From the sequence record OP795442: a stretch of 64,000 nt of DNA. The stretch is one strand, 5' to 3'. This document shows positions 1 through 64,000 of this stretch, piece by piece. The translations under genes were made by a program, and so were the position numbers. Within the stretch, counting starts at the first letter, position 1; every line of letters begins with the position of its first letter. Origin of the DNA: Escherichia phage A7_1. The notes below the pieces were generated by a model that saw only the letters and a program-made list of their open reading frames with translations, was not told the DNA's origin and made no database searches.

Positions 1-2
1 TG

Positions 3-374
3 GCTAAAAATACTAACGTTTGTGATTACGCTGATCTGGTTACTCTGAATGCAGATTCTAAAATCAACCTGTCAAACGTGGAAGCGGTGCACGTCCTGGC
101 CCGCCGCTGGTTCCAAAAGTTATATGGTAATACTTATTTCTCTTTAAGTGTAGATGTGGAGATCGCTGGTAAATTGGTAGAAGTAGTTAACGTCCCGTTT
201 ACATATGGTTATGGTGATCATTTCGATACCGTGGCACTGGAAGAATTTAGCAAGGTTATCAACATGGAAGGAAAAGAGTTTTCAGAGTATAGTTACCTTT
301 CCCGTTTTTGCCGTGACAATAACATCCCTGTTTATTCGAACGCTGTTGATGTTAAACGCAAAAAAGATATGTAA
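3..374 (+). CDS. hypothetical protein, probably 5'-partial
   Basis: Frame is open from window start to TAA 372-374; track start GTG 78 has no RBS. Confidence 0.4.
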   Translation, partial: AKNTNVCDYADLVTLNADSKINLSNVEAVHVLARRWFQKLYGNTYFSLSVDVEIAGKLVEVVNVPFTYGYGDHFDTVALEEFSKVINMEGKEFSEYSYLSRFCRDNNIPVYSNAVDVKRKKDM

Positions 375-380
375 TTATTA

Positions 381-440
381 TTGACAGTACATAGAAAACA
401 AGTAAACGGTATTACATAGAAAGCGGGAACACTTCCCGCT
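381..440 (+). promoter_or_regulatory. promoter (TTGACA 381-386) plus 5' hairpin AGCGGGAA/TTCCCGCT 422-440
   Basis: -35 consensus, 17-nt spacer, weak -10 AAACGG, perfect 8-bp GC stem before RBS of 462..713. Confidence 0.5.
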
Positions 441-461
441 TATATTCCAGGAGTAAGAGAA

Positions 462-713
462 ATGATCGAACAAATCAAAACTACGACGGCTAATGTAACG
501 GGTACAATATCGCACTTTATTAGTGATGAATCGCGGGGCGTTCCTTATTGTGCAGTACATGTAAACAAAAATGGCGACTACTGGTTAACGGCGTATGGAT
601 CTTATTCTTTCGGACGTAGTGCACACCAAAAGATCCTGGATAAAGTACAACCAACGGGTAAAAATATTACCGCTGAGATGTTTAATAAATCACTTGCAAA
701 GTTAAAAGCGTAA
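462..713 (+). CDS. hypothetical protein (83 aa)
   Basis: ORF with RBS GGAG upstream, downstream of promoter-hairpin cassette. Confidence 0.55.
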   Translation: MIEQIKTTTANVTGTISHFISDESRGVPYCAVHVNKNGDYWLTAYGSYSFGRSAHQKILDKVQPTGKNITAEMFNKSLAKLKA

Positions 714-753
714 AGTATAATACATCACATCAGGCGGGGAGTGTTTCCCCGCC
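694..753 (+). promoter_or_regulatory. promoter (TTGCAA 694-699, TATAAT 716-721) plus hairpin GGCGGGGA/TCCCCGCC 733-753
   Basis: Consensus -10, perfect 8-bp stem just after predicted start site. Confidence 0.55.
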
Positions 754-774
754 ACAAAATGAAAGGCCAACAAA

Positions 775-954
775 ATGAAATCAAGCATGATGGTAGCGAC
801 TGTAAACATTATCATTGGTAACGGAACTGGACACCACGAAATCATAAAAAACAAGGCTTACTCTATTAGCTCCCTCAAAAACGACATGCGTTTATCTTTG
901 GGCCAAATCCGCGCTTACTTTCGTGAAGGCTATCAGAAAAAAGTAGCAAATTAA
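775..954 (+). CDS. hypothetical small protein (59 aa), absent from ORF track
   Basis: ATG 775 to TAA 952-954 read codon by codon; preceded by promoter-hairpin cassette. Confidence 0.45.
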   Translation: MKSSMMVATVNIIIGNGTGHHEIIKNKAYSISSLKNDMRLSLGQIRAYFREGYQKKVAN

Positions 955-957
955 TAG

Positions 958-986
958 TTGACGCAAAGGTCATTTTAATTTAATCT
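958..986 (+). promoter_or_regulatory. sigma70-like promoter (TTGACG 958-963, TAATCT 981-986)
   Basis: 17-nt spacer; precedes RBS GAGG and ATG 1015. Confidence 0.4.
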
Positions 987-1014
987 ATAACAAATCGACA
1001 AATGAGGCATAATC

Positions 1015-1317
1015 ATGTTTACCAAAGCAAATGAGTATTTCTTTTTAGATTTACTTGATGAAAGTATCTTTGTAGCTATGGGCAAAAAGTCAATGGTCTT
1101 TAAACGCAAAAAAGATAATGGTGACTTTGAAGATAGCGAAGCCGTGCTAACAGTCAAGGAAGGTAAAGATCCTGCAACGTCTGTTTTAATCTACACCTTG
1201 ACCAACGGCGGTGAAGTTATCGCATCAGGGAGTAGCCATCCGATCCCAAAATCGGAAGTGAACACTGTAATTATTGGTTTTGTTGCAGCTTGTTTCTACG
1301 AGGAAAAAAGCAAATGA
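1015..1317 (+). CDS. hypothetical protein (100 aa)
   Basis: ORF with RBS and upstream promoter. Confidence 0.55.
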   Translation: MFTKANEYFFLDLLDESIFVAMGKKSMVFKRKKDNGDFEDSEAVLTVKEGKDPATSVLIYTLTNGGEVIASGSSHPIPKSEVNTVIIGFVAACFYEEKSK

Positions 1318-1478
1318 ATCCGCAAAATTTATCTTATGTAAACTGGCCCAATAAGGCTGAGAAGAAAGAAAACTTGAAACGTCTGGTTAACTTTTATCGT
1401 GAAGCTGGTCATAGTAAAGTAACAGCGGTTAAAATGGCAAAGCGCCACCTTAACAAGCCAAGTACTAAACTAATTTAA
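1314..1478 (+). CDS. hypothetical small protein (54 aa)
   Basis: ATG 1314 overlaps upstream stop TGA 1315-1317 (ATGA coupling); RBS-like AGGAAAAAAG. Confidence 0.4.
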   Translation: MNPQNLSYVNWPNKAEKKENLKRLVNFYREAGHSKVTAVKMAKRHLNKPSTKLI

Positions 1479-1486
1479 AAAACTTG

Positions 1487-1515
1487 TTGACGTTGGCTTG
1501 TGCCGTACCTATAAT
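1487..1515 (+). promoter_or_regulatory. sigma70-like promoter (TTGACG 1487-1492, TATAAT 1510-1515)
   Basis: Consensus -10 with 17-nt spacer. Confidence 0.6.
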
Positions 1516-1550
1516 GGACGGCATAGGCAAACGAAATAGGATTTATAGAA

Positions 1551-1757
1551 ATGAAAAAGAAAATTGTATATAATATTATTAGCTTTATCGCAACTATCCT
1601 CCTGGCTATTGCTGGTCTATCTTTGATTGTTGCAGTAGGATCTCTGTTTCCTGGGGCAATAAGTATTAGCATAGCTTTCGCCGCATTGTCTGTTTTTACA
1701 GGGTATGCAGGGATTAAAGTTACTTACTGGTCAGAAGATTACAAATATTCAAACTAA
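1551..1757 (+). CDS. hypothetical membrane protein (68 aa)
   Basis: Two hydrophobic segments; ORF behind consensus promoter. Confidence 0.55.
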   Translation: MKKKIVYNIISFIATILLAIAGLSLIVAVGSLFPGAISISIAFAALSVFTGYAGIKVTYWSEDYKYSN

Positions 1758-1770
1758 ATTGAGGTGTAAG

Positions 1771-1920
1771 ATGTACAAGCTATTAACCTGGGAAACAGAA
1801 TCATCGTCACCGATCAGCCGGACCTTTTTTGATTTGTGCACGGCTTACAGGCTGGCAAAGGGAGGATATCATAAGGCCCAAATCATTGATGAATTTAATG
1901 TTATCCTTTATGAATTTTAA
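1771..1920 (+). CDS. hypothetical small protein (49 aa)
   Basis: ATG 1771 with RBS GAGGTG, 13 nt after upstream stop; track ORF 1705..1920 starts inside upstream gene. Confidence 0.3.
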   Translation: MYKLLTWETESSSPISRTFFDLCTAYRLAKGGYHKAQIIDEFNVILYEF

Positions 1921-1967
1921 TCAATTCATACACTTAAAAGAAAGTTAGAAAAAGTTTTAAAAAGTGG

Positions 1968-2020
1968 TTGCAACAGGTATTGGATAGTAGTATAGTACTT
2001 TCAACGGGGCGAGATGGCCC
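1968..2020 (+). promoter_or_regulatory. promoter (TTGCAA 1968-1973, TATAGT 1991-1996) plus short hairpin 2007-2020
   Basis: 17-nt spacer; GGGC/GCCC stem downstream. Confidence 0.45.
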
Positions 2021-2049
2021 AAAACGAAAAAACTTGAAAGGTGATTATC

Positions 2050-2142
2050 ATGATGGCAATTTTCTTAGTTTCTCTTCTGGTTGCTGTATGTTCTGCCACT
2101 GCTGCCGCTGTACTTTATGACACTCGCTACAATGAGGAATAA
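2050..2142 (+). CDS. hydrophobic micro-protein (30 aa), absent from ORF track
   Basis: ATG 2050, RBS AGGTG, TAA 2140-2142; sequence MMAIFLVSLLVAVCSATAAAVLYDTRYNEE. Confidence 0.3.
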   Translation: MMAIFLVSLLVAVCSATAAAVLYDTRYNEE

Positions 2143-2147
2143 TAAAA

Positions 2148-2366
2148 ATGAATATTGTCAACATTACAGGTAAGACCGAGATCCTTAAGAATCTTGCACC
2201 AGGTGAGTCCACCGTATGGATCTGCAAAGATGGAGAAGTAGAAAAACAAATGAGATTGTTTACCGCTATTTGTTGTCGGTTAAATATGAAAGTTACACAA
2301 ATCCGATCGATGATTGTTAGTGTGGGAAACATTCCGACTGAATGCATAATTCTTACAAAGATTTAA
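2148..2366 (+). CDS. hypothetical protein (72 aa)
   Basis: ORF 6 nt after upstream stop. Confidence 0.5.
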   Translation: MNIVNITGKTEILKNLAPGESTVWICKDGEVEKQMRLFTAICCRLNMKVTQIRSMIVSVGNIPTECIILTKI

Positions 2367-2373
2367 AAATAGC

Positions 2374-2401
2374 TTTACAACAACGATAAAATCAGTACAA
2401 T
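2374..2401 (+). promoter_or_regulatory. sigma70-like promoter (TTTACA 2374-2379, TACAAT 2396-2401)
   Basis: 16-nt spacer. Confidence 0.45.
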
Positions 2402-2442
2402 ACAAATCAGGCAATAAAGCCAACTAAAGAAAGGTAAAGACC

Positions 2443-2682
2443 ATGCAAACTATTATCACTAAGTTTCTTCCTCCTACGAATACCCGTGGCGCTCGCATCA
2501 AAGCAAAATGTTGGTTGACAGATATCACTATCGCCTATCCGGTAGCCGAGATCAACGAAGCCCATAAACTGGCGGCAGAAGTGTTAATTACAAAATTGAA
2601 GATGACAACAGATATTGATTGGAAAATTGTTGCAAGTGGTGAAACACCGGACGGATCAGGTTATGCATTTATCATCAAATAA
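2443..2682 (+). CDS. hypothetical protein (79 aa)
   Basis: ORF with RBS AAAGGTAAAG. Confidence 0.55.
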   Translation: MQTIITKFLPPTNTRGARIKAKCWLTDITIAYPVAEINEAHKLAAEVLITKLKMTTDIDWKIVASGETPDGSGYAFIIK

Positions 2683-2685
2683 TTG

Positions 2686-2741
2686 TTGACAACAGCAAAG
2701 TAAGCGCGTAGTATTCATTTTACAGGGGCGACAAGCGCCCC
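2686..2741 (+). promoter_or_regulatory. promoter (TTGACA 2686-2691, TAGTAT 2709-2714) plus hairpin GGGGCG/CGCCCC 2725-2741
   Basis: 17-nt spacer; 6-bp GC stem after start site. Confidence 0.55.
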
Positions 2742-2750
2742 GCTTATCAG

Positions 2751-3032
2751 ATGAGACAAATCATGAAAATATCATTGGACGTTGCAATCAAGGCCATCGA
2801 ATCCGGTTACACTCTGGTTAAGGACGATAAGGCTAAAATCGTGCATCACGTTAACAAGGAAACAGGCGAAAGCATGATCACATATAAAGCCGCCTACTTT
2901 CTCCAATCAGTAGCAGATCCGCGCCTGCAACGCCAGGTTACGGCGGCTATCGCTAAAAAATTATGTGCTTTACAAGGTACAAGTTTTAACGAGATCGCCC
3001 CGTGTTTTGATTGGTCAAGCTTGAAAAAATAG
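2751..3032 (+). CDS. hypothetical protein (93 aa)
   Basis: ORF after cassette; start could be ATG 2751 or 2763. Confidence 0.55.
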   Translation: MRQIMKISLDVAIKAIESGYTLVKDDKAKIVHHVNKETGESMITYKAAYFLQSVADPRLQRQVTAAIAKKLCALQGTSFNEIAPCFDWSSLKK

Positions 3033-3033
3033 T

Positions 3034-3091
3034 TTGACAATACGCAGTTATCTGGTAAAGTGTACTACATAGCGCGGAAATACTTCCCGCC
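3034..3091 (+). promoter_or_regulatory. promoter (TTGACA 3034-3039) plus imperfect GC hairpin about 3072-3091
   Basis: Weak -10 AAAGTG at 17-nt spacing, then conserved CATAG and GC stem. Confidence 0.45.
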
Positions 3092-3109
3092 ATTAATGAG
3101 GATAATTTA

Positions 3110-3247
3110 ATGAAAACTTTCAACGCAACAGCCTCGACAATTGGTTATATTATTACAGTGCAAGCCGTAGATCTGGTAGCAGCAGCAAACAAGATTAAAA
3201 GAATGATCCCGCTAGGTAGTGAATTTTCCGTTTGGGAAGTAAAATAA
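3110..3247 (+). CDS. hypothetical small protein (45 aa), absent from ORF track
   Basis: ATG 3110, RBS GAGG, TAA 3245-3247. Confidence 0.4.
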   Translation: MKTFNATASTIGYIITVQAVDLVAAANKIKRMIPLGSEFSVWEVK

Positions 3248-3250
3248 TTC

Positions 3251-3312
3251 TTGACAATAGTTTGTTACTTGATAGAATGTATTTCGTAGGGCGGGGCAAT
3301 GGAGCAACGCCC
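3251..3312 (+). promoter_or_regulatory. promoter (TTGACA 3251-3256) plus hairpin GGGCG...CGCCC 3289-3312
   Basis: Same architecture as neighbouring cassettes. Confidence 0.45.
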
Positions 3313-3330
3313 ATTAATGAGGCTAGCATC

Positions 3331-3435
3331 ATGTTAGAGAAAATTTTCACGGTTGCAGTGGTTGGCCTGGCGTTATCGGTTGGAGTGGTTGCAACTATGG
3401 CTAATATGATCCTATCTTCCCACGGTATCGGTTAA
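3331..3435 (+). CDS. hydrophobic micro-protein (34 aa)
   Basis: ATG 3331 after hairpin; track ORF 3232..3435 starts upstream of the promoter in the same frame. Confidence 0.35.
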   Translation: MLEKIFTVAVVGLALSVGVVATMANMILSSHGIG

Positions 3436-3447
3436 GAGAGACACATC

Positions 3448-3834
3448 ATGAAAACAGAAATCATTATTGAAATCATCAACGGTTACAAAGAGGCTTTTAT
3501 CTTTGCTGAATCAGCCAGGAATCACGAAGGTGATTTTATAGATGACATGACTGATTATGATTTTTCAGATCAAGCCCAGCAACGGATCATTCGTGACGTG
3601 GCGGCTTTTTGTGACGCCAATGATGCCGCTATCTCTGAGGCAATGAGCGACGGCGCAACAGCCAACCAGATCGGGAATGATTTACATTTTACCCGTAACG
3701 GTCACAGCGTAGGCTTTTGGGATCGCCCTGAGATATACACTACTAACACGGCTAACCGTTTGACCAATGCCGCTAAATTTATGCCAAACGTGTCAGCCTA
3801 CATTGGGAAAGATAATCTGATTTATATTGAATAA
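3448..3834 (+). CDS. hypothetical acidic protein (128 aa)
   Basis: ORF with RBS AAGAGAG. Confidence 0.55.
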   Translation: MKTEIIIEIINGYKEAFIFAESARNHEGDFIDDMTDYDFSDQAQQRIIRDVAAFCDANDAAISEAMSDGATANQIGNDLHFTRNGHSVGFWDRPEIYTTNTANRLTNAAKFMPNVSAYIGKDNLIYIE

Positions 3835-3840
3835 AAAGTA

Positions 3841-3895
3841 TTGACAAGCTGAATCAACCTGACAAGATGTATCACATAGGGGCGATAAACGCCCC
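3841..3895 (+). promoter_or_regulatory. promoter (TTGACA 3841-3846) plus hairpin GGGGCG-ATAAA-CGCCCC 3879-3895
   Basis: 6-bp GC stem after conserved CATAG. Confidence 0.5.
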
Positions 3896-3915
3896 ATAAC
3901 AGAAAGGGTAATCTT

Positions 3916-4110
3916 ATGACGTTAGCAACATGTACCGGATCAAAAATTGCTTGCTTTGAGTTTATGGAAGACTACCACACGACCGCAATCACTGACCAAT
4001 ATATTACAGTGATCACGCGTGACGGTATCGCCTGGCATGTTCCGGTTTATGATGGGGATACCTATGAAGTCACCGACAGCGACGGCAATACAGCTATCTT
4101 TGTTGTCTAA
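3916..4110 (+). CDS. hypothetical protein (64 aa)
   Basis: ORF with RBS AAAGGG. Confidence 0.55.
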   Translation: MTLATCTGSKIACFEFMEDYHTTAITDQYITVITRDGIAWHVPVYDGDTYEVTDSDGNTAIFVV

Positions 4111-4121
4111 GGGGGAACACT

Positions 4122-4349
4122 ATGCACAATAACATCATTACCGATCGTGCCGCCACTATGCGCCCTGGCGATCGGGCACGTTTACAGGTTGGCGCTTATC
4201 CGTTCCCTACTTATGACTTTTGCAAGGTGACGGCAGTCGAAAACAATCCCTTTGATCCTGATACTGTGATCATATGGTACGAAGGAAGGGGAAATAAGTA
4301 TGAAGATGTTTTATGGCGGGATGAGCATATCAACATTATTCGTTACTAA
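4122..4349 (+). CDS. hypothetical protein (75 aa)
   Basis: ORF with RBS GGGGGA. Confidence 0.55.
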   Translation: MHNNIITDRAATMRPGDRARLQVGAYPFPTYDFCKVTAVENNPFDPDTVIIWYEGRGNKYEDVLWRDEHINIIRY

Positions 4350-4466
4350 TCGCCACCTAACAGCCTAAATAGTAGGAGGCAATGCAATCCCTACTCAATG
4401 AGAATGGAGCGCCCTGGCTTATGCTGGGGCGTTTTATGTTGTATGGAAATAATTTAGAAAATAAGC

Positions 4467-4525
4467 TTGACGCCGGGAATGTTAGCGCGTATAGTTTATC
4501 ACATAGGGCGGCAATAGTGCCGCTC
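4467..4525 (+). promoter_or_regulatory. promoter (TTGACG 4467-4472, TATAGT 4490-4495) plus hairpin GCGGCA/TGCCGC 4506-4525
   Basis: 17-nt spacer; lies inside track ORF 4382..4717. Confidence 0.5.
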
Positions 4526-4543
4526 ATAATTGGAGTAGAGATC

Positions 4544-4717
4544 ATGGCAATTCTGGCGAAAGATGTAAAAGTAGGTATGACCTTTAATGATTGTGAAGTT
4601 GTCTATGTTGCCGCGCACGGCGACGGTATCATTACCATTGAAACAGAACACTTTGATCGAGATTGTGGCGAGATGGAATATTTTTCTTGCGAGTATCATG
4701 AAAACGATGAGTTTTAA
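4544..4717 (+). CDS. hypothetical protein (58 aa); could extend in frame from ATG 4382
   Basis: ATG 4544 with RBS GGAG downstream of embedded cassette. Confidence 0.4.
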   Translation: MAILAKDVKVGMTFNDCEVVYVAAHGDGIITIETEHFDRDCGEMEYFSCEYHENDEF

Positions 4718-4721
4718 ACTA

Positions 4722-4778
4722 TTGACACTGTAAGTAATTGTGTTAATATTTTTGTGTAGGGCGGCAATGTTGCCGCTC
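4722..4778 (+). promoter_or_regulatory. promoter (TTGACA 4722-4727, AATATT 4745-4750) plus hairpin GCGGCA/TGCCGC 4759-4778
   Basis: Hairpin nearly identical to the one at 4506-4525. Confidence 0.55.
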
Positions 4779-4797
4779 ACTGACTGGAGCTATCACC

Positions 4798-5199
4798 ATG
4801 ACCTTTACAATCACCTCTTACACTGACGTTGCCAGCATTGCTAAAACTTTCGGCCCTGAAGCCCTTAAATATGCGGTATCCAATGGTAATCTGACAAAAG
4901 AGGAATGTTATCTGATTGGAAGCTGTAAACGTTGGGCGGTATCTCGTAACATCGAGATTGAAAACGTAAATGATGGCAACATCGAATATAGCGTTGATGC
5001 AGTATTCCAAGTTGTTGATTTAGGTGGTATCTATAATACCAATCTTAATGATGTGCGTATCGTTCGCACTGGCTTTGGGGCTTATGATGTTCCAGTTCGT
5101 GAAGCTATGGAAAAAGGTTATATTAATCCAGCCATTTTAAGCATGATCATGACTGAGGCCAAACAACGTAACGAGATACGGGCTATCCTGGGCCTGTAA
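4798..5199 (+). CDS. hypothetical protein (133 aa)
   Basis: ORF with RBS GGAG. Confidence 0.6.
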   Translation: MTFTITSYTDVASIAKTFGPEALKYAVSNGNLTKEECYLIGSCKRWAVSRNIEIENVNDGNIEYSVDAVFQVVDLGGIYNTNLNDVRIVRTGFGAYDVPVREAMEKGYINPAILSMIMTEAKQRNEIRAILGL

Positions 5200-5220
5200 T
5201 GAAATATTAATGGAAAACTA

Positions 5221-5272
5221 TTGACACGGATCGTCAATATGCTAATATTTATCACGTAGGGCGGCAACGCCC
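5221..5272 (+). promoter_or_regulatory. promoter (TTGACA 5221-5226, AATATT 5244-5249) plus hairpin GGGCG-GCAA-CGCCC 5259-5272
   Basis: 17-nt spacer; GC stem with GNRA-like loop. Confidence 0.55.
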
Positions 5273-5298
5273 CAGATTAATAAAAATAGGAAATAAAT

Positions 5299-5505
5299 AT
5301 GACTACTTCAATGATCAGATCTTCCGACATTAAAAAGGCTTTATCTGCATTGCGTTATCATCATAGAATGAAAGTAATCAACGATGAGAGCTATCTAGAT
5401 TCATCGTTAGAAAGCGATACGTTGGAAGCCATTTCAAAATTATCTGATTTGCATAAACGCATGACCGAAAGCAACCGATCCGACTTCATAGGGGGCGAAA
5501 TATGA
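5299..5505 (+). CDS. hypothetical protein (68 aa)
   Basis: ORF with RBS AGGAAA. Confidence 0.55.
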   Translation: MTTSMIRSSDIKKALSALRYHHRMKVINDESYLDSSLESDTLEAISKLSDLHKRMTESNRSDFIGGEI

Positions 5506-5762
5506 GCATTGCAATGTTAATCAATACCGTAGAAGAGGCGAAAGCATTAAAGTTACGTGTTGAACTGATTGATCAGCCAGGTGGAGATCTCCTTGTACAA
5601 ATCTATCCCCCAAAGGATGATTCTGGCGCTTATGATTGGTGCTACTCTGACACGTTCGAACAAGTAGACATTAAAGCAATAACATCATTTATCAATAGGG
5701 CTATACTTGAGCAAACGATAGAACTTAACGGGATGTTAAAAACACCCTGGCACATTTACTGA
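5502..5762 (+). CDS. hypothetical protein (86 aa)
   Basis: ATGA overlap with upstream gene. Confidence 0.55.
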   Translation: MSIAMLINTVEEAKALKLRVELIDQPGGDLLVQIYPPKDDSGAYDWCYSDTFEQVDIKAITSFINRAILEQTIELNGMLKTPWHIY

Positions 5763-5772
5763 GTTCGACAAA

Positions 5773-5800
5773 AGGGCTTGACTTGTTCAGCCCTTTTTTG
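5773..5800 (+). terminator. intrinsic terminator
   Basis: GC-rich hairpin followed by TTTTTT. Confidence 0.6.
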
Positions 5801-5939
5801 CTATTCTTATCAAACGGGCGGCACCTGGGAACAGGGGGGAGGTAATCACTGGACGACTCCGCTATATAGTGATAGTAAATAGCTATCAATAATCTCCAAA
5901 AATAAAATAAAACATATCGAATCTTTACAATTCTTTCTG

Positions 5940-5968
5940 TTGACACAACAACCGCATTACAGTATTAT
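5940..5968 (+). promoter_or_regulatory. sigma70-like promoter (TTGACA 5940-5945, TATTAT 5963-5968)
   Basis: 17-nt spacer; no ORF downstream for about 340 nt. Confidence 0.5.
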
Positions 5969-5975
5969 TTATCTC

Positions 5976-6240
5976 GTAGGGCAGCGAAGCAGTGATGTAA
6001 AGTAGTTACTCTATGATGTAAGTTCTGAGAAGTCGAATCCGATAAAGTATCAGAAAGTTTCTAAGTTTTCGAATCGTCCAGATGAAAAAGGCTGGCAAGT
6101 GTTGAGAAAGGGCACGTTGAGTAAGTCCTGAACAGGGGCGCTCCTAGACACCTTCTACTGAGATTGCGATCGAAGTGTTAAACTGTGAGAAACGATAAAG
6201 AGTACCAGGAAAGAAAGAAGTAAAAGAAGTGAAAAAGATT
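5976..6240 (+). ncRNA. candidate small non-coding RNA or long leader
   Basis: Promoter-driven segment with stops in all frames and longest ATG ORF of 7 codons; AG-rich 3' part. Confidence 0.25.
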
Positions 6241-6241
6241 G

Positions 6242-6271
6242 TTGACACGAAGGTAAGTTTTGTACTATTAT
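6242..6271 (+). promoter_or_regulatory. sigma70-like promoter (TTGACA 6242-6247, TATTAT 6266-6271)
   Basis: 18-nt spacer. Confidence 0.5.
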
Positions 6272-6315
6272 CTATCTTGTAGGGCAAACTTCAAAAACAT
6301 TAAAAAGGGTACAAA

Positions 6316-6591
6316 ATGTTACAGCTTAACGCCAAATTAGACAAAGAAATCACTGAATTTTGGGATATGGTAGTAGCTACAGATGTTGACGGTGTAGCAA
6401 GTCCTTACCTCAACAACATCGAATACCACAATGTTGCTGCAATGAATGCAGAATACGCAGAAGAAGGCGGCGCGGATAAGTTTGCTAAAAGCAACGGTTT
6501 CACTGATGCTAACGACATGATGCAATCAGTATTGTGGCAAGCCCAGGAAGATTTTCAAGAAAAAACCCTTGAATTCGCCAGACGTTCATAA
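6316..6591 (+). CDS. hypothetical acidic protein (91 aa)
   Basis: ORF with RBS AAGGG. Confidence 0.55.
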   Translation: MLQLNAKLDKEITEFWDMVVATDVDGVASPYLNNIEYHNVAAMNAEYAEEGGADKFAKSNGFTDANDMMQSVLWQAQEDFQEKTLEFARRS

Positions 6592-6643
6592 TAGAATAAT
6601 CAAACGGGCCGAAAGGCCCACTAACTAACCTAACAGGATTATC

Positions 6644-6916
6644 ATGATGAATCGCATCGACCAATTGAAAGTAGTTCAGCATATGGCCTACCGTATCCTT
6701 GAAGTTCAGAAAGGAAGCAAAAAAGAAGTATGTGAGAAAGCGTACAAGGTATTCAGCCATAAATCTGACGATTGGAAGTTGCAGAAAGTCAAAAAGGCCG
6801 ACATTCTGGGCTATCTTGAAGAAGAGATCCGACTTGCAGACCAAAAACAGATTCGTCGTGATGAGGCTGAACATAACCAGGCTTGGAAAGAATGGTTTAA
6901 AGGGTACACTAAGTAA
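6644..6916 (+). CDS. hypothetical protein (90 aa)
   Basis: ORF with RBS CAGGA. Confidence 0.5.
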   Translation: MMNRIDQLKVVQHMAYRILEVQKGSKKEVCEKAYKVFSHKSDDWKLQKVKKADILGYLEEEIRLADQKQIRRDEAEHNQAWKEWFKGYTK

Positions 6917-6925
6917 TACTAAAAC

Positions 6926-6947
6926 AGGGGTCATATGGCCCCTTTGT
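6926..6947 (+). terminator. intrinsic terminator
   Basis: Hairpin AGGGGTCATATGGCCCCT then TTTG. Confidence 0.5.
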
Positions 6948-6977
6948 AAATATCCTATTAATTTACAATTTTCCCTA

Positions 6978-7007
6978 TTGACAGAGAAGTCAGTTTTGCA
7001 CTATAGT
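6978..7007 (+). promoter_or_regulatory. sigma70-like promoter (TTGACA 6978-6983, TATAGT 7002-7007)
   Basis: 18-nt spacer. Confidence 0.5.
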
Positions 7008-7047
7008 TAAGTTCCTGGCAGCAAACAACAAAACAAAGGATAATAGC

Positions 7048-7467
7048 ATGAACATCAAATCAACTAATCCAGCATACTCTTTCGATAACGCCTTTTGTCA
7101 CGGTAGCGCCGCCAAAGGTTTTGAAATTGATGGTAAACTGGTTATCGTCAATGTTGATGGGGAAGAGGTTGCAGTTTATCCAGTAGCAGACGTTAAAAGC
7201 CGTTTACAATGCCGCATGGATGTTAACGATTATCGCCTTGATCCGGTTCGTGTAGTTGCCCTGGTTCTGGAAGAGGAAATTAAAGCAATGCAGCACAGCA
7301 ACAAATTTATCGGCGATGCACAGGACAACATGAAAGTAAGCCGCCACAAAGTTAATGAAGCACTGAAAGATTTTGGCTTTAAAGATCTAGTTATCAAACG
7401 TGATGAAAAATTCCGCTTTCGTAATGATCTGGCAAATCGCTACTATGAAATATATGAAGCACTTTAA
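7048..7467 (+). CDS. hypothetical protein (139 aa)
   Basis: ORF with RBS AAGGA. Confidence 0.6.
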   Translation: MNIKSTNPAYSFDNAFCHGSAAKGFEIDGKLVIVNVDGEEVAVYPVADVKSRLQCRMDVNDYRLDPVRVVALVLEEEIKAMQHSNKFIGDAQDNMKVSRHKVNEALKDFGFKDLVIKRDEKFRFRNDLANRYYEIYEAL

Positions 7468-7472
7468 TAAAA

Positions 7473-7494
7473 AGGCCGCAATAGCGGCCTTTGT
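7473..7494 (+). terminator. intrinsic terminator
   Basis: Hairpin AGGCCGC-AATA-GCGGCCT then TTGT. Confidence 0.55.
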
Positions 7495-7497
7495 CTA

Positions 7498-7526
7498 TTG
7501 ACACCTGGTAAGCATTTCTTTAATAT
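7498..7526 (+). promoter_or_regulatory. sigma70-like promoter (TTGACA 7498-7503, TAATAT 7521-7526)
   Basis: 17-nt spacer. Confidence 0.55.
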
Positions 7527-7578
7527 GTATCTTGTAGGGCAAGCAATAACGCAAGCCTATAAACAGGACAAACTAATC

Positions 7579-7776
7579 ATGACCATCGCTAATGAACTGA
7601 TCGCTGTACTGAATGAAGCCAAATCTAATGATATCGATGTACAGATTAAAGAGTTACCCAATGGTCTGATCGGTTGTACTTGCACTTGTGTCGGAAGTGA
7701 CTACACAGAAGTAAGCTCACTAGAATCTTTGATCCGTCACCTCAAGGCGATAGTAGAAGATTGGAGAATCATCTAA
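7579..7776 (+). CDS. hypothetical protein (65 aa), C-x-C-x-C motif
   Basis: ATG 7579 downstream of promoter; track ORF starts inside the promoter. Confidence 0.5.
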   Translation: MTIANELIAVLNEAKSNDIDVQIKELPNGLIGCTCTCVGSDYTEVSSLESLIRHLKAIVEDWRII

Positions 7777-7783
7777 TCAACAA

Positions 7784-17031: not shown

Positions 17032-17370
17032 TTATAATTCTTCAGTATTTTCCACAGCATGAGCCAGTTCACTCAAGAAATCTTTCAAGCCGATGGTGTA
17101 CGATTCAACAAGAGCCTCTGCAATTTGGCTCTTAAACTCCGAATCGGCTAACTCTTCCATCCGGCTATGTACGTTGATGTTTGTAATCAGAAACTTAACG
17201 ATATAGCTCGCCTTGTAGAGCAAAGGGAAGTAATCTTCTACCATGTTTTCAATACGGAAGTATTTTTCTGCGTTGTATTCCCACATAAAAACAGCCGTCA
17301 GTTCTTTGGCAAGTTCATGGTCTTTTTTAGCCATTGCAATCAGATGTTCTATCTCTGCTTGTTCAACCAT
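17032..17370 (-). CDS. hypothetical protein (112 aa)
   Basis: Track ORF on the operon strand. Confidence 0.45.
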   Translation of the reverse strand: MVEQAEIEHLIAMAKKDHELAKELTAVFMWEYNAEKYFRIENMVEDYFPLLYKASYIVKFLITNINVHSRMEELADSEFKSQIAEALVESYTIGLKDFLSELAHAVENTEEL

Positions 17371-17582
17371 TAAATGACCTCCTCTTTAAGAATCTCACGA
17401 TGATCTGCGCTGTACCATCCTTTCATCGTATTAACTACACCAACAGCCTCGCCGTATGTTTCAAATTTCGATTCTTCATGTGGGCCAATACGGACAGTTA
17501 CCCAAAACAAGTTAAATACTTTACGATGAACTTCGTAATGCGTTGATTCACCTTTCCGAACTTTAACGATCCGAACTTTCAT
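17370..17582 (-). CDS. hypothetical protein (about 70 aa)
   Basis: Probable start at MKVRIVKV. Confidence 0.4.
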   Translation of the reverse strand: MKVRIVKVRKGESTHYEVHRKVFNLFWVTVRIGPHEESKFETYGEAVGVVNTMKGWYSADHREILKEEVI

Positions 17583-17778
17583 TATACCACCCTCCAAAAG
17601 TCATAAATGCTTGATCAACCATATCTTTCCACTCAGGGTAGAGAGCACAAATCATGATGTAGACCTCTTCATCAATGTCTTCACACTCCTCCATTTCCAA
17701 ATACTCTACCACAGGTATGGGCAGAAGGCAATTTATTTCTTTACCCCTGAATTTCAGACCCTTAACTAATTTTAGCAT
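17563..17778 (-). CDS. hypothetical acidic protein (71 aa) with shared C-terminal module
   Basis: Contains EDIDEEVYIMICALYPEW. Confidence 0.4.
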   Translation of the reverse strand: MLKLVKGLKFRGKEINCLLPIPVVEYLEMEECEDIDEEVYIMICALYPEWKDMVDQAFMTFGGWYNESSDR

Positions 17779-17779
17779 A

Positions 17780-18019
17780 TCAATCCTTAATCACGTAGAA
17801 TCCTGATTCGTTCATCAGGACAAATGACTTGCCGAAGAAATCCTTACGATTATCCAAAACAAGGTAGAATCTTCGCTCAGACGAGAGGTGATGTGGGTCA
17901 GCCATATAGCTTACCCTCGCCGTCATGCCCTTATTCTTCCCTCTTGTAATCCTTACCCTTGTACCATTCTCATATTTAATATCCACCGAACCTCCATCGC
18001 AACTCTTTATGAATCTCAT
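17780..18019 (-). CDS. hypothetical basic protein (79 aa)
   Basis: Track ORF. Confidence 0.4.
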   Translation of the reverse strand: MRFIKSCDGGSVDIKYENGTRVRITRGKNKGMTARVSYMADPHHLSSERRFYLVLDNRKDFFGKSFVLMNESGFYVIKD

Positions 18020-18479
18020 CCAACCCTGGTTTCAGTTTTGGAAGATCTCTTATAAACTCAGGATAGAGGACATTAACGAAGTCAATCTCATCATCTGTGG
18101 GTTTTTGAATATCTTCGAAATACTCGTCAAGATTGAATATCTGCCAATCCTTACACCCTGCCTTTCGGACACCCATGAAGATTTCATTGTTACAGGTAGC
18201 CATCCAGGAGATCCTAGATCCTTTACCATTCGCATTCGGCAATGTTGAAACACAGAAGCGTGGTACTTCCTGAACCTTAAAACCCTCGTCATAGTATCCA
18301 CGACCACGTTGAAATTTAAACTTGGTCTTTCCCACTCTTTGACTAATCTTCATATCTCGGCGAAAGCTGTGGTCCCCCGTATAGATCAGTTGACGAAGAC
18401 ACTGAGTATATCTGATCTTTTTCCAATTCCAATCTCGAATGAGTATTTCATAGACTTCCTTAAATGCTTCATACGCCAT
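17976..18479 (-). CDS. hypothetical protein (167 aa) with shared C-terminal module
   Basis: Contains PTDDEIDFVNVLYPEF. Confidence 0.45.
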   Translation of the reverse strand: MAYEAFKEVYEILIRDWNWKKIRYTQCLRQLIYTGDHSFRRDMKISQRVGKTKFKFQRGRGYYDEGFKVQEVPRFCVSTLPNANGKGSRISWMATCNNEIFMGVRKAGCKDWQIFNLDEYFEDIQKPTDDEIDFVNVLYPEFIRDLPKLKPGLDEIHKELRWRFGGY

Positions 18480-18708
18480 CGGAGGATTCCTTATCTAGAG
18501 CACCAACAATCTCGAACTTTGCTACGCCTAAAACAACCACATGACCCAAGGATTGTACACCTGTCCACGGAGTACCATTCCTCTTAGGTCGCTTACCAGT
18601 TACATCGCAGAAATCATTCCGCATTTCTGTTGCATCAAACAACTCGCCTTTCGGAAAAACATCTTTGAAGTCAGCGATCACGTTAAGACATTTCAGTTTC
18701 ATATTCAA
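18469..18708 (-). CDS. hypothetical protein (79 aa)
   Basis: Track ORF. Confidence 0.4.
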   Translation of the reverse strand: MNMKLKCLNVIADFKDVFPKGELFDATEMRNDFCDVTGKRPKRNGTPWTGVQSLGHVVVLGVAKFEIVGALDKESSDGV

Positions 18709-19045
18709 ACACTCCTCTCTCTAATCTTTGTTTGGCAAGTAACTCCCTTTGTGCTCTAAGTGGCATCCTGAAAAATATCACAACATTCTCCAAATCTGCC
18801 GCCCGTTTTTTAAGCTCTTTGGTGAATTTACCTTCCCGCTTAATTGCATCGTATATCTCTCTATACTCATATTCGATAGAGTTGTCTTCAAATATCCGGT
18901 TGGCGACCATATTATCAATCTCCATACCGATAGCTTCAAAGCTATACCAGTCTACATGTTCTTCTGTAACAGGACCTCTTTCTTTGTACACTTGTCCAGT
19001 TATTTCATTAACTACGATCGTTGTCATTGGAGTATCTCCTTGCAT
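18683..19045 (-). CDS. hypothetical protein (120 aa), paralog of 19008..19352
   Basis: Shares FFRMP-x-x-A-x-R and FEDxS motifs with neighbour. Confidence 0.45.
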   Translation of the reverse strand: MQGDTPMTTIVVNEITGQVYKERGPVTEEHVDWYSFEAIGMEIDNMVANRIFEDNSIEYEYREIYDAIKREGKFTKELKKRAADLENVVIFFRMPLRAQRELLAKQRLERGVFEYETEMS

Positions 19046-19352
19046 TATACGGCATCCTGAAAAAGTTTAAAAGGTTGTAGATAGCAGCAACCCTCTCTCT
19101 TACCTTTTCGTCAGAGAAACAATCAGGACCTTCGCTGCAAAGTTTAAAATCTATATCTTCCCACTCAGCGACCACAGATTCGTCTTCGAAAACTCCCTTT
19201 TCAAACATCATCCGAATCTCCATCTCCATACCCTTGAAGATTGTAAAAGTAACATCTTCAGGATCAAGGTATGATACATTGTCTATAAAGAGGCCCCTTT
19301 CGGGATAAATGACCATATGCAAAATAATCCTCCTGTGTCCAATATAATCCAC
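19008..19352 (-). CDS. hypothetical protein (114 aa), paralog of 18683..19045
   Basis: Shares FFRMP and VFEDES motifs. Confidence 0.45.
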   Translation of the reverse strand: MDYIGHRRIILHMVIYPERGLFIDNVSYLDPEDVTFTIFKGMEMEIRMMFEKGVFEDESVVAEWEDIDFKLCSEGPDCFSDEKVRERVAAIYNLLNFFRMPYNARRYSNDNDRS

Positions 19353-19440
19353 CCAGAAGCGATTTTGACGAGGTTTTCTTAATATAATGATAAATCACCT
19401 TACCTCGTCGTAGACCTCGTTAGAATCGTTCTGAGAGCGT

Positions 19441-19695
19441 TTAAGCCATACCGAGCAAATTCATCTCTTTTAACAGACCTTCCAAGGTAGCATTAAACAA
19501 CACTGGCTTACCTTCCTCCAACTTATTGAAGAAGATTTCATGAATTTCATTATCTATCTTCTCCATCTCTTTTACCACCTCATCTGACAAAAAGATATCG
19601 CTACCTTTTAACCCAGGAAACATCAAGAGGATTGCTATTTTTGAATCAGTTGCCCAACCCCTTCCACCATCGAGACTGAATATCTTAATCATCAT
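19441..19695 (-). CDS. hypothetical protein (84 aa)
   Basis: Track ORF. Confidence 0.4.
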   Translation of the reverse strand: MMIKIFSLDGGRGWATDSKIAILLMFPGLKGSDIFLSDEVVKEMEKIDNEIHEIFFNKLEEGKPVLFNATLEGLLKEMNLLGMA

Positions 19696-19993
19696 TTACC
19701 TCCAGATTAGCCAGTGCAGTTCGGACTTGAAGAAGAGTTGCCCCTCTCGACTCATTTCTCTCTGAGAAATCACGAATCATCATCTTGCACTTCATTTCTT
19801 CTTCAGTACGGAGAATCTTCTGTTCGATCAGTTTGTAAACTTGGCCTGCTCTTTCTGGAAACAACGCTGCAAAGAGATTCCAATCTTCCAATCTACCTTC
19901 GTAAGACTCTCCAGAAGTAAAGTACCGATCTCTTTCGATACTGTCAACAAAATAGTAGCCGAATTCACCATAACGCCAAGTTTCATTTTTCAT
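19685..19993 (-). CDS. hypothetical protein (102 aa), paralog of 20155..20394
   Basis: Shares ERDRYFTS...EGR-EDW motif. Confidence 0.45.
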   Translation of the reverse strand: MKNETWRYGEFGYYFVDSIERDRYFTSGESYEGRLEDWNLFAALFPERAGQVYKLIEQKILRTEEEMKCKMMIRDFSERNESRGATLLQVRTALANLEVNDD

Positions 19994-20151
19994 TTGATGT
20001 ACCGAGCAGCAGCCGTACCGATAAGTAAACCAGCAGGAACTGCGACAATGATAGCTTCAATCATTTTGAGATCTGCTGCAACACATGCTGCACCAACAAC
20101 AACAGAACCAGCCCAGATAGCAATTACACGTTTCAAAAATTTAGTATTCAT
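19990..20151 (-). CDS. hypothetical small membrane protein (about 53 aa), absent from track
   Basis: Read by eye as MNTKFLKRVIAIWAGSVVVGAACVAADLKMIEAIIVAVPAGLLIGTAAARYIK. Confidence 0.3.
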   Translation of the reverse strand: MNTKFLKRVIAIWAGSVVVGAACVAADLKMIEAIIVAVPAGLLIGTAAARYIK

Positions 20152-20154
20152 TTG

Positions 20155-20394
20155 TTAGTCTCCTGATTTTGTTAAGTTTTCTTTTATTTTTACGTACTCG
20201 ATTAAAGATTTTGCGAGATCACCATCGATTTTCTCACAAACCATGAGTATCTCTCTTACCTTTTCGGGATGAACAGATTCATAGAATTTCCAATCCTCTG
20301 TTCTCCCTTCTGTGGTTTGGGAAGTGAAGTATTCTTCTCTGTCCCGCTCCGGTAAGAGATAATATACAAGACTTAGCTTCCTCTCGTCAAGCAT
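20155..20394 (-). CDS. hypothetical protein (79 aa), paralog of 19685..19993
   Basis: Shares ERDREEYFTS...EGRTEDW motif. Confidence 0.45.
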   Translation of the reverse strand: MLDERKLSLVYYLLPERDREEYFTSQTTEGRTEDWKFYESVHPEKVREILMVCEKIDGDLAKSLIEYVKIKENLTKSGD

Positions 20395-20403
20395 TTTATC
20401 ACC

Positions 20404-20778
20404 TTATTCGTAAAAAACCTTATCCGCTTGTTCTTTCAGCCACCCCTGTCGGAAAGCACTCTTAAGTATTTCTGCCCACTTCGGATTTGCTGCCTCTAAG
20501 AGAAGTACCTCTTCTTTCTCTATGTTCATAGGGTCAGCAAAGAAATCCAAAATCTGCTCATTGAAGACACCCTCTATCAAGATCCCTTTGTATTTCAACG
20601 TCAAACGTTTTGCCATAAAACCTTGAGATAATAAAGCCTCATCTAGATCGAGTTTCGTAGTTGGAGGGTTTGGAAAAGGAAAACCCTGCATCGGTGTTGG
20701 TGATGCACCTGTCTTCACAAAAGTGTTCCCACCAGTTTTATTGAAGAAACCTTTCATATTTTTATCGTACAATGACAT
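20404..20778 (-). CDS. hypothetical protein (124 aa)
   Basis: Track ORF. Confidence 0.45.
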   Translation of the reverse strand: MSLYDKNMKGFFNKTGGNTFVKTGASPTPMQGFPFPNPPTTKLDLDEALLSQGFMAKRLTLKYKGILIEGVFNEQILDFFADPMNIEKEEVLLLEAANPKWAEILKSAFRQGWLKEQADKVFYE

Positions 20779-21217
20779 TTTCTACCCTCTCTTGAATTTT
20801 TATCTCTGCCTCATCTAAAGCTTCCCCCATTGCAAGGAGATACCTTGAAATTTCAGGGAACAACGCTTCAAACATCTCCACCTCATCTTCAAGGATATCC
20901 GTTGGATCGAGGAAATACTCTTCAAGGACTATTCGCTTTGTCACGCTCTTGTTGCCGTAAGTAACAAAAACGAAACGATCAGGTTTCCCAATAGAATCTT
21001 TGGAGGTTCTCCATTGGAAAAGATGCCTGTTTGAACTTATGTTTATCCTTTTGTCAGCCTTGTCCAGCGGGATTCTAAAACTTACGGATGCTGACATTCC
21101 TTCGGATTGAGTCCATTTTTCACTCTTCTTAAAAATATTGTTCCGGTATCTGTTTTTACCTAAGGCATTAAAAGTCCACTGCCTGCTCAATCTCTCGATT
21201 ATCTCTTTAGTTTTCAA
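20762..21217 (-). CDS. hypothetical protein (151 aa) with shared C-terminal module
   Basis: Contains PTDILEDEVEMFEALFPE. Confidence 0.45.
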   Translation of the reverse strand: MKTKEIIERLSRQWTFNALGKNRYRNNIFKKSEKWTQSEGMSASVSFRIPLDKADKRINISSNRHLFQWRTSKDSIGKPDRFVFVTYGNKSVTKRIVLEEYFLDPTDILEDEVEMFEALFPEISRYLLAMGEALDEAEIKIQERVENVIVR

Positions 21218-21735
21218 AACGGTATGTCCTCGTCAACAATAAATTTTATAGCATTCTTTACAGCCGCTTTATTCAGATGTTGAACACGCTGGAAGAACAT
21301 TAGGTTCAAGTCAAGAAGAATATCATCATCTCCGTACAACGCCGTGAAAAGATCAAGCTCTTCATCTGTCGGATGCGTGGGATTCTCAAATAAGCCCTCA
21401 AACACCACCTGGGCCTCATTTCTTTTAGCCAGCGTGGTTGAGTCTCGATAGATATTTAATACCGTGTGTACATCATCTACGCTTAGGATTTTGACACATT
21501 CCAGATCTCCTGTGTCACCATTGAGATAAAGAGTGATCGCAGGAGTTGACCAATTTGATTCACTTATTGCATAAACGTAGATGCTTTTGCGATTACCAAC
21601 TGCAATAGACTCTTCAATTTTCTTTTCTGCCGCCTTAAAGAAAGGTTGGTGTTTGATCCAATGCTCCCAACCAATCCAACGAGCACCCTTACCATACGCA
21701 TTCAGCACATGATTCTCAATGTTACGTTTACTCAT
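21214..21735 (-). CDS. hypothetical protein (173 aa) with shared C-terminal module
   Basis: Contains PTDEELDLFTALYGDD. Confidence 0.5.
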   Translation of the reverse strand: MSKRNIENHVLNAYGKGARWIGWEHWIKHQPFFKAAEKKIEESIAVGNRKSIYVYAISESNWSTPAITLYLNGDTGDLECVKILSVDDVHTVLNIYRDSTTLAKRNEAQVVFEGLFENPTHPTDEELDLFTALYGDDDILLDLNLMFFQRVQHLNKAAVKNAIKFIVDEDIPF

Positions 21736-21787
21736 TTAAAACCCCCATAAAAGAAAAGCCAGCCACCTTTCGGTGACTGGCCTAGAG

Positions 21788-22285
21788 TTAGCTACTAATC
21801 ACCACGAATGCAGTAACTATAGCATACAGAAATCCAATTGCAACAAAAATTATCATAATGGGGTCAGAGGTTACTCGCTTAAGTTTTCCTAAGAAAGTTG
21901 ATCGGTATTTGTGTTCCTTCTCCATTTTGTTTATCAAAATGATGAAAGAGTTGATATGAATATCTTCAGCACTCTCTGCAAAAGGTGTGTACTTAAACGT
22001 ACCTTCTGTGTTTGCGACGAAGCTGCTGTGATACTTTTTACCATCATAACTTTCTATGAGAAGACCATCCTTTGTCACCCGATAACTGACCGAACGGAAC
22101 TTGTCATAAAAAACGTATGCTCTAAATCCTTCCTGATCGGGACTGGCCCTTCTGACGAATCCGTCAAAAAACTCCAATCTCTTTCCAGAATTTAGTTCCA
22201 CGTTGTCAGCTAACATAGGGAGTTGACTTACATATGTAAAGTACATAATGACCATCCTTCCACTAAGCTGAACACATTTTATCAT
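21788..22285 (-). CDS. hypothetical protein (165 aa), C-terminal membrane anchor
   Basis: C-terminal hydrophobic helix. Confidence 0.5.
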   Translation of the reverse strand: MIKCVQLSGRMVIMYFTYVSQLPMLADNVELNSGKRLEFFDGFVRRASPDQEGFRAYVFYDKFRSVSYRVTKDGLLIESYDGKKYHSSFVANTEGTFKYTPFAESAEDIHINSFIILINKMEKEHKYRSTFLGKLKRVTSDPIMIIFVAIGFLYAIVTAFVVISS

Positions 22286-22447
22286 ATTATGAAAAAATAC
22301 AACAGCGAAGATCGGTCATGAACACTATGTTGTTAATTTTTACAACAAGACTCCAAAAAAGTATTTAAATAACTTAAATCGATTTTAATACATAGAAAAT
22401 ACCTATGGACCAGATCTGACCCATAGGGTATACCTTAATGTGAAATT

Positions 22448-23026
22448 TTATTCATTTCCTCGATATTTTTGAATCGCGATCGAAGTCCTTGGTTCAGCCA
22501 GGCCAGTTCCGTATGCATACCATTTACCAGTGAGTGTTTTTCGAGCACCGTAGGACCCAATCTCCATATCGTCACAATAAACATCGTAACCGATCGGAGT
22601 CTTAATTAAAAAGAGTACGTCACGAGGAATCCCTAAGAGGGTAAACATCGATATGGCATCTTTTGCGATCTCGTGAGAAATCTTCTCTGCATTCTTTTTA
22701 CTACTGGCACTTCTAAACAGTTCCATCTTTAAGAAGATATTGAAATGAATATCATCAAGAACCATCTCATCACGAAAGCATGGGGTCACAGCCATCCAAC
22801 TGCCATCTTCCAACTTCCCCTCTTTGTCGAGTTGAAGGAATGATTGCTCTGCGGAAGCTACTGCGTATTTCCCGTTCTGGACAATGCGAAGATCAGTAAC
22901 ATCTTCGGGGCATGTATGGTCCATAGCATCATCATCCACATAGCTTGGGACAACCTTATCATTGAAACCTTTACATTTCCACCAACTATGAGCATCAATA
23001 AACAATGTGAAGTCAATGTTTGACAT
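22448..23026 (-). CDS. hypothetical protein (192 aa)
   Basis: Probable start at MSNIDF, just after upstream stop. Confidence 0.45.
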   Translation of the reverse strand: MSNIDFTLFIDAHSWWKCKGFNDKVVPSYVDDDAMDHTCPEDVTDLRIVQNGKYAVASAEQSFLQLDKEGKLEDGSWMAVTPCFRDEMVLDDIHFNIFLKMELFRSASSKKNAEKISHEIAKDAISMFTLLGIPRDVLFLIKTPIGYDVYCDDMEIGSYGARKTLTGKWYAYGTGLAEPRTSIAIQKYRGNE

Positions 23027-23027
23027 T

Positions 23028-23630
23028 TTAGCCTCGCTTACCATTCTGGAATGCACGTTTAGTGATTTTTGACATAACCATCAGGTCTTCCAGTGAAGTG
23101 CTCGGATGATGCTTATTCAAGTAGGCTTCCACAGCACCAACCAGATCAGAAAGCTCTACCAACTCCATGATCTTGCATTTTTGTTTGGCTGCATCCTTAA
23201 GTTCATCAAGTTCTTCTTGAATCTTAGTGATCTCTCCAAGTTCTCCACGAGGGAAAGTATCCAGATGATAACCTGGTTTTTGTTCTTCGATCTCTTCATG
23301 TCCGACAACACGAAATTTTCCGGCAGCGAAACGCCAAACACCTTCAAAATACACAATGTAATGTTCCGACTCTACAATGAAGATAGTGTCGAAATTTTTA
23401 AATTTGAAAAATCCTTCAACAAGATTATCTTCTGTACTGAAACTTCCTAAGAAGTTGAGTTCTTGCTCCGTATGAAATTCGATAACCATATTTTCGTTCT
23501 GGAGTTTCGTCAGCAATTTTAAAATTTTCATTTTCTCTCCTCTTATGGGCAACACCGTGGAGATCTTCCACAGAAGAATTGCCAATTGGTTTCTGAATCT
23601 TTGTGGTTTACAAAACCTATCCTTCCGCAC
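23028..23630 (-). CDS. hypothetical protein (200 aa), weak MazG-like helix
   Basis: EELDELKDA...ELVELSDL segment; too short for a firm family call. Confidence 0.4.
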   Translation of the reverse strand: MRKDRFCKPQRFRNQLAILLWKISTVLPIRGEKMKILKLLTKLQNENMVIEFHTEQELNFLGSFSTEDNLVEGFFKFKNFDTIFIVESEHYIVYFEGVWRFAAGKFRVVGHEEIEEQKPGYHLDTFPRGELGEITKIQEELDELKDAAKQKCKIMELVELSDLVGAVEAYLNKHHPSTSLEDLMVMSKITKRAFQNGKRG

Positions 23631-24031
23631 CCTTTCCCACTACAAACCGCTTCACGAGGATGATAGTCTATACTGCAAGAGTGGGGATGATCAAATGCCT
23701 CCTGTATTTCAACACAGAGTCTACTTAACCAAGCGAACATTTTTGGCATAGAAGCTTCAAGGAGTTTAAGTTCATCGACCGTAGGTTTGTCTTTCTCCAT
23801 GAAGAAGTCATTTATCTCGGAAAACAAAATCACGTTTTGAACTATACCGCTGCTTACCTTGTAAGAGAACTCCTCAGTAAGTCTCACAGTAACTTCCTCT
23901 ATCAATTCTTTTTCATTATCTTGATCTTTTGCTAATCTTTCTTCAATCCATCGGATAACGAAGAATCTTTCTCTCTGAACATCCATGTTCAAAGTATTGA
24001 TTATTTTTTCATAGATTAGGTTTCCTTCCAT
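23543..24031 (-). CDS. hypothetical protein (162 aa), Cys-rich C-terminus
   Basis: Contains KPTVDELKLLEASMPKMF and a C-terminal Cys cluster. Confidence 0.45.
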   Translation of the reverse strand: MEGNLIYEKIINTLNMDVQRERFFVIRWIEERLAKDQDNEKELIEEVTVRLTEEFSYKVSSGIVQNVILFSEINDFFMEKDKPTVDELKLLEASMPKMFAWLSRLCVEIQEAFDHPHSCSIDYHPREAVCSGKGCGRIGFVNHKDSETNWQFFCGRSPRCCP

Positions 24032-25143
24032 ACCTTGTCTTGTGCCTCCAGGATAAGTTTTTCAACAATCTTCAGATCTGTTTTCTTTGGTAAGCTCGAT
24101 TGCTTATAAAGAACATCTGTGATCATTTTATCTTTTTCTTCAGCCCACTCAACAATTTCTTCATAGCGGTATTCACCATTTCGGATTGCGAGGAGTTCTT
24201 CAGCGTCTGGTCGATTCACTAAAACTTTACCTTCTGTGAGGATTTCTTCACCCATCCGAAGAAGCCGGACCAAATGCATAGCATGTTTAGTGTCGTAACC
24301 GAACTTCTCTTCCAGTTCATGACGCTTCTCGTTACGATTCTTAACCCACTCCCAGTAGTTGTGGTGTTTCTCCTTGGCCCATTTATGATCGTCAGCACAA
24401 TACTTAACAATCATCAGAGTCTTGCCTCTTTTAACTTCCTCTGGGATTTCTTCATAGTCTAGCTTACGGATAGAACCATCTTTATTAAACATTGGTTGAA
24501 CATCTTCACTACGATCTTCTACAACACCGTAAATGTTACCACCGTAAGGAACCAAAGTACAGAAGCCTTCCATGTTTTTAAATTTACGAACAAAGTCTTC
24601 GTACTTCAACTCACCTTCTCCGAGATAGCTCTGCACCAGACGGAAATAGTCAAATTGAGTTGGTGGCTCTTTTGGTTGCGGATTATTAATGTGTTTGTTG
24701 TGACCCTTGATCCGCTTTAACTGAGACATTGCATAACCACTGAAGCGAAATGCAACTTCACGAGACAGTAAGGAGTAGAAATGTTCTTTCATCTCTTTCC
24801 AAGCTTCGTGCTCGTACAATGTGGCTTTCGGATCAGTAAAACCCAGTTCAATGATATTTGGGTTCATCTTCGAAAACAGTTGAAGGAAAGTTCCCAATTC
24901 GTAGATCTTGGCATCCTCTTCACCAGGGATGTTTAATTCAGTAACCTCTTTGAATGGGGTACGAACCACATTTGGGGTTGCAACAAAAACCCCACGGATA
25001 TCAATATCACTACCTTCGTTATTCGTACCATACGCATGAGATCCTGCCAGACTCAACATCAGTACCTTCGCTACGTCTGGATGCTTTTCCATCTTCTCTA
25101 CGATACTTTTTACCTTTCCAGCACTCACAACTGAATTTTCCAT
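24016..25143 (-). CDS. Pol-beta-superfamily nucleotidyltransferase-like protein (375 aa)
   Basis: N-terminal GSHAYG...SDIDIRG motif (GS-x-D-x-D). Confidence 0.45.
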   Translation of the reverse strand: MENSVVSAGKVKSIVEKMEKHPDVAKVLMLSLAGSHAYGTNNEGSDIDIRGVFVATPNVVRTPFKEVTELNIPGEEDAKIYELGTFLQLFSKMNPNIIELGFTDPKATLYEHEAWKEMKEHFYSLLSREVAFRFSGYAMSQLKRIKGHNKHINNPQPKEPPTQFDYFRLVQSYLGEGELKYEDFVRKFKNMEGFCTLVPYGGNIYGVVEDRSEDVQPMFNKDGSIRKLDYEEIPEEVKRGKTLMIVKYCADDHKWAKEKHHNYWEWVKNRNEKRHELEEKFGYDTKHAMHLVRLLRMGEEILTEGKVLVNRPDAEELLAIRNGEYRYEEIVEWAEEKDKMITDVLYKQSSLPKKTDLKIVEKLILEAQDKVWKET

Positions 25144-25233
25144 TTATCCTCCAATCATGTAAGTCACACAAGCCAACCCAGTTGGCCTGTTTAATCTTTA
25201 TAAAGTTTACGCAGCTTGTGCAATCTTTTTTAT

Positions 25234-25629
25234 TTATAGGCATTTCACACCATAAATGATCATCAACACAACAAGTGTCAACGTATAAAAGAAGCTCCCG
25301 TAAAGTCCATAACTGGTAATTTTAAGCTTTTTCTTAAAGCACATCATTGTACTATAAATTACACCAGTCCAGTGAATCACTAAAATCGCGGTGGCAATAT
25401 CTGAAACATTACCCGCCCAAAGCATCAGAGAGTATGAGAGGTACATTGCAAAACCTGATAGCAAGAATGTAAACAAATAACCAATTACACTTTTCTTTTT
25501 CTGATCTACGATTTTATTTTTCATGGTATCGATATTCAGATTGTAGTAGGCAACCACCACCATCTGGATAATCAACCCCAGGATAAAGAAAGAGATCAGT
25601 GTAACGTATTCAAAAATTGGTGCAGTCAT
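25234..25629 (-). CDS. hypothetical integral membrane protein (131 aa)
   Basis: Four hydrophobic segments. Confidence 0.5.
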   Translation of the reverse strand: MTAPIFEYVTLISFFILGLIIQMVVVAYYNLNIDTMKNKIVDQKKKSVIGYLFTFLLSGFAMYLSYSLMLWAGNVSDIATAILVIHWTGVIYSTMMCFKKKLKITSYGLYGSFFYTLTLVVLMIIYGVKCL

Positions 25630-26027
25630 TATAATTTCTCCTCAATAATTTCAGAAATGAGATTCGAGATCTCGAAAGTTTCTAACTCTTCGACGTGTGA
25701 CAAGCGCCGGAGGCGCTCGATAACAAAGTCTTTCTTCACAAACACATCCGACAGATGCTCAATGTCCTGCTTACCACGCATTCCGCTAACCAACTGCTTG
25801 TATCGGATGAGTTCAATATACTCTTCTTTGGACATTACTGTCAAGCGTTCATCTGCACAAATATGCAAAAATACTTGCTTGCTGTCCCAGTCGAACCCAT
25901 TGTGCACTGCTTCTACTTCACGGTGAGGTGTCCCGCCAATTGTTACATGACCAACCTCAACGGGGATAGATACCTGATCATCAGGTCGGCACTGCTGCAA
26001 CTCCTCAATCAATTCAGATACTTTCAT
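25629..26027 (-). CDS. hypothetical protein (132 aa)
   Basis: Track ORF. Confidence 0.5.
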   Translation of the reverse strand: MKVSELIEELQQCRPDDQVSIPVEVGHVTIGGTPHREVEAVHNGFDWDSKQVFLHICADERLTVMSKEEYIELIRYKQLVSGMRGKQDIEHLSDVFVKKDFVIERLRRLSHVEELETFEISNLISEIIEEKL

Positions 26028-26029
26028 AG

Positions 26030-26485
26030 TTACCCCTGTTTAAGCTTAAAAGATTTAAAGGCTTCGATAAAGTCCATTTCTTTTTGCGTGTATTTGTGGT
26101 CAATTGTATCAGCGAAAAGAGGGCAACGACCATCAACCAACTTCACATCCCACAGATGTTGAGGGAGAATAAATGCAATGGCTGTAAGTGCACCATTCAA
26201 AGAATCATTCTCCTCGCAGAAAAATGCGTAAGGAATCTTCTCTATGTTTGGAGCTAAAAATCCTTCTGCAAAATTAAGCATCTTAGATTGATAGCCTCCG
26301 TTCAACAAGATCATTGTTTGGTCTTTGCTTTGCCACTGATCTACAAGGTTGTATCTGTCATCATATCGATCGGCATAGGCAAAGCCATAATGACCTACAA
26401 GGTTTGCTGCTGCATGTGCTGCTTGGATACCTGCTTGGATTCCCATCATGTAGCTGTTTACCAATACGTACATCCGAGTTTTCAA
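26030..26485 (-). CDS. hypothetical protein, possibly peptidyl-tRNA hydrolase (Pth2)-like
   Basis: N-terminal MGIQAGIQAAHAA pattern recalled from PTH2; weak. Confidence 0.3.
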   Translation of the reverse strand: MKTRMYVLVNSYMMGIQAGIQAAHAAANLVGHYGFAYADRYDDRYNLVDQWQSKDQTMILLNGGYQSKMLNFAEGFLAPNIEKIPYAFFCEENDSLNGALTAIAFILPQHLWDVKLVDGRCPLFADTIDHKYTQKEMDFIEAFKSFKLKQG

Positions 26486-26802
26486 TTCTTACCTCCGAAA
26501 ATTCTTTTTGCAAATTTTTCATTACCTAACGTCATGTTGTAGAAAACTATAATTGAATAGACAATCCACGCAAGGACATAAAATAAAATCAAGAAAGGCC
26601 AGCCCACAAACCAAAACACTGTCATTATTAACCAGCCCGTCATAAGGAGTTTATAATTAACATTCCCGTGATTTAAAGGGTCAAGTAAGTTACTGTTCTC
26701 TGGCAGGGTGATACGAAACCCACCTTGACGAAGCTTGATCAAAAAGAACCAAGCAGCAGAACTTATAATGCAACATAAAATATATATCAGTAATCCTGTC
26801 AT
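26482..26802 (-). CDS. hypothetical membrane protein (106 aa), tandem paralog A
   Basis: FLLIKLRQGGF motif shared with neighbour; two TM segments. Confidence 0.5.
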   Translation of the reverse strand: MTGLLIYILCCIISSAAWFFLIKLRQGGFRITLPENSNLLDPLNHGNVNYKLLMTGWLIMTVFWFVGWPFLILFYVLAWIVYSIIVFYNMTLGNEKFAKRIFGGKN

Positions 26803-27128
26803 TTTTTAACTCCGAAGATCTTAGATAGTAATTTATCATTCCCGATAGTTACACCACAAAAACTTTTTACTCCGTATACTAGATACGACCCGATTGTAAC
26901 ACAGATAATGATCGGATAAACAAGATACCAAAAGAATGTTGCAAGTATCCACCCTGCCATCACCATACGTAAATTTACATTTTCGTTATTCAGTGGCTCC
27001 AGGATATAAATATCCTCACAATCTTTTGGGAAGGGGATGTTAAAACCCTTCTGTCGTAATTTGATCAGTAAGAACCAAAGCGGGCAACTGATAAAACAAC
27101 CGATCAAATAACCTTCAACCATTTTCAC
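26799..27128 (-). CDS. hypothetical membrane protein (109 aa), tandem paralog B
   Basis: FLLIKLRQKGF motif shared with neighbour. Confidence 0.5.
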   Translation of the reverse strand: MKMVEGYLIGCFISCPLWFLLIKLRQKGFNIPFPKDCEDIYILEPLNNENVNLRMVMAGWILATFFWYLVYPIIICVTIGSYLVYGVKSFCGVTIGNDKLLSKIFGVKK

Positions 27129-28413
27129 TCTCCTTCAATTTGTCAAGATATTGTGTAACGTATCTTACTTTTACATTTCGGATTCTATTCTTGATCTCTT
27201 CTGGACGTCCAGCAAATCTTTCAGAGATCTCTTTACTTTCTTTTGAGATTGCAACGCTGTTTTGAACAATCCCCGCCAGTGCTGAGAATAATACCAAAGG
27301 TTGAGTGTAGCTGTCAAACATTTTTTCAGGACCCCGACCACGAGCATCACAGATGCAAGCATCAATAAATTCAGAGAGGAATGCTTGGTCCTTTTCACCA
27401 CGTAAGGCTACTAACAAGTCATAAACTTTCTTTGGCTTCATTTCTTTGATACGGTGAAGTCGTGTATGATGCTCAGTTACAGCTAAAGCCAACTTCTTCC
27501 AATTATTGGGGACACCAAAGCGATCACAAACTTGTTCAGTTAACTTGATACCATGTTCTTCGTGACCGTGCAGTTTACCCGTTACCCAATAAATACATTT
27601 ACCTAAGTCGTGACACAGAACTGCCCACTTCACAGCTTCACTTGCACGAGTCGCCTGGGCATAATCCATGCAAAGTAAAGTGTGAACAAATGCATCACCT
27701 TCAGGATGGTGCTCCTTGGGTTGAACAACATCGTATAAATCCACAAGCTCAGGAAATTCCCCCAGTTGAGTCAACATACGGATCATTACCGAAGGTTTAT
27801 TCATTTCTGACTGATCACTAAAGCATTTCTTAATCTCTGCAAATTTACGCTCTTTTGGTAATGCACTTAAATCAACATCCTTGCACATTCCCCAAGTGTC
27901 AGGATCAATTGTAAACTCGCCTCCGTATCTGGCATGTAATCTGGCTAATCGATATACACGTAAAGGGTCTTCGATAAATGCCTTAATAGATACACAACGT
28001 AACCGACGAAGTTCAATATCAAGTGCACCACCGCAAGGGTCAATAATTTCACCCGTAGAAATATCCTTAGCGATCGCATTAATGGTCAAATCTCTTCGCA
28101 TCAGGTCTTGTTCGATTGTAACGTCTGGAGAGAACACAACTTCGAAGTCGTGATAACCAGGACCTGTTGATCTTTCTGTCCGAGCAAGAGCATACTCTTC
28201 CTTTGTCTCGGGGTGAAGGTACACAGGGAAAGCTGCACCAACCTTAGTAAATCCCTTCTCAATCATTTCTTCATGGGTCGCTCCAACTACAACGTAGTCA
28301 CGATCCTTGCTTTCAACACTCATTAGTTCATCGCGAACTGCACCACCTACCAAGTAAACTTTCATTCCTTCTTCTTCCATTCTTTCCAATTCTGCATGCC
28401 CGCTCATAGCCAT
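27115..28413 (-). CDS. cca: tRNA nucleotidyltransferase (CCA-adding enzyme) with HD domain
   Basis: LVGGAVRDELM and DRD head motifs; HHPEGD and LCHDLGK HD-domain motifs. Confidence 0.8.
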   Translation of the reverse strand: MAMSGHAELERMEEEGMKVYLVGGAVRDELMSVESKDRDYVVVGATHEEMIEKGFTKVGAAFPVYLHPETKEEYALARTERSTGPGYHDFEVVFSPDVTIEQDLMRRDLTINAIAKDISTGEIIDPCGGALDIELRRLRCVSIKAFIEDPLRVYRLARLHARYGGEFTIDPDTWGMCKDVDLSALPKERKFAEIKKCFSDQSEMNKPSVMIRMLTQLGEFPELVDLYDVVQPKEHHPEGDAFVHTLLCMDYAQATRASEAVKWAVLCHDLGKCIYWVTGKLHGHEEHGIKLTEQVCDRFGVPNNWKKLALAVTEHHTRLHRIKEMKPKKVYDLLVALRGEKDQAFLSEFIDACICDARGRGPEKMFDSYTQPLVLFSALAGIVQNSVAISKESKEISERFAGRPEEIKNRIRNVKVRYVTQYLDKLKESENG

Positions 28414-28598
28414 CCCCTTTCTTTATACCCTTTTGTAAATCCTGATTCCCAATCTTGAAATTGCTCCGGCATGGTGTTTGGATTATACGGGTTGTTTCTC
28501 TTGAACATCCCAAACTTGAATCCAGCGGCTCGGCCCTTCTCGTATGCTGAACTGCTTTTTCTTGTCATACTCTTTCTCCTCTTAAATTTAAAGACCAA
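28404..28598 (-). CDS. hypothetical basic protein (64 aa)
   Basis: Track ORF; start uncertain. Confidence 0.3.
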   Translation of the reverse strand: MVFKFKRRKSMTRKSSSAYEKGRAAGFKFGMFKRNNPYNPNTMPEQFQDWESGFTKGYKERGWL

Positions 28599-28894
28599 TC
28601 TTTTATTTCTTCTTTCCAGTTTGTATTTCTCTTAATGTCTTGCTTTTGACCGCGAAGATAGTTAATGATCTCAAGCGGGTCTTGCTTAACAAAAGAAATA
28701 TTGTCGATCGGGCACTCAACTAACTTAAGCATCCTTTCAAAACGATTATACTCATCTTCCGACTTTGGTGCAACAGGAATAACATCATAATCTTCAAGAT
28801 TATCGAGAGTTTCAAGAGTCACCTTCATCTCGTAGCCTTCTAATTTCTTTGTCTTAATACCAAATACTCTTCGAAAGTAAATGTAATATTTCAT
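28565..28894 (-). CDS. hypothetical protein (109 aa)
   Basis: Track ORF. Confidence 0.4.
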   Translation of the reverse strand: MKYYIYFRRVFGIKTKKLEGYEMKVTLETLDNLEDYDVIPVAPKSEDEYNRFERMLKLVECPIDNISFVKQDPLEIINYLRGQKQDIKRNTNWKEEIKDWSLNLRGERV

Positions 28895-28944
28895 CGTATT
28901 CTCCTAGTTGATGACTATCATTATACACATCCCCGAATTCAAGT

Positions 28945-28973
28945 CAACAAAAAAGGCCACCCGAAGGTGACCT
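28945..28973 (-). terminator. intrinsic terminator
   Basis: Hairpin with GAA loop followed by T-run on minus strand. Confidence 0.5.
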
Positions 28974-28979
28974 TTAAAT

Positions 28980-29489
28980 TTAAGGGTGAATCCAGTAAAA
29001 AGGTTTTGTTAAACCAAGCTTACCTTTCGGGTCCCAAATGAAGTAGGCATACGCCGCACCATCTGTTTTCCCATCCTCAGTAAAAGAGGGTCGCTTGGAT
29101 AGAGTAACCAAATGATCAACAGGATATTCCTTCCAGAACTCCACACGTTTGGTACTCTCAAGGAAACCTAAACGAAGCAGCATTATCACCACATCAGCAT
29201 CCTTGTGAGCCTTCTCTACAAACTCTTGAGCTAAATTATAAGGTGGGTTAGTTAACACACAATCTACCTTATTGTATTTAGTTGCAAGATAATCAACACC
29301 TTCTTGAATCTCTCCCCAAGCTGAACCAATTGGCATTTCATTATAAAAACGTCCAGAGGCTCTGCAAGGTTCCAGATAAGTCCAATCCTGACGGATTGGA
29401 ACTAAATTCAAGAAAGCATCTACTGCCCATTTCGGAGTTTCATAGCGATCATTTTCACGGCGTTCTGCTTTAGGTTTCAATGCTGCCAC
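28980..29489 (-). CDS. small DNA N6-adenine methyltransferase (Dam-like)
   Basis: NPPY catalytic motif (TNPPYN). Confidence 0.65.
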   Translation of the reverse strand: MAALKPKAERRENDRYETPKWAVDAFLNLVPIRQDWTYLEPCRASGRFYNEMPIGSAWGEIQEGVDYLATKYNKVDCVLTNPPYNLAQEFVEKAHKDADVVIMLLRLGFLESTKRVEFWKEYPVDHLVTLSKRPSFTEDGKTDGAAYAYFIWDPKGKLGLTKPFYWIHP

Positions 29490-29491
29490 TC

Positions 29492-30337
29492 TTATTTGCC
29501 CCCTTCTTTTGCCGCAGTGATGATCTGCTCAATCAATTCATCACGATAATAAACATACTGTTCAACACCGAAACATTCTGCAATCTCGTCTAACTCTTCG
29601 AGGTTGTATTCGTCAAAGTCTCGCGGGTTAAGAGTGAAGATGTTGAATTTTTTGGCGTAGCCTTCGTCAAGGACGATTTCAAATTCTCCTTCTCCGATTT
29701 CCTTCTCATCATCAACATTACTCGATTCGATTGGCTCTTCAACCTTAATCCCCCCTGTATTTTGTTGATCGGCTTCCATTTGCTTTTTAATTGCTTCATC
29801 TTCAGCGGTCAGACGGGCTTGCATCTGAGAGGAAGTAAAGTAAATTTCGCCAGCACGATCAAACAGTTCAACGAGTTCATCTTCTGTCATAACACCCTTG
29901 TACAGATCGTAGTATTTCTCTTTGAACAGGTCTTTGTAGAAATCGCTACGTTTAAATACCAGTGCCGAGTCACCGCCCATACTCATCTGAACGTTGTGGA
30001 ACATATAATGAGAACCTGGACGACAAATTCGAACATGACCGGATAAGAAGATCATTGTTGCAGCACTTGCCACTTCACCAATACCGTGTGTTACAACAGT
30101 CGCCTTTGTTTCAGAGATCGCTGTCATGTACATATCGGCGATATCACAATAACCACCACAAGAAGTAATGTATAGATTTACAATATCACCTTCGGGCGCT
30201 GAACGAATCAGGTCAACAGCCTCGATATGTGCTTCAGGTGAATTGTGCAGGTCCGTAACATAAATACGCCAATCGTTAGAAGTTACTGGAGACACCCAAA
30301 TGTTTTTTGCCGGACCATTCATTACGATTTCTTCCAT
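29492..30337 (-). CDS. ClpP-like serine protease (S14-type) with acidic C-terminal extension
   Basis: Resembles ClpP around catalytic Ser (GEVASAATMIF) and His (HYMFHN), from memory. Confidence 0.5.
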   Translation of the reverse strand: MEEIVMNGPAKNIWVSPVTSNDWRIYVTDLHNSPEAHIEAVDLIRSAPEGDIVNLYITSCGGYCDIADMYMTAISETKATVVTHGIGEVASAATMIFLSGHVRICRPGSHYMFHNVQMSMGGDSALVFKRSDFYKDLFKEKYYDLYKGVMTEDELVELFDRAGEIYFTSSQMQARLTAEDEAIKKQMEADQQNTGGIKVEEPIESSNVDDEKEIGEGEFEIVLDEGYAKKFNIFTLNPRDFDEYNLEELDEIAECFGVEQYVYYRDELIEQIITAAKEGGK

Positions 30338-30348
30338 ATTAATTCCCC

Positions 30349-30819
30349 TTAGCTAATTAAAGTACGGATGCGGGTAGCGTTTTGCAGAACCCAGTCTACT
30401 ACGACAGAATGATCAGAGTCAACAATTACTTCATGATGACGTTTGAACATATCAAGAATCTTTGCTGCTTCGGCAGTGTAAAGTGCCGCACGATCTAAAA
30501 AGATAATCTGCTCTTTAAGTTCTTCCGTGATTGGACATAACTTACTTGGGACCTCAATGGCTGATAAATGCTCTATCAACTCCGCTCTGGTAGAGAACAT
30601 AATATCAACTTCCTGATCGATACTAAGAGAGCCTAAGAATAAGCGAGAAAACCATCCACGATACTCATCGTTGTTTTTACGCAAAGTCTTAATTCCAAAT
30701 CTTAACTCTTCGAACAGGGCTGTTGCAATTTCTTCAATACGATCAGGAACAATAGCCCCACAATTTTTCAATTCCATCAGTTTACGATGATCAACTGTTG
30801 CGTACATACCCTTATCCAT
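30349..30819 (-). CDS. hypothetical protein (156 aa)
   Basis: Track ORF. Confidence 0.5.
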   Translation of the reverse strand: MDKGMYATVDHRKLMELKNCGAIVPDRIEEIATALFEELRFGIKTLRKNNDEYRGWFSRLFLGSLSIDQEVDIMFSTRAELIEHLSAIEVPSKLCPITEELKEQIIFLDRAALYTAEAAKILDMFKRHHEVIVDSDHSVVVDWVLQNATRIRTLIS

Positions 30820-30827
30820 ATCACCCC

Positions 30828-31145
30828 TTAAATTCCGATTAAATATTTAAACTTCCCGTCGTTCTCTGCGATCTTGTGGATTACATAGAACCAATTTTCA
30901 ATTCCGTCTTCATCTTCCTCTTTCACACGATCACCAGTTTTCAACTCAACCTCGGAAACGTACTCCTTACTTTCAAGGAAATACTTCCACTGAACCATGT
31001 CTTTAAAATTACAGATTAGTTTATTTTTGCCATCAGTCGTCCAAAGGTCCTGATTGACCCACATACCAACAACGAAATTCTTTTCTTTCTTAGGACGACC
31101 AAGTGCATAAGTGTTGTTTAACATCTTTGCTTTATCTAAGACCAC
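30828..31145 (-). CDS. hypothetical protein (105 aa)
   Basis: Track ORF. Confidence 0.5.
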   Translation of the reverse strand: MVLDKAKMLNNTYALGRPKKEKNFVVGMWVNQDLWTTDGKNKLICNFKDMVQWKYFLESKEYVSEVELKTGDRVKEEDEDGIENWFYVIHKIAENDGKFKYLIGI

Positions 31146-31863
31146 GTTTTGACTCCAAGTTAACTAAGAAACTCTCAAGCACTGCGATGTTGTCTTCTTT
31201 CCAAAGATTAAGTGTTCTTACACCATTCTTCTTTGCCAGATTGACTGCTGTTGCAGTGCCGCCTTTAGGATTACCCGTCTTTGTTTCCTTTGCGTAGTAT
31301 ATCACAAATTTACTTTGCATCAAGTAGGCATTTGAAAGATTTTTACCAAAAATTTGGTGTACGTTTCTTTCGTGTAATTTCCTTGCCCCTTGACTCAACT
31401 TGTCCCATCCACCATGAACTTCCTTTATCCATTCCCATCGCATTTCTGTATGTTCTGGAAATTCTTTATCAATCGTGTTCAGGGAGATATTATACAGATC
31501 TTTAAGTCCTTGTCCACCTTTAAAGTTGTCCCAAGGAACATATATCTCTGCAAGTTTGCTCGGTGATTGAGTCATATTGCAATCTTCATGAAACTTCTGC
31601 ATACCTCTTTGGAAAGCTGCATCTGCACCATCTGCACCGCCAGATCGTAATGTATATCCGACCCTTGCTAATCTCCAACCCGCATCTTCCATAATTTTTA
31701 ATACTTCTTCAGGGGCCTCCCTTGAACCTATTCCTGTATAAGCTGGCACTTTAACCTCCTTCATCTTCAGTTGACCAGTACCCATTAACTTTTTTCCAAA
31801 GTCTTTGGTTATCTGATCCCCTGAATCTTTTAGTTGTAGGTTTGTTTTCATCATACTTGCCAT
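31132..31863 (-). CDS. DprA/SLOG-like Rossmann-fold protein (243 aa)
   Basis: GIGSR...RSGGADGADAAFQRG...GGTATAVNLAKKNG pattern. Confidence 0.4.
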   Translation of the reverse strand: MASMMKTNLQLKDSGDQITKDFGKKLMGTGQLKMKEVKVPAYTGIGSREAPEEVLKIMEDAGWRLARVGYTLRSGGADGADAAFQRGMQKFHEDCNMTQSPSKLAEIYVPWDNFKGGQGLKDLYNISLNTIDKEFPEHTEMRWEWIKEVHGGWDKLSQGARKLHERNVHQIFGKNLSNAYLMQSKFVIYYAKETKTGNPKGGTATAVNLAKKNGVRTLNLWKEDNIAVLESFLVNLESKRGLR

Positions 31864-32233
31864 CCATGATTAAGTCAACGTATTTCTTTATTTCCTCATC
31901 TAAGTCTTGAAAAAGATACCCTGTCCACACCATGATATCTTTACTCTCACCAAAGCACGACTTTACTTCCTTGATAATTCTTTTTACAACATCAATATTC
32001 TCATGGTCAAGAGGTTCTCCACCCATAATTGACAATCCACTGATAAAATTTCGAGAAAGATCTTTTTTCAAACTCTCCATATCTTCATCTGTGAATTCTT
32101 TCCCATACCTATATGACCAAGCCTTTTGGTTAAAACAACCCTTACACTTATGACTGCATCCACTAACCCAGAGAGAGGTTCTTACCCCCTCTCCATTGAT
32201 GAAGTCTGTGCTTTCATATCCGCAAATGTTCAA
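31751..32233 (-). CDS. nrdG: anaerobic ribonucleotide reductase activating protein (radical SAM)
   Basis: CSHKCKGC cysteine cluster; directly downstream of nrdD. Confidence 0.7.
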   Translation of the reverse strand: MNICGYESTDFINGEGVRTSLWVSGCSHKCKGCFNQKAWSYRYGKEFTDEDMESLKKDLSRNFISGLSIMGGEPLDHENIDVVKRIIKEVKSCFGESKDIMVWTGYLFQDLDEEIKKYVDLIMDGKYDENKPTTKRFRGSDNQRLWKKVNGYWSTEDEGG

Positions 32234-34308
32234 ACGTGTTTTTCCCTTTGTAAGACCTCCTGCATCTTACCTTTGTTATAAGGTCTTGCATTTGGTGCAG
32301 ATAAATAACCAGAAACCCTTCGGATTACTGAAATTGTTCCCTCTTCTTTGTTCCCGCAACAAGGGCATTCAAAACCTTTTGCTGTTGCATGAAACTCACC
32401 ACTAAAGTTACACTTAAAGCACTGGTCCACAGGTTGATTGACACCAAAGTAAGGTATCGTATCATAACCATAGTCGATCAATGTTTCAAGCGCCTTAATG
32501 TTATTTTTCAAGTTTGGCGTTTCAACGTACCCGATATTACCACCAGAACTTATTGTTGCAAAACCTGACTCGTACTTCCATTTGCTGAAAGGATCTGAAT
32601 GTTCCCAAACAGGTGCATGAAAGGAGTTTGTAAGGTAATCCCGATCAAGCACCTCTGGATATTTTTCCTTAAGCTTAGTAGCGAAACGATAACATAAACT
32701 CTCAGCAGGTGTTCCGTAGAGGCTAAAGGAAATACGTGAGCGCTCTTTAAATTCATCACATTTTATTTTCATGTGATTGAGGATCATTACCGCCAAACCC
32801 TTATCCTTTTTCCCAACAATAATCTCAACAGTTTCAGATAATCCCACATACCCGACACTGATTGAGGCATACCCATCATAGAATAACTTACCTATCTTTT
32901 CGTTAGCTCCCAGTCTTGCCAAAGCTCCTTCCATAAAAAGCGTGGGGTTTTGAGAAGCTTTTACATTTTTAAGTCGGTTGACACGAACCATATGCGATTC
33001 ATATGCGTTTTCCATGTGCTGGTCAAGAAGTGCATAAAAATCACCACCTTTTGCTTTGTACTCTGCTGCAATCAGCGGTAAATTTATAGAGACAACACCT
33101 AAATTGAATCGACCATCATACTTCTCTCCATGTTCTGTCGTAAATTTGGAAAGGAAGCTCCTACAACCCATACTTGTAACTTTCCCATCTGAAGATCCAG
33201 TAACCTCTTTATTTAATGGCACAGAGATGAAGTCAGGATAGATCCTTTCAACACAGCACTGCATTGCCATTTGTTTAAGGTTATAATTAACATCACCAGG
33301 TTTCAGGTTTACACCATCTTGCAAAAAGAAGACAACCTTCGGAAAAACTGGAGTTACCTTATCCTTGCCAAGCCCCTCAGTATGGACCTTTAGATAGTTT
33401 TTGGTAATCATTCTACCAAACTCTGAAGTTTCAAGACCCATACTGATCGTAATGAAAGGCGATTGACCGTTAACACTCATTAAAGTATTAACCTGATAAA
33501 CCAGTGTCTGCATTGCATCATATACATCACGATCTGTCATTTCCATTGCTAAAGATTCATTAGGTTTTCCGATCTTTTCTAAAAACTCAATATTCTTTTT
33601 GTGGCTCATCTCAACATATGTTTTCAAACCCTCATCGATATGAGCACATGTTTGTCCTCCGTATTGACTGGATGCCACAGCCTGAATGATTTGAGTCAGA
33701 ACTGTTGTTGCAACACCAATCGACTTAGGTTTTTCGATCTTCGCATTTCCAATCTTAAAACCATTTTCAAGCATGTCCCGATAGTTAACAAGACAACAGT
33801 TAGTTAATGGACTAACCAAATAATCCAAGTCGTGAATGTGACCATAACCTTCATTGTGCCAAGCAGCGAGGTCTTTTGGCAAGATCTGGTTAATACTGAC
33901 ATGCTTGCTTAAAATACCTGCCAGCAAGTCCCGATGAGTATTTACCAAATTGCTAGGTTTGTTTGCATTCTCACGAGTAAATTCTTCAGCCGTCTGATCC
34001 AAAAATCCGCTAATATCTGAATAAAGTTTACCTTTGCCTTCACGAACTGAATCCCGATCATGACGGTATTCAATATAGCATCTGGCAGCATCTTGAAGAT
34101 TTTTCTGACTCATTAAGGTATTCTCAACAACCTTATGAATCTCTTCTACAGATATACGATCTTTATCTTCAATCTGACTAACGACTTCAGTAATGAGTTT
34201 ATCAACATCGGCTTTAGTGCCTGCGGATAAAAGAGCGCCCCGAAGGGCTGCTCCGATCTTATCCGTGCACAAGGTTTCTTCACGCCCGTCACGTTTTGCA
34301 ATAATCAA
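32230..34308 (-). CDS. nrdD: anaerobic ribonucleoside-triphosphate reductase
   Basis: C-terminal glycyl-radical motif RVSGYL and CPCCG zinc site; 692 aa. Confidence 0.85.
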   Translation of the reverse strand: MIIAKRDGREETLCTDKIGAALRGALLSAGTKADVDKLITEVVSQIEDKDRISVEEIHKVVENTLMSQKNLQDAARCYIEYRHDRDSVREGKGKLYSDISGFLDQTAEEFTRENANKPSNLVNTHRDLLAGILSKHVSINQILPKDLAAWHNEGYGHIHDLDYLVSPLTNCCLVNYRDMLENGFKIGNAKIEKPKSIGVATTVLTQIIQAVASSQYGGQTCAHIDEGLKTYVEMSHKKNIEFLEKIGKPNESLAMEMTDRDVYDAMQTLVYQVNTLMSVNGQSPFITISMGLETSEFGRMITKNYLKVHTEGLGKDKVTPVFPKVVFFLQDGVNLKPGDVNYNLKQMAMQCCVERIYPDFISVPLNKEVTGSSDGKVTSMGCRSFLSKFTTEHGEKYDGRFNLGVVSINLPLIAAEYKAKGGDFYALLDQHMENAYESHMVRVNRLKNVKASQNPTLFMEGALARLGANEKIGKLFYDGYASISVGYVGLSETVEIIVGKKDKGLAVMILNHMKIKCDEFKERSRISFSLYGTPAESLCYRFATKLKEKYPEVLDRDYLTNSFHAPVWEHSDPFSKWKYESGFATISSGGNIGYVETPNLKNNIKALETLIDYGYDTIPYFGVNQPVDQCFKCNFSGEFHATAKGFECPCCGNKEEGTISVIRRVSGYLSAPNARPYNKGKMQEVLQREKHV

Positions 34309-34310
34309 CC

Positions 34311-35057
34311 TTAATTACCCCCTTTAAGATCCTTTTCACGAGCCTTGACAACTGCCTTACAGAATGGACTACGAACGATTTCTTCACTAGTCGCTTCAAC
34401 ATAATCGGCAAAGTCGTAAAGTTCATGACGATCAATGAATTCGATTGCCCATTCTAATCCAGTTTCACGATTACGCATATCGTTCTGTGTGATATCGCCT
34501 AAGCAGAACAGCTTAGAACTTTCACCTTTACGAGTCATGATCGTGTAAGCCGTATCTTCATCTGTGTTCTGAAACTCATCGACAATAACAACCGCATTAT
34601 CGAAAGAACGTCCACGGATATATTCCAGAGGAACAAATTCAATGTTACCACAACCCAACTGAGTTTCAAAGAAACCGTGACCGTAGCGTTGCTGAATAAC
34701 CTGAATAAGTGCCTGAAGGAAAGGCTCGAATTTCTCACGGATAGTCCCAGGTAGTAACCCGAGGCTGTTCCCCATTCCCAATGTTGGTCGAGTAAGGACG
34801 ATCTTTTCAATCTTACCTTGCTTCAGCCAATCAATAACGGTACTCATAATGACAAATGTCTTACCTGTACCCGCCGGAGCGTTAACGAAAACAACTTCCT
34901 TCTCGTTAACCAGAGATAACAATTCCTTTTGGAATCGGTTCTTTGGAGTAATAGGTTTTTTCAACTCTTCATAGGCTTTAGGTGTTACCTGACGGCCTTT
35001 TGAACGCTTCTCTTCACGACGATCCTGACGAGATTTACGATTAGTATGACGTTGCAT
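34311..35057 (-). CDS. phoH: PhoH-like ATPase
   Basis: Walker A GTGKT; LTRP, EFVPLEYIRGRSF and DEFQN motifs. Confidence 0.8.
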   Translation of the reverse strand: MQRHTNRKSRQDRREEKRSKGRQVTPKAYEELKKPITPKNRFQKELLSLVNEKEVVFVNAPAGTGKTFVIMSTVIDWLKQGKIEKIVLTRPTLGMGNSLGLLPGTIREKFEPFLQALIQVIQQRYGHGFFETQLGCGNIEFVPLEYIRGRSFDNAVVIVDEFQNTDEDTAYTIMTRKGESSKLFCLGDITQNDMRNRETGLEWAIEFIDRHELYDFADYVEATSEEIVRSPFCKAVVKAREKDLKGGN

Positions 35058-35072
35058 AGAGTACCTCGCTTC

Positions 35073-35456
35073 TTAAGGGTAGAGTTTATGAGGGAGTTGG
35101 AAATGAGGACCATCTTTAAATGAAGTCCAATCACCGCCCCACTCAATCGGGATGTTTAATTCTTTTGCTGCATCCTTAACAGCTTCTGCCATCGGGTAAT
35201 AATATTTCCAGTCCCAAGTAACCGATCCGTTAACCAAAGGCCACAAATCTACAGCATGTCCGGTCAGATGACGACTATTCATCGTTTTACTCTTACCTTC
35301 TGCAACATACTTACGTTGGGTTTCTATTGTACGTAGACCTTCACCAACAGTAAAGTCAATCGCACTCTTTTTGATTGCCAGTTTCACAACTTCAACCAAG
35401 TCGGGATGAACGCCCTTAAGACGTTCAATACTCCGTTTACCTAATACAAATCCCAT
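35073..35456 (-). CDS. L-alanyl-D-glutamate peptidase (M15 endolysin)
   Basis: SRHLTGHAVDL and GPHFQL zinc-site motifs; resembles T5 endolysin from memory. Confidence 0.75.
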   Translation of the reverse strand: MGFVLGKRSIERLKGVHPDLVEVVKLAIKKSAIDFTVGEGLRTIETQRKYVAEGKSKTMNSRHLTGHAVDLWPLVNGSVTWDWKYYYPMAEAVKDAAKELNIPIEWGGDWTSFKDGPHFQLPHKLYP

Positions 35457-35464
35457 TAAGTCTC

Positions 35465-35875
35465 CTAGTGAGTAACTTCAGTTTTTACATACCCCAAGAT
35501 CAAATCATCTTGGATCTCTTTCATCGCCACAGACATTTTCAACTGAACTTCAGCGATAGCTTCTGAATATTCAATTTCGTCTAGAAAGCGTTGAAGATGT
35601 TCAGTGGATAACGAATCCATATTTTCCACGATCGCATTCTGCATTACCTTTTCGTAATTTTCAGAAGTCATCGCTTCAACGATCTTCTGTTGATTTCGGA
35701 CCTTAATGATATCTTCTTCTGTCTTATCTTCAATACCTTTCAGGAAGTCCAGCGTCATCACTGCCACTTCAAGATTTGCGTCAATCGCCTTGCCAACAAC
35801 GTACTTTGCAATTTTATGAAGCAGACGCTCACGATCAGTCAGTTCTTTTTCAATTTTATCAACGGTATTAGTCAT
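35465..35875 (-). CDS. hypothetical coiled-coil protein (136 aa)
   Basis: Track ORF, charged helical composition. Confidence 0.5.
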   Translation of the reverse strand: MTNTVDKIEKELTDRERLLHKIAKYVVGKAIDANLEVAVMTLDFLKGIEDKTEEDIIKVRNQQKIVEAMTSENYEKVMQNAIVENMDSLSTEHLQRFLDEIEYSEAIAEVQLKMSVAMKEIQDDLILGYVKTEVTH

Positions 35876-36168
35876 TACAGATCTCCCAGGTCATCGTTAT
35901 TGAAGTCAAGTTCTACTTTGCTCGGCAAATTCTTTGCTACCAGTTCAGTGTAGCCTCCAACGTACTCGCTGTCAATAAAAATCTGAGGAACTGTACGTGG
36001 AACATAACCAACAGCATCGCTTACCTTTTTAACCATCTCTTGCAGATTGCCAGAGTTTGCACCCACGTCAATATACTCATACTCATAACCTTTCTGATCA
36101 AGGAGGGTTTTTGCATTGTCACAGAACGGGCAGTTTACTTTACCAAAAATCACATTACTCATTATCAA
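35875..36168 (-). CDS. nrdC: glutaredoxin-like protein (NrdC-like)
   Basis: CPFCDNAK active site; resembles T4 NrdC from memory. Confidence 0.7.
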   Translation of the reverse strand: MIMSNVIFGKVNCPFCDNAKTLLDQKGYEYEYIDVGANSGNLQEMVKKVSDAVGYVPRTVPQIFIDSEYVGGYTELVAKNLPSKVELDFNNDDLGDL

Positions 36169-36199
36169 TCTCCCTTATACAGAAAACAAAACTATTTAA

Positions 36200-36427
36200 T
36201 CATGCTTCTTTGAACGTTGCAAGCACTGTTGATTCAATTTCGTAATAATTTTCACGAACTTTAATATCTTCATTCAATGCCCAAGGTACACCAAGATCAG
36301 TGCTCACATATTGGAGATCATCTGATCCCTCATAAACAGAATTCTGTTCAAACACAAAACCTTCCACTGCAAAAGTACAAATCAGCTTTTTCACTTTTAT
36401 AATCTCCAGGTTAAGGGCCTTTCGGCC
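36200..36427 (-). CDS. hypothetical protein (about 75 aa)
   Basis: Internal ATG chosen to avoid overlap with nrdB. Confidence 0.4.
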   Translation of the reverse strand, partial: GRKALNLEIIKVKKLICTFAVEGFVFEQNSVYEGSDDLQYVSTDLGVPWALNEDIKVRENYYEIESTVLATFKEA

Positions 36428-36434
36428 CATTTTA

Positions 36435-37532
36435 TTAAAGTTCGAAATCGAAGTCAGATGCACTCACTGAAGAGTCAACCTGACCCGACAGATATTGACC
36501 ATTTTCTAGTTCCTGTGGGGTTACCTGAACGTTTTTGGTATTCAGGTGGCTATTGATCCAAGGAATAGGGTTCTTCAGCGGTTTATCAATGAAACTATCT
36601 AAACCAACTGCTCGCATACGTTGATCAGCCATATAATCTACGTATTGCCACAGAATCTCTTTATTCAGTCCAACCATCGAACCATCTTTGAACAGGTATT
36701 CTGCCCAATCACGTTCTTGCTGTCGTGCCTGCAAGAACAATTCACGAGCCTCATCTTTGCAATCTTCTGCAACTCGTGCAATAAGGTCACCTTCACGACC
36801 ACTTTGCATTTCATTAAGAATATACTGAGTACCAGACAAATGCAAGGCTTCATCACGGGCGATCAGTTCAATAATGTTGGTGTTACCAGTCATGATACTA
36901 CGCTCACCAAATGCAAACGAACATGCAAAGCTCACATAGAAACGAATTGCTTCCAGAGCATTAATACTGTGCATACACAGGTACAGTGCTCGTGCATGTG
37001 CATAACGATCAACTGGCAGGTTCAAAGCGTAACGACTATTCAACTGGAATAAATCGTCATACAACTTCGTAACCGCATCAGCACGTTCCAGAATTTCTGG
37101 AGTTTTCATGATCTCATCAAGAATTGCAGAAGGATCACTAAATACATTTCGAATAATGTGTGTATATGAACGACTGTGGATTGTTTCACTGAAACCCCAA
37201 GTCTCAATCCAAGTTTCCAAAGCTGGATCGGAAACGATTGGAAGTAATACTGCATTCGGACCACGCCCTTGAACGGAATCAAGCAACGTTTGATACTTAA
37301 GATTACTAATGAAAATATGTTTTTCATGGTCAGGCAATCCCATAAAGTCAATTCGATCACGGGTTACATCGATCTCTTCCGGTCGCCAGAAGAATGCCAA
37401 CTGCTTTTCTGTCAGCTTTTCAAATTTGTTATGTTTTTGCTTGTCGTAACGAGAAACGTTAACAGACTCACCAAAGAACATCGGTTGTTCCATGAAATCA
37501 AACTGGTTTTTATTAAAAGTCGTGTAGCTCAC
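36435..37532 (-). CDS. nrdB: ribonucleotide reductase class I beta subunit
   Basis: 365 aa; position and ferritin-like helical composition. Confidence 0.75.
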
Positions 37533-37587
37533 TTATTATCTCCTCTTCGTTAATCTGAAAACCATTATACCTGAACTTACCAAGAAA

Positions 37588-37929
37588 TCAATAGTTATTT
37601 CTTAAAATTTCAATCCCATACCGCTTAAAGACTTCCTTTGCTGCCATAAACTTTTGTGCTGCACTTGGATTTGAAGTGTGAACAAACAGAACAGCAGGAT
37701 ACAGGATCGGTTTGCCAAACACAAGTTTTTCTTCTAACATTTCTAAGCAGCGGTAACCTTCTTTTGAATCTTCACCAAGGTCATTGTCGAAGTGCCATTC
37801 TGTTACCCGACGATACATTTTATTGGGGTCATCAAGGAACTCGATAAACTGGTCAGAATTTTTAAACCAGATGGCATCATCATGCCCGTAATCTTTTGGA
37901 TCTCTCAAATCATCAAGCCAAATCTTCAT
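37588..37929 (-). CDS. hypothetical protein (113 aa)
   Basis: Track ORF. Confidence 0.5.
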   Translation of the reverse strand: MKIWLDDLRDPKDYGHDDAIWFKNSDQFIEFLDDPNKMYRRVTEWHFDNDLGEDSKEGYRCLEMLEEKLVFGKPILYPAVLFVHTSNPSAAQKFMAAKEVFKRYGIEILRNNY

Positions 37930-37983
37930 CTTTTCCTCCTGTCTCGTTTATGTGGTTTATTATACGGATTACCTTACCAAAGT

Positions 37984-38011
37984 CAATAAAAAACCGCCCC
38001 GAAGGGCGGTT
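37984..38011 (-). terminator. intrinsic terminator (AAAAAACCGCCCCGAAGGGCGGTT family)
   Basis: GC stem with GAA loop, then T-run on minus strand. Confidence 0.6.
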
Positions 38012-38015
38012 AATT

Positions 38016-38204
38016 TTAATTGTACTTGTTGAGAATGTTAAACATATCTTTTGCAATATATTTATTGTCTCGACAACCAGCAAGGTTGTTACGAAGTGCA
38101 GCCACATAGATCTCTGTGCCGCAACCTGGGTAGGATGTGCCGAATCTTTTTGCCTGTCTTTTAAATGTCCAACGATCAATAAAGAACCAAGAGATAAATT
38201 TCAT
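38016..38204 (-). CDS. hypothetical small protein (62 aa) between two identical hairpins
   Basis: Strong RBS GAGGAGG 5 nt before ATG. Confidence 0.45.
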   Translation of the reverse strand: MKFISWFFIDRWTFKRQAKRFGTSYPGCGTEIYVAALRNNLAGCRDNKYIAKDMFNILNKYN

Positions 38205-38217
38205 ATTCCTCCTCAGA

Positions 38218-38236
38218 ACCGCCCCGAAGGGCGGTT
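38218..38236 (-). promoter_or_regulatory. GC hairpin ACCGCCCCGAAGGGCGGT without T-run
   Basis: Same stem as the terminator family but followed by an RBS on the minus strand. Confidence 0.4.
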
Positions 38237-38244
38237 ATTTATTG

Positions 38245-40503
38245 TCACAGTTTACAAGCGCCAGATTCGCAGCCTTCATCCTCTTCATCTTCACCATCGC
38301 GAGTTTCTTGATAGTAAACAGTCTTCAGGCCAATCTTGTAAGCATACATCAGGTCACGCAGCACAATCTTAATCGGCAGTTTGCCACCTGGATAATCCCA
38401 AGGTTTGTAGAAGGTATTGGTCGAGATCGATTGGTCAATAAACTTCTGGATGATAGCCATCAGGTTAAGATAAGCTGTCGGTCCATTCATATCCCATTTG
38501 TACTCGTACACCACACCTTCCTCACCAACACCAGGAACCAGCGTCGGAAGCATACCCGCAGGTGACTTCTTAAACGTCACTGGACCACGAGGAGGTTCAA
38601 TGCCGTTGGTAGAGTTAGTAATCTGGCTTGATGTTTCACAAGGCATCATTGTGGACAACGTTGAGTTACGTAATCCGTGCAATGCGATATCCAGACGCAA
38701 ACTTTCCCAATCTTGTTGCAATTCTGCGGTATGCAACTGATCAACTTCTTTCTTGTAGCGATCGATAGGTAAGATGCCACGAGAATAAGATGTTTGATCG
38801 TACCACTCACAAGAACCACGCTCTTTCGCTAACTGAACAGAAGCTTTCAGCAGGTAGAACTGGAATGCTTCCGCAAGTTTATGAACTTCATTGGCAGCTT
38901 CCGGTGAACTATATTTAAGTCCACGTTTAGCTAAGTAATACGCCAAGTTAGTCCAGCCAATACCCAAGGTACGACGCAGTAACGTTTTCTCTGCTGCAAG
39001 AACAGGGTAGTTCTGATAATCAAGCAGGTTATCAAGAGCACGTACCGTGATCATAACAGGTTCTTCTAAATCTTCAAGCTTCTCAATCTTCCCGAGGTTG
39101 ATTGCTGATAAAGTACACAGTGCAACTTCACCAGAATCTTTCGGGTCCTTAATGTTATTGATCGGAGCCGTAGGTAATGCAATTTCCATACACAGGTTAG
39201 ATTGCTTAATCGGAGCCACTTCAGGAAGGAACGGACTGTTGCTGTTGCAATGGTCAACGTTCTGAATATAAATACGACCTGTCTGGCTACGTTCTTGAGC
39301 TAAACGAGTGAAAGCATCAGTCGCTTCAAGCTCTTTGCGAGGAATGGAAGGGTCTGCTTCCAATTTCTCATACAGTTCTGCAAATGCTTCTTGATCCGAG
39401 AAGAAGTATTTATACAGATCACCGTTTGCTACGTTTGGATGGAAGAAACTGATCTTGCCACCTTTCTGTAAGCGAGTATAGAAGAACTTGTTGATCTGAA
39501 CACCATAATCAACATGTCGTGCACGGGTGCTTTCAGTACCACGGTTGTTCTTCATTACGATCAGGTTTTCAAAGTCCCAGTGCCAAATCGGGTAGAAGTA
39601 GTTAGCTGAAGCTTTACGCAGACCACCTTGAGATGCCCAACCTAAAGATTCTTGATACATTCGAACAATGCCAACCGTACCTGCATGTTTAACTTCCCCG
39701 CCGCGAATAGGAGCGTCCTGTCCACGAATAGCACCAAAGTTCAAACCGATACCTGCTCGCTGTGCTGCATACTTACCTTGTGCTTCAACTGCTGCAAAGA
39801 TCTGGTTAATATCATCACCGGACTCAATCAGTACACAAGAACTGAATTGTCGAGTCGGAGTTCGTACACCACCCATAATCGGAGTAGGCAGAGAAACCTT
39901 CATGGTAGAAACCATATTGTACAGATCAATCACTTTTTGTAGACGCTTCTTAGGATCTTCTTTACTCATCAAGCACATTGCGATCAGCATCAGTGCTGTC
40001 TGAGGAGATTCAAAGATTTCACCTGTTACACGATCCTTGACTAGATATTTATCTTCGTACTGACGCATAGCTGCGTAAGTGTAATCAAAATCACGGTCAT
40101 GATCGATAACTGTATCTAAAAATTCAATCTCTTCTTTCGTGTAATCTGAAATAAGATGTTCATCGTATTTACCGCGAGCTACAGTCATAAGAATGTGAGC
40201 GTACAGTGGACGAGGTTCAAAACCACCATAAGCCTGCTTACGCAGTTTAAACAGAAGCAGACGTGCTGCTGGATACTGATAGTTTGGACTTTCTACACTA
40301 ATTAGGTCCGCTGCGGACTTGATCAGGGTATCGTGAATCGCGTCGGTTTCTACACCATCATACATCTGAATCTGAGATTTCATCAGGATATCAGAAGGAC
40401 TTACATCATTAACCCCTTCACAAGACCAAACTACAACACGGTTGATCTTCTCAGCTTCGAATTTCTCTACAGAACCATTACGCTTACGAACAGTAATACC
40501 CAA
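38245..40503 (-). CDS. nrdA: ribonucleotide reductase class I alpha subunit
   Basis: 752 aa; C-terminal CESGACKL redox tail; typical NrdA length. Confidence 0.85.
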   Translation of the reverse strand: MGITVRKRNGSVEKFEAEKINRVVVWSCEGVNDVSPSDILMKSQIQMYDGVETDAIHDTLIKSAADLISVESPNYQYPAARLLLFKLRKQAYGGFEPRPLYAHILMTVARGKYDEHLISDYTKEEIEFLDTVIDHDRDFDYTYAAMRQYEDKYLVKDRVTGEIFESPQTALMLIAMCLMSKEDPKKRLQKVIDLYNMVSTMKVSLPTPIMGGVRTPTRQFSSCVLIESGDDINQIFAAVEAQGKYAAQRAGIGLNFGAIRGQDAPIRGGEVKHAGTVGIVRMYQESLGWASQGGLRKASANYFYPIWHWDFENLIVMKNNRGTESTRARHVDYGVQINKFFYTRLQKGGKISFFHPNVANGDLYKYFFSDQEAFAELYEKLEADPSIPRKELEATDAFTRLAQERSQTGRIYIQNVDHCNSNSPFLPEVAPIKQSNLCMEIALPTAPINNIKDPKDSGEVALCTLSAINLGKIEKLEDLEEPVMITVRALDNLLDYQNYPVLAAEKTLLRRTLGIGWTNLAYYLAKRGLKYSSPEAANEVHKLAEAFQFYLLKASVQLAKERGSCEWYDQTSYSRGILPIDRYKKEVDQLHTAELQQDWESLRLDIALHGLRNSTLSTMMPCETSSQITNSTNGIEPPRGPVTFKKSPAGMLPTLVPGVGEEGVVYEYKWDMNGPTAYLNLMAIIQKFIDQSISTNTFYKPWDYPGGKLPIKIVLRDLMYAYKIGLKTVYYQETRDGEDEEDEGCESGACKL

Positions 40504-40514
40504 TTTATTTCTCC

Positions 40515-40763
40515 TTATTTAGTTTCAGTTTTAGTTGCAGACTTGTTGATCAGGGTATCATATTTATCGACATTTTCAAGTGTCGGTTCACCTAATCGAA
40601 CAGTCAATCCAGAATACTGATCGTGGTAAGTATCGTCATAACCAAACGAATCATCAACCAGATCATTAAACTGCAACCAACCTAAGTATTCATGCTTACT
40701 TGCAAAACCACGCTGGAACCATTTAGTTTGCTCAACCGGAACTGTCAATTTAGCTTTACCCAT
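40515..40763 (-). CDS. hypothetical protein (82 aa)
   Basis: Track ORF. Confidence 0.45.
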   Translation of the reverse strand: MGKAKLTVPVEQTKWFQRGFASKHEYLGWLQFNDLVDDSFGYDDTYHDQYSGLTVRLGEPTLENVDKYDTLINKSATKTETK

Positions 40764-40777
40764 AATATTTCTCCTTA

Positions 40778-41251
40778 TTATTTAATCAGTGTCTCAGAAA
40801 ACTCAGGAAGATCCATAACGATTGTTTCGGAACGATCTTCTTTTCGTGTGTATTTACGGGTATTCACTTTTTCAACAACCGGAATATCAAAATCCAAAGA
40901 ATTAACAAAAGCCGTCGCTTTAGAACTACTAACATCTAGGATATCCATCTTTTCGTAGATATCTACAAGTGGGAATTCTGATTTGTCACGTAGACGTCCA
41001 GAAAACACTGTTGTTTCACGACAAAGGTACGGCTTATCGATACAACGTACATTCACTCGATTAATTCGATCAATCTGACAAGGCTTATACTCTCCAGTTT
41101 CTTCATTAAGAATAGATACTTGAAATCCGATTAGGTGAAGAACTTTACGAAGCGTTTTATCATCCTTTGGATCAAACTTCATGATTTTTGCACATTCCAG
41201 AATGAAATCCAGAGTTACTGCACCGTATTTGACTTCTTTCTTAAAACCCAT
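40778..41251 (-). CDS. hypothetical protein (157 aa)
   Basis: Track ORF. Confidence 0.5.
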   Translation of the reverse strand: MGFKKEVKYGAVTLDFILECAKIMKFDPKDDKTLRKVLHLIGFQVSILNEETGEYKPCQIDRINRVNVRCIDKPYLCRETTVFSGRLRDKSEFPLVDIYEKMDILDVSSSKATAFVNSLDFDIPVVEKVNTRKYTRKEDRSETIVMDLPEFSETLIK

Positions 41252-41338
41252 AATTTTCTCCTCGACAACTCTTTAAAAGAGGGAGCTAATTGCTCCCATT
41301 CCTCGTATAATATAAAATTAACTAACCAATGTCAAACA

Positions 41339-42376
41339 TTATTTTGCAACATTTCCAGGAATTAGTTGTCGATGCTGGACAAAACCTTTCAAGTTACCAC
41401 TCCAGAAATTACCATCACGATCTACATGAGTAATTCCTTCTTCCCAACTGGTAGGGTCCCAAGCCACATTCACCATTGGAACATTAGGGATAAAATCTTC
41501 CTCTGTTTCAGCGATCTCTTTAGCTTGGTGTTCAAAAGGGGACGCGTGTACCTTTTTACCACCCACAAGTCGAGAATAAATATCTAAAGCTTTATCTTTT
41601 GTACTGTCAAGTCGGCGATAACTTACCTGACCGCAGCAAGAAGAGGAAATTCGTAAAGCCTCTTCTTCACTGAGCATAACAGGCTTGCCATCTTCATCCT
41701 CTACATAATAACCAAAGAATACGAAAAAGTCATCACCAAACAATCCAATATTTTCGTAAGCATGTTCAACATAGGGAGTATGCCAAACCCCAGGCTCCAA
41801 TTTTTCTGGATGAGAAGCATCATACGCTTCTTTCATTTTCTTTGCAAGCACTTCGATTGTTGGATCTGCATCTGCATCTACACGCAACCAGAAGAAATTT
41901 TCAAACTCGGTTGCTGTGACTACCGTCTTCATCATTTGGAAAGGTTCAATCAGGCGGTTGGCAATTTGCTTATGATACCCTGCCGTCTCAAATCGTTCAG
42001 CCCATTCAGATGCAGACTCTGCCGCTTTAACCCAAGCTTCTCGGCCTGTACAGAAAAGATTGTGAGCCAGACCATCTTCACCATCAACCCAATCATACCA
42101 AACTTTACCGTCGTGTTCCACACCATGATCTTGCATACCTGGTTTGTTAGCCCCAAATCGAACAGGCATTGCTGTGTTATTACGAACAAGCTCAATCATC
42201 TTCTTGATCGGAACTGCACGAGAAGACATTGCGTTTCGACTAAACAGTCGATGGGTCATCAACTCAGAATGAATAAAACGAGGATACGTCAATTCAAAAG
42301 TTGTGATTCGAGAATTTGTTACCGTACCAATAGAGTCTGCAATAATTTTAACTTCAATTTGATTCAGCTTGTCCAC
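41339..42376 (-). CDS. thyX: ThyX-like flavin-dependent thymidylate synthase (tentative)
   Basis: THRLFSRNAMSSR segment resembles the RHR-x7-S ThyX motif; 345 aa is long for ThyX. Confidence 0.45.
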   Translation of the reverse strand: MDKLNQIEVKIIADSIGTVTNSRITTFELTYPRFIHSELMTHRLFSRNAMSSRAVPIKKMIELVRNNTAMPVRFGANKPGMQDHGVEHDGKVWYDWVDGEDGLAHNLFCTGREAWVKAAESASEWAERFETAGYHKQIANRLIEPFQMMKTVVTATEFENFFWLRVDADADPTIEVLAKKMKEAYDASHPEKLEPGVWHTPYVEHAYENIGLFGDDFFVFFGYYVEDEDGKPVMLSEEEALRISSSCCGQVSYRRLDSTKDKALDIYSRLVGGKKVHASPFEHQAKEIAETEEDFIPNVPMVNVAWDPTSWEEGITHVDRDGNFWSGNLKGFVQHRQLIPGNVAK

Positions 42377-42379
42377 TTA

Positions 42380-42607
42380 TTACTCCTTATTCTTTTCTTT
42401 AAGTACATTCAAATTATATGGTAGATAGCCTTCTAATTCTAACCAATCACCTTTTTCATTAATATATTCTAAAGATTCAATCTTGTCACCCTTTTTCTTT
42501 AGAACATTTAAAACTTGATCAACATCAAGAGAGTTATCGGAAAGCTGAAGTTTATCATCAACATACATACCTTCCCAATCATATCCTCGGAATATTACAA
42601 TTTTCAT
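42380..42607 (-). CDS. hypothetical protein (75 aa)
   Basis: Track ORF. Confidence 0.4.
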   Translation of the reverse strand: MKIVIFRGYDWEGMYVDDKLQLSDNSLDVDQVLNVLKKKGDKIESLEYINEKGDWLELEGYLPYNLNVLKEKNKE

Positions 42608-42789
42608 TTTATTTTCCTGATTTTGTAATCAACACGAACATCATACATAACGTGAAGATACATGTCAAACATTTCTTTGCACATATCGCTTTTTACTTTG
42701 AAGGAAGCCAAAAGGCTTCCATTTTCTTTAGAAAGGATCTCTACATAATCCCCTTCCCTAACTACCCACCTTCCTTTACCACATCTCAA
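42604..42789 (-). CDS. hypothetical protein (61 aa)
   Basis: Track ORF. Confidence 0.4.
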   Translation of the reverse strand: MRCGKGRWVVREGDYVEILSKENGSLLASFKVKSDMCKEMFDMYLHVMYDVRVDYKIRKIK

Positions 42790-43391
42790 GATTCTCTCTC
42801 CAAAATAAATTCAGCAATCGATGCCCAATCGCTAGTTACCAAGTCGTAACATCCGATCTCTTCTTCATCTTGACTGAAGGGTGTATCATACTTGATTTTT
42901 ACTACCTTGTCACTAAATTGATTCAAAAATTTATTACGATCATCAATGATGTAATCACCCGAAACTCCAGCCTTGTACTTTGTAGCATAAAAACCACACC
43001 CGTCTGTTCCATTTTCAAGGTCCAGGTTAGGGAAGTGTCGCTTCAAGAAACGAACCTTACTGCTAAAATGACCTTTCTTGCAATAAGAAACAAACCGAAT
43101 AGGGAATCCTGCGGCATGTAACTTGTTGATTGCATCTACCGCTCCCGCAATAGGGAACATCTTATCATACAAGAAAGGATCTTCCCAATAATCATAAGGA
43201 GGGATAGCCTTCTTACAGCGATCAGGGAAGTACCGAGAAAGATTGTAATCAAAATACCCATTCTCGCTAATGTCCTTGTCCATAAGGTCAGAATCAGCCT
43301 CCATATTATAGATGCTTTCCATCCAGTGCAACCAAGGCCATCCAGAATCAACGATAGTTAAGTCAACATCCACAATGATCGCTTTTTTCAT
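42786..43391 (-). CDS. HAD-family hydrolase (possible nucleotidase)
   Basis: N-terminal VDVDLT (DxD) motif. Confidence 0.45.
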   Translation of the reverse strand: MKKAIIVDVDLTIVDSGWPWLHWMESIYNMEADSDLMDKDISENGYFDYNLSRYFPDRCKKAIPPYDYWEDPFLYDKMFPIAGAVDAINKLHAAGFPIRFVSYCKKGHFSSKVRFLKRHFPNLDLENGTDGCGFYATKYKAGVSGDYIIDDRNKFLNQFSDKVVKIKYDTPFSQDEEEIGCYDLVTSDWASIAEFILERES

Positions 43392-44030
43392 TTACTCTTT
43401 CCCCTCTGAGAGTTTGATAATTAATTTTGCAGTTTCAGTTAGCTTACCATTAACGTTTTCAACGTCGAAATCTCTAGGTCGTGCACTTTCAGGGAAATTC
43501 TCAGAGTAAATATAATTACGAGAATCACCTTCAAAAGTTAATTTATTACCTGTTCGTGGATCAGTACGATGTAAACGGATCAGGGTGTAATCACCATTTA
43601 CCGCTTTAACTACCGGAACACTTTCATGAATAAATCCACCATCAGAGCTAATAAATGTACAAGTATAACCATCCATTTCCATACTTTTCGCAATATCTTT
43701 AACACGCTTGGCAAGAGCAACACCGAAGTATTCTTCCCCGAAGAGAGGCTTCGCAACATTCTCCGAGATGTGGATCAGCCAGTTACGTGGGGACACTTGT
43801 TTACCTGCAACATTAAAATATGGTTGAGGTACTTCTTTATAATCACGGTGGTAAAGTGCATCCCACAGTTCACGATTAATACCTGCAATACGAATAGCTA
43901 GATCGATAAGGGAACCTTTAAACTCCACATGAATACCCACGTTGTTGCCTACGGTAACTAACTGAGCGATCTCACCAGCAAGAGCATCTTTACCAGAAAA
44001 AGCAGGACCATTCAAATTGATAAATTTCAT
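43392..44030 (-). CDS. deoxynucleoside monophosphate kinase-like protein
   Basis: P-loop GPAFSGKD near N-terminus. Confidence 0.45.
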   Translation of the reverse strand: MKFINLNGPAFSGKDALAGEIAQLVTVGNNVGIHVEFKGSLIDLAIRIAGINRELWDALYHRDYKEVPQPYFNVAGKQVSPRNWLIHISENVAKPLFGEEYFGVALAKRVKDIAKSMEMDGYTCTFISSDGGFIHESVPVVKAVNGDYTLIRLHRTDPRTGNKLTFEGDSRNYIYSENFPESARPRDFDVENVNGKLTETAKLIIKLSEGKE

Positions 44031-44052
44031 ATTAATCTCCTCTCAGTTTCAC

Positions 44053-44079
44053 AATAAAAAACCGCCCCGAAGGGCGGTT
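44053..44079 (-). terminator. intrinsic terminator (same hairpin family)
   Basis: ACCGCCCCGAAGGGCGGT then T-run on minus strand. Confidence 0.6.
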
Positions 44080-44088
44080 AAATCAAAA

Positions 44089-45183
44089 TTACAGAATGTT
44101 TGCCAGCGTTTTCTTCATCGCTGCCTTCTCGCGAACATTCTGACGATCTCGTGCACAAGAACCACATTCTTGACAACGATAAATCTTGAACTTAGACAAG
44201 AACGTTACTGCTGACTTACCTTCCTCAATAACCAGGTCGTCACTACCACAACGAACACAACGCATTGCCGTCTGATCTTTGTGGAACAATGCAATGTTCG
44301 GATGTTTACGCATGAAAGGTCGTACAGTCAGATACAGTTCTTCCAGCGTTGGAATATCACCAATGTTATATTCTTCCATCTCTTCAAATGCGGTTGGGTC
44401 ACCTTCAACACAACGTCGCCACAGACTGAAACCTTCGTGCGACAGCTTACGACTATCAAGTTCAAAATAGTTACATGCGGCTTCAAGTGCATTTGAAGGA
44501 AGAGAGAAAGCTTCTTTCAGTGCAGCCAATGTATCGATCGTAATGTAAGGACTTGGTGGTTGCATACCGTAATATGCGAAACGCTGATTTGCCCAACCAC
44601 GGTCAAAGCGAGCATTATGTGCGATGAAGATATCACATTCATCCAGAACTTTCCACAGGTCTTCGATCAACTTACGATCTGACTGGTGATCTCGTGCAAA
44701 CTCTTCTGGATAATCCGTCAGCTTGCGGCTGAAGATCGACGGGTTGTGCAACCACTTACCAGCGAATGTCAGCATGTACGGTTCCATAATTACCTGCTTC
44801 GGTGCAATGAACTGTTTAAATCGTCCAAACGAATATGCAACAGAAGGAGATGTTTCAACGTCACCAAGGAAAACTTTAGCACCTGGGTTCTGCTCTTTGA
44901 TCTTTTCAATGAAATCTTTTTGAATCTTAGCAACAGGTTCACCACCCGACTCTTTCTGCTGCATATATTCTGCATAGTTTTCGTAATCTTCATACGCCGG
45001 AGTCATTTCAAGGAGTTCTTTAACACTTGAAACATCATTCTTTTCAATTTCACGACGGATCATATTACGAACCGTGGATTCCTGAGACTCTTTACCCAAT
45101 TGGCGAGCTACTTCGCGCTGAGACAGACCGTGTTTCATCAGTTGCAGAACTTGTTCAACAGTAAAAGTTACTTTATTAGTCAC
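44089..45183 (-). CDS. DEDDh-type 3'-5' exonuclease with N-terminal HTH-like region and C-terminal Cys4 cluster
   Basis: DVETS (Exo I) and HNARFD (Exo III) motifs; CVRCG...CQECG cluster. Confidence 0.5.
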   Translation of the reverse strand: MTNKVTFTVEQVLQLMKHGLSQREVARQLGKESQESTVRNMIRREIEKNDVSSVKELLEMTPAYEDYENYAEYMQQKESGGEPVAKIQKDFIEKIKEQNPGAKVFLGDVETSPSVAYSFGRFKQFIAPKQVIMEPYMLTFAGKWLHNPSIFSRKLTDYPEEFARDHQSDRKLIEDLWKVLDECDIFIAHNARFDRGWANQRFAYYGMQPPSPYITIDTLAALKEAFSLPSNALEAACNYFELDSRKLSHEGFSLWRRCVEGDPTAFEEMEEYNIGDIPTLEELYLTVRPFMRKHPNIALFHKDQTAMRCVRCGSDDLVIEEGKSAVTFLSKFKIYRCQECGSCARDRQNVREKAAMKKTLANIL

Positions 45184-45193
45184 TAAAAACTCC

Positions 45194-45439
45194 TTATTTA
45201 AAAAATTCGATTACATCGGCAACAGCAAAGTCACGGATATCTTGTTTATCTACATCATACGCTTTCATAAACCACTGTTCGCCACGATGATACGGCGATT
45301 CACCATACCACATCACTGGCGTTCCAGTTACAGTACGATAACCACACTCACCTTTCCAATTGCGATAATAAAACCGCAGGGTTGGTAAACCGTAGGTGTT
45401 ATGGTCAACTTCTTGACTCATACAAATAACCCTCCTCAA
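45194..45439 (-). CDS. hypothetical protein (81 aa)
   Basis: Track ORF. Confidence 0.45.
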   Translation of the reverse strand: MRRVICMSQEVDHNTYGLPTLRFYYRNWKGECGYRTVTGTPVMWYGESPYHRGEQWFMKAYDVDKQDIRDFAVADVIEFFK

Positions 45440-45983
45440 GTTTATCGATAAACGCTTTTACATAAAGAGTTATCATCTCCCCTTTATCCAAGCTCTCATC
45501 GATAACTACATTGTATCTCAATAAAGCGTTCGTTGCAATTGTTTCTTTCTTTAATCTCTTCAAATATTTTTTCAGGTCAGCAACAATCTCACCATGAAAT
45601 TTCCTTGAAGAGTAATCCCTTTCGAGATAGTCAGCCATTCTACGCAGAACTTCACTCATTGTCAAGTCTGTTTTATCTTCCATATGTTTAGACCAAAGTT
45701 TTTGTACACCACCTTCGAAAAGGTTAAGAGTGCTTCCAATAACGCCCCTTACCTTTCCGTCGAAGTGGTCATGGTCCAAACAAGGCTTCTCCATAACTTC
45801 ACCCAGTATAGCACAAACTCCTTGTTGGTCAAGCAATATTTCATCACGATATTTTGCTATTTCTTTTGACCCACTTACCCAAAGATCCTTATTTAGTTTC
45901 ACACGGATAGGTGTAGTCGCCTTATCCTTTGCTGTGAATAGAGGCCTCTTTGACCGCCGCTTCCTCACTCTCGGTACTCGCAT
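45405..45983 (-). CDS. endonuclease VII-like Holliday junction resolvase (T4 gp49-like)
   Basis: CLDHDHFDGKVRGVIGSTLN matches the endo VII zinc/HNH core from memory. Confidence 0.7.
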   Translation of the reverse strand: MRVPRVRKRRSKRPLFTAKDKATTPIRVKLNKDLWVSGSKEIAKYRDEILLDQQGVCAILGEVMEKPCLDHDHFDGKVRGVIGSTLNLFEGGVQKLWSKHMEDKTDLTMSEVLRRMADYLERDYSSRKFHGEIVADLKKYLKRLKKETIATNALLRYNVVIDESLDKGEMITLYVKAFIDKLEEGYLYESRS

Positions 45984-46590
45984 GTACTCCCTCCAAGGCT
46001 AAAGCCATTAATAACTCACCATGTGTTGGTTCAAGAGGGTTTTCAAAATACTCTTCCATTCCGAAACGATAAAGTGACATTGGGAAGTTTATACTACTAA
46101 ACAAGCTGTTGTCAACATTATTTTTAAATTCCGGTGGAACGTTCGTATCAAATTCCCTAAAGAATTCAGATCGACTAGAGTTTATAAAAACCCTTAGAGC
46201 ATTATCAAAAATTGGATTACCTTTTTGCTTAGTCAGATAAAGCAATTCTTTTAGCGAAGCCTTATCAGAAACAGACTTAAAAGAATATCCACTAATGATG
46301 ATCTCGTCAAAACACATACCTCTAACTTTTTGCCAAAAAGACCACTGTGCAGAACTGATCGTCTGAATATGCATGTTCAGCTTAGATCGTTCATTAAACA
46401 GGTTTATATCGTAACCACTACGATCTTTCTGATAAGAACCAAACCCCAAGCTATTTGCAGTGTGCTTCAGTTTAGCAATGAAATCCCCCCTTTCGAGGGT
46501 ATTCCAACAGATCACTAATTTCTTACTCTGGTAAAACTCTTCAGATTCATAGCGTTCAATAACCGTTTCGTTCAAGGTAGCATCTCCCAA
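45922..46590 (-). CDS. hypothetical protein (222 aa)
   Basis: Track ORF. Confidence 0.45.
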   Translation of the reverse strand: MGDATLNETVIERYESEEFYQSKKLVICWNTLERGDFIAKLKHTANSLGFGSYQKDRSGYDINLFNERSKLNMHIQTISSAQWSFWQKVRGMCFDEIIISGYSFKSVSDKASLKELLYLTKQKGNPIFDNALRVFINSSRSEFFREFDTNVPPEFKNNVDNSLFSSINFPMSLYRFGMEEYFENPLEPTHGELLMALALEGVHASTESEEAAVKEASIHSKG

Positions 46591-47134
46591 TTAAGTAGGC
46601 ATCTGCAAGATCTGTAGACCCGCCGTTCTTACCTGTCTTTGAATATCCAGCTAAAAACCCAGGTTCCATCAACTCGCAAACCTTCATCATTTGATCTTTA
46701 TCCATTTTAATTTTTTCCATCTTCGTACCTTTTGCATTCATCACTTCTTGTTCTTCACCAGGTAACTTACCTCGTGCCCAAGATTTAACGGATGTTGGTG
46801 CAATTGTGTGTATGTTGTCCATACTATACCCATCTCGAAGCAGTGTCAACTGAATACAGAAAAATAATCCTGCAAGATCCCTTGTCGCATTACCAGCAGA
46901 GCCGAAACTCAAAGACTCCAATACGATCTTCTCAACCTTAAAAGATTCACAAATATCTGCAATGTGTCTAGAGATGTATGCCATCTGCTCGACAGGGTTG
47001 TCAAATCGAATCTGCCAGTCCTTGGCATTTGCAGATCCGGTGGTTTTTAATACCTCTTTAAAGATCGGTTCATTACCGTCAAAAACTACACATGCACAAG
47101 AAGCCATACTCTGATCGATGGATAAAATTTTCAC
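46556..47134 (-). CDS. RuvC-like (RNase H-fold) resolvase candidate
   Basis: N-terminal ILSIDQS and C-terminal DLADAYLIG resemble RuvC catalytic segments. Confidence 0.4.
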   Translation of the reverse strand: MKILSIDQSMASCACVVFDGNEPIFKEVLKTTGSANAKDWQIRFDNPVEQMAYISRHIADICESFKVEKIVLESLSFGSAGNATRDLAGLFFCIQLTLLRDGYSMDNIHTIAPTSVKSWARGKLPGEEQEVMNAKGTKMEKIKMDKDQMMKVCELMEPGFLAGYSKTGKNGGSTDLADAYLIGRCYLERNGY

Positions 47135-47442
47135 GCTGATTCCCCTTCTTCGGTATTATCAAGATAATGATACTGGTCGATTAAGAACACATAGTTCTTT
47201 ACTTCTCCGTCCATGTAAACCATAAAAGTTACATATTTCTCATCATAGAACGGATCACCAACAACATAGATCTGGCAGATAGAATCAACACGTTTGTCAA
47301 ACCACTGGATTCGCCAAGGCTCCTCAAGCATAGTCCAAGGTTCTTCAATCTTGTAGACCTGGCGCTTTGCGCCAGGAACGAGTGCTGCACGAATTTCGTC
47401 AGCGATCATAACATCATCAAAACTCTCAGAAAAACCCGACAT
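47131..47442 (-). CDS. hypothetical protein (103 aa)
   Basis: Track ORF. Confidence 0.45.
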   Translation of the reverse strand: MSGFSESFDDVMIADEIRAALVPGAKRQVYKIEEPWTMLEEPWRIQWFDKRVDSICQIYVVGDPFYDEKYVTFMVYMDGEVKNYVFLIDQYHYLDNTEEGESA

Positions 47443-48551
47443 TAAATACCTACCCGTTTTAAAGTTGAGGCTAATGTTGTCTTATCATTTTCTGTACGCT
47501 TCATATAAACACACTGGAAAATGACAGAAGCCCACTGACCCGCCGAAAACTTACGATGATTCCCTAAGTGGTCTGTATATTCAACACCCTCAGGAAACCA
47601 CTTCTTATACTGATCAATAATAGCTAACCACATACTCTTCTCGTCTGCACAAGGGGAGATGACCTGGAAAGCCGATGTTTCACCAAAGCGAAGACCCTCG
47701 AAGGTTTGATATGGTTTAACGTTATCCGCTGCATCACCAAATAGCATTTGGTAACCGAAGAATTTCTTACCCCAACCTTTTACCTTACCAGACTCCATCC
47801 AGATCTCACCCATAGAATCATCGATCAACCAAAGTTCAGGATGTTTCCATGTACGCTCTGTTGAGTCACGCATTGTGTTAAACAACAAAGAAGGAACCTG
47901 GACCTGATCCTTATCGAATGATGCCACAATATGACTAAACTTTCCAGTCTTCCGATAATTTAAATATCCTTTATATCCAAGGATCGATAAATAATCATCA
48001 GCCTCAATCCCATCAACAACGATCGCACCATATTTCTGCTGAACGTAACGGCGAGTCTCTCCAAGCAATAAAGGACGTAAAGTGTCTTCACGGTTACCTT
48101 TATAGATCTCGGGAGTTGGGAGTGCAAGACGGAAGTTACCACTCCCACCTAAAACACCAAGCCCGTTTGCTGATCCTACGTGCTCAAGAATAGCATTGAT
48201 CTTAATCTTCAATAAGTGAAGACAGTTCTCAACTGGTTCTGGAGTTTGCTTTTCAATGATCTCGAAATCATCACGAGTCCACGGAGTAAATTCTTTTCCG
48301 CGAGCAACCGCTTTTGCTTCCATATTGATGTTTTGGTCTTTTAACCATCCACCAACAACATTCTTTTGGCGACCCCAAAACTCTGTTTTGTTGCGAAATT
48401 CTTTTTCCCTTCCAGTCTCCTTGTGTCGAGCGATGATCGTTCTTTTTTCTGCACCCGCAGCAGCTACATAGCAAGTTTGATCGAGGTCAAGTGCAATAAC
48501 CACGTTGTCTTCGACAATACCTGACCAATCTTCAATTACTGGATAACCCAT
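47442..48551 (-). CDS. 5'-3' exonuclease / flap endonuclease (T4 RNase H-like)
   Basis: VIALDLDQ, GIEADDYLSI and VASFDKDQ acidic motifs of FEN-family nucleases. Confidence 0.6.
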   Translation of the reverse strand: MGYPVIEDWSGIVEDNVVIALDLDQTCYVAAAGAEKRTIIARHKETGREKEFRNKTEFWGRQKNVVGGWLKDQNINMEAKAVARGKEFTPWTRDDFEIIEKQTPEPVENCLHLLKIKINAILEHVGSANGLGVLGGSGNFRLALPTPEIYKGNREDTLRPLLLGETRRYVQQKYGAIVVDGIEADDYLSILGYKGYLNYRKTGKFSHIVASFDKDQVQVPSLLFNTMRDSTERTWKHPELWLIDDSMGEIWMESGKVKGWGKKFFGYQMLFGDAADNVKPYQTFEGLRFGETSAFQVISPCADEKSMWLAIIDQYKKWFPEGVEYTDHLGNHRKFSAGQWASVIFQCVYMKRTENDKTTLASTLKRVGI

Positions 48552-48730
48552 TTAATCCTCCTTAAGAAATTTTTGCAATACCTTGATAATTTTTTCGCAG
48601 CAATCTTTTTCACTAACAATGATCACTTCTGTTGAATCACCATCGTTTTGTAGGATGCTGACATACTTATGACCATTCGGACTTTTTCTTATTTCAATTC
48701 GAGTATCACCATAATCTTCATATTCAAACA

Positions 48731-49231
48731 TTAAAACGCCCCCCCATAATCTTCATCATCTTGTTTAGCCTCTGGACGCTTAAATTTAAAATCTTGACCC
48801 ATATATTCATACAGATAATCAATATTCAAAGACCATTCTTGCTTACTTCTTTGTCGCCACAATGCCGCAGCTTGCATAATGTATTCTTCAGCAGCCTTCT
48901 TGTCAACACCGTTAACTTTCATAAAGTGTCGTATTGCACGAGCCATGTTACCAGTTGCTTGAGCACGACCGATGTGTTTTACTTCATGGCAAGGAGGGCA
49001 TAAAGCAATCACTCCTCGTAACACAACTTCACCATCAACAAAGTCCCATATTTCATGAGCTTCCACAGCATGTTTACGACCATTACCTCCTTGGCCCCCA
49101 CATACTTCACAGTGATAGTTAGCCTCTTGATAGCATTTACGACGAACTTTGTCCCATCCCGCTTGGGTGAGATAAGACCGAAGGTTGTTGTCCCAAGCTG
49201 TGCTTGGGATTAATTCGATAGTTAATTTCAT
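48731..49231 (-). CDS. HNH-like zinc-binding nuclease candidate
   Basis: CEVCGG...HAVEAHE...CPPCHEVKH pattern. Confidence 0.4.
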   Translation of the reverse strand: MKLTIELIPSTAWDNNLRSYLTQAGWDKVRRKCYQEANYHCEVCGGQGGNGRKHAVEAHEIWDFVDGEVVLRGVIALCPPCHEVKHIGRAQATGNMARAIRHFMKVNGVDKKAAEEYIMQAAALWRQRSKQEWSLNIDYLYEYMGQDFKFKRPEAKQDDEDYGGAF

Positions 49232-49782
49232 TTAGTATGCCTCACATTTACCAATCATATTCATAGCTTCAGAAACATCGATAATCATATCGGTTGCTTC
49301 GTCCCAAGCTTTCCCCAAGAGATTCTCACCATACCAGAAACTTTCATCATCCACCATAGGGTGATTCTCATCCATACCGATCCCCCATACACGATCTCTC
49401 GGAGAGGCTTCTACAAACTTCAAACCCTTTTTACGGTAACCTACCGCAAGTTCACGGAGATTACCATTATCACACATACGACTATACACTAAACGGTTAC
49501 GATGTTAAATTTATTTTCATCCCAAACTGCCTGATCAAAATCCTTAACTTTACGACCTGGCCTTTTAGCACCTTGTGGAGTTACAGATTTAAGGATTCTT
49601 TCCGCTGAAGCTTTGTCACCGAAAAGCATAGCCTTTTCATACATCATGTAATGCTCACCAGTGTGGAAATAAATCCCCTTCATCTTCTGGTCGAAGTTTG
49701 AAAACGGAGAGATCTCCTGGTAATGATTACTAAAAACATCACGATAAGAATAAAAGAACACATGTTTATCAGTGACTCGCAT
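49232..49782 (-). pseudogene. NADAR-domain protein split into two overlapping frames
   Basis: N-part has FFYSYRDVFSNHY...SPFSNF...TGEHYMMYEKA; C-part (GTG 49489) has WGIG...ENLLGKAW; frames differ by 1 nt; RBS AGGAG before ATG 49782. Confidence 0.5.
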
Positions 49783-49918
49783 AAAAACTCCTATAGATCC
49801 AATGCAGATATTGAAATTAAGAATAGCACTACCGAAAGTAATCCATCCGGCGTACTGAAAAATCCAATCCAGCACGCTCTTGTGAACAGGTAGAATGCCA
49901 GTATTAAAACGATAACCC

Positions 49919-50155
49919 CTAAGAATGTTTCGATTTTTCTAACTCCCGAGCCATGATCTTAGTAATGTCAGCAAACGCAACATAAGCATGTTTGTAACAA
50001 CCAACGTCAACCTTAAGGGATTTGATCTCTTCTTCCAGCACATTTATTGCATGGAGTGTTTGACGAATAAGATCAACATCCTTAGTCGTTACATTAGGAG
50101 AATCCGTCATCAATTTTAGTCTTTCTTTAATCGTTTCGATATCTTGATTATACAT
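49919..50155 (-). CDS. hypothetical protein (78 aa)
   Basis: Track ORF. Confidence 0.4.
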   Translation of the reverse strand: MYNQDIETIKERLKLMTDSPNVTTKDVDLIRQTLHAINVLEEEIKSLKVDVGCYKHAYVAFADITKIMARELEKSKHS

Positions 50156-50480
50156 TTACAATCTCCAGTAAAGATCCAGGAATTGAAACAGAACAGTTTT
50201 CTGCCATTGGGAATTTAGCAATCCAATCTGAAAGGCTGCAATAGGCAGACCAATCAAAGTCTTCGTCGAAAACGACAATATTATTAAATTCCACACCATC
50301 AAGATTAACAATCTTTTTAATAATCAGGTCTTCGATCTGACTTGCCTTAAAAAGACCACAGATTTTGGATGGCAAGTTAAGTCCCCACCGTTCACGAAAT
50401 TCAGAATCTTCAAACTTGAAGAAACCAACTGCCTTTGCCAAGTCTGCTGCACGGACCTCTAAAATAATCAATTTACTCAT
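50148..50480 (-). CDS. hypothetical protein (110 aa)
   Basis: Track ORF. Confidence 0.45.
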   Translation of the reverse strand: MSKLIILEVRAADLAKAVGFFKFEDSEFRERWGLNLPSKICGLFKASQIEDLIIKKIVNLDGVEFNNIVVFDEDFDWSAYCSLSDWIAKFPMAENCSVSIPGSLLEIVNV

Positions 50481-50729
50481 TTAATTTCCTCCTCGATCTG
50501 TGTAGTGCTGTATAATCTCATTTAAACACTTACTTGTCAACGAAAATTTCTTAGCTACGTAGCATTCGACAATATGCTCTTTCAAGTCTTTAGAGTCAGT
50601 GTATCCCATCTCTACAATGAAGTGACGAATCTTAGCCTTGTCCTTATCATTTAAAGAATTGAAATAATCACTTTTAGAATCAATTATTCTCATTTTCAAG
50701 TTTCCTGATCTGATAGTAAAGGGAGTCAA
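50481..50729 (-). CDS. hypothetical protein (82 aa)
   Basis: Track ORF. Confidence 0.4.
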   Translation of the reverse strand: MTPFTIRSGNLKMRIIDSKSDYFNSLNDKDKAKIRHFIVEMGYTDSKDLKEHIVECYVAKKFSLTSKCLNEIIQHYTDRGGN

Positions 50730-50961
50730 TGATCTCCTCGTTCATCTTAATATGCATGTCACGCAAGAAAGGTTTCAGCCCATCACGAATAATTGCTAAT
50801 CTGTCACCTTTGCACAAATTAACCAGATAAGGGTGATCCATAGCCTCCCAGGCAGGTTGATTGGTATAAGTGCCCCAGCCTTGATTCATCATCTGGTTAA
50901 GGTGCTCGATTTGTTTTATCTTAAGCTGCAAAGCTTCAATAGTAATCTGTTTAATATCCAT
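50680..50961 (-). CDS. hypothetical protein (93 aa)
   Basis: Track ORF; start uncertain. Confidence 0.4.
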   Translation of the reverse strand: MDIKQITIEALQLKIKQIEHLNQMMNQGWGTYTNQPAWEAMDHPYLVNLCKGDRLAIIRDGLKPFLRDMHIKMNEEIIDSLYYQIRKLENENN

Positions 50962-51425
50962 CAGTAAAGATCCTCGCTGTATAATTCTTTCTCACTTCCA
51001 CCACGTTCAATACGAACTTGTCCGGCATGGGTTGCAATGATCATTGCTTCTTCACGATTCCAATAATTACCGTATTGGTCGATAAACCCTTGATCATCCC
51101 CACAAACTTGCTGGGATACTAATTGCGGCCCCACCACATCAAGCACTTCTGCCATATCCTTAGAGTAATGACGAGAGCCAGGAATAATCAGAGTTCCACC
51201 ATCCTTTAATTTAAAACGATTAGCTGCACATACTATAGTACGCTGAACCTTTTGGTCATTATTCCAATAGCAAGTTTGCCAACAGATCTCAGGAATCTCG
51301 TCCATCATATCATCGAAAGAGTAATCAGCATTCCCATAGGACTGTAGTTTTTCAAACAAACTCTCTGGAGTTTCACGAGACAAAGCTTTATCTAATAATT
51401 CCAGACGTTCTTTAAAAGTTTTCAA
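50961..51425 (-). CDS. hypothetical protein (154 aa)
   Basis: Track ORF. Confidence 0.45.
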
Positions 51426-51429
51426 TTGA

Positions 51430-51618
51430 TCACTCCTTTGCAGTAGAATCTTGCTTGGTCATTTCACGAAGAATAAGTGCTCCAATATTTTCAAGAAGTG
51501 TTACGAGAGTGTCAACTTCAGGTAACTCAATACTCTTAGATTCTTTACTCATCCCATCGCGAACTGACGAAATTTGCATAAACACGGCGATCATTTCTTT
51601 TGTAAGCTTAATATTCAT
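51430..51618 (-). CDS. hypothetical protein (62 aa)
   Basis: Track ORF. Confidence 0.4.
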
Positions 51619-51693
51619 TTTATCCTCTTTAGTTAGTAGATGAATCGTTGATCATGGTTGTGGCCCAAGTTGAACAATCTGAAGTAATTTATA

Positions 51694-51915
51694 TCAATTT
51701 CTCTTGATGTGTTTACTAGGACAGGCTCCCGCACCGTCTTTATATACCACAGCAGACGATCGACCGTTGCTATAAACGCAGACAGTTTGGCTACCGTCGC
51801 GGTATGAATCTTCTAAGTCTAACGTCTGACTGGCGTGAGCCTCGGGGAAGTTCAGTACACTCGTAATTAGGCAACCGAGTGCAAAACCCATAACCAGTGC
51901 TCTATTTTTGCTCAT
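51694..51915 (-). CDS. small secreted or lipoprotein-like protein (73 aa)
   Basis: N-terminal hydrophobic signal with ALGC lipobox-like site; four Cys. Confidence 0.45.
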   Translation of the reverse strand: MSKNRALVMGFALGCLITSVLNFPEAHASQTLDLEDSYRDGSQTVCVYSNGRSSAVVYKDGAGACPSKHIKRN

Positions 51916-51986
51916 CGTTTCATATCCTCTTCGTTGGTTGATATAAGGATTATACAGGATTTGTGGTGGGTGTCAACAGGCAGATA

Positions 51987-52012
51987 AAGAAAAACCGCCC
52001 CTAAGGGCGGCT
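51987..52012 (-). terminator. intrinsic terminator
   Basis: CCGCCCCTAAGGGCGG then T-run on minus strand. Confidence 0.55.
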
Positions 52013-52021
52013 TAAAAATTT

Positions 52022-52264
52022 TTACCAATTCGCATAACCATCTTGTTCATCAGTATCACGATCTACGATTCGTGGCTTTGGAGTAAGATCCATATGAGCA
52101 AGAGGTGTACCTTCTGGAATATCATTCAGTGAATATTCAACATTAACCAGTTGACCTGTGAGTTCATCCATCTTTTGGGAGATATACGCTGCAACTGATC
52201 GGCCTTCCAGAGTAGCCAGGTATTTCAGTTTTTCGTAAGTCGCGTCATTAAAATTAATATTCAT
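52022..52264 (-). CDS. hypothetical protein (80 aa)
   Basis: Track ORF. Confidence 0.45.
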   Translation of the reverse strand: MNINFNDATYEKLKYLATLEGRSVAAYISQKMDELTGQLVNVEYSLNDIPEGTPLAHMDLTPKPRIVDRDTDEQDGYANW

Positions 52265-52326
52265 ATTTGTATCTCCTTTTTGTATTTTTCATTATAAGGG
52301 CCACACTAACGTGGCCCGATCGTTAC

Positions 52327-52548
52327 TTAAGCTACCAGTTCTAAATCTTCAGCTTCTGCGTAGAAACCATCGACGATAACACCGTCCTGACGTGTGAATG
52401 CAACAATAATATCTTTACATTCTTCATCAACGAATTCAACAACACCTGTATCTCCAACTTGAACACCTGACAAACTGTAGCGATCCTCATAATTGCCCAG
52501 TGGATTGAACTTAACTGTCTGACCTGGATTAACTTCTTTGATATTCAC
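52327..52548 (-). CDS. hypothetical protein (73 aa)
   Basis: Track ORF. Confidence 0.45.
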   Translation of the reverse strand: MNIKEVNPGQTVKFNPLGNYEDRYSLSGVQVGDTGVVEFVDEECKDIIVAFTRQDGVIVDGFYAEAEDLELVA

Positions 52549-52588
52549 AGAATTTCTCCTTATACAAATTTAAGATATTAACTTTATA

Positions 52589-52972
52589 TTATTCTTCACC
52601 AACTTCACGGCCCATCAAGATATCAAGTTCGTTCAGTTGTTCAATCTGGCTTTCAAGCGCTGCACGTTTCTTCTCTGCTGCATCTTGCTTATCGTACTCA
52701 CCGTTAATCAAGGTACGCAGGAATTTAGGATCGATGTTCAGGTCTTCTTTAGTGATCGCTAGGATGCTTTTCAGATCTTCAGCAGCATCTTTCTGACGAC
52801 GAACAGCTTCAACACCTTCCTGAACAATGTTAGCCAGACGCTTACGAACTTCCAGGTCAGAAGGCAGGGTAGTGATCAGTTCGATTTTAGATTTAGCCAT
52901 TTTGTATTTCTCCTCTTTAATGTTTAAATAGTAAGTTAACTTCTTTGCTTCGATGGGGTAAGAATACCCCAT
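52589..52972 (-). CDS. hypothetical coiled-coil protein (127 aa)
   Basis: Track ORF. Confidence 0.5.
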   Translation of the reverse strand: MGYSYPIEAKKLTYYLNIKEEKYKMAKSKIELITTLPSDLEVRKRLANIVQEGVEAVRRQKDAAEDLKSILAITKEDLNIDPKFLRTLINGEYDKQDAAEKKRAALESQIEQLNELDILMGREVGEE

Positions 52973-52985
52973 TCAATATCTTATG

Positions 52986-53330
52986 TCAAGCAGGATTTTT
53001 AAGTTCTTTAAAAACAACCTGAAAGACTGGGATTTCATCACTGATCTCTGACACAAGCAGAGCTACAGTTTCACAAGGTAAAGTACACGTTGCAAATGTT
53101 TCATAACCCGTATGGATCTTCAAGGTTAAATTACCTTTTAGTCCAATTTGGAACTGACGGACAAAAGGACTTAATGCACTGACATAGATCTCATGATAAC
53201 CGTTTGGACGACGAGCATATTTTTTACCACTCGCAAGACCTGTAATAACTAAACCATCAAAAGAAATTTTAGTCTGAGAACCATCATACACAGGTAAGCC
53301 AGGTTTTTCAACATCTTTTTCTTGATTCAT
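52986..53330 (-). CDS. hypothetical protein (114 aa)
   Basis: ATG with RBS GGGGGA. Confidence 0.5.
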   Translation of the reverse strand: MNQEKDVEKPGLPVYDGSQTKISFDGLVITGLASGKKYARRPNGYHEIYVSALSPFVRQFQIGLKGNLTLKIHTGYETFATCTLPCETVALLVSEISDEIPVFQVVFKELKNPA

Positions 53331-53515
53331 AATTCCCCCTATCGTACAAACATTTTACCCTGGTCACAATAACCGTTTTTAATTCCTCGTGGAGCAGACA
53401 AACATTTTACTGCAATCTCTCCACACTTGCAAGGAGCATTTTCACGTTCTGCAATCTTTCGGTTCTGATCGAAAACTTCACCACATTTTTCACATTTGTA
53501 AGAATACAACGGCAT
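53309..53515 (-). CDS. zinc-ribbon small protein (68 aa), absent from ORF track
   Basis: Read codon by codon: MPLYSYKCEKCGEVF...CKCGE; overlaps next gene start by 22 nt. Confidence 0.4.
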
Positions 53516-53518
53516 TAA

Positions 53519-54256
53519 TTACATACCCTCCAGGTTTGCTTCAAAATAAGTGATTGGCTTCATGATCTTGCCATTCTTATCTTTAAATACTACACGATCC
53601 ATACCATCACCACCTTTTACGATGCTTCCCTTTACACCTTGATAACGGTTACGGTTACGCAGTTCAATCTGTTCAGCTTCCAAACGCAACATGGCATCAA
53701 GATCAAAATCAGCTTCTGCAAAAAAGTAATACGTCTTGTAGAAACATTCCGTAAATTCTTTCACGGTTGGGATCTTGGAATCATTTGAATCCAAAACCTC
53801 ATTTAAAGCACGACGAGCATTAAAGTTGGAGTTCTGCATGATTGCAACAACCGCCATAACGATCCCGTTTGTATTGTCACTCTCGATAAATTGATCAAGA
53901 GTTCGATAAAGCGAAGTCAGATTATACGTACCAACATTGTCAGCAGGACAGATGTTTTCAGAACCACCTTTCAGGAAGTTGTAATATGATCCAACTACAA
54001 ACAAGTCGCAAAGTGCATCTATGATTTCCTTACGATTCTTTTTAGTTAAACCAAGATCATAAAGTTCATTGTACTCTTCCATAACAAGAGTTTTTTGGAA
54101 TTTTGAAACATCTTCAGAGAAGTCATGAAAACCACGAGCAACAAAATTCCAATTTTTTACTCGCTCTGCTGCTTCCCGAAAGAAGCTATTGCCCTTAACA
54201 TCAATCATCTCGGAAATAAAGGTTTTTTGATCAGTACTCAATTCATTGTATTTCAA
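53519..54256 (-). CDS. hypothetical protein (245 aa)
   Basis: Track ORF. Confidence 0.5.
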   Translation of the reverse strand: MKYNELSTDQKTFISEMIDVKGNSFFREAAERVKNWNFVARGFHDFSEDVSKFQKTLVMEEYNELYDLGLTKKNRKEIIDALCDLFVVGSYYNFLKGGSENICPADNVGTYNLTSLYRTLDQFIESDNTNGIVMAVVAIMQNSNFNARRALNEVLDSNDSKIPTVKEFTECFYKTYYFFAEADFDLDAMLRLEAEQIELRNRNRYQGVKGSIVKGGDGMDRVVFKDKNGKIMKPITYFEANLEGM

Positions 54257-54309
54257 TTTAATCTCCTTTCGTTTAACTTGGGGCCATTATACATGACCCC
54301 TTATCATTG

Positions 54310-54771
54310 TCAACAGTCTTTATAAGTTTCTAGTGCAACTTTACGTGCTTCATCCTTTTCAATCTCAAACTTAGATCGCTTGTCCTTTCTTGAAGCCTTG
54401 TTACGGCGTTTAATGATCCGACGGCAAGCATGATAAAGGCGTGTACCTTCGTAATCATTCATCCAGAACAGATCGCCATTTACAAAAAGGCTGTCGGAGA
54501 AAATACCACAAACCTTTTCAATGTAAGTAACCTTGCCTGTGACCGTATCAACAATTGTATAATCAACATACCAAAGATCATCATTGTCTTCACAAGGGTC
54601 TTCATGACCTTCAGGAACAAAAACTCCAGAATGTATCTCAAACCGAGGAGATCCTTTACGAATCAACTTCAAGATCTTACCTGCTGGCTTACGAGTCATC
54701 AGCACAGGAGCGCCCAAAATTAAAGAAAGGTAAAGCGCAATCCCCACAACAGCGATAATTAAAGCTTCCAC
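54310..54771 (-). CDS. hypothetical membrane-anchored protein (153 aa)
   Basis: N-terminal TM helix. Confidence 0.5.
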   Translation of the reverse strand: MEALIIAVVGIALYLSLILGAPVLMTRKPAGKILKLIRKGSPRFEIHSGVFVPEGHEDPCEDNDDLWYVDYTIVDTVTGKVTYIEKVCGIFSDSLFVNGDLFWMNDYEGTRLYHACRRIIKRRNKASRKDKRSKFEIEKDEARKVALETYKDC

Positions 54772-54773
54772 TA

Positions 54774-56153
54774 TTAAACCTCCTCTGCAATTTTACGAAG
54801 AAGATCCAGAAGAGAGTTCGATGCTTCGATCACTTCTTCCAGGCTGTTGGCTACGCTCTTATCAAAGCGAAGTTCAACAAACTTATAATTTAAACGAGGC
54901 AAAAACAGAGATTTCAGATCTTTGTTCTCTGCATCAGTAATGTCATTAGCCTTGATCGTAATAATCTGCCCAATGAAATACTCACTCGGTTTTTTACGAA
55001 GAGCATCAGTAAGTCCAGATCCTGCACCAACTTCAAGAAGTCCATCACGAGTACGGCAGATCAGAGATCCAATAAGCCCAGGCTTCTTTTTGTGAGGCGT
55101 TGTCGCCACAACTTCAAGATCAACATCGAACTCATTTTTAAGTTTTATCCCTTTCTTAGTTTTGTTATCTCCCCAAGGCATATTCGCCTCTTTAAGAACC
55201 GTACCCTCTTTCTTCTGCAAACGCATTTCAATAAAGTGGTCGATTGCCTCTTTGAGGGTATTGATCTCACGGCCCTTGATAAAGTCAAAATGCTCGCGGT
55301 CTTCTACCAACAAAGCCAATCCTTGTGCAGACATACGACGATCTTTGTAAGGTGTTTTGGATTTGCGCTCAATGTACTCACCCATTGTAACTCGGTCCCA
55401 AATAACGATTCGTACACGATCACGGTCGATATCTTCAGGATCTTGGTTCAGATAACCATTGCCTTCCGCACGTTCCATAACACCATGCAAACCATTCGGA
55501 TCAATTACCAAACCTTCGCCGTGGACAACATACGGCTGTGGAATCCCATCGTCATCTACAGCAGCTTTCATCAGGGCATTCTCAACATGTTCTGGAGATC
55601 GGAAGTTAAGTTCTTTACCGGAGCGAGAACGATACACAACCTGATCAGGCCAAACCATAATGTCAGCATACAGACCATCCATCTTTTCGTCAGAGAAAGC
55701 ACCTTCATAGTTGAAATTACGAAGGAGATCCTCTTTGAAAAGGGTATAGCTCTGGTAAGGTGGCTCTGTAACCAGATCCTTCCAAACCTTGTTGGTCAGA
55801 GTAGTCTGAATACCACATTCAAGATCGCGGTTGATGATCTTCAGCAGTGTTTCTGGTTCTTCACACAGTCGAACGGCATTCGTAAGAACATCACGACCTT
55901 CATGCCCAGTGTACATACGACTCGCAACATCGTTTACGATAAGATCAATACTCTCTTGTAGATTGCGACTTCCTTGATGGAACGTTGCAGGATCAACCTT
56001 GAAATTACGAACAAAAAAGTTTAGCTCTTTGCTGTATGTAACTCGAAACACCTCTCGCAAACCATCATTATCCGCATGACTACGTAAGATCGCTTCTTTT
56101 TCTTTTGTTGAACCAGTGGATGCCAGTTGTTCGATAATCTTAGTTACGCTCAC
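54774..56153 (-). CDS. ATP-dependent DNA ligase (T4 gp30-like)
   Basis: Adenylation motif KMDGL; N-terminal IEQLASTGSTKEKEAIL and DLECGIQTTLTNKVW resemble T4 ligase from memory. Confidence 0.8.
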   Translation of the reverse strand: MSVTKIIEQLASTGSTKEKEAILRSHADNDGLREVFRVTYSKELNFFVRNFKVDPATFHQGSRNLQESIDLIVNDVASRMYTGHEGRDVLTNAVRLCEEPETLLKIINRDLECGIQTTLTNKVWKDLVTEPPYQSYTLFKEDLLRNFNYEGAFSDEKMDGLYADIMVWPDQVVYRSRSGKELNFRSPEHVENALMKAAVDDDGIPQPYVVHGEGLVIDPNGLHGVMERAEGNGYLNQDPEDIDRDRVRIVIWDRVTMGEYIERKSKTPYKDRRMSAQGLALLVEDREHFDFIKGREINTLKEAIDHFIEMRLQKKEGTVLKEANMPWGDNKTKKGIKLKNEFDVDLEVVATTPHKKKPGLIGSLICRTRDGLLEVGAGSGLTDALRKKPSEYFIGQIITIKANDITDAENKDLKSLFLPRLNYKFVELRFDKSVANSLEEVIEASNSLLDLLRKIAEEV

Positions 56154-56162
56154 AGTTTCTCC

Positions 56163-56501
56163 TTAGTTTGCTTTGATTTCTAATGTGTATTTTGCCAGAC
56201 CAAGACCAGTCTTGTCAAGATCTTCTAGGGATTTTTTAACCCCTTCAAAGACCTCTTTAGTTACATTCTTACCACTAATAATATACTGGATATCAGGAAT
56301 TCCATCATCCGTAACAACTTCGAAATCATAGTCCTTAAAAAATACGATCACTCCGGCTGCACCATTCTCGTCACTACCGGACAGCATGATTCCCTCTTCA
56401 TTAGCAACTTCAAAAATTCGATCTTTGAAATCATATACCTTACCAACAACAAACTTAAGAGAGTTAAATTTAGTCTTGTAGCCTTTAAATCGGTATTTCA
56501 T
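56163..56501 (-). CDS. hypothetical protein (112 aa)
   Basis: Track ORF. Confidence 0.5.
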   Translation of the reverse strand: MKYRFKGYKTKFNSLKFVVGKVYDFKDRIFEVANEEGIMLSGSDENGAAGVIVFFKDYDFEVVTDDGIPDIQYIISGKNVTKEVFEGVKKSLEDLDKTGLGLAKYTLEIKAN

Positions 56502-56719
56502 TTAGTCTCCTTTAGTTTTCCACAAAGAGCACCTTCAACATAATCAGGATTCTCTTTAAAGAACTGATCATTCTTTTTAATGAAACCACCAATGTTCCGA
56601 CGGAGAAATGCGAATGCTTTGATCCCTCGATACCAAGCATCAAAGCTTGATTTCTTCAGTTCCCCACCCATATAGACATTGGTGAAATAAAACGGATGAG
56701 TCTTCTTACTTATCCTCAT
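56498..56719 (-). CDS. hypothetical protein (73 aa)
   Basis: Track ORF. Confidence 0.4.
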   Translation of the reverse strand: MRISKKTHPFYFTNVYMGGELKKSSFDAWYRGIKAFAFLRRNIGGFIKKNDQFFKENPDYVEGALCGKLKETK

Positions 56720-56728
56720 TGTTTCCTC

Positions 56729-57082
56729 CTAAACAGAGAAAAGAACCTCTTCTTTCTCCACATGAAACTCAAAACCGTCCACAAGATTAGATTCTCGATC
56801 CTTACTTTCATGATAACTACACGTCCAACGGTAAACACCAGGGCCAGAATCTGAATCAGGTGGAAGACCAATATACTCCGCTTCAGGACCCTCGTCAAGC
56901 AATGCAGGATGAATATTTGGTGCTTTAAGGACGGTTACCCGTCCACTGTAATCAACAGCCACAATCCAAACACTTCCATTCGGAGATTCGAAAACTTCCT
57001 CTTTTGGATCTTCTTTGATAAGAGCTTTGTTTGGCTTTTTCAAGCAGGTTGCCAATCCAGAATCAATCCACTGGTTTGACAT
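56729..57082 (-). CDS. hypothetical protein (117 aa)
   Basis: Internal ATG 57082 chosen just after upstream stop. Confidence 0.4.
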   Translation of the reverse strand: MSNQWIDSGLATCLKKPNKALIKEDPKEEVFESPNGSVWIVAVDYSGRVTVLKAPNIHPALLDEGPEAEYIGLPPDSDSGPGVYRWTCSYHESKDRESNLVDGFEFHVEKEEVLFSV

Positions 57083-57101
57083 TCCTGCATTAAGCCATGT
57101 T

Positions 57102-57470
57102 TCAGACAGACTTTTTCTTTTTGACGGCACGTTTCTTCTCCTTAACCTGTTCAACAGGTTTTCTCTTAGGCTTAGGTTTTGGTTTGTACGGTTCCTCAGG
57201 CTTCTGGTAAAGCCCAAGAACAACTCTTTCTATTGCACTCATAGGTACGGTAGTCATCTTACGCCTTTCTGCGTCAGGAAGCTGTAATTCCCACACACCC
57301 AACCAATAAGTTAAATCATCTATACGTTCCTGAACCCAAGGATCTGGTTTCGGAATAGTTAAGAGTCTAACCAACTCTTCTTCGCATGTCAATAGACATT
57401 CTTTAAGTTTTTCAACTGGCGTATTAAAAACAAAGGCCGTCTTGTCAAAAGGCTTCTTCTCTGTCGTCAT
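57102..57470 (-). CDS. hypothetical protein with Lys/Pro-rich basic C-terminal tail
   Basis: C-terminus KPKPKPKRKPVEQVKEKKRAVKKKKSV. Confidence 0.45.
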   Translation of the reverse strand: MTTEKKPFDKTAFVFNTPVEKLKECLLTCEEELVRLLTIPKPDPWVQERIDDLTYWLGVWELQLPDAERRKMTTVPMSAIERVVLGLYQKPEEPYKPKPKPKRKPVEQVKEKKRAVKKKKSV

Positions 57471-57474
57471 AGCG

Positions 57475-57669
57475 TCACTCTTCAGTATCGTAGGTGTTAT
57501 TCTTGATTGCTTCCAGTAATACGTCCAAAGGTACAGTGAAAGACTCTACAGTGTCCATACCACCAACCTTATAGCCGTGAACAATCTCACCACCTTCGCG
57601 ATTACACACCAGAAGAGAATATCCACCAGCAATGTTTTCACTGATCTCGATATCAACAACTTTCATCAT
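57475..57669 (-). CDS. hypothetical protein (64 aa)
   Basis: Track ORF. Confidence 0.4.
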   Translation of the reverse strand: MMKVVDIEISENIAGGYSLLVCNREGGEIVHGYKVGGMDTVESFTVPLDVLLEAIKNNTYDTEE

Positions 57670-57991
57670 TAGTCTCCTTTTTGTCCTCTACCCAACCATA
57701 AGCCTTCATACACCCCTGGTAATTAGGCCACCTTTTATTTACAACGTTGTCAAGCCACTCAAGATCTGTGCTTACATGGATGTATTCGCTGTACAGTTCA
57801 TCAAGAGTGTCAATAAGATCAGGACGCTCTTTCAAATACTCTCGAACGTCACCGATCCTTTTTCCAAGTTCACAATTTTCACATTTACACACTGCTAGAT
57901 ACCTCCTCCAGAACGCGTAATCTTTCTGCCAATACCCAAGTCCCACCTTGAGACTCAGGCCTTTGAAAATTAACAATGCCTTGAACTTCAA
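57653..57991 (-). CDS. hypothetical protein with CxCxxC motif; N-terminus uncertain
   Basis: Overlaps 57885..58223 by about 107 nt, so real start is probably downstream. Confidence 0.3.
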   Translation of the reverse strand: MKFKALLIFKGLSLKVGLGYWQKDYAFWRRYLAVCKCENCELGKRIGDVREYLKERPDLIDTLDELYSEYIHVSTDLEWLDNVVNKRWPNYQGCMKAYGWVEDKKETNDESC

Positions 57992-58223
57992 CCTTGAACC
58001 ACTTACGGATCTCTCCCGATTTAAGGTTTGTCTTGAGATGAGGAGCTTCAGGTTTAAGTGTACAATGCCAACCTGGTCGTACAGAAAATCCCCGAGTAGG
58101 ATGATTTTCAGCTTCCATCCACTTATTCTTTTCTACGACCAAAGATCTATTGATAAATAGGGGACCTATTGTACCGTCTTTCCTGACTCTAAACAACTTG
58201 TACGCCACAATAGACTTTTTCAT
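57885..58223 (-). CDS. hypothetical protein (112 aa)
   Basis: Track ORF. Confidence 0.45.
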   Translation of the reverse strand: MKKSIVAYKLFRVRKDGTIGPLFINRSLVVEKNKWMEAENHPTRGFSVRPGWHCTLKPEAPHLKTNLKSGEIRKWFKVEVQGIVNFQRPESQGGTWVLAERLRVLEEVSSSV

Positions 58224-58519
58224 TCCATATGCTCCAAAACAAGAAGGTGCTTATAACGATGATTATGTGCATAGACCAATAGGGCCATATCCATCCAAGC
58301 AACCTCGTCAGCGTCACCAATCACAGAGAGGCATAAGTTGTCACAGTTCTGTCTTACTTTCGCCACAGTGAGTTCTACACCCCTTCCTTCGAGGATTTCT
58401 TCGAGATATTTAAACTGGTCATTCAGTTCTGTACACCACAAGTAGAACCGAGGCTTTTCCTGTGCACGAAAGATATTTTCCAACTGTTCACTTAATTCAT
58501 CACTAAAGATCAATTTCAT
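58220..58519 (-). CDS. hypothetical protein (99 aa)
   Basis: Track ORF. Confidence 0.45.
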   Translation of the reverse strand: MKLIFSDELSEQLENIFRAQEKPRFYLWCTELNDQFKYLEEILEGRGVELTVAKVRQNCDNLCLSVIGDADEVAWMDMALLVYAHNHRYKHLLVLEHME

Positions 58520-58659
58520 GATTTATTTTTCCTCTCTCCAATACCTTTGTTAAGATACTTAACCAAACTGATACCAAATGCTATTAGCATCAGAAACCAC
58601 ACTGTTCCAAACTCAACAATGTTCAATCCAAAAGCTACAACATCGTTACACTCTTTCAT
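58516..58659 (-). CDS. hypothetical small membrane protein (47 aa), absent from track
   Basis: ATG overlaps upstream stop; TGA overlaps downstream ATG. Confidence 0.35.
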   Translation of the reverse strand: MKECNDVVAFGLNIVEFGTVWFLMLIAFGISLVKYLNKGIGERKNKS

Positions 58660-58940
58660 CAGATCATCTCCAAAGTTATTAGTACATTATCCAAATCTTC
58701 AGCCACAAGCTGTAAGTCAGGCTTCATACTATCTTCCACACGATGATAAATCAAGCCTTTTTCCACATACTGATTCATTACTCCGTAATAGTTCCCCAAA
58801 ATGGTGTACCAGTCACATTCGTAAACAGTAACAACACATACTTTCAGTCCAGCTTTTGCTGAATGCCAAGCTTCTCTCGTAGCTTGAAGATGACTTAATT
58901 CATTTTCTGATAACTTTTTACATTTATTATTCAAAATCAT
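58659..58940 (-). CDS. hypothetical protein (93 aa), first gene of the minus-strand block
   Basis: Track ORF just downstream of the minus-strand promoter. Confidence 0.45.
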   Translation of the reverse strand: MILNNKCKKLSENELSHLQATREAWHSAKAGLKVCVVTVYECDWYTILGNYYGVMNQYVEKGLIYHRVEDSMKPDLQLVAEDLDNVLITLEMI

Positions 58941-58975
58941 TATAAAGATAACCTGTTGTTTGTTAAAGTAGAGTC

Positions 58976-59004
58976 ACTATACCTATGTAAAAACTCCATG
59001 TCAA
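58976..59004 (-). promoter_or_regulatory. sigma70-like promoter for the minus-strand block
   Basis: On minus strand: TTGACA, 17 nt, TATAGT. Confidence 0.55.
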
Positions 59005-59117
59005 GACTTTAAATTTAAAAAATTTAGTATAAAATCTATAAAAGATCCTTTAAGATCTGTAGATCATATATAAAAAGATCTTATAAAAGATCTTGTTTTT
59101 ATTGTTTTTAATAATAA

Positions 59118-59167
59118 TTATGAATGAAATGAATAATTATTATATAATTTATGAATGAAATGAATAA
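59118..59167. repeat. 19-bp perfect direct repeat TTATGAATGAAATGAATAA, 2 copies
   Basis: Copies at 59118-59136 and 59149-59167. Confidence 0.85.
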
Positions 59168-59251
59168 ATTATAATGATAAAGGGTTTGGCGAGAGGCTTC
59201 GAGCCAGGGAAATCTAATATAGTATTGTATGCCTAAACGGGCATAAAGGGT

Positions 59252-59280
59252 TTGACATGTTGGGATAGTCATGTAAGATA
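59252..59280 (+). promoter_or_regulatory. candidate promoter for the plus-strand block
   Basis: TTGACA 59252-59257 with weak -10 AAGATA. Confidence 0.35.
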
Positions 59281-59307
59281 GCGAAGGTAAGGTTAAGAGG
59301 AGGGATT

Positions 59308-59694
59308 ATGTTTGAGATAAACACCTCTGTTGGGAAGAAGACTTTTGAAGACGATGCGTTCGCCATGCTTCCTCTTCGTTGGGTTACTGAAATGTCCGGC
59401 GAGGATTTAAAGAGGATGATACTTTTGAGGTGGAGATTTTCATTCTTTGCGGAGTTTGCTTCTCGACAGGGCGAATCAGTGGAAACGTGTTTCTATGAAT
59501 CGCAGGTGGCATTGTGTGAGTTGTTTCAAATGTCACCGACCAGTCAAGCCAAGGTAAGTGCATTCCTTAAGAAGATGGAGACTGGTGGTTACATCAGGAT
59601 TTACAGAGATAAAGTGATAATCAACGGGAAGTCGAAACCACGTCATTACATTGTGGTTAACGACCCAATACTTAAAGAGAAGTACGGATATTGA
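59308..59694 (+). CDS. hypothetical protein (128 aa)
   Basis: ORF with RBS GAGGAGGG. Confidence 0.5.
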   Translation: MFEINTSVGKKTFEDDAFAMLPLRWVTEMSGEDLKRMILLRWRFSFFAEFASRQGESVETCFYESQVALCELFQMSPTSQAKVSAFLKKMETGGYIRIYRDKVIINGKSKPRHYIVVNDPILKEKYGY

Positions 59695-59936
59695 TGGAGG
59701 TAATCGTGAATCAGGTTTCAGAATGTCGTTTAAACGCAATAGGAAGCTCTCTCACGAAAGAAACAGATGAAGTTATGTCTTTTCTTGACTGGAGTGCAAT
59801 GAACGCTCAAATCGTTTCTGAGAGGGTTTATGCCGATATTGCATCTCAGTTTATGATACCTTGTAAGGAGATTCAGGTTGAATCTAAGCTTGAAGAAGAA
59901 ATATCTGGACTTCTTCAATCGTTTGAGTTACATTGA
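59691..59936 (+). CDS. hypothetical protein (81 aa)
   Basis: ATGA overlap with upstream gene. Confidence 0.45.
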   Translation: MMEVIVNQVSECRLNAIGSSLTKETDEVMSFLDWSAMNAQIVSERVYADIASQFMIPCKEIQVESKLEEEISGLLQSFELH

Positions 59937-59994
59937 CTATCATTGGTTATGCCAGTAAAATGGAGGTATACTTTTATTTGACTGGTTAACTAAT

Positions 59995-60243
59995 ATGAAA
60001 AACTTTAAACTTGCACTGGAATACGGTGCTGCTGGATACGTAACGGAAGAGTATATCGATACCTTTAACAGCTATGATGAAGCTTTCGATGAGGGTAACG
60101 ACATTGCTTTTGAGACTACAGGGTTTTCTCTGGAGTGTTGGAAAAAGATTGACTTTGGGAAAGGAAATCGAATATACTTCTTCTACCCCAACGAGGGTGA
60201 CTTAACTTCTCGTTACAAGATGACTTTTATGGAGGCAAAATGA
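59995..60243 (+). CDS. hypothetical protein (82 aa)
   Basis: Track ORF. Confidence 0.5.
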   Translation: MKNFKLALEYGAAGYVTEEYIDTFNSYDEAFDEGNDIAFETTGFSLECWKKIDFGKGNRIYFFYPNEGDLTSRYKMTFMEAK

Positions 60244-60464
60244 AATTTAGCATTACATTGAACTTTACCGTAGATAAGACTAATGAAGCTCTTAGCAAAG
60301 AAATGAAAGAAGCTTCTGAGCGTCAAGGTATTACAGTTGAAGAACTCTACAAGACATTCCCGCAGCAATTTCTTGAGGGGTTTGTAGAACAGTTCCCCAA
60401 TGATGATTCAGAATTCCCTGGGTTAACTACTGAAGTTACCGTTTCGGAGATCACCAATGACTAA
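60240..60464 (+). CDS. hypothetical acidic protein (74 aa), paralog of 60457..60675
   Basis: Similar acidic pattern to neighbour. Confidence 0.5.
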   Translation: MKFSITLNFTVDKTNEALSKEMKEASERQGITVEELYKTFPQQFLEGFVEQFPNDDSEFPGLTTEVTVSEITND

Positions 60465-60675
60465 ACAGGTTGTAGAACTCAAGGTTACTTATGAAATCGA
60501 CTACACTAACGAAGATATGGCAGAGATGTTAAAAGCTAAGATGGAAAAGTCCGGCTTGAGCATCGAAGAGATTTTCGAAGCTGTAGAAAAAGAACTTGTT
60601 GAAGGAACTCTTGAATCGATGGAGTTGGAGTGCAAAACTCTACCTGGTTTCAGTGTCGGCGTTGTTAAACTGTAA
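60457..60675 (+). CDS. hypothetical acidic protein (72 aa), paralog of 60240..60464
   Basis: Similar acidic pattern to neighbour. Confidence 0.5.
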   Translation: MTKQVVELKVTYEIDYTNEDMAEMLKAKMEKSGLSIEEIFEAVEKELVEGTLESMELECKTLPGFSVGVVKL

Positions 60676-60796
60676 TAGGAGCAAGATATATGATCGGATA
60701 CACTGGCGGTTGATGAAATATGAAAGATGAATTCGACGGTTTCGTAGGATGGGGAGAAGGTTAATGGGAGAAGAAAATTGGGACGTTTAGAAAAAA

Positions 60797-61009
60797 TTGA
60801 AGATTGGTTCTACGGCGGGATCTCTGGATGCTTTGAAGATGAACACCCAGACTTCTAATTATTTTCCTCTGGAGGATAATCCTCGTAATCATGATTGTAA
60901 AGATTATGATTGTCTATGTTATTGCTGCGGTCATCGATTTGCAGGGCCAAAGAGAAGCATAATGTGTAATCTTTGTCTTAACAAGAAGAAACCTGTTGAC
61001 AATAGCTGA
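60797..61009 (+). CDS. hypothetical Cys-rich protein (70 aa)
   Basis: CKDYDCLCYCCGH...CNLC. Confidence 0.4.
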   Translation: MKIGSTAGSLDALKMNTQTSNYFPLEDNPRNHDCKDYDCLCYCCGHRFAGPKRSIMCNLCLNKKKPVDNS

Positions 61010-61320
61010 TTAAATATGTAAGATTATTTTGTTGCCTGAGAGATTAGTCATCTTGAAGGCTGGGTGGGCAAATATAAGTTGGAACCATTATACCACCGAC
61101 GCGATTTACGCTTTTGGTTGACTGTGACTAAATGGGATGCCCAGTCCATCCTTCTTTAAAACGGGGAGCCGTCGAAGATTGTCTGATTAGTGATTTACGG
61201 ATCACTATAGTTTTACTACCACGACAATCTTTTACGGTGTACCCCTTGTCATGATGACGAGGTTTAAGGTTATCCTGTCGTTAAATATCCAAAACCTGTT
61301 ACCACCCACAAGAGAATTTA

Positions 61321-61403
61321 GCGCGGGTGTATCTCAACGGTCTTCTAAACCGTCGTTAATCGAGTAATTGGAGTATGAAGGTTCGAGTCCTTTCTCCCGC
61401 GCT
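61321..61403 (+). ncRNA. tRNA-like element, cloverleaf unresolved
   Basis: Perfect GGTTCGAGTCC T-arm and GCGCGGG/CCCGCGC ends but no consistent D or anticodon arm. Confidence 0.25.
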
Positions 61404-61420
61404 AAGTTCTTTTGAATATA

Positions 61421-61492
61421 GGCCCTGTAGCTGGACGGTTCAAGCAAGCGACTCATAATCGCCAGACGGTGGTTCGATTCCACCCAGGGCCA
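61421..61492 (+). tRNA. tRNA with CAU anticodon (Met, or Ile2-type)
   Basis: 7-bp acceptor GGCCCTG/CAGGGCC, loop CTCATAA, T-arm GGTGGTTCGATTCCACC, encoded CCA. Confidence 0.8.
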
Positions 61493-61628
61493 CCATATGA
61501 AGTCGGGTCGCTCCCGATAAGTCGTCGGACTGATGTTCCCTGACTACGAGTTCCCTCAACGATAACGACGTAGATCACAGCAGAAACGGCGCACCCTATT
61601 TCATTTCTTAATACATTTCAATAAGTTC

Positions 61629-61657
61629 TTGACATAATCCTATTATACTGCTAATAT
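61629..61657 (+). promoter_or_regulatory. sigma70-like promoter (TTGACA 61629-61634, TAATAT 61652-61657)
   Basis: 17-nt spacer. Confidence 0.55.
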
Positions 61658-61678
61658 AGTTATATCGACTGAATTGAG

Positions 61679-62059
61679 GTGTTTATGGCTAAAGCTGAAA
61701 TCGTTACTCGAAAACGCGGTCGGCCTACTACAGAGGAAAGCATTGCAATCAATACTGAGAGAGCAATTCTTCATGCTCGTTCCGAGTTTGCAAGACTTAC
61801 TCCTCAAGCAATTAAAACTCTGGAAGGTCTACTGACTTCCGGTACAGAGAAAGTTAAAGAAACTACTGCGAAGTATATTCTTGAGCAAGCTGAAAAGGCA
61901 AACAATCTGTACACGATGGAAGATAATGAAGAGGATCTGGCAGGAGGAACTACTTCTGCAAATTCAGAAACTCATCAAGGCCCTTCTGATGCATTTAAAG
62001 ATGCTATTCCATTAACTACTCAGATTCGTGAGTATAAAATGGCAGAAGGTGAAGATTAA
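61679..62059 (+). CDS. hypothetical protein (126 aa) with N-terminal RKRGRP basic motif
   Basis: ORF with RBS GAGGTG. Confidence 0.5.
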   Translation: MFMAKAEIVTRKRGRPTTEESIAINTERAILHARSEFARLTPQAIKTLEGLLTSGTEKVKETTAKYILEQAEKANNLYTMEDNEEDLAGGTTSANSETHQGPSDAFKDAIPLTTQIREYKMAEGED

Positions 62060-62297
62060 GGCTCGCAAGGGCCTTTACTAAGAAGTTCTCTTTAAGGTAG
62101 TTGCTTGGTGTAATTTTTCGGCAGATGGCTGCAACCATCCTATCGATAACTTATAGTTAGTGCTGCAAACACTGGCTACCTTAAAGAGAATTTAACTCGT
62201 CGAATAAGGAAGATGCTGATCTCAAAGTGAGGTCACTTACCGCAAGGGGTGTGCATAGACTCCCGCTTCCGAATAGACTATGTGGCGAGATGTATTT

Positions 62298-62376
62298 GGG
62301 GACGTGGCAGAGCGGTCGAATGCGCCTGACTGTAAATTAGGTATCCCACACGGTGGTTCGAATCCATCCGGCCCCA
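62298..62376 (+). tRNA. tRNA-Tyr (GUA), class II
   Basis: Loop CTGTAAA, D-loop GAGCGG-type, T-arm GGTGGTTCGAATCCATC, encoded CCA; one A-G mismatch in acceptor stem. Confidence 0.65.
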
Positions 62377-62382
62377 CCAAAT

Positions 62383-62455
62383 TTTCCGTTAGGCTTACAG
62401 GATAAGATTCCCACAACGTATCGTTGTGATACTGGTTCGAATCCAGTACGGAAAC
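62383..62455 (+). ncRNA. tRNA-like element with non-canonical anticodon arm
   Basis: Perfect acceptor and T-arm, but central 7-bp hairpin CACAACG-TAT-CGTTGTG replaces a canonical anticodon loop. Confidence 0.3.
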
Positions 62456-62582
62456 CAAATTAAGCCGTGATGTGATGTAATCACTGACCTCTTTGAAGGA
62501 TCATGGCATTTTATACAAAAACCTGAATAATTTAGGTTTTAATTCCTGGGGTTCGTAGCCCTATTACTAAGAGGACTTAACT

Positions 62583-62792
62583 ATGTTTACTATTAAAATT
62601 ATTGATATCGATGGAAATGAGACTGGTGTTTCAACAAGGCACTATAGATGGTACTCAAAAATGAATATTTTTGATCTGGATGGTGGTGAATCTGTTTCTG
62701 TACCACCAAAAAGTCGTGCTTATGTAATGAATGACAAAGGAATAACCATCGGTAGATACACAAATACAGCGGATCAACGCGTTCTTAATTAA
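62583..62792 (+). CDS. hypothetical protein (69 aa)
   Basis: ORF with RBS AAGAGGA; ends 1 nt before tRNA-Gly. Confidence 0.45.
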   Translation: MFTIKIIDIDGNETGVSTRHYRWYSKMNIFDLDGGESVSVPPKSRAYVMNDKGITIGRYTNTADQRVLN

Positions 62793-62793
62793 A

Positions 62794-62865
<72 letters not shown>

Positions 62866-62967
62866 CCAAACCTCTATCCATCTGACGCGTTTATGGGGTT
62901 GACCTGATCACTCTTCTCCTAATCTCGTGTGAAGACACCATGATTGTTGGGATGGATAAACTTCTTT

Positions 62968-63039
62968 TGGGGATTAGCCAAGCGGTAAGGCATCGGATTT
63001 TGATTCCGACATTCACTGGTTCGATTCCAGTATCCCCAG
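62968..63039 (+). tRNA. tRNA-Gln (UUG)
   Basis: Perfect stems; loop TTTTGAT; U1-A72 start as in E. coli tRNA-Gln (from memory); encoded CCA. Confidence 0.9.
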
Positions 63040-63047
63040 CCAATTAA

Positions 63048-63121
<74 letters not shown>

Positions 63122-63170
63122 CCAATTTACCCTCATATAATAACAATAATATAATCTCCTCTCCTTCGCC

Positions 63171-63200
63171 TCAGCCTCCCTCATTTGGGAGGCTTTTTTA
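63171..63200 (+). terminator. intrinsic terminator after the tRNA cluster
   Basis: Hairpin AGCCTCCC-TCATTT-GGGAGGCT then TTTTTTA. Confidence 0.7.
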
Positions 63201-63241
63201 TTTGTGCTTTCGGTGATAAAATATCCAAAAGGAGGATTTAT

Positions 63242-63601
63242 ATGTTACCCGCTAAAAAATATTTCATTTACGCAATGTTCGGCGTTGCGTTATTTACGTC
63301 TGGAAAACTGTATCTCGGACACGTAGAGTCTGTTGGATATGACAAAGGCTACGATGCTGCAAACACGGCTTGGATAAAGAAAGCTACTGAGTACAAAGGA
63401 AAGCTTGACTCTACATTGGAAGAGAATAAGAGGTTGAATGAAGAACTTTCTTATGCAAATGCAAAACGGATCATCGCTGAGGAAAAATTACGTGATGAAG
63501 TAGAGGCAATGAGAATCGACTATGCAAAATCTAAAAAGGGACAAGAAATATTTATGGATGATGAGATAGTTGATATCTATAACAAATCACTGGGGGAATA
63601 A
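63242..63601 (+). CDS. i-spanin-like protein (N-terminal TM helix, coiled coil)
   Basis: ATG 63242 with strong RBS AAAAGGAGG; TM segment then charged helical region. Confidence 0.4.
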   Translation: MLPAKKYFIYAMFGVALFTSGKLYLGHVESVGYDKGYDAANTAWIKKATEYKGKLDSTLEENKRLNEELSYANAKRIIAEEKLRDEVEAMRIDYAKSKKGQEIFMDDEIVDIYNKSLGE

Positions 63602-63900
63602 TGAAGAAGATTATCGCCGGAATTGTCCTTTGTTTTGGTCTTGTTGGTTGTCAGAGTAAAGAAATTTGTGGGCCTACTGAAGAAGTTAAGATAGAAAAGC
63701 TGATCGAAAAGCCGGATCTTGAACTTATGAAGAAAGAAGAACCTAAAATGACTCTGGAAAAACGCTCTGCAAAGACAACTGTTGCTGACGTTCTTAGTCA
63801 TAACAATCTTCGTGCTGCAAGAATAGAAAGACGTGCTGAAGGATTACAGACCTACGTTTGTAATATTTTTAAAGAAAATCCACCAGAGTTCTGCAAATAA
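63601..63900 (+). CDS. o-spanin-like lipoprotein
   Basis: Signal peptide with lipobox LVGC; start overlaps upstream stop. Confidence 0.45.
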   Translation: MKKIIAGIVLCFGLVGCQSKEICGPTEEVKIEKLIEKPDLELMKKEEPKMTLEKRSAKTTVADVLSHNNLRAARIERRAEGLQTYVCNIFKENPPEFCK

Positions 63901-64000
63901 TGTTGACAAGGTCAGTGCTTTTATGCATTGGCCTTTATTTTTTATCCTTTTTATGGTAATATACCTTTTATCGGTTCAAGTCAAGAACTAAAGGAGAATT

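What the first reader, a model, noticed from the sequence alone, without database searches (positions are those of the whole stretch)
381..3312. Two promoter sub-classes within the cassette array
Some cassettes have near-consensus -10 hexamers (TATAAT 1510, TATAGT 4490, TATTAT 5963, TAATAT 7521). Others (381, 3034, 3251, 3841) have purine-rich hexamers (AAACGG, AAAGTG, AGAATG, AAGATG) at the -10 position followed by TGTAT or TAT. These may form a distinct temporal class needing a phage factor or using extended -10 recognition.
Basis: seen in the sequence. Interest (0 to 1): 0.35.

Follow-up and report, generated by a model that had tools for sequence, protein, structure and literature searches.

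The report
Ordinary phage early promoters, misread register
The four "purine-rich -10" promoters are ordinary host-type (sigma-70) early promoters of an rV5-like coliphage read one base out of register: they have a 16-bp rather than 17-bp spacer, normal TAnnnT-type -10 boxes and mostly an extra TG ("extended -10") contact, so nothing points to a separate phage-factor-dependent class.

Summary
Window 1-7800 (+ strand) is the early small-gene array of a Vequintavirinae (rV5-like) coliphage, 97.7% identical to phage A5-4. Each cassette has an A-rich upstream tract, TTGACA, a -10 box, a conserved start region YRTAGGGCGG, usually a GC hairpin, then SD and a small ORF.

The quoted strings exist, but AAACGG, AAAGTG, AGAATG and AAGATG result from imposing a 17-bp spacer. 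With 16 bp the hexamers are TAAACG (403-408), TAAAGT (3056-3061), TAGAAT (3273-3278) and CAAGAT (3863-3868). Four things support this register:
- the fixed 6-nt distance to the start motif;
- -10 matrix scores;
- an independent promoter scan;
- relatives, which carry TAAACT/TAAATT and TAAGAT at the two weak sites.

Three of the four have TG at -15/-14 (extended -10), as do P4722 and P5221.

Across seven genomes TGn occurs in 12/20 versus 0/20 dereplicated cassettes. Hexamer sets and mean -10 scores overlap, and both groups have consensus -35 boxes and are interleaved on one strand. So a phage-factor-dependent temporal class is unsupported. Extended -10 use is supported for three of four. The rV5 paper already reported sigma-70 promoters, a third with extended -10. 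Low interest.

The parts
381..386 (+). P381 -35 box TTGACA
   Evidence: invariant in 7 phages (A1)
403..408 (+). P381 -10 box TAAACG, 16-bp spacer, no TGn (AAG upstream). The G at -7 (408) is unique to this window.
Evidence: Six relatives have T here: TAAACT, TAAATT or TAAAAT.
415..441 (+). P381 start motif CATAG (predicted +1 at C415/A416, inferred) and 9-bp 5' hairpin at 421-441
   Evidence: dG -13.9, z -3.4
3034..3039 (+). P3034 -35 box TTGACA
3053..3061 (+). P3034 extended -10 TGgTAAAGT (TG 3053-3054, hexamer 3056-3061), 16-bp spacer
   Evidence: 16, TAAAGT, TG yes; +5.4 bits
3068..3090 (+). P3034 start motif CATAG and 5' hairpin
   Evidence: dG -7.8
3251..3256 (+). P3251 -35 box TTGACA
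3270..3278 (+). P3251 extended -10 TGaTAGAAT (TG 3270-3271, hexamer 3273-3278), 16-bp spacer
   Evidence: 11 of 12 matches, TG yes; +6.9 bits
3285..3312 (+). P3251 start motif CGTAG and 5' hairpin GGGCG...CGCCC
   Evidence: dG -15.0
3841..3846 (+). P3841 -35 box TTGACA
3860..3868 (+). P3841 extended -10 TGaCAAGAT (TG 3860-3861, hexamer 3863-3868), 16-bp spacer. C at -12 is shared only with A5-4.
   Evidence: A73, UPEC06 and phiWec181 have TAAGAT or TAAAGT
3875..3895 (+). P3841 start motif CATAG and 5' hairpin GGGGCG/CGCCCC
   Evidence: dG -13.0, z -3.5
1487..1515 (+). Comparator P1487: TTGACG-17-TATAAT, no TGn
4467..4495 (+). Comparator P4467: TTGACG-17-TATAGT, no TGn
4722..4749 (+). P4722: TTGACA-16-TGtTAATAT, a good hexamer in the 16-bp/TGn group
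5221..5248 (+). P5221: TTGACA-16-TGcTAATAT, also in the 16-bp/TGn group
5940..5968 (+). Comparator P5940: TTGACA-17-TATTAT
7498..7526 (+). Comparator P7498: TTGACA-17-TAATAT, followed by GTATCT as in the 'odd' group

Best explanation
All eight promoters are host sigma-70 early promoters of one cassette family in an rV5-like (Vequintavirinae) coliphage. P3034, P3251 and P3841 also carry TGn at -15 to -13, an extra contact for sigma region 3 that can offset the shorter spacer and weaker hexamers. P381 (T to G at -7) and P3841 (T to C at -12) carry lineage-specific down-type substitutions. P3841 is probably buffered by consensus -35 plus TGn, while P381 is probably weak. RNA polymerase is predicted to start at the purine of the conserved YRTAG, about 7 nt after the hexamer, giving transcripts that in most cassettes (12 of 17) begin with a GC hairpin, then SD and a small ORF. 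The difference between the groups is quantitative (spacer length, TGn, hexamer quality). It also reflects descent and recombination of paralogous cassettes, not a separate regulatory class. Shown here: sequence register, conservation and associations. Inferred: sigma-70 dependence, start sites, relative strengths and early timing.
For: Identity: 97.7% to Escherichia phage A5-4, Vequintavirinae.

Register:
- PWM scores favour the 16-bp register by 4 to 14.5 bits.
- The independent scan calls 3034 and 3251 as 16-bp promoters with TG.
- Column information in 20 dereplicated 16-bp cassettes peaks at -12, -11 and -7, the sigma-70 signature.

Orthologues: position -7 of P381 is T in six relatives, and -12 of P3841 is T in four others.

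TGn: present in 5 of 17 window promoters against a 6.5% background (P=0.004). Across cassettes it is 12/20 versus 0/20.

Overlap of the groups: TAATAT, TATAAT, TAAAGT, TAAGAT and TATAGT occur with both spacers, and mean -10 scores are 5.27 versus 5.89 bits.

Precedent: rV5 has 33 sigma-70-like promoters, 11 with extended -10 (PMC3606486). Consensus -35 plus TGn can compensate a weak -10 (PMC10911233). T4 early promoters are UP/-35/TGn/-10 (PMC2988021).
Against: No transcript or in vitro data exist for this phage group in the searched literature, so sigma-70 dependence, start sites and timing are inferred. TAAACG lacks the near-invariant T at -7 and has no TGn, so P381 may be nearly inactive rather than 'ordinary'. 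The TGn/16-bp association could have a function I have not identified. In E. coli TGn is reported to go with 18-bp spacers, and in rV5 and elsewhere in this window with 17 to 18 bp. The -10 matrix used consensus frequencies recalled from Lisser and Margalit 1993, with the remainder spread evenly, so absolute scores are approximate.
Confidence: 0.85

Rival explanations
1. One reading: the four promoters have non-canonical purine-rich -10 elements and form a separate temporal class that needs a phage-encoded factor.
For: The quoted strings do sit 17 bp after TTGACA. P381 and P3841 have weak -10 boxes even in the corrected register, +0.8 and +1.1 bits. rV5 encodes an Srd-like putative anti-sigma decoy (PMC3606486), so RNA polymerase modification is conceivable in this group.
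Against: The corrected register gives TAnnnT-type boxes, supported by the PWM, the start-motif anchor and orthologues. All four keep a perfect TTGACA at a sigma-70 spacing. T4-type factor-dependent middle promoters instead replace -35 with a MotA box. There is no class-specific extra motif, and the start motif matches the other group. The two groups are interleaved co-directionally, and few intrinsic terminators lie between them.
Confidence: 0.04
2. A functional two-tier design: 16-bp/TGn promoters and 17-bp/no-TGn promoters are both read by sigma-70 holoenzyme but behave differently during infection. For example, they might differ in sensitivity to a phage factor that targets sigma region 4 or the alpha subunit, or in shut-off kinetics.
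For: The TGn/spacer association is strong across three genera. TGn/-10 promoters are immune to T4 AsiA (PMC2988021). Spacer sequences upstream of TG have diverged while TG is kept.
Against: The 16-bp group shares further sequence (aAAtcTGg...gTATyA), so shared ancestry may explain the association. 8 of 20 16-bp cassettes lack TG. Outside the array and in rV5, TGn goes with 17 to 18-bp spacers. No AsiA-like factor was sought or found here. All promoters keep consensus -35 boxes.
Confidence: 0.08
3. The split has no functional meaning: two paralogous cassette lineages spread by duplication and recombination, each carrying its ancestral spacer length and flanking bases.
For: Homology-block end points against relatives fall inside cassettes: 46/63, or 32/47 distinct, in windows covering 19% of the region. 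phiWec181 has a hybrid P3034/P3251 cassette. The 16-bp group shares bases beyond the functional elements.
Against: This is largely compatible with the best explanation rather than exclusive of it. Conservation peaks at -12, -11 and -7, and TG persists over diverged spacers, which argues that selection still acts on function.
Confidence: 0.5

Closest known systems
Sigma-70-type promoters of coliphage rV5 (Kropinski et al. 2013, PMC3606486, Table S4)
   Same: Same subfamily. Both have TTGACA -35 boxes, TAnnnT -10 boxes including TAAACT, TAAGAT, TAATAT and TAAAAT, and about one third with TGn extended -10 (11 of 33 in rV5; 5 of 17 here).
   Different: In rV5 the listed TGn promoters mostly have 17-bp spacers, whereas in this array TGn goes with 16 bp. 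The rV5 paper does not describe the conserved YRTAGGGCGG start region and hairpin.
Extended -10 and -35/TGn promoters of E. coli (Mitchell et al. 2003; Hook-Barnard and Hinton 2007, as cited in PMC10911233)
   Same: TG at -15/-14 upstream of the hexamer. Consensus -35 plus TGn alongside a sub-optimal -10 (P3841 CAAGAT, P3034 TAAAGT).
   Different: E. coli TGn promoters are reported to be enriched for 18-bp spacers and weak -35 boxes. Here they have 16-bp spacers and perfect -35 boxes.
T4 early promoters (UP/-35/TGn/-10; Hinton 2010, PMC2988021)
   Same: Strong multi-element sigma-70 promoters in front of many small non-essential early genes, with an A-rich upstream tract.
   Different: A different phage family. 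Only some promoters here carry TGn. Alt-type modulation is unknown here.
PeSL cassettes (promoter-early stem-loop) of T4-like phages RB49 and phi1 (Arbiol et al. 2010, PMC2839356; Comeau et al. 2014, PMC4122927)
   Same: Repeated intergenic cassettes that combine a sigma-70 early promoter with a GC stem-loop in front of ORFans. Mosaic breakpoints between related phages lie in the cassettes. An ORF is present or absent between two cassettes.
   Different: The phage is not T4-like. Here the stem-loop lies in the initial transcribed region after a conserved YRTAG start motif. Terminator activity and mini-circles were not tested.

Membership tests
Sigma-70 -35/-10 promoter | -35 hexamer close to TTGACA | tested here: met
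   TTGACA is perfect in P381, P3034, P3251 and P3841.
Sigma-70 -35/-10 promoter | Spacer of 16 to 18 bp to a -10 hexamer with T-12, A-11 and T-7 | tested here: met
   With a 16-bp spacer, TAAAGT and TAGAAT meet it fully. CAAGAT lacks T-12 and TAAACG lacks T-7, but relatives have T at both positions. So it is met for two promoters and met with one deviation each for the other two.
Sigma-70 -35/-10 promoter | Transcription by E. coli sigma-70 holoenzyme alone, starting 6 to 8 nt after the hexamer | not testable with these tools
   A conserved purine lies at the expected distance (YRTAG). No transcript data were found.
Extended -10 (TGn) promoter | T at -15 and G at -14, one base upstream of the -10 hexamer | tested here: met
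   Met for P3034 (TGg), P3251 (TGa) and P3841 (TGa), and also for P4722 and P5221. Not met for P381 (AAG).
Phage-factor-dependent middle promoter (T4 MotA/AsiA type) | The -35 element is replaced by an activator box centred near -30, with a sigma-70 -10 retained | tested here: not met
   A consensus TTGACA is present at -35. There is no shared box in the spacers beyond aAAtcTGg. Criterion taken from PMC2988021.
rV5 putative late promoter motif TGGTAAAATA | The motif lies upstream of late (structural) genes, generally without a requirement for -35 | tested here: not met
   P3034 TGGTAAAGTG resembles the motif (8 of 10 bases). However, it has a perfect -35 box and sits in the small-ORF early array. 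The other three do not match.
PeSL cassette | Repeated intergenic unit of a sigma-70 early promoter plus a GC stem-loop upstream of ORFans | tested here: met
   17 promoters lie in 7.6 kb. 12 have a GC hairpin within the first 30 nt or so of the predicted transcript. Downstream proteins are all of unknown function.
PeSL cassette | Recombination between cassettes shuffles the flanked ORFs | tested here: met
   46 of 63 homology end points lie inside cassette windows that cover 19% of the region. phiWec181 has a hybrid cassette lacking ORF 3110-3247. This is comparative evidence only.
PeSL cassette | The stem-loop acts as a terminator or attenuator, mini-circles form, and the host phage is T4-like | not testable with these tools
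   Most hairpins have no T-run. The phage is Vequintavirinae, not T4-like. So it works like a PeSL but is not a member of the described set.

The most novel reading that the evidence does not exclude
The 16-bp/TGn cassettes and the 17-bp/no-TGn cassettes may be two kinetically distinct tiers of early promoters. For example, TGn could keep the first tier active after a phage factor (Srd-like or AsiA-like) disables sigma region 4 contacts. That would give this phage group a two-phase early programme encoded purely in spacer length plus TG.
Probability: 0.07. Interest if true: 0.45.

Novelty: new member of a known kind. Interest (0 to 1): 0.12.

Why it matters
It mainly corrects a misreading: fixing the spacer at 17 bp when reading phage promoters by eye creates false 'non-canonical' -10 elements. 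The corrected picture gives a usable promoter map for an unannotated early region (register, TGn, predicted starts). It flags two natural down-type substitutions (P381 -7G, P3841 -12C). It also shows that a promoter-hairpin cassette family is shared by Vequintavirinae and Stephanstirmvirinae and coincides with mosaic breakpoints, extending PeSL-type modular shuffling beyond T4-like phages. None of this would surprise a specialist.

Tried and rejected
- **Alternative -10 candidates downstream** (TATTAC after 381; TG-T-ATTTCG or TATCAC after 3251 and 3841) need 19 to 23-bp spacers or lack A-11/T-7, so I rejected them.
- **Shifting the -35 register by one base** (nTTGAC) gives 1 of 6 matches. Rejected by inspection.
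- **Rfam.** The gathering search of the whole window found only six tRNAs. The E-value search of 5700-9100 found only chance-level hits.
- **PHROGs.** Ten downstream proteins were scanned. All matches are 'unknown function', with no difference between the groups.
- **Literature.** I found no transcriptomics or TSS data for Vequintavirinae, Phapecoctavirus or Justusliebigvirus. One search failed on syntax.
- **IMG/VR pattern scan.** It gave 92 DNA stretches (80 listed in the output), mostly single chance hits. Multiple hits came mainly from contigs of about 97-153 kb (one of 349 kb), which added few new cassettes.
- **Terminators versus 5' hairpins.** I tested whether 5' hairpins and upstream terminators are mutually exclusive. 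They are not consistently so (P4467 has both), and I dropped the idea.
- **ORF-less stretch after P5940.** It does not fold better than shuffles (z=+1.4).
Full report
**What the region is.** Window 1-8000 matches Escherichia phage A5-4 (OP744025, Vequintavirinae, rV5-like) at 97.7% over its full length. It matches A73, UPEC06 and vB_EcoM-LTH01 at 92-94% in blocks. Every annotated gene in the homologous stretch is a small hypothetical protein on one strand. Ten of the window's ORFs hit only PHROG families of unknown function or nothing.

The + strand of 1-7800 carries 17 promoter-like sites, at 381, 694, 958, 1487, 1968, 2374, 2686, 3034, 3251, 3841, 4467, 4722, 5221, 5940, 6242, 6978 and 7498. 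A typical cassette reads:
- an A-rich tract;
- TTGACA, then 16-18 bp, then a -10 hexamer;
- 6 nt (GTATYA or TTATCW);
- YRTAGGGCGG, running into a GC hairpin;
- SD and ATG.

The pattern TTGAC...YRTAG occurs 11 times against 2.5 expected, and no shuffle reaches 11.

**Checking the observation.** The four near-consensus hexamers are exactly where stated, each with a 17-bp spacer. The four 'purine-rich' hexamers are also literally present, but only at a forced 17-bp spacing. Five lines of evidence place the real -10 box one base upstream, with a 16-bp spacer.

1. *Matrix scores.* A sigma-70 -10 matrix gives -5.1, -5.1, -7.6 and -3.0 bits for AAACGG, AAAGTG, AGAATG and AAGATG. It gives +0.8, +5.4, +6.9 and +1.1 bits for TAAACG, TAAAGT, TAGAAT and CAAGAT. 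The matrix uses consensus frequencies recalled from Lisser and Margalit 1993, so it is approximate.
2. *Independent scan.* The promoter scan lists 3251 as TTGACA-16-TAGAAT (11 of 12 matches, TG yes) and 3034 as TTGACA-16-TAAAGT (TG yes).
3. *Distance to the start motif.* The distance from TTGACA to YRTAG tracks the spacer. Matches are 39 nt long for 16 bp, 40 for 17 and 41 for 18. The hexamer therefore ends 6 nt before YRTAG in 10 of 11 window cassettes.
4. *A test that uses no -10 scoring.* I used only TTGACR and YRTARG as anchors, on seven genomes plus IMG/VR loci, dereplicated to 31 cassettes. The hexamer 12 to 7 nt upstream of the start motif is TAnnnT in 14/16 of the 16-bp cassettes, 8/11 of the 17-bp ones and 2/3 of the 18-bp ones.
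5. *Orthologues.* The window's TAAACG is TAAACT in A5-4, A73, LTH01 and phiWec181, TAAATT in UPEC06 and TAAAAT in UAB_1. It is a single T to G change at -7 unique to this window. CAAGAT, shared with A5-4, is TAAGAT in A73, UPEC06 and one phiWec181 cassette, and TAAAGT in another.

Column information content in 20 dereplicated 16-bp cassettes peaks at -12, -11 and -7, as expected for sigma-70. P7498 of the 'consensus' group also has GTATCT.

**What is real in the split.**

Three of the four 16-bp promoters carry TG at -15/-14 (TGgTAAAGT, TGaTAGAAT, TGaCAAGAT). So do P4722 and P5221 (TGtTAATAT, TGcTAATAT), which have good hexamers and also 16-bp spacers. That is 5 of 17 promoters against a TG dinucleotide frequency of 6.5% (binomial P=0.004).

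Across the window, A5-4, A73, UPEC06, LTH01, phiWec181 (Phapecoctavirus) and Salmonella phage UAB_1 (Justusliebigvirus), I dereplicated the sites to 40 cassettes. TG occurs in 12/20 with 16 bp and 0/20 with 17 or 18 bp (Fisher p=4.5e-5). The scoring-free set gives 9/16 against 1/14 (p=0.007).

The groups nevertheless overlap in hexamer repertoire. TAATAT, TATAAT, TAAAGT, TAAGAT and TATAGT occur with both spacers, and mean -10 scores are 5.27 and 5.89 bits. The 16-bp group shares further bases (aAAtcTGg, and G at -6), which points to common descent of these cassettes. Outside the array in this window, and in rV5, TGn promoters have 17-18-bp spacers. In E. coli they are reported to favour 18 bp. 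So the 16-bp/TGn link is a property of this cassette family and not a general rule.

**How it most likely works.** Consensus -35, a 16-17-bp spacer, a TAnnnT box, an upstream A-tract and often TGn make up the classical recipe for strong sigma-70 promoters. The rV5 paper reached the same conclusion for that phage: 33 sigma-70-like promoters, 11 with extended -10, and no evidence for T4-style reprogramming of early or middle promoters. T4 early promoters are described as UP/-35/TGn/-10.

TGn contacts sigma region 3 and, together with a consensus -35, can compensate a weak -10. This fits P3841 (CAAGAT) and P3034 (TAAAGT). P381 has neither T-7 nor TGn and is probably weak. Its gene may depend on read-through from upstream promoters.

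The predicted transcript starts at the YRTAG purine. In 12 of 17 cassettes it folds within 4-6 nt into a GC hairpin, with dG from -6.2 to -17.7 kcal/mol and z from about -1.6 to -3.5. The hairpin's role is inference only. It could be a 5' stabiliser, an attenuator for upstream transcription as in PeSLs, or a recombination target.

A phage-factor-dependent class is unlikely for three reasons:
- No promoter lacks -35 or carries a class-specific box, whereas T4 middle promoters replace -35 with a MotA box.
- The two groups share the start motif, and most cassettes of both have the hairpin.
- They are interleaved on one strand, and only one weak terminator-like site was detected on that strand.

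**Wider context.** End points of homology blocks between the window and five relatives fall inside cassette windows (-15 to +75 of the -35 start) in 46 of 63 cases, or 32 of 47 distinct positions. Those windows cover only 19% of the region (P about 1e-13).

phiWec181 has a single cassette (L006:7211) whose upstream side is collinear with P3034 and whose downstream side matches P3251. The 45-codon ORF 3110-3247 is absent there. This is the behaviour described for PeSL cassettes of T4-like phages, here seen in Vequintavirinae and Stephanstirmvirinae. I found no description of it for this group in the searchable library.

In IMG/VR the full pattern recurs several times per contig mainly in contigs of about 97-153 kb (one of 349 kb). 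Most other hits are single and look like chance.

**Verdict.** These are new members of a known kind, namely sigma-70 early promoters with and without extended -10 in PeSL-like cassettes. Interest is low. The least ordinary reading still open is that the 16-bp/TGn and 17-bp cassettes differ in kinetics during infection. I put that at about 7%.

Noticed in passing
window 1-7800; L006:7211; L007:10739 and 11014: Mosaic breakpoints between this phage and relatives lie inside the promoter-hairpin cassettes: 46 of 63 end points in windows covering 19% of the region. phiWec181 has one hybrid P3034/P3251 cassette and lacks ORF 3110-3247. This is PeSL-like modular shuffling outside T4-like phages.
   Followed up: partly
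window 408 and 3863: There are lineage-specific substitutions at key -10 positions. P381 has G at -7 where six relatives have T. P3841 has C at -12, shared only with A5-4, where four others have T.
   Followed up: yes
window 5940-6241: The strong promoter P5940 (TTGACA-17-TATTAT) is followed by about 270 nt with no + strand ORF of 20 aa or more before the next promoter. The start of this stretch is conserved in relatives. It has no Rfam match and does not fold better than shuffles (z=+1.4). It could be a leader or non-coding RNA.
   Followed up: partly
window 7780-9000: The array ends in an ORF-poor stretch with repeated motifs: tttgcccaca near 7974 and 8321, and attgccagagtatgg near 8010 and 8441. 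In Salmonella phage UAB_1 the equivalent side lies near the annotated terminal repeat. This may be a genome-end or packaging region.
   Followed up: no
window 9000-64000, e.g. - strand 50540 and 27317, + strand 61629: Promoter-like sites outside the array that carry TGn have 17-18-bp spacers, unlike those in the array. The same is true of the rV5 list.
   Followed up: partly
window 3053-3062: P3034 TGGTAAAGTG resembles the putative rV5 'late' motif TGGTAAAATA at 8 of 10 bases, although it has a perfect -35 box and sits in the early array.
   Followed up: no
window 3331-3435: A 34-codon hydrophobic ORF (MLEKIFTVAVVGLALSVGVVATMANMILSSHGIG) lies directly after P3251 and matches phrog_14631 (unknown function). 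It is probably a small membrane peptide.
   Followed up: no
window 61323-63121: A cluster of six tRNA genes on the + strand.
   Followed up: no

Follow-up and report, generated by a model that had tools for sequence, protein, structure and literature searches.

Conserved micro-genes with PeSL-like promoter cassettes in a variable region of a Septuagintavirus coliphage genome

Promoter-early stem-loop (PeSL) cassettes were defined and studied experimentally by Arbiol et al. (2010; PMC2839356) and have been described in the T4-type phages RB49/phi1, PST and nt-1 (PMC2839356; Comeau et al. 2014, PMC4122927). The window analysed here, a stretch of 64,000 nucleotides from Escherichia phage A7_1 (OP795442), comes from a coliphage of the genus Septuagintavirus (Vequintavirinae) and shows 99.5% identity over 6 kb to phage A5-4, which has been placed in that genus and whose closest genus is Certrevirus (PMC11370258). 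The first 6 kb of the window are covered by close relatives to 68-84%, in 4-5 pieces and with differing gene sets. Four small ORFs, all on the plus strand and all starting with ATG, occupy gaps between same-strand genes in this block and are called here A (775..954, 59 aa), B (2050..2142, 30 aa), C (3110..3247, 45 aa) and D (3331..3435, 34 aa).

The first-pass annotation had proposed these four as genes missing from the ORF track, and the coordinates, lengths and translations that it gave are all correct. The absence itself is real for B, which was truly overlooked, and for A, C and D is an artefact of a 60-aa cut-off only. These three are not news, since A5-4 and many other records already list them as hypothetical proteins and they are members of the PHROG families phrog_7119, phrog_29854 and phrog_14631, respectively (e.g. 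rV5 ORF173, FV3 ORF160), which come from rV5-like and phAPEC8-like phages and whose GenBank homologues are hypothetical proteins. In the mechanical ORF list B begins at a GTG at 2041 (33 aa) and D at a TTG at 3232 (67 aa). As many as 83 ORFs of at least 20 aa are found within the first 5 kb, so that an open frame by itself could be fortuitous; the distribution of substitutions over codon positions, by contrast, is beyond what chance would give. Variable sites at positions 1/2/3 number 29/16/45 in A, 1/1/8 in B, 4/3/22 in C and 17/8/24 in D, and pN/pS in the proposed frames is 0.38, 0.07, 0.14 and 0.29, respectively. A lack of conservation of the frames in relatives had been named as an outcome that would speak against these genes; instead all four frames are conserved and under purifying selection. 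On this comparative evidence A to D are very probably genuine protein-coding genes. The literature searched yielded no evidence for them from transcripts, ribosome footprints, peptides or phenotypes, and searches of Pfam and of PDB sequences returned nothing significant for the micro-proteins.

Each gene had also been credited with a promoter, a hairpin and a ribosome binding site of its own. A sigma-70-like site that agrees with the consensus at 9 to 11 of 12 positions does lie upstream of each of them, and a Shine-Dalgarno sequence stands 5-8 nt upstream of each ATG, all on the plus strand. The promoter of A (694..721, TTGCAA-16 nt-TATAAT, 10/12) overlaps the 3' end of the upstream gene (462-713) and is followed by a leader hairpin at 733..753 (GGCGGGGA / TCCCCGCC, with an 8-bp GC stem and a 5-nt loop, -17.7 kcal/mol, z -2.75) and by GAAAGG at 761..766, 8 nt upstream of the ATG. 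This hairpin occupies about +5 to +25 of the predicted transcript. The promoter of B (1968..1996, TTGCAA-17 nt-TATAGT), both hexamers of which are identical in 5/5 genomes, precedes a weak leader hairpin at 2007..2020 (GGGC/GCCC, 4 bp); the leader has a folding energy of -12.1 kcal/mol and a z of -1.97, a value (about -2.0) that describes the whole leader and not the 4-bp stem alone. The Shine-Dalgarno of B (2037..2044, AAAGGTGA) is conserved in relatives and lies 5 nt upstream of the ATG. Further out, 1998-2004 pairs with 2034-2040 over 7 bp and reaches this site. Gene C is headed by TTGACA-16 nt-TAAAGT with an extended -10 TG (3034..3061), a weak, bulged hairpin at 3072..3090 (-7.8 kcal/mol, z -0.93) and GAGGA at 3098..3102, 7 nt upstream of the ATG, and gene D by TTGACA-16 nt-TAGAAT, also with an extended -10 TG (3251..3278, 11/12), a moderate hairpin at 3289..3312 (GGGCG ... 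CGCCC, z -1.9) and TGAGG at 3318..3322, conserved in relatives, 8 nt upstream of the ATG. The claim of a hairpin per gene is thus borne out for A and, more moderately, for D, and only weakly for B, with its 4-bp stem, and for C (z about -0.9), so that the proposed promoter-hairpin cassette varies from gene to gene. The stems are not followed by a U-tract, and a terminator scan found no terminator at these sites. Promoter-like sites in the region number 33, against 18.2 +/- 3.5 expected from shuffles.

The arrangement resembles PeSL cassettes in having a strong sigma-70-like promoter, a G/C-tract stem-loop (strong for A, moderate for D, weak for B and C), a Shine-Dalgarno and an ATG in front of small orphan genes within a hyperplastic region. 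Moreover, relatives differ by insertions and deletions of whole cassettes, and chimeric cassettes occur, with junctions between the -10 box and the hairpin. Upstream of D, phage VEcB carries the promoter of the window's gene C joined to the hairpin of D, and in PsgM04F the promoter of the window's 93-aa gene is joined to the same hairpin. The D hairpin moves with its gene behind differing promoters in other phages; in UPEC06/LTH01 and in rV5 it is swapped for different stems, the structure being kept while the sequences differ. In phi92 and EmilieFrey D has neither a promoter nor a hairpin of its own, so that the autonomous cassette is not universal. The location of the stem-loop downstream of the -10 box is that of one PeSL subclass (PMC2839356). 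Unlike in PeSL, the stem here is always 3' of the -10 box, in the mRNA 5' leader, and some of the window stems are weak. The phage lineage is also different, namely Vequintavirinae, and since the phage is not a T4-type myovirus the cassettes of the window are best regarded as an analogue of PeSL and not as a member.

B and D had been described as hydrophobic, and this is confirmed by best 19-aa Kyte-Doolittle windows of 2.55 for B (residues 4-22; GRAVY 1.08) and 2.34 for D (residues 5-23; GRAVY 1.47). If small membrane proteins are taken to be those of at most about 50 aa with a hydrophobic segment of at least 19 aa scoring above 1.6, B and D fall within this class, and A and C, with best windows of 0.79 and 1.47, fall outside it. 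B consists of one hydrophobic helix (residues about 3-22) and a polar tail, YDTRYNEE, and D of one hydrophobic helix; both are predicted to be single-pass membrane micro-proteins. Gene B is the only truly overlooked gene of the four and represents one modest new gene family. It had no match in a 15-billion-protein collection and no PHROG family was matched in a profile search. In GenBank it is unannotated in three of four close relatives and called in the wrong frame in the remaining one. Among five genomes, which with their 10 variable sites make up all of the close-relative evidence, the substitution events are mostly synonymous (9 of 11, P 1.2e-4) and the variable sites fall mainly at the third codon position (8 of 10, P 3.4e-3). 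When all 46 ORFs in positions 1-2690 were scanned as a control, P<0.01 was reached by annotated genes, one antisense shadow and B only. The end of B overlaps the Shine-Dalgarno (GAGGA, 2133-2137) of the next gene, a phrog_5988 gene with its ATG at 2148, and B-type ORFs stand before genes of 72, 130 or 143 aa.

A relative of B of 25 aa (MSVIFLVSVFVAIASSTAICI...; MSVIFLVSVFVAIASSTAICIKLGW/Y) is present in 26 records of Certrevirus/Salmonella phage SSBI34, that is, in the sister genus of the window's phage, and is unannotated in 17 of them. Its variable sites are distributed over codon positions as 10/2/20, again with an excess at the third (P 7e-4). When the six-frame translation of the window (2,472 segments) was searched with an HMM built from it, B was the sole significant match (E 7.5e-4), with a score that was not equalled by any of 20,000 composition-preserving shuffles of B; the link between the two peptides spans 21 residues of hydrophobic helix. 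They share the N-terminal pattern M-x-x-IFLVS-x-x-VA-x-x-S-x-TA (11/21 identical) and, like B, the relative has its own sigma-70-like promoter and is under purifying selection. Its stop lies 3-6 nt upstream of the next ATG. Unlike B it is 5 residues shorter and ends in a basic/aromatic KLGW tail in place of the acidic YDTRYNEE, and the gene downstream is usually a phrog_1915 homologue, whereas for B it is phrog_5988.

Gene D matches phrog_14631 with an E of 8.5e-22 over residues 1-34 of 34 and is present at the DNA level in 200 records. The C-terminal half is nearly invariant, ATM(A/S)NMILS(S/F)(H/N)GIG, and the last 14 residues remain so even in the 50%-identical rV5 homologue. Selection on the peptide is independent of its setting, as with the B-type ORFs: the sequence of D is kept behind at least 4 different promoters and before differing downstream genes, the next ATG in the window being 12 nt from its end. 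For the start of D, position 3331 agrees more closely with the comparison of relatives than does the A5-4 annotation, the GenBank start of which corresponds to window position 3277, within the -10 box. In 7 of 19 genomes compared, no in-frame start codon precedes the conserved ATG. The longer start is untenable in SYGMH1 as well as in A5-4, and D is absent from the annotation of phi92, phAPEC8_ev052, phiWec186, phiWec188 and anhysbys.

The other two products are soluble. A matches phrog_7119 (E 3.7e-15, residues 1-51 of 59), with full-length homologues in 36 phage records, the most distant at about 50% aa identity, and a conserved core, V-N/D-I-I/V-I-G-N-G-x-G-x-H ... L-K/Q-x-D-x-R-L ... Q-I-R/K-x-Y/F-F-R; its structure was modelled, at low confidence, as a beta-hairpin and two helices. 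The homologue in CB7 is annotated as a lipoprotein, a description that was rejected for A, which has Thr in place of the Cys that is invariant in a lipobox (GNGTG vs Certrevirus GNGCG) and no hydrophobic signal segment. C matches phrog_29854 (E 1.5e-34, residues 1-45 of 45), is found in 54 records and is predicted to form a small beta-beta-alpha-beta mini-domain (pLDDT 76) with a net charge, by residue count, of about +2.

It may be argued that B, and possibly others of the four, are chance ORFs in a non-coding leader, conserved on account of a regulatory DNA or RNA element or of an overlapping frame. The abundance of ORFs noted above agrees with this, as does the fact that B has been called in one GenBank relative only, and there in another frame; in addition it is overlapped by a 99-aa antisense ORF (2048-2347) and by a 50-aa ORF in another frame (1968-2120). 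Nevertheless a non-coding element would not produce the 3-nt periodicity of the substitutions in B. The overlapping frames do not account for it either. In the 1968 frame the variable sites of B are first positions; this rival frame varies and, in LTH01, is shifted, and a 1-nt indel at 2036 disrupts it with B intact. In the antisense ORF the same sites are second positions (1/12/30, where most of the 12 come from B). With an independent homologous ORF in Certrevirus showing the same pattern, this explanation appears highly improbable. Alternatively, B and D could serve as leader or coupling ORFs of which the translation and not the peptide matters, opening or feeding ribosomes to the downstream gene. 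In favour of this, the last codons of B hold the Shine-Dalgarno for the gene that follows, the ATG of which comes 5 nt after the stop of B, the same TAATAAAATG junction recurs in LTH01, phiTE and F1M1E, D also ends close to the next ATG, and both peptide types are found directly 5' of phrog_1915 homologues in different lineages. The proposal is quite unlikely in view of the amino-acid conservation of both peptides (see the pN/pS values), the nearly invariant end of D as far as rV5, the persistence of the peptide unchanged before different downstream genes, and a composition and length that are those of transmembrane helices. Coupling and a function of the peptide are not mutually exclusive.

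Toxins of the Hok/TisB/Ibs type and small holins are similar to B and D in size and hydrophobicity, and strong host-type promoters drive both genes, so B and/or D could be membrane-damaging toxins (type-I-toxin-like or holin/antiholin-like) that depolarise the host for shut-off or lysis timing. We consider this unlikely, since generic pore-formers tolerate sequence drift and the D motif is nearly invariant, and since the sole annotated lysis enzyme in A5-4 (peptidoglycan hydrolase A54_159) is encoded about 32 kb away on the opposite strand; a place for B or D in a holin/lysis cassette beside endolysin or spanin genes was rejected for the latter reason. Nor was an antisense RNA or a second lysis partner noticed beside the two genes in the general inspection of the region. 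With regard to C, a more specific reading would make it a half-size relative of AcrIE2, inhibiting the type I-E Cascade of E. coli and used by coliphages of three genera. It would then be among the smallest anti-CRISPRs known and, to our knowledge, the first AcrIE2-type protein reported outside Pseudomonas. The similarity to AcrIE2 (PDB 7CHQ/7KIX) is not statistically significant: phmmer gives an E of 0.9, nothing being significant once the database size is counted, a family profile with the divergent FENT2 homologue gives no match at E up to 10, and the hhalign probability is 16%. Moreover C has about half the length of AcrIE2, which is not in the Foldseek top 50, and beta-beta-alpha-beta mini-folds are widespread, with eL20, PaaB and Gp2 at similar Z. 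T7 Gp2 (PDB 2WNM/4LK0), second in that search (E 1.5), is likewise not a significant match and is acidic, whereas C is positively charged. The AcrIE2-like signal is weak and should be taken as a lead only, the reading itself being very unlikely.

The explanation that we favour, and judge to be likely as a whole, is that all four are genuine micro-genes of a variable accessory block, each with its own PeSL-like cassette, B and D acting at the membrane and A and C as soluble binders. The cassettes would run from a host-type sigma-70 promoter through a GC-rich leader stem-loop of variable strength to a Shine-Dalgarno and an ATG. They may act like the PeSL of T4-type phages, each small gene being expressed autonomously by unmodified host RNA polymerase, presumably early, and may supply the short homologies by which gene cassettes are swapped, inserted and deleted. 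The word early is used because the promoters are of the host, sigma-70 type, which is its sole basis; we infer this timing, as we do translation, membrane insertion and all targets. B and D would enter the host inner membrane soon after infection, where their conserved helix faces (IFLVS..VA..S.TA in B, ATMxNMILS..GIG in D) may bind a larger membrane protein, so tuning a host membrane complex or the entry of a second phage and not causing generic membrane damage. A and C would most likely bind a host or phage macromolecule. The suggestion that B and D are host-takeover or membrane-targeting effectors is plausible.

The practical gain lies in annotation. A conserved micro-gene of 25-30 aa with a predicted membrane helix has been systematically missed or mis-framed in about 25 published Septuagintavirus/Certrevirus genomes, and of the annotated records inspected about half lack the widespread gene D or give it a start that is impossible. 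These phages spend separate promoters on single peptides of 30-59 aa and retain them under purifying selection, which makes the peptides candidates for specific host-interaction factors such as regulators of membrane complexes, exclusion proteins or defence inhibitors. As each gene is a self-contained cassette, it should be easy to clone and test. Current concepts are unchanged by these results, small early orphan genes and PeSL-type shuffling being already well known.

Bacteria possess small single-pass membrane regulators such as AcrZ, MgtS, KdpF and CydX. Among phages, the Ac protein of T4 is thought to act on the AcrAB-TolC pump (PMC13250531). B and D have no sequence similarity to any of these five proteins and their placement in the membrane is predicted. 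The conservation of their helices is sequence-specific, which suggests helix-helix recognition, and it is more probable that B and D are viral counterparts of the bacterial regulators, docking on specific host inner-membrane complexes, than that C is of the AcrIE2 type. Like AcrZ, MgtS, KdpF, CydX and T4 Ac, both lie within 25-50 aa and consist of one hydrophobic helix with short polar ends.

The four short reading frames singled out in the first-pass annotation, all on the plus strand and opening with ATG, were recovered at the positions and lengths it had assigned to them: A at 775-954 (59 aa), B at 2050-2142 (30 aa), C at 3110-3247 (45 aa) and D at 3331-3435 (34 aa). Strong hydrophobicity was confirmed for B and D, whose 19-aa Kyte-Doolittle windows score 2.55 and 2.34 respectively; A and C do not share it on this scale. 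The proposal that each frame has its own promoter and ribosome-binding site was borne out. Sigma-70-type sites lie upstream on the same strand, TTGCAA-16-TATAAT at 694-721 for A, TTGCAA-17-TATAGT at 1968-1996 for B, TTGACA-16-TAAAGT at 3034-3061 for C and TTGACA-16-TAGAAT at 3251-3278 for D, and a Shine-Dalgarno (SD) site is found 5-8 nt 5' of the ATG in all four cases. Such promoter sites number 33 in the first 6 kb, against 18.2 +/- 3.5 in shuffled sequence. The hairpin also ascribed to every cassette held only in part: each leader has a stem-loop in the interval from the -10 box to the SD, strong in A (8-bp GC stem, -17.7 kcal/mol, z -2.75) and moderate in D (z -1.9), but small in B (4 bp) and weak and bulged in C (z -0.9). 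In the B leader, positions 1998-2004 and 2034-2040 can pair over 7 bp (CUUUCAA/UUGAAAG), covering the 5' edge of the SD of B; this pairing may be non-functional, since phage LTH01 carries a substitution and a 1-nt deletion that disrupt it.

Reading frames of 30-59 codons are unremarkable on their own, since 83 ORFs reach 20 aa or more in the first 5 kb, and it is the comparative evidence that is decisive. The four reading frames are conserved in relatives, with pN/pS values of 0.38 for A, 0.07 for B, 0.14 for C and 0.29 for D. Variable sites at first, second and third codon positions number 29/16/45 in A, 4/3/22 in C and 17/8/24 in D. Among the five close genomes (the window, A5-4, A73, UPEC06 and LTH01) the 93 nt of B contain 10 variable sites, eight of them third codon positions (P 3.4e-3), and nine of the 11 substitution events are synonymous (P 1.2e-4). 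As a control every ORF of 20 aa or more in 1-2690, 46 in total, was scored in the same way as B; P<0.01 was reached by B, by five annotated genes and by the antisense shadow of one of these, and by no others. Judged by this conservation A, B, C and D are real genes, and they are probably translated and expressed early. The literature searched offered no transcript or knock-out data on them, and no ribosome profiling or proteomics; the PhageMaP knock-out study deals with phage Bas63 (161 genes) and does not cover them (PMC11482910), and a paper on daunorubicin names the Vequintavirinae solely for drug sensitivity (PMC13250531).

A, C and D are already catalogued, with no function attached. They are GenBank hypothetical proteins in A5-4 and many relatives, their exact sequences are present in public protein collections, and they correspond to PHROG families 7119, 29854 and 14631, every one without an assigned function. 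Their absence from the ORF track, which had been presented as a finding, is therefore only an effect of its 60-aa cut-off. B is the new item, and its family is small and largely unannotated. A Pfam search gave no match for any of the four and a PDB sequence search none for A, B or D. Viral contigs searched with the 72-aa neighbour gene as anchor yielded nothing, and the 128-aa neighbour led mostly to distant contigs that lack the micro-ORFs.

Over its first 6 kb the window shares 99.5% identity with Escherichia phage A5-4 (OP744025) and 91-96% with phages A73, UPEC06 and vB_EcoM-LTH01, the latter three with a coverage of only 68-84% and in 4-5 pieces. A5-4 and A73 are classified in Septuagintavirus (Vequintavirinae), to which Certrevirus is the nearest genus (PMC11370258). 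The same paper does not discuss promoters or small genes, and reports for Septuagintavirus genomes five tRNAs, the number also found in the window, where tRNA genes for Met, Tyr, Gly, Gln and Pro are clustered at 61421-63124 on the plus strand. Positions 1 to about 8,700 form a same-strand block of small genes, every one annotated as 'hypothetical protein', and the nucleotide-metabolism and replication genes are placed downstream of it on the opposite strand. Where the plus- and minus-strand gene blocks meet, about 7790-9620 (A5-4 89433-91264), the gene annotation has two gaps of about 0.7 kb. The small-gene block also encodes at 1551-1757 a third small membrane protein, 68 aa long with two segments predicted to be hydrophobic (MKKKIVYNIISFIATILLAIAGLSLIVAVGSLFPGAISISIAFAALSVFTGYAG...), which has no PHROG or Pfam family and shows a third-position bias of 5/2/13. 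The 49-aa gene at 1771-1920 (DUF7170, phrog_4653) differs from its neighbours in lacking an excess of variable third positions across the five close genomes (5/3/5, counted over the longer ORF 1705-1920), which could reflect relaxed selection or too few sites.

Full-length homologues of A, with about 50% amino acid identity, occur in 36 phage records and belong to Certrevirus phages of Pectobacterium, Cronobacter and Enterobacter, to Salmonella phage SSBI34 and to the phiWec Phapecoctaviruses. A is a soluble protein. The label 'putative lipoprotein' of its homologue in CB7 does not transfer to it, because the Cys is not conserved and is a Thr in the window. In A73 an indel near window position 937 leaves the homologue (775-945 of that locus) with only 56 aa, so the last three residues of A are dispensable. 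The AlphaFold model of A, a beta-hairpin with two helices, is poor and was left out of the fold search on account of its pLDDT of 60. The word-indexed protein search brought up nothing beyond close relatives of A and C, which made the structure alignments shallow.

C, found in 54 records, was modelled with fair confidence (pLDDT 76) as a beta-beta-alpha-beta fold. A match to AcrIE2 raised the idea that C is functionally related to this anti-CRISPR protein, which we keep as a lead of very low probability: the match was lost once the C profile included a divergent homologue, hhalign of C against AcrIE2 gave a probability of 16%, Foldseek with the C model listed T7 Gp2 second and without significance, and the mini-fold of C is a common one. 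The sequence from Enterobacter phage FENT2 was used only as that divergent homologue. It is a 45-aa ORF (1001-1138 of the FENT2 locus), of the same length as C and 38% identical to it, with the GYI and FSVW..K positions conserved. This ORF lies on the strand opposite to every PHANOTATE-called gene of the record, and either the annotation strand is locally wrong or the match is spurious.

At the DNA level D was found in 200 records across Vequintavirus, Phapecoctavirus and Justusliebigvirus, and its C-terminal half, ATM(A/S)NMILS(S/F)(H/N)GIG, is almost unchanged even in the 50%-identical homologue of rV5. Among 1.84 billion representative proteins it matched two clusters only, so D is without a wider family. 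It is annotated as a 105-nt CDS in slur12, FV3, VEcB, EduardKellenberger, EmilieFrey, UPEC06, LTH01 and PsgM04F, is unannotated in phi92, phAPEC8_ev052, phiWec186, phiWec188 and anhysbys, and is extended at the N-terminus in A5-4, SYGMH1 and rV5. The start at 3277 used in A5-4 (CDS A54_94, 3277-3435, 52 aa), and likewise in SYGMH1, was rejected. Because this ATG lies inside the -10 hexamer, and because seven of 19 compared genomes lack any in-frame start farther upstream than the conserved ATG, the 34-aa form originally proposed is judged to be correct. Some records whose names point to hosts that are not enteric (MG0656xx 'Campylobacter phage', OR584014 'Pseudomonas phage PsgM04F' and OP562383 'Acinetobacter phage ABPW7') contain C and/or D proteins 95-100% identical to the coliphage ones, which suggests host mislabelling or contamination.

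Matches to B itself were limited to the four close relatives; no variant of it was present in a collection of 15 billion proteins, and a profile search gave no PHROG match. In UPEC06 GenBank carries a 55-aa ORF across B (1967-2134 of that locus), a mis-annotation in the wrong frame. The corresponding frame at 1968-2120 was discarded as it takes substitutions at first codon positions, differs in length and sequence among the genomes, and is frameshifted in LTH01 by a 1-nt deletion. The antisense 99-aa ORF at 2048-2347 (minus strand) is open in all five genomes and with variable sites of 1/12/30 appears selected. It was dismissed as the shadow frame of the plus-strand gene for 72 aa (2148-2366), with which it has third codon positions in common; the variable sites of B are second positions in it.

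Local tblastn revealed a 25-aa ORF, MSVIFLVSVFVAIASSTAICI(E/K)(L/M)G(Y/W), in Pectobacterium phages phiTE and DU_PP_I, and a search of the phage collection found it in 26 records, all from Certrevirus-type phages and SSBI34; there is no annotated feature in 17 of these and a 156-nt extended CDS in five. The ORF has its own promoter, of the type TTGAC(G/T)-17-TATACT, and the SD AAAGAGAG. It stops 3-6 nt 5' of the next gene, as B does, and the junction TAATAAAATG is identical in LTH01, phiTE and F1M1E. Its variable sites are distributed 10/2/20 (P 7e-4) and the five differences that separate phiTE from DU_PP_I are all synonymous. When an HMM of seven of these sequences was run on the 2,472 six-frame segments of the window, B was the sole significant one (E 7.5e-4), and D and the other hydrophobic ORFs gave no score. 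B and the 25-aa peptide are identical at 11 of 21 positions, with the motif IFLVS..VA..S.TA. Every one of 20,000 shuffles of B, or of just its hydrophobic segment, scored below the unshuffled sequence, so the similarity rests on residue order and not on composition. With moderate confidence, B and the Certrevirus peptide can be regarded as a single family of membrane micro-proteins of 25-30 aa common to two sister genera. B and D were also considered as paralogues, which found no support, with about 5 of 20 helix residues identical by eye and D not matched by the B-type HMM.

B and D each amount to scarcely more than a single hydrophobic helix flanked by short polar ends, and it is the specific sequence that is conserved. 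They might be pure leader or coupling ORFs, whose translation rather than product matters. The last codons of B carry the SD of the next gene and for this reason translational coupling may be an extra role of B. Nevertheless the peptides are retained while promoter and downstream neighbour vary, the next gene being of 71 or 128 aa for D and of 72, 130 or 143 aa for B-type ORFs, which argues against this reading. A membrane-inserting, partner-recognising peptide is favoured by the sequence evidence: B and D would insert into the inner membrane and, once inserted, recognise a partner helix. Action as a depolarising toxin and a role in superinfection exclusion are both possible.

In two lineages a micro-TM ORF lies directly 5' of a phrog_1915 homologue (window 3331-3834; about 501-975 in the Certrevirus/SSBI34 loci L063-L067). 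These homologues are of 128-130 aa with the motif ..R(N/Q)GH(S/G)VG(F/Y)WDR.., and the peptide preceding them is D in the window, whereas in Certrevirus/SSBI34 it is an unrelated B-type peptide. The pair may constitute a recurring two-gene module.

The value of these results lies in better annotation and in a list of easy experimental targets. Bacterial small-protein regulators are known parallels to B and D. A further parallel is T4 Ac, thought to act on AcrAB-TolC (PMC13250531). The cassette architecture is also of a known kind, resembling the promoter-early stem-loops (PeSLs) described by Arbiol, Comeau and Krisch, in which a promoter, a G/C-rich stem, an SD and an ATG precede small orphan genes of T4-type phages, and for which promoter and terminator activity as well as recombination between PeSLs have been shown (PMC2839356; PMC4122927). 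No U-tract follows the leader stems of the window, where a terminator scan found nothing, and no description of a PeSL-like architecture in this lineage was found. The likeness consists in the gain and loss of whole cassettes between relatives of the window, in the hairpin and SD of D, which hardly change behind promoter halves of at least four kinds, and in two clear chimeric cassettes upstream of D, identified by comparison with window 3025-3330 and 2678-2750. In VEcB (1004-1088 of its locus) the promoter of C in the window is fused to the D hairpin, and in PsgM04F (744-828) the promoter of the 93-aa gene of the window (2686-2714) takes its place; the junctions fall between the -10 box and the stem, just as breakpoints do when PeSLs shuffle genes in T4-type phages. 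The phage lineage differs from that of the T4 set, and by this likeness the window cassettes can be considered an analogue of PeSLs outside it.

Follow-up and report, generated by a model that had tools for sequence, protein, structure and literature searches.

Several described systems come close to the locus analysed here. The 5' untranslated region of E. coli ompA is the type case of a 5'-terminal stem-loop that stabilises an mRNA (Belasco laboratory). The phage locus resembles this type since its untranslated leader opens with a hairpin that is followed by a second one, and it is likewise portable between genes and positioned at the head of highly expressed messages. In contrast to the ompA type, however, it is a phage module with conserved GAA/AAGUA internal loops and an 88-nt core, and it moves together with its promoter. 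The putL and putR sites of phage HK022 are also adjacent stem-loops with internal loops, which are located just downstream of early promoters, need no phage protein and act on host RNA polymerase, as the leader would, but unlike the leader described here they are GC-rich and confined to HK022-like lambdoid phages. Leader hairpins with GAANA pentaloops bear some resemblance to boxB of the lambda nut sites, whereas a conserved boxA, an N-like partner and similarity to the rrnB leader are lacking. As with phage morons and other accessory early-gene cassettes, a promoter of its own accompanies the element, which has been inserted between resident genes, occurs patchily in close relatives and has passed between phages that are unrelated; its cargo, however, is a predicted structured RNA and not a protein gene.

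A further likeness concerns the internal loops, as the sarcin-ricin (bulged-G) recognition motif, a known docking site of proteins and RNA, is marked in sequence by GAA/AGUA (PMC5737476). At the sequence level this signature occurs twice in the locus, each time flanked by helices (H1, 5986-5988 opposite 6001-6004; H2, 6029-6031 opposite 6046-6049), and H1 carries the GNRA-type cap GUGA where the sarcin-ricin loop has GAGA. Unlike in the sarcin-ricin loop, the two strands occur in the reverse order with respect to the cap, two A residues are additional, and 3 bp instead of 1 separate the internal loop from the cap.

The window, i.e. the whole analysed stretch of 64,000 nucleotides, originates from a coliphage of the Vequintavirinae. 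The neighbourhood of 5940-6241 is a row of small early genes on the + strand, each with its own sigma-70-type promoter, and the small early genes around this region form an accessory island of 6.6 kb (window 710-7346), which is missing from the close relative W70. The region is a promoter-plus-leader cassette of three parts, namely a 5' module, an 88-nt core and a 3' hairpin with a tail (Table 1). Among its relatives the order is promoter, H1-H2, variable middle module, lineage-specific 3' hairpin and gene(s). The middle module is the 88-nt core in the window, another structured module in NC29 and KarlSchell, and a perfect rrn boxA in L096. Escherichia phage A5-4 is 100% identical to the window at 5940-6245, and in BLAST searches the whole locus was otherwise found only in A73, LTH01 and UPEC06.

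Table 1. Positions of the cassette parts and of the adjoining promoter in the window.
Feature	Position	Strand	Description
Promoter P1	5940-5968	+	sigma-70 type; TTGACA 5940-5945, 17 nt, TATTAT 5963-5968; 11/12 matches
5' module	5977-6055	+	two hairpins, each with a GAA/AAGUA internal loop
Hairpin H1	5977-6013	+	outer stem 5977-5985 with 6005-6013
H1 internal loop	5986-5988 / 5999-6004	+	GAA opposite AAAGUA
H1 inner stem and cap	5989-5998	+	3-bp stem GCA/UGU, GUGA cap
Hairpin H2	6023-6055	+	outer stem 6023-6028 with 6050-6055
H2 internal loop	6029-6031 / 6044-6049	+	GAA opposite AAAGUA
H2 inner hairpin	6032-6043	+	GUCG-AAUC-CGAU; contains the first TCGAATC of the leader
Internal duplication and junction	6059-6075	+	TTCTAAGTTTTCGAATC; repeats 6023-6039, 76% identity, 36 nt apart (D3)
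Conserved core	6069-6156	+	88 nt; 85-92% identical across three unrelated phage families
Hairpin P2	6078-6095	+	CCAG/CUGG stem, loop AUGAAAAAGG
Hairpin P3	6099-6115	+	GUGUU/GGCAC stem, 7-nt loop GAGAAAG, invariant
Hairpin P4	6119-6143	+	GAGU/GCUC outer stem, GUCCU/GGGGC inner stem, GAACA pentaloop
Single strand	6146-6156	+	AGACACCUUCU, invariant
3' hairpin	6148-6178	+	lineage-specific; ACAC(C)UUC pairs with GAAGUGU; read from the sequence
Purine-rich tail	6199-6241	+	9-nt unit AAAGAAGTA x2.3; adjoins the upstream side of the promoter P2 -35
Promoter P2	6242-6271	+	TTGACA-18-TATTAT; promoter scan

An earlier note on this DNA had described a consensus promoter followed by about 300 nt without an ORF. 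The promoter was confirmed, with a transcription start predicted near 5975-5976. The second promoter is the resident promoter of ORF 6316-6591, and its -10/+1 block is duplicated in the first one. This block (TATYTATCTYGTAGGGCA) has four copies on the + strand of the window (5246, 5966, 6269 and 7524), while 0.12 are expected, and the two copies flanking 5940-6241 form a direct repeat (D1, 90% identity over 21 nt). By eye, the arrangement in Rtp is apparently alike, with the cassette lying 5' of the resident promoter.

The absence of an ORF before the promoter at 6242 also holds: the longest ATG ORF has 7 codons, and stops occur in all frames (9, 4 and 8 in the three + frames of 5969-6241). 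Four ATG ORFs start in this region, encoding M (5995-6000), MM (6013-6021), M (6016) and MKKAGKC (6082-6105), and the longest ORFs with GTG or TTG comprise 10-17 codons. The start-stop mini-ORFs to which attention had been drawn are present but not conserved, since SE131 and pSal have AUGCAA for AUGUAA and Rtp has no AUG. On the minus strand the window contains ORFs at 6006-6098, 6050-6151 and 6144-6287, the last of which is annotated as a hypothetical protein in phage A5-4; none of the three is conserved in homologues or matches a Pfam or PHROG family. In general, no conserved reading frame exists among the homologues on either strand, and no Pfam or PHROG family was matched. The sole open + frame over the core is interrupted by TGA in the window and A73 and by a 1-nt insertion in SLUR75 and WildeMaa, the minus frame across the core of Rtp is broken by a stop, and indels of non-triplet length occur among the vequintaviruses at this locus. 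The peptide MKKAGKC varies to MKNAGKC and MKNAGEC, and the underlying bases covary as stem P2. An intact protein was looked for in the homologous regions of relatives, and none is encoded there. The idea of a deleted-gene remnant is therefore not supported, as all relatives with homologous DNA lack an ORF, stops and a 1-nt indel are present, and no protein family is matched.

The earlier note had further proposed RNA structure prediction and covariation against homologous regions. For the 5' module, this was done with RNAalifold and pair counts on 10 sequences from six lineages. Compensatory double changes were found in 16 of the 21 pairs, with all eight pairs of the H1 outer stem showing them, and compensatory changes in H2 affect 8/10 pairs. 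Of the cells, 87.6% are paired, compared to 29-39% in slid controls, and none of 500 shuffles matched the module on any of five measures, two robust ones included. Judged by this strong covariation, the 5' module is a structured RNA. The consensus of the internal loop is GAA/(A/U)AAGUA in both hairpins. In H1, AA and AAAGUA are invariant and the 5' G of GAA is present in nine of the ten sequences (A in KarlSchell); in H2, GAA and AAG are invariant and the closing UA is nearly so. The covariance model R2 scored 96.7 bits in the window, where it has a single copy, and 64-100 bits in the other members, whereas its scores did not exceed 25 bits on 853 kb of viral DNA that is unrelated but contains the seed motif.

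In 9/10 sequences, H1 starts to pair 6-8 nt past the -10 hexamer (8 nt in the window), and each lineage has its own sigma-70 promoter (score 8-11/12). H1 thus begins at about the predicted +1 of lineage-specific promoters; therefore, the unit of homology appears to be the transcript itself, with H1 at its 5' terminus as in the mRNA stabilisers. This predicted placement is the strongest argument that RNA would be the functional unit. The module was first noticed as a 76% similarity to Salmonella phages of the Grimontviridae and aligns significantly with the leaders of Seuratvirus. Between the window and SA80RD, the 5' module is far more diverged than the 92%-identical core. Drexlerviridae do not possess H2, and model R2 places its H2 unit there on hairpin P2 of the core (GAA...CAAGUG), which suggests that the hairpins of the cassette may be an array of related units.

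The core was found in only 11 coliphages of three unrelated families. Besides the window lineage, the carriers are SA80RD, SLUR75 and WildeMaa/Bas23 in Seuratvirus and Rtp, PH1062, ZL19 and BUCT-XGG-1 in the Drexlerviridae, and in both groups the core is intergenic and promoter-proximal. Its flanks are not alignable between the three families, which also have no flanking protein in common. Variation is concentrated in the two hairpins P2 and P4 with pairing kept, while the loops of the core are invariant. The stem of P2 alternates between CCAG/CUGG and CCGG/CCGG, both states occurring within the Drexlerviridae, and P2 and P4 stay paired through AU/GC, GC/CG and CG/UA exchanges (GC/CG and CG/UA in P4). 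The pentaloop of P4 is GAANA across lineages, with position 4 alone being variable, and its inner stem is degenerate in Drexlerviridae. Among nine distinct sequences from three lineages, 95.3% of the cells are paired (33-48% when slid), double changes occur at three pairs, and the 29 G.U cells give a pairing of 95% on the + strand versus 80% on the - strand. Support for the predicted core fold is moderate. Model R1 of the core has one copy only. The folding stability is no better than that of shuffled sequences (z = +1.9 for the whole leader and +1.3 to +1.6 for most cores), which is attributable to the purine-rich composition. Loop and single-strand sequences are far better conserved than the stems require. 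The non-coding, RNA-level unit that the earlier note had considered is supported by the homology from the predicted start onwards, the compensatory stems, the G.U pairs of the + strand and the absence of a conserved frame.

Two other observations of that note have to be seen differently. The repeated TCGAATC motif is present (5917, 6033 and 6069), but it is not a motif in its own right: one leader copy belongs to the inner hairpin of H2 and the other is the start of the core, and the repetition results from the internal duplication of 6023-6039 at 6059-6075, a segment that the leaders of the Rtp type lack in the alignment. The AG-rich tail (6199-6240, GAGTACCAGGAAAGAAAGAAGTAAAAGAAGTGAAAAAGATTG) likewise exists, but it is lineage-specific and overlaps the region upstream of promoter 2. 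It is A-tract/UP-element-like, shows non-triplet indels among four vequintaviruses and is missing from Seuratvirus leaders. The 3' hairpin differs in every lineage at the same place, and the loop CUUUACGAAGA is common to SA80RD and NC29 on different stems. The 267-nt leader contains 63% purines with a C/G ratio of 0.52, which places it in the top 0.15% of the 267-nt windows of the first 10 kb; all core-bearing leaders have 62-63% purines and C/G ratios of 0.52-0.74. This composition, the four copies of the -10/+1 block and the conservation in unrelated phages show that the pattern exceeds chance. As no U-tract follows the hairpin at 6148-6178, it is not an intrinsic terminator; no terminator was detected between 5969 and 6316, and none after the element in the other lineages.

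Modules of the cassette are common to at least seven unrelated families of enterobacterial phages. By pattern scans and BLAST, the 5' module was found in Vequintavirinae, Seuratvirus, Grimontviridae, SP6-like podoviruses (contigs L096 and L118 and Pantoea phage Nufs112), a group of podoviruses of about 77 kb (MN03, XT18/32/73 and KarlSchell_Bas89) and the microvirus NC29. In NC29, about 219 nt comprising promoter spacer, -10 hexamer and leader are inserted between genes C and D, and the sister microviruses ID62, ID21 and WA13 do not have this insert. In the Seuratvirus carriers, the leader is located between the early promoter and the first gene, whereas in the sisters CAjan and KurtStettler, which lack the core, the gene follows the same promoter after about 45 nt. 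In the rV5-like AlexBoehm, a single promoter without a leader precedes the homologue of ORF 6316. In the SP6-like contigs and KarlSchell, the leader is situated immediately 5' of the first ORF, and altogether four lineages (Seuratvirus, SP6-like, KarlSchell and NC29) have the cassette as the 5' UTR of their first gene. The leader of L096 holds a perfect rrn boxA (GCTCTTTAACAA), copies of which are also present in SP6 itself; this shows that leaders of this kind carry cis-acting transcription modules. The spread is patchy, and the majority of relatives within each core-bearing lineage lack the core. BLAST against 5,426 E. coli genomes gave no match even at E≤10, and none was found in plasmids. 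Two pattern scans of IMG/VR for the core retrieved Rtp as the only true match, and one scan each of JGI metagenomes and GTDB genomes gave chance matches only. No neighbouring protein is common to the carriers; therefore, any partner would be encoded by the host.

The element matches no family in Rfam 15: in the whole window, tRNAs alone reach the gathering score, nothing in 5700-6400 is better than E=0.28 (eukaryotic snoRNA noise), and related loci gave nothing at E≤0.1. A tRNA or tRNA-like RNA was rejected (ARAGORN, RF00005), and the four-way junction predicted for SA80RD has neither T-loop nor anticodon-loop features. The element does not show the hallmark of a trans-acting sRNA of the Hfq type either, as an intrinsic terminator with a U tail is absent from 5969-6316 and from the other lineages. 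The same applies to a type III antitoxin (ToxI-like), since there is no tandem array of 30-40 nt but only the 9-nt x2.3 tail repeat. Three resemblances were judged to be due to chance: GAAGCAGUG is complementary to the RybB seed over 8 bp, one 10-mer is also present in 4.5S RNA, and the GAA-hairpin-AAGUA unit occurs a third time at 1401, inside a gene. A description of the element was not found in the literature searched.

Tentatively, we favour the reading that the cassette is a horizontally mobile 5' leader RNA acting in cis on its own transcript. Host RNA polymerase would start about 7 nt past TATTAT and produce an untranslated, purine-rich and C-poor RNA, and this nascent RNA would fold H1 first, followed by H2, the three-hairpin core and the 3' hairpin. 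As there is no terminator, the transcript is proposed to run through promoter 2 into the small early genes. The 5'-terminal stem-loop may shield the 5' end against RppH and RNase E, and the C-poor composition would leave Rho without a loading site on the long untranslated leader. The conserved loops, i.e. the two GAA/AAGUA loops of the sarcin-ricin type and the GNRA-like caps, together with the invariant stretches of the core, might serve as a docking platform for a host factor. Such a partner would have to be host-encoded, because the cassette is proposed to work in phages without any common protein.

The position as 5' UTR in four lineages and the lack of a terminator in any lineage favour a leader over a free sRNA or a decoy. 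The 5'-terminal hairpin, the C-poor composition of every lineage that would evade Rho, the boxA in one member and the retention of the cassette by a microvirus of 6 kb also favour action in cis. Some observations count against it. The next gene is separated from the leader by a second promoter in the window, and apparently in Rtp as well; it is therefore not leader-dependent, and a stand-alone RNA product would agree with this no less well. For stabilisation alone, a plain 5' hairpin would suffice, so that the extreme conservation of loops and core has no explanation there. The folding stability, the small number of core sequences behind the covariation and terminator counts downstream that are no higher than in shuffles also weigh against this reading, and the patchy spread, with the core in 11 genomes, is as expected of accessory functions in host interaction or counter-defence.

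An alternative is an early RNA acting in trans, which we regard as unlikely. Here the product would be the leader itself or a processed fragment, and it would titrate a host protein or lead it astray, as RNA counter-defence or as a factor of host takeover, by means of three GAA-hairpin-AAGUR units, two of them with loops of the sarcin-ricin type, and the GNRA-like caps. A defence nuclease or toxin that recognises the motif, a translation GTPase, RNase E or Hfq are possible targets. Such a role is in line with a cassette that in the window is flanked by two promoters, its own and a further one behind it, that lies inside an island lacking in W70, and that is missing not only from W70 but also from rV5-like phages, CAjan and KurtStettler. 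Loops and single strands that are more conserved than the stems need, a presumably host-encoded partner and the alignment of the H2 unit of R2 to P2 in Drexlerviridae, which points to an array of repeated units, fit equally, and sarcin-ricin motifs are known docking sites of toxins, e.g. VapC20 and Shiga toxin. However, neither an intrinsic terminator nor any other defined 3' end is present in any lineage, and in Seuratvirus, SP6-like phages, KarlSchell and NC29 the element clearly forms the 5' UTR of the gene that follows. A decoy is also less expected than an expression booster in a 6-kb microvirus. The BASEL immunity profiles are homogeneous in Queuovirinae, with Bas23 not being distinct, and there is no detectable complementarity or similarity to E. 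coli sequences.

It is improbable that the leader is a processive antiterminator similar to put or nut, whose hairpins would bind RNA polymerase or recruit Nus factors and thereby confer resistance to Rho and to terminators between the many small early genes. Two stem-loops with conserved internal loops just downstream of early promoters and co-oriented with operons, with no terminator after them and no phage protein required, would be in accordance with this function, as would the C-poor composition and the boxA in L096. P4 and P2 may be regarded as boxB-like: GUCCUGAACAGGGGC agrees in 12/15 with GCCCUGAAAAAGGGC, which we take to be lambda boxB, the pentaloop is GAANA across the lineages, and a stem of 5-6 bp with GAACA or GAAAA is found in Vequintavirinae and Seuratvirus. 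In Drexlerviridae, however, the inner stem of P4 is degenerate and only 2 bp are left. With filters off, R2 had no match at putL or putR when HK022 was searched from 20000 to 32000 and reached at best 14.5 bits, inside int, so that membership in the put family was rejected. A conserved boxA of the lambda type (CGCUCUUA) was rejected as well, because CGCTCCTA is confined to the window lineage, with AACTCCCA in its place in Rtp and GTCTCCAA in WildeMaa. The best match of the window leader to the rrn-type boxA (GCUCUUUAACAA) has four mismatches, and only 8-12-mers are shared with the rrnB operon. A common N-like protein is lacking, and the counts of downstream terminators are no higher than in shuffles, which gives no sign of terminators to overcome. 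The patchy and dispensable spread would also be odd for an operon-wide function.

An element acting at the DNA level, i.e. an operator or UP-element array, a transcription-activated origin, a primer site for R-loops or a packaging signal, is very improbable. The strong promoter and the purine-rich non-template strand would make the region prone to R-loops, the tail extends into the region upstream of promoter 2, CCCCGT repeats lie beside the cassette of KarlSchell, and in Rtp, ZL19, pSal and SE131 the cassette is near the genome end or iteron-like repeats; in many records, however, the coordinates of genome ends are arbitrary. Compensatory changes and G.U pairs on the + strand only are not expected of duplex DNA sites, and the 5' edge of the homology is +1 and not the promoter. 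That the region is non-functional DNA, either a decayed gene remnant or a short peptide gene (MKKAGKC), is hardly conceivable: gene callers put small ORFs here in A5-4, UPEC06 and PH1062 and one + frame is open over the core in some lineages, but each frame is interrupted in at least one lineage, the vequintaviruses differ by non-triplet indels, no Pfam or PHROG match exists, K is replaced by N or E while the codons covary as P2, and neutral decay is incompatible with 85-92% identity in three families beside unalignable flanks.

Early regions of phages are commonly regarded as rows of small proteins without known role, and to our knowledge their conserved non-coding RNAs are almost unexplored. 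Phage 5' leaders and non-coding RNAs as such are already known; the RNA family, its exact placement at the predicted +1 and the fact that it has been exchanged, promoter included, among seven families in two virus realms appear to be new. It is possible, though doubtful, that the cassette is a mobile RNA which hijacks a host factor, in that a promoter-linked array of GNRA-capped hairpins of the sarcin-ricin type binds a conserved protein of E. coli. Conceivable targets would be, for example, RNA polymerase, bound in a put-like manner, a GTPase of translation, or a nuclease of a defence system or toxin that is directed against RNA. Because no viral protein would be needed, such an RNA could have moved between phages of seven or more families and from one virus realm to another. 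The distribution, which extends from tailed dsDNA phages to an ssDNA microvirus, implies a protein-independent but host-dependent function that is useful to very different viruses. Should the leader stabilise or anti-terminate transcripts, it would offer a portable expression part that is ready for use; should it bind a defence or translation factor, it would stand for a new class of RNA counter-measure.

The leader cassette (window 5940-6241, + strand), which comprises a promoter and an ORF-free structured leader RNA, is situated within a 6.6-kb run of small early genes (window 710-7346) that all lie on the + strand and possess one promoter per gene. Since this block is missing from the relative W70, which is otherwise collinear, it is a hypervariable accessory island. 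Two consecutive genes of the window are followed at their 3' ends, at 5809 and 6599, by the motif ATCAAACGGGC and then a GC hairpin. AlexBoehm, an rV5-like phage without the leader, has kept the first of these copies together with a terminator-like hairpin ahead of it, and this stretch was annotated there as a 29-aa ORF.

In A5-4 and UPEC06, which share the whole locus, a hypothetical protein was annotated on the minus strand (window 6144-6287), spanning the purine-rich tail of the cassette and the second promoter. The four vequintaviruses differ here by indels of non-triplet length, which points to a spurious call.

Convincing ORFs are likewise lacking in two more intervals of about 0.7 kb (window 7787-8459 and 8877-9620), which adjoin the strand switch located near 10 kb. 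A piece of 32 nt (8026-8057) showed 97% identity to intergenic DNA of the unrelated coliphages 18-1-2 and TH18, and 86% identity over 50 nt to Av-05. Beside the clustered tRNA genes listed in the table, an additional, weaker Rfam tRNA match was detected at 61323-61401, for which there was no ARAGORN call.

Coordinates of repeated motifs, leader-like modules and tRNA genes
Feature	Genome	Position
ATCAAACGGGC and GC hairpin regions	window	5763-5860; 6594-6625
AATAGCAC(T/G)TTTTG	Rtp (L002)	62-85; 298-321
AATAGCAC(T/G)TTTTG	L004	
AATAGCAC(T/G)TTTTG	L006	~1355
rrn-type boxA, GCTCTTTAACAA	SP6 (L220)	656; 926; 1536
rrn-type boxA, GCTCTTTAACAA	SP6-like contig (L096)	three copies
CATCGGGAGGC...AACGATA	SE131 (L008)	880-920
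CATCGGGAGGC...AACGATA	SP6 (L220)	610-640
tRNA genes (Met, Tyr, Gly, Gln, Pro)	window	61323-63124

In the SP6-like phages, perfect or near-perfect copies of the rrn-type boxA are repeated in the host-transcribed early region, the first of them within the leader and immediately upstream of gene 1. SP6 and the Grimontviridae phage SE131 have a second leader-like module in common, located downstream of a promoter in both; in SE131, a region of about 1.1 kb (1160-2245) contained neither annotated genes nor Rfam matches.

The leader of the Drexlerviridae phage Rtp is bracketed by a direct repeat of AATAGCAC(T/G)TTTTG, and the 25-34-nt stretch around this motif is common across the Drexlerviridae (80 records), where it probably represents a shared promoter or operator element. 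In KarlSchell_Bas89, which belongs to a ~77 kb podovirus group, the 1-kb intergenic region 5' of the leader harbors many copies of a CCCCGT-containing motif (1230-1830), which look like iterons.

In the alpha3-like microvirus NC29, genes C and D are separated by an insertion of about 219 nt (2483-2701), which contains a promoter and a leader RNA and shows homology to tailed-phage leaders. The sister microviruses ID62, ID21 and WA13 do not possess this insertion, which is apparently a non-coding module transferred across virus realms.

What the first reader, a model, noticed from the sequence alone, without database searches (positions are those of the whole stretch)
24016..28413. Cluster of tRNA-maintenance candidates: CCA-adding enzyme, possible Pth2-like hydrolase, Pol-beta nucleotidyltransferase
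A full-length CCA-adding enzyme with HD domain (27115..28413) lies near a possible peptidyl-tRNA hydrolase-like ORF (26030..26485) and a GS-x-D-x-D nucleotidyltransferase (24016..25143), in a phage that also carries its own tRNAs. Together they could maintain or repair tRNAs against host nucleases that attack tRNA 3' ends or anticodon loops.
Basis: inference. Interest (0 to 1): 0.5.

Follow-up and report, generated by a model that had tools for sequence, protein, structure and literature searches.

The report
Phage tRNA-end repair gene cassette
This E. coli phage carries one operon with a CCA-adding/repair enzyme, an RNA-repair nucleotidyltransferase (RlaP) and a peptidyl-tRNA-hydrolase-like protein. 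The same three genes sit side by side in unrelated phages, so they probably work together to keep the ends of tRNAs usable during infection.

Summary
All three ORFs exist at the stated coordinates on the minus strand. ORF 27115-28413 is an E. coli-type class II CCA-adding enzyme with an HD phosphohydrolase domain: 43% identical to E. coli Cca, all motifs kept. ORF 24016-25143 is a member of Pfam PF10127 (RlaP), a family shown in vitro to add 1-2 nucleotides to 3'-OH ends of damaged tRNA. ORF 26030-26485 has a confident Pth2 fold, but it falls below Pfam's PTH2 cutoff and lacks the Pth2 catalytic lysine.

The three genes lie in one predicted 6.5-kb transcription unit (28947 to 22402). That unit also encodes a 192-aa SerRS/PylRS-like class II synthetase core.

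The whole unit is syntenic in Certrevirus phages. A compact CCA, Pth2-like, RlaP cassette recurs in a Rheinheimera phage with no annotated RNA ligase and no credible tRNA gene, and a CCA-RlaP pair recurs in a Vibrio phage.

I found no RNA ligase or Pnkp in this phage genome, and all five of its tRNA genes already encode CCA.

Most likely this is a ligase-independent module that maintains tRNA acceptor ends. A counter-defence role is plausible but untested. The general idea is already published for jumbo phages, so interest is moderate.

The parts
28920..28975 (-). Intrinsic-terminator-like hairpin (28975-28952, 10 bp plus a T run), followed at once by a near-consensus sigma-70 promoter TTGACT-16-TATAAT (28947-28920). 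Proposed start of the transcription unit.
   Evidence: These are consensus matches only. An AGGAG ribosome-binding site and the ATG at 28894 follow.
28565..28894 (-). orf109, first gene of the unit, function unknown (phrog_12008).
   Evidence: Conserved in CR9 at 46% identity.
28404..28568 (-). Small basic ORF (54 aa from the ATG at 28568). It has ATGA start/stop overlaps with both neighbouring genes.
   Evidence: Read directly from the sequence.
27115..28413 (-). Class II CCA-adding tRNA nucleotidyltransferase fused to an HD phosphohydrolase domain (E. coli Cca type). Alternative start codons at 28407 and 28365.
   Evidence: It is 43% identical to E. coli Cca over 357 aa (E 4e-88). GGAVRD, DRD, RRDLTINA, EDPLRV, HHPEGD, LCHDLGK and HGH are all conserved.
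26799..27128 (-). Small membrane protein (phrog_17692), paralogue A.
26482..26802 (-). Small membrane protein (phrog_17692), paralogue B, a tandem duplicate of A.
26030..26485 (-). Pth2-fold protein (phrog_3668 'hydrolase'), from a divergent family outside Pfam PTH2. TTG start.
   Evidence: AF2 model pLDDT 91. The top 10 Foldseek PDB hits are all Pth2 or Bit1, and BFVD returns phage Pth2 proteins. 11 of 26 family members touch Pfam PTH2, all below the cutoff. The family has 2,538 cluster representatives.
25629..26027 (-). orf132, function unknown (phrog_12566).
   Evidence: 67% identical in CR9.
25234..25629 (-). Membrane protein, 131 aa (phrog_12739).
24016..25143 (-). RlaP-family (PF10127) Pol-beta nucleotidyltransferase, predicted to add 1-2 untemplated nucleotides to RNA 3'-OH ends.
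   Evidence: Family biochemistry is in PMC12776372. The NTase domain aligns to T4 NrdC.11.
23543..24031 (-). orf162 with a Cys-rich C-terminal tail (...CSGKGCG...FFCGRSPRCCP). The same tail is fused to the synthetase-like core in homologues P0231 and P0236.
23028..23531 (-). 167-aa protein with a MazG/PRA-PH-like C-terminal domain (weak match).
22448..23026 (-). 192-aa minimal class II aminoacyl-tRNA-synthetase-like catalytic core (SerRS/PylRS-like). Motif 2 (TPCFRDE) and motif 3 (GTGLAEPR) are kept. It has no tRNA-binding domain.
22402..22427 (-). Terminator-like hairpin (11 bp plus a T-rich tail) 20 nt after the stop of the synthetase-like gene. Proposed end of the unit.
   Evidence: Consensus match only.
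61421..63124 (+). The phage's tRNA genes (Met, Tyr, Gly, Gln, Pro). All have a genomically encoded CCA. Context only, about 33 kb from the cassette.
   Evidence: No further tRNA genes in the rest of the genome of the close relative A5-4.

Best explanation
A conserved early or middle operon of a Septuagintavirus (Vequintavirinae) phage encodes a ligase-independent toolkit that keeps the acceptor (3') end of tRNAs chargeable during infection.

Proposed division of labour:
- The HD domain of the Cca-type enzyme removes 2',3'-cyclic or 3'-phosphates, and its class II head rebuilds missing C-C-A.
- RlaP adds one or two untemplated nucleotides to a 3'-OH end that has been trimmed further than the CCA enzyme can handle, or to other broken RNA ends.
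- The Pth2-fold protein hydrolyses an ester-linked blocking group (peptidyl or N-acylated aminoacyl) from the terminal adenosine, so the tRNA can be recycled.
- The co-transcribed minimal class II synthetase-like core forms an aminoacyl-adenylate for an acceptor that is not yet known.

Shown here: family or fold membership of each protein, the operon-like arrangement, and the recurrence of the trio in unrelated phages.

Inferred: the substrates, the order of the steps, and whether the selective pressure is ordinary RNase and translation stress or tRNA-targeting defence systems.
For: - Family and fold assignments: CCA plus HD; RlaP; Pth2 fold.
- RlaP biochemistry: adds 1-2 NMP to RNA 3'-OH, prefers cleaved-tRNA mimics, does not act on DNA or protein (PMC12776372).
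- One predicted transcription unit, from a terminator-plus-promoter pair at 28975-28920 to a terminator at 22427-22402, with overlapping start and stop codons.
- All 11 larger genes are syntenic in Cronobacter phage CR9. Related layouts occur in L010, L016 and L019.
- Independent recurrence in Rheinheimera phage Barba31A (Barbavirus, 84.6 kb): CCA+HD, then the Pth2-like gene overlapping it by 4 nt, then RlaP, with nothing in between.
- Independent recurrence in Vibrio phage R16F: overlapping CCA+HD and RlaP genes wedged between the portal and terminase genes.
- In marine phage contigs the Pth2-like gene lies next to Thg1, a tRNA 5'-end repair polymerase.
- No RNA ligase or Pnkp found in this genome, and none annotated in Barba31A.
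- Barba31A has no credible tRNA gene, and all five tRNA genes here already encode CCA. The cassette therefore points to repair of existing, mainly host, tRNAs rather than maturation of phage tRNAs.
- tRNA 3' ends are proven immune targets: Cas12a3 (PMC12851939, PMC13594972) and CapRel (PMC9712102).
Against: - No activity was measured for any of these proteins.
- The Pth2-like family misses Pfam's cutoff, and by alignment register it has Gln/His/Ala where S. solfataricus Pth2 has Lys18.
- The operon also holds three small membrane proteins, a MazG-like protein and unknown ORFs with no obvious tRNA link.
- The Pth2-like gene is not always next to tRNA-related genes: NADAR in L011, and none in L012.
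- RlaP was defined by association with RNA ligases, and its demonstrated benefit was shown in combination with ligation.
- Most of the syntenic loci belong to one broad phage lineage, so they are not independent observations.
- The ligase search covered the larger ORFs with Pfam, PHROGs and one tblastn query. It was not an exhaustive profile scan.
Confidence: 0.6

Rival explanations
1. Counter-defence version of the same module. The cassette exists specifically to reverse immune attacks on the tRNA acceptor end. Examples are tail cleavage by Cas12a3 or Cas13, pyrophosphorylation by CapRel/toxSAS, nucleotide addition by MenT or AbiEii, and acetylation of aminoacyl-tRNA by GNAT toxins.
For: CCA-tail attack is an established anti-phage strategy. 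The cassette behaves like a mobile accessory unit, inserted in different genomic contexts in Barba31A and R16F. Related marine loci carry Acb1 nearby. In my paper searches I found no report of a phage CCA enzyme tested as a counter-defence, so the idea is neither confirmed nor excluded.
Against: There is no experimental link. E. coli's own Cca already repairs CCA ends, so the added benefit is unclear. No component hits PADLOC families apart from generic HD similarity. The known E. coli defences against related phages were not examined.
Confidence: 0.3
2. Coincidental neighbours. The three genes are independent auxiliary genes that share a crowded early region with nucleotide-metabolism genes. 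The CCA enzyme supports general tRNA turnover, RlaP tails some other RNA, and the Pth2-fold protein acts on a non-tRNA ester.
For: The genes are separated by membrane and unknown ORFs in this phage. The region is a long array of same-strand auxiliary genes such as NrdAB, NrdDG, PhoH, Clp and ThyX. The Pth2-like gene lies beside NADAR in L011.
Against: The same trio is packed with overlapping or near-abutting genes in an unrelated phage, and the CCA-RlaP pair overlaps in another. Order is conserved across genera at 30-67% identity.
Confidence: 0.2
3. Classical anticodon-loop heal-and-seal repair, as with T4 Pnkp and Rnl1 against PrrC. RlaP would restore a lost wobble nucleotide before ligation.
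For: This is the published model for RlaP (PMC12776372; PMC7824862). A relative, Salmonella phage SSBI34, carries an annotated Rnl2-type RNA ligase next to a macro-domain-like protein annotated as a phosphatase. A distant homologue of the synthetase-like gene lies 6 kb from a PF09414 RNA ligase.
Against: The SSBI34 ligase has no homologue in the A5-4 genome or the window. The scanned larger ORFs contain no RNA ligase, RtcB or Pnkp, and the only ligase is an ATP-dependent DNA ligase at 54774-56153. Using the host's RtcB would require 3'-phosphate ends, which RlaP products lack.
Confidence: 0.1
4. The 432-aa enzyme is a poly(A) polymerase that marks host RNAs for decay, not a CCA-adding enzyme.
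For: The top PDB sequence hits carry the depositors' name 'Poly A polymerase', and the shared head domain is Pfam PolyA_pol.
Against: NCBIfam scores 383 bits to the Cca model against 82 bits to PcnB. Identity to E. coli Cca is 43% along head, neck and the HD domain.
Confidence: 0.03

Closest known systems
E. coli Cca (multifunctional CCA addition/repair protein, class II nucleotidyltransferase plus HD domain)
   Same: 43% identity over 357 aa. The head motifs (GGAVRD, DxD, RRD, EDxxR) and the His/Asp residues of the HD domain are all conserved.
   Different: It scores below the NCBIfam equivalog cutoff (383 against 451 bits). The C-terminal ~70 residues diverge. It is phage-encoded and embedded in a cassette with RlaP and a Pth2-fold gene.
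RlaP (PF10127): Pseudomonas PfRlaP and PaRlaP, and T4 NrdC.11
   Same: Passes the Pfam cutoff. It keeps the G-S...D-x-D motif and further invariant acidic residues (D77, E99) plus a conserved C-terminal helical region. The NTase domain aligns to T4 NrdC.11.
   Different: It is not next to any RNA ligase, and I found none in the genome. Its constant partner here is a CCA-adding enzyme. It has an insertion of about 120 aa relative to the Pfam model, which matches only profile positions 9-140 of 249.
Archaeal and eukaryotic peptidyl-tRNA hydrolase Pth2 (S. solfataricus 1xty, M. jannaschii 2zv3, human Bit1/PTRH2 1q7s), and phage Pth2 genes described in jumbo phages
   Same: Same fold: Foldseek probability 1.0, target-normalised TM-score 0.65-0.74. 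It shares the Q..HA helix motif, the conserved Trp, and an acidic residue at the Asp86 position.
   Different: 11-19% identity. It is below the Pfam PTH2 cutoff. Lys18 is replaced by Gln/His/Ala and Asp86 by an invariant Glu. It carries about 40 extra C-terminal residues. It forms its own large family (phrog_3668; 2,538 representatives).
Phage RNA-repair gene sets described for jumbo phages (Iyer et al. 2021, PMC7824862), and T4 Pnkp with Rnl1
   Same: Same component families (RlaP, CCA-adding enzyme, PTH2, Thg1) and the same proposed purpose of restoring damaged tRNAs.
   Different: That work ties RlaP to RNA ligases. Here the phage is about 142 kb, not jumbo, I found no RNA ligase or Pnkp, and the three genes form one cassette centred on the 3' end.
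SerRS and PylRS catalytic domains, and truncated class II synthetase paralogues
   Same: The 192-aa ORF has the class II core fold (Foldseek E 1e-9 to PylRS and SerRS). The family profile hits SerRS at 1e-6. Motifs 2 and 3 are present.
   Different: It has no N-terminal tRNA-binding arm and no anticodon-binding domain. It is less than half the size of a real SerRS. The acceptor substrate is unknown.

Membership tests
Class II CCA-adding enzyme, E. coli Cca type | Head-domain motifs: A (GGxVRD...DxD), B (RRD) and D (EDxxR) | tested here: met
   GGAVRD, DRD, RRDLTINA and EDPLRV are aligned and invariant with E. coli Cca.
Class II CCA-adding enzyme, E. coli Cca type | C-terminal HD phosphohydrolase domain with its His/Asp metal ligands | tested here: met
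   Pfam HD 2.4e-8. HHPEGD, LCHDLGK and HGH are conserved.
Class II CCA-adding enzyme, E. coli Cca type | Score above the curated NCBIfam equivalog cutoff (PRK10885) | tested here: not met
   383.3 bits against a cutoff of 451. It is still far above PcnB at 82 bits.
Class II CCA-adding enzyme, E. coli Cca type | Template-independent addition of exactly C-C-A to tRNA | not testable with these tools
   Needs an enzyme assay.
RlaP (PF10127) | Pfam gathering score | tested here: met
   69 bits against a cutoff of 23. All listed full-length homologues, and 119 of the 120 listed in all, carry PF10127.
RlaP (PF10127) | Pol-beta NTase catalytic carboxylates (three strictly conserved acidic residues) | tested here: met
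   G34, S35, D46 and D48, plus D77 and E99, are invariant in 22 sequences. D46, D48, D77 and E99 align to acidic residues of T4 NrdC.11.
RlaP (PF10127) | C-terminal helical domain forming a cleft with the NTase domain | tested here: inconclusive
   A conserved helical-looking segment DTKHAMHLVRLLRMGEEIL is present. No structure was predicted, and no RlaP structure is in the PDB copy.
RlaP (PF10127) | Genomic association with an RNA ligase, which is the origin of the name | tested here: not met
   I found no RNA ligase, RtcB or Pnkp in the window or the rest of the A5-4 genome. The neighbours are Cca and a Pth2-fold gene.
Pth2 peptidyl-tRNA hydrolase (PF01981) | Pfam gathering score | tested here: not met
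   16.4 bits against a cutoff of 23. 11 of 26 family members hit PTH2, all below the cutoff.
Pth2 peptidyl-tRNA hydrolase (PF01981) | Pth2 alpha/beta fold | tested here: met
   Model pLDDT 91. The top 10 PDB matches are all Pth2, with E 2e-5 to 9e-4 and probability 1.0.
Pth2 peptidyl-tRNA hydrolase (PF01981) | Active-site residues reported for S. solfataricus Pth2 (Lys18, Asp86, Thr90). The identity of these residues is from my memory of Fromant et al. 2005, not checked here. | tested here: not met
   By the HMMER register (Q22/H25 aligned to Q21/H24), Lys18 corresponds to Q17, which varies as Q/H/A. Asp86 corresponds to the invariant E91, and Thr90 to S95 (S or A).
Pth2 peptidyl-tRNA hydrolase (PF01981) | Hydrolysis of peptidyl-tRNA | not testable with these tools
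   Needs an enzyme assay.
Class II aminoacyl-tRNA synthetase (SerRS-like) | Catalytic core with motif 2 (fRxE) and motif 3 (GxGxGf[DE]R) | tested here: met
   TPCFRDE and GTGLAEPR are invariant or nearly so in 31 sequences. Fold match to PylRS and SerRS.
Class II aminoacyl-tRNA synthetase (SerRS-like) | tRNA-binding domain (SerRS N-terminal coiled coil, or an anticodon-binding domain) | tested here: not met
   The protein is 192 aa and consists of the core only.
T4-type tRNA heal-and-seal repair (Pnkp plus Rnl1 or Rnl2) | Phage-encoded polynucleotide kinase-phosphatase and RNA ligase | tested here: not met
   None detected.

The most novel reading that the evidence does not exclude
The CCA+HD, Pth2-like and RlaP genes form a dedicated, mobile, ligase-independent pathway for repairing the tRNA acceptor end.

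- The Pth2-fold enzyme strips whatever is esterified to A76.
- The HD domain removes terminal phosphates or pyrophosphates.
- RlaP replaces nucleotides lost beyond the CCA, such as the discriminator base.
- The CCA enzyme then rebuilds the tail.

Phages would carry it to defeat immune effectors that disable tRNA 3' ends: Cas12a3 or Cas13 tail cleavage, CapRel pyrophosphorylation, MenT or AbiEii nucleotide addition, and GNAT acetylation. In phages, RlaP's real partner would then be the CCA-adding enzyme rather than an RNA ligase.
Probability: 0.25. Interest if true: 0.75.

Novelty: new variant of a known kind. Interest (0 to 1): 0.5.

Why it matters
Bacterial immunity that disables tRNA 3' ends has only recently been recognised (Cas12a3, CapRel, MenT). 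In my paper searches I found no report of a phage answer to it.

A compact, recurrent cassette that combines a CCA-rebuilding enzyme, an RNA 3'-end extender and a Pth2-fold esterase is an obvious candidate. It can be tested directly with phages that infect E. coli K-12.

The finding also bears on three smaller questions:
- RlaP's biological partner may not always be an RNA ligase.
- A large uncharacterised Pth2-fold family (more than 2,500 sequence clusters) gains a functional context.
- A widespread 190-aa minimal class II synthetase core in phages is flagged for study.

If the cassette is only translation housekeeping, the finding is ordinary. The component genes are already deposited, partly annotated, in relatives.

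Tried and rejected
- Foldseek against afdb50 was unavailable. I used PDB and BFVD instead.
- Sequence-only PDB searches gave nothing useful for the Pth2-like ORF or for RlaP.
- PADLOC gave only generic HD/Cas3 similarity for the CCA enzyme.
- The window's 459-aa ligase (54774-56153) is an ATP-dependent DNA ligase, not an RNA ligase.
- The 'RNA ligase' of relative SSBI34 has no homologue in this phage. tblastn found only a 53-aa N-terminal similarity.
- Pfam and PHROG scans of about 30 larger ORFs across the window and the rest of the A5-4 genome found no RNA ligase, RtcB or Pnkp.
- The poly(A) polymerase reading of the CCA enzyme is rejected.
- The MntA-antitoxin reading of RlaP is rejected: 19 bits against a cutoff of 60.
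- The idea that the CCA enzyme matures phage tRNAs lacking CCA is mostly rejected, because all five tRNA genes encode CCA. One aberrant tRNA-like element without CCA remains.
- Burroughs and Aravind 2016, the paper that named RlaP, could not be read.
- orf132 gave no informative match.

Full report
**What the window is.** The region is 94.5-96.8% identical at the DNA level to Escherichia phages A73, W70, A5-4, vB_EcoM-LTH01 and UPEC06. These are ~140-kb myoviruses of the subfamily Vequintavirinae. One source names a member 'Septuagintavirus sv54'. The window corresponds to roughly positions 81.6-145 kb of A5-4.

**The CCA-adding enzyme (27115-28413).**
- It hits Pfam PolyA_pol head (3.3e-19) and HD (2.4e-8), PHROG 'tRNA nucleotidyltransferase' (4.7e-132), and NCBIfam 'multifunctional CCA addition/repair protein' (1.2e-114) over its whole length. 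The NCBIfam score of 383 bits is below the equivalog cutoff of 451.
- It is 43% identical to E. coli Cca over 357 residues (E 4e-88).
- The class II head motifs (GGAVRD, DRD, RRDLTINA, EDPLRV) and the HD-domain His/Asp residues (HHPEGD, LCHDLGK, HGH) are all conserved.
- A poly(A) polymerase reading is rejected. PcnB scores only 82 bits, whereas the alignment to E. coli Cca runs through the HD domain.
- The start codon is ambiguous. 28413 gives the longest ORF. 28407 forms an ATGA overlap with the upstream stop. 28365 matches Met1 of E. coli Cca and the A5-4 gene call.

**The nucleotidyltransferase (24016-25143).**
It belongs to Pfam PF10127, RlaP (69 bits, cutoff 23). Of 5,165 homologues, all listed full-length ones carry that domain.
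- G34-S35, D46-x-D48, D77 and E99 are invariant, and so is a C-terminal helical-looking segment.
- The NTase domain aligns with T4 NrdC.11, which a recent preprint places in this family.
- That preprint (PMC12776372) shows that Pseudomonas RlaP adds one or two NMPs to the 3'-OH of RNA. It does not act on DNA or protein, and it prefers the broken end of a cleaved-tRNA mimic. It can restore aminoacylation of a tRNA that lost one nucleotide, provided the tRNA is then ligated.

**The Pth2-like ORF (26030-26485).**
- By sequence it only touches Pfam PTH2 below threshold (E 0.011, 16.4 bits).
- An AlphaFold2 model built on 26 homologues is confident (pLDDT 91, pTM 0.87).
- Its ten best matches among solved structures are all Pth2 enzymes: M. 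jannaschii MJ0051, S. solfataricus Pth2, human Bit1/PTRH2, A. fulgidus AF2095 and P. horikoshii PH1539. E-values are 2e-5 to 9e-4, probability 1.0, target-normalised TM-score 0.65-0.74, and identity 11-19%.
- Against viral models it matches many phage proteins named peptidyl-tRNA hydrolase.
- PTH2 is the only Pfam family that recurs across the family: 11 of 26 members, all below the cutoff.
- The family keeps the Pth2-like Q..HA helix motif, a conserved Trp and an invariant Glu.
- By the HMMER register the invariant Glu (E91) sits where S. solfataricus Pth2 has Asp86, but Gln/His/Ala sits where it has Lys18. The catalytic role of those two Pth2 residues is from my memory of the literature, not checked here.
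- The fold is therefore shown, and the enzyme activity is inferred.
- The family is large, with 2,538 cluster representatives at E<=1e-3 in an exhaustive profile search. It is PHROG 3668, 'hydrolase'.

**Arrangement in the window.**
- Between the upstream DNA methyltransferase gene and orf109 lies a terminator-like hairpin. It is followed at once by TTGACT-16-TATAAT, an AGGAG ribosome-binding site and an ATG (28975-28894).
- The next strong terminator-like hairpin on that strand is at 22427-22402.
- Twelve tightly packed genes lie in between, several with overlapping start and stop codons. In transcription order they are: orf109, a 54-aa ORF, Cca, two paralogous small membrane proteins, the Pth2-like gene, orf132, a membrane protein, RlaP, orf162, a MazG-like protein, and a 192-aa ORF.
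- These are consensus matches, not proof of transcription. They make a single 6.5-kb unit the simplest reading.

**A fourth tRNA-flavoured gene.**
- The 192-aa ORF (22448-23026) is annotated 'seryl-tRNA synthetase' in some relatives.
- Its model (pLDDT 93) matches PylRS and SerRS catalytic domains (E ~1e-9). Its family profile hits SerRS at 1e-6.
- Class II motif 2 (TPCFRDE) and motif 3 (GTGLAEPR) are conserved in 31 sequences.
- It has no tRNA-binding domain, so it is a minimal adenylate-forming core with an unknown acceptor.
- In two homologues it is fused to the Cys-rich tail that the window's orf162 carries as a separate gene. This links those two genes.

**Is the clustering meaningful?**
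- All eleven larger genes of the unit occur in the same order in Cronobacter phage CR9 (Certrevirus) at 30-67% identity. Related layouts appear in metagenomic contigs L010, L016 and L019. These belong to one broad lineage and are not independent.
- Rheinheimera phage Barba31A is independent (genus Barbavirus, 84.6 kb). There a Cca-type enzyme with HD domain, a Pth2-like gene (33% identical, E 2e-22) and an RlaP gene follow each other with a 4-nt overlap and a 9-nt gap and nothing in between.
- Vibrio phage R16F is also independent. There overlapping Cca+HD and RlaP genes sit between the portal and terminase genes.
- In marine phage contigs the Pth2-like gene lies beside or near Thg1, a tRNA 5'-end repair polymerase.
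- Exceptions exist: NADAR is the neighbour in L011, and no tRNA-related gene is nearby in L012.
- In the phage collection the Cca-like protein matches 423 records, RlaP 207 and the Pth2-like protein 112.

**What is missing.**
- RlaP is named for its association with RNA ligases, but I found none.
- The only ligase in the window (54774-56153) is an ATP-dependent DNA ligase.
- The Rnl2-type 'RNA ligase' of the relative SSBI34 has no homologue in the window or the rest of A5-4.
- Pfam and PHROG scans of the larger ORFs of the whole genome found no RNA ligase, RtcB or Pnkp.
- Barba31A's depositors, who used Pfam, annotated none either.
- Classical anticodon-loop heal-and-seal repair is therefore not supported for this phage.

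**Relation to the phage's own tRNAs.**
- The genome has only the five tRNA genes in the window, and all five encode their CCA. The phage Cca is therefore not needed to mature them.
- Barba31A carries the cassette without any credible tRNA gene. Its single ARAGORN call lies inside a peptidase gene.
- The cassette most likely acts on existing, mainly host, tRNAs.

**Mechanism, with steps marked.**
- Shown: family or fold of each protein, the operon-like layout, and recurrence of the trio.
- From published work on the families: RlaP extends RNA 3'-OH ends by 1-2 nt (PMC12776372).
- From general knowledge: Cca rebuilds CCA, the E. coli Cca HD domain has phosphatase and 2',3'-cyclic phosphodiesterase activities, and Pth2 hydrolyses the peptidyl-tRNA ester.
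- Inferred: the three cooperate on the tRNA acceptor end by removing an esterified blocking group, healing the phosphate, replacing nucleotides lost beyond CCA, and rebuilding CCA.
- I give this maintenance reading 0.6.
- Whether the pressure is routine RNase and translation stress or immune attack is open. tRNA 3' tails are proven immune targets: Cas12a3 (PMC12851939, PMC13594972), an RsCas13 system and CapRel pyrophosphorylation (PMC9712102). My searches found no report testing phage Cca as a counter-measure.

**Comparison with what is known.** Iyer et al. 2021 (PMC7824862) already list RlaP, CCA-adding enzyme, Thg1 and PTH2 as RNA-repair equipment of jumbo phages, and they tie RlaP to ligases. 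The present case differs in four ways: the phage is not jumbo, I found no ligase, the three genes form one recurrent cassette, and the Pth2-fold member belongs to a divergent family outside Pfam PTH2. In GenBank relatives the genes are annotated piecemeal as 'CCA tRNA nucleotidyltransferase', 'nucleotidyltransferase' and 'hypothetical' or 'hydrolase'.

**Verdict.** The functional idea is partly supported: 3'-end maintenance yes, anticodon repair no, counter-defence untested. It is a new variant of a known kind, of moderate interest (0.5).

Noticed in passing
window 61323-61401 (+): Rfam calls a tRNA here (33.9 bits, cutoff 29) that default ARAGORN misses. It has a 7-bp acceptor stem, a UCU anticodon, almost no D-arm and a long variable arm. 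Unlike the five normal tRNA genes, it is not followed by CCA, so if it is functional it would need a CCA-adding enzyme.
   Followed up: partly
window 62383-62456 (+): A tRNA-like element sits directly after tRNA-Tyr. It has a perfect T-arm (GGTTCGAATCC) and an 8-nt anticodon loop. Only relaxed ARAGORN settings find it. It may be a decayed tRNA or a frameshift-suppressor-like tRNA.
   Followed up: partly
window 22448-23026 and 23543-24031 (-); P0231/P0236; L019 7001-7708: The minimal class II synthetase-like core is fused in some phages to the Cys-rich '...CGGSPRCCP' tail that orf162 carries here as a separate gene. This domain fusion links the two genes.
   Followed up: partly
window 12536-16125 (-): Three consecutive ORFs (234, 415 and 410 aa) have RCC1-like beta-propeller repeats.
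   Followed up: no
L013 22926-24834 (Salmonella phage SSBI34): This relative carries an annotated Rnl2-type 'RNA ligase' (469 aa) next to a protein annotated 'phosphatase' whose sequence looks like a macro domain. Neither has a homologue in the Septuagintavirus genome.
   Followed up: partly
L002 11938-13278 (Cronobacter phage CR9); L001 12100-13441 (UPEC06): The CR9 Cca gene is annotated with a truncated N-terminus, although tblastn shows a full-length reading frame. In UPEC06 the gene is split into a 'fragment' plus a small ORF, with a ~10-nt length difference in the DNA alignment.
   Followed up: partly
Pectobacterium phages DU_PP_I and DU_PP_IV (hits H47, H48): The RlaP gene matches in two pieces spread over ~2.1 kb, which suggests an insertion such as a homing endonuclease or intron inside the gene.
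   Followed up: no
L007 13596-14126; L008 11911-12426; L012 10629-11129: Marine phage contigs that carry the Pth2-like gene also carry Acb1 (an anti-CBASS nuclease family) and a PrkA/DUF444/SpoVR trio within a few kb.
   Followed up: no
window 23028-23531 and 53519-54256 (-): There are two separate MazG/PRA-PH-like pyrophosphohydrolase candidates in the window, one of them inside the cassette operon.
   Followed up: no
window 31132-31863 (-): A DprA-like protein (phrog_768, 1.2e-63) sits between the NrdG and Clp-protease genes.
   Followed up: no
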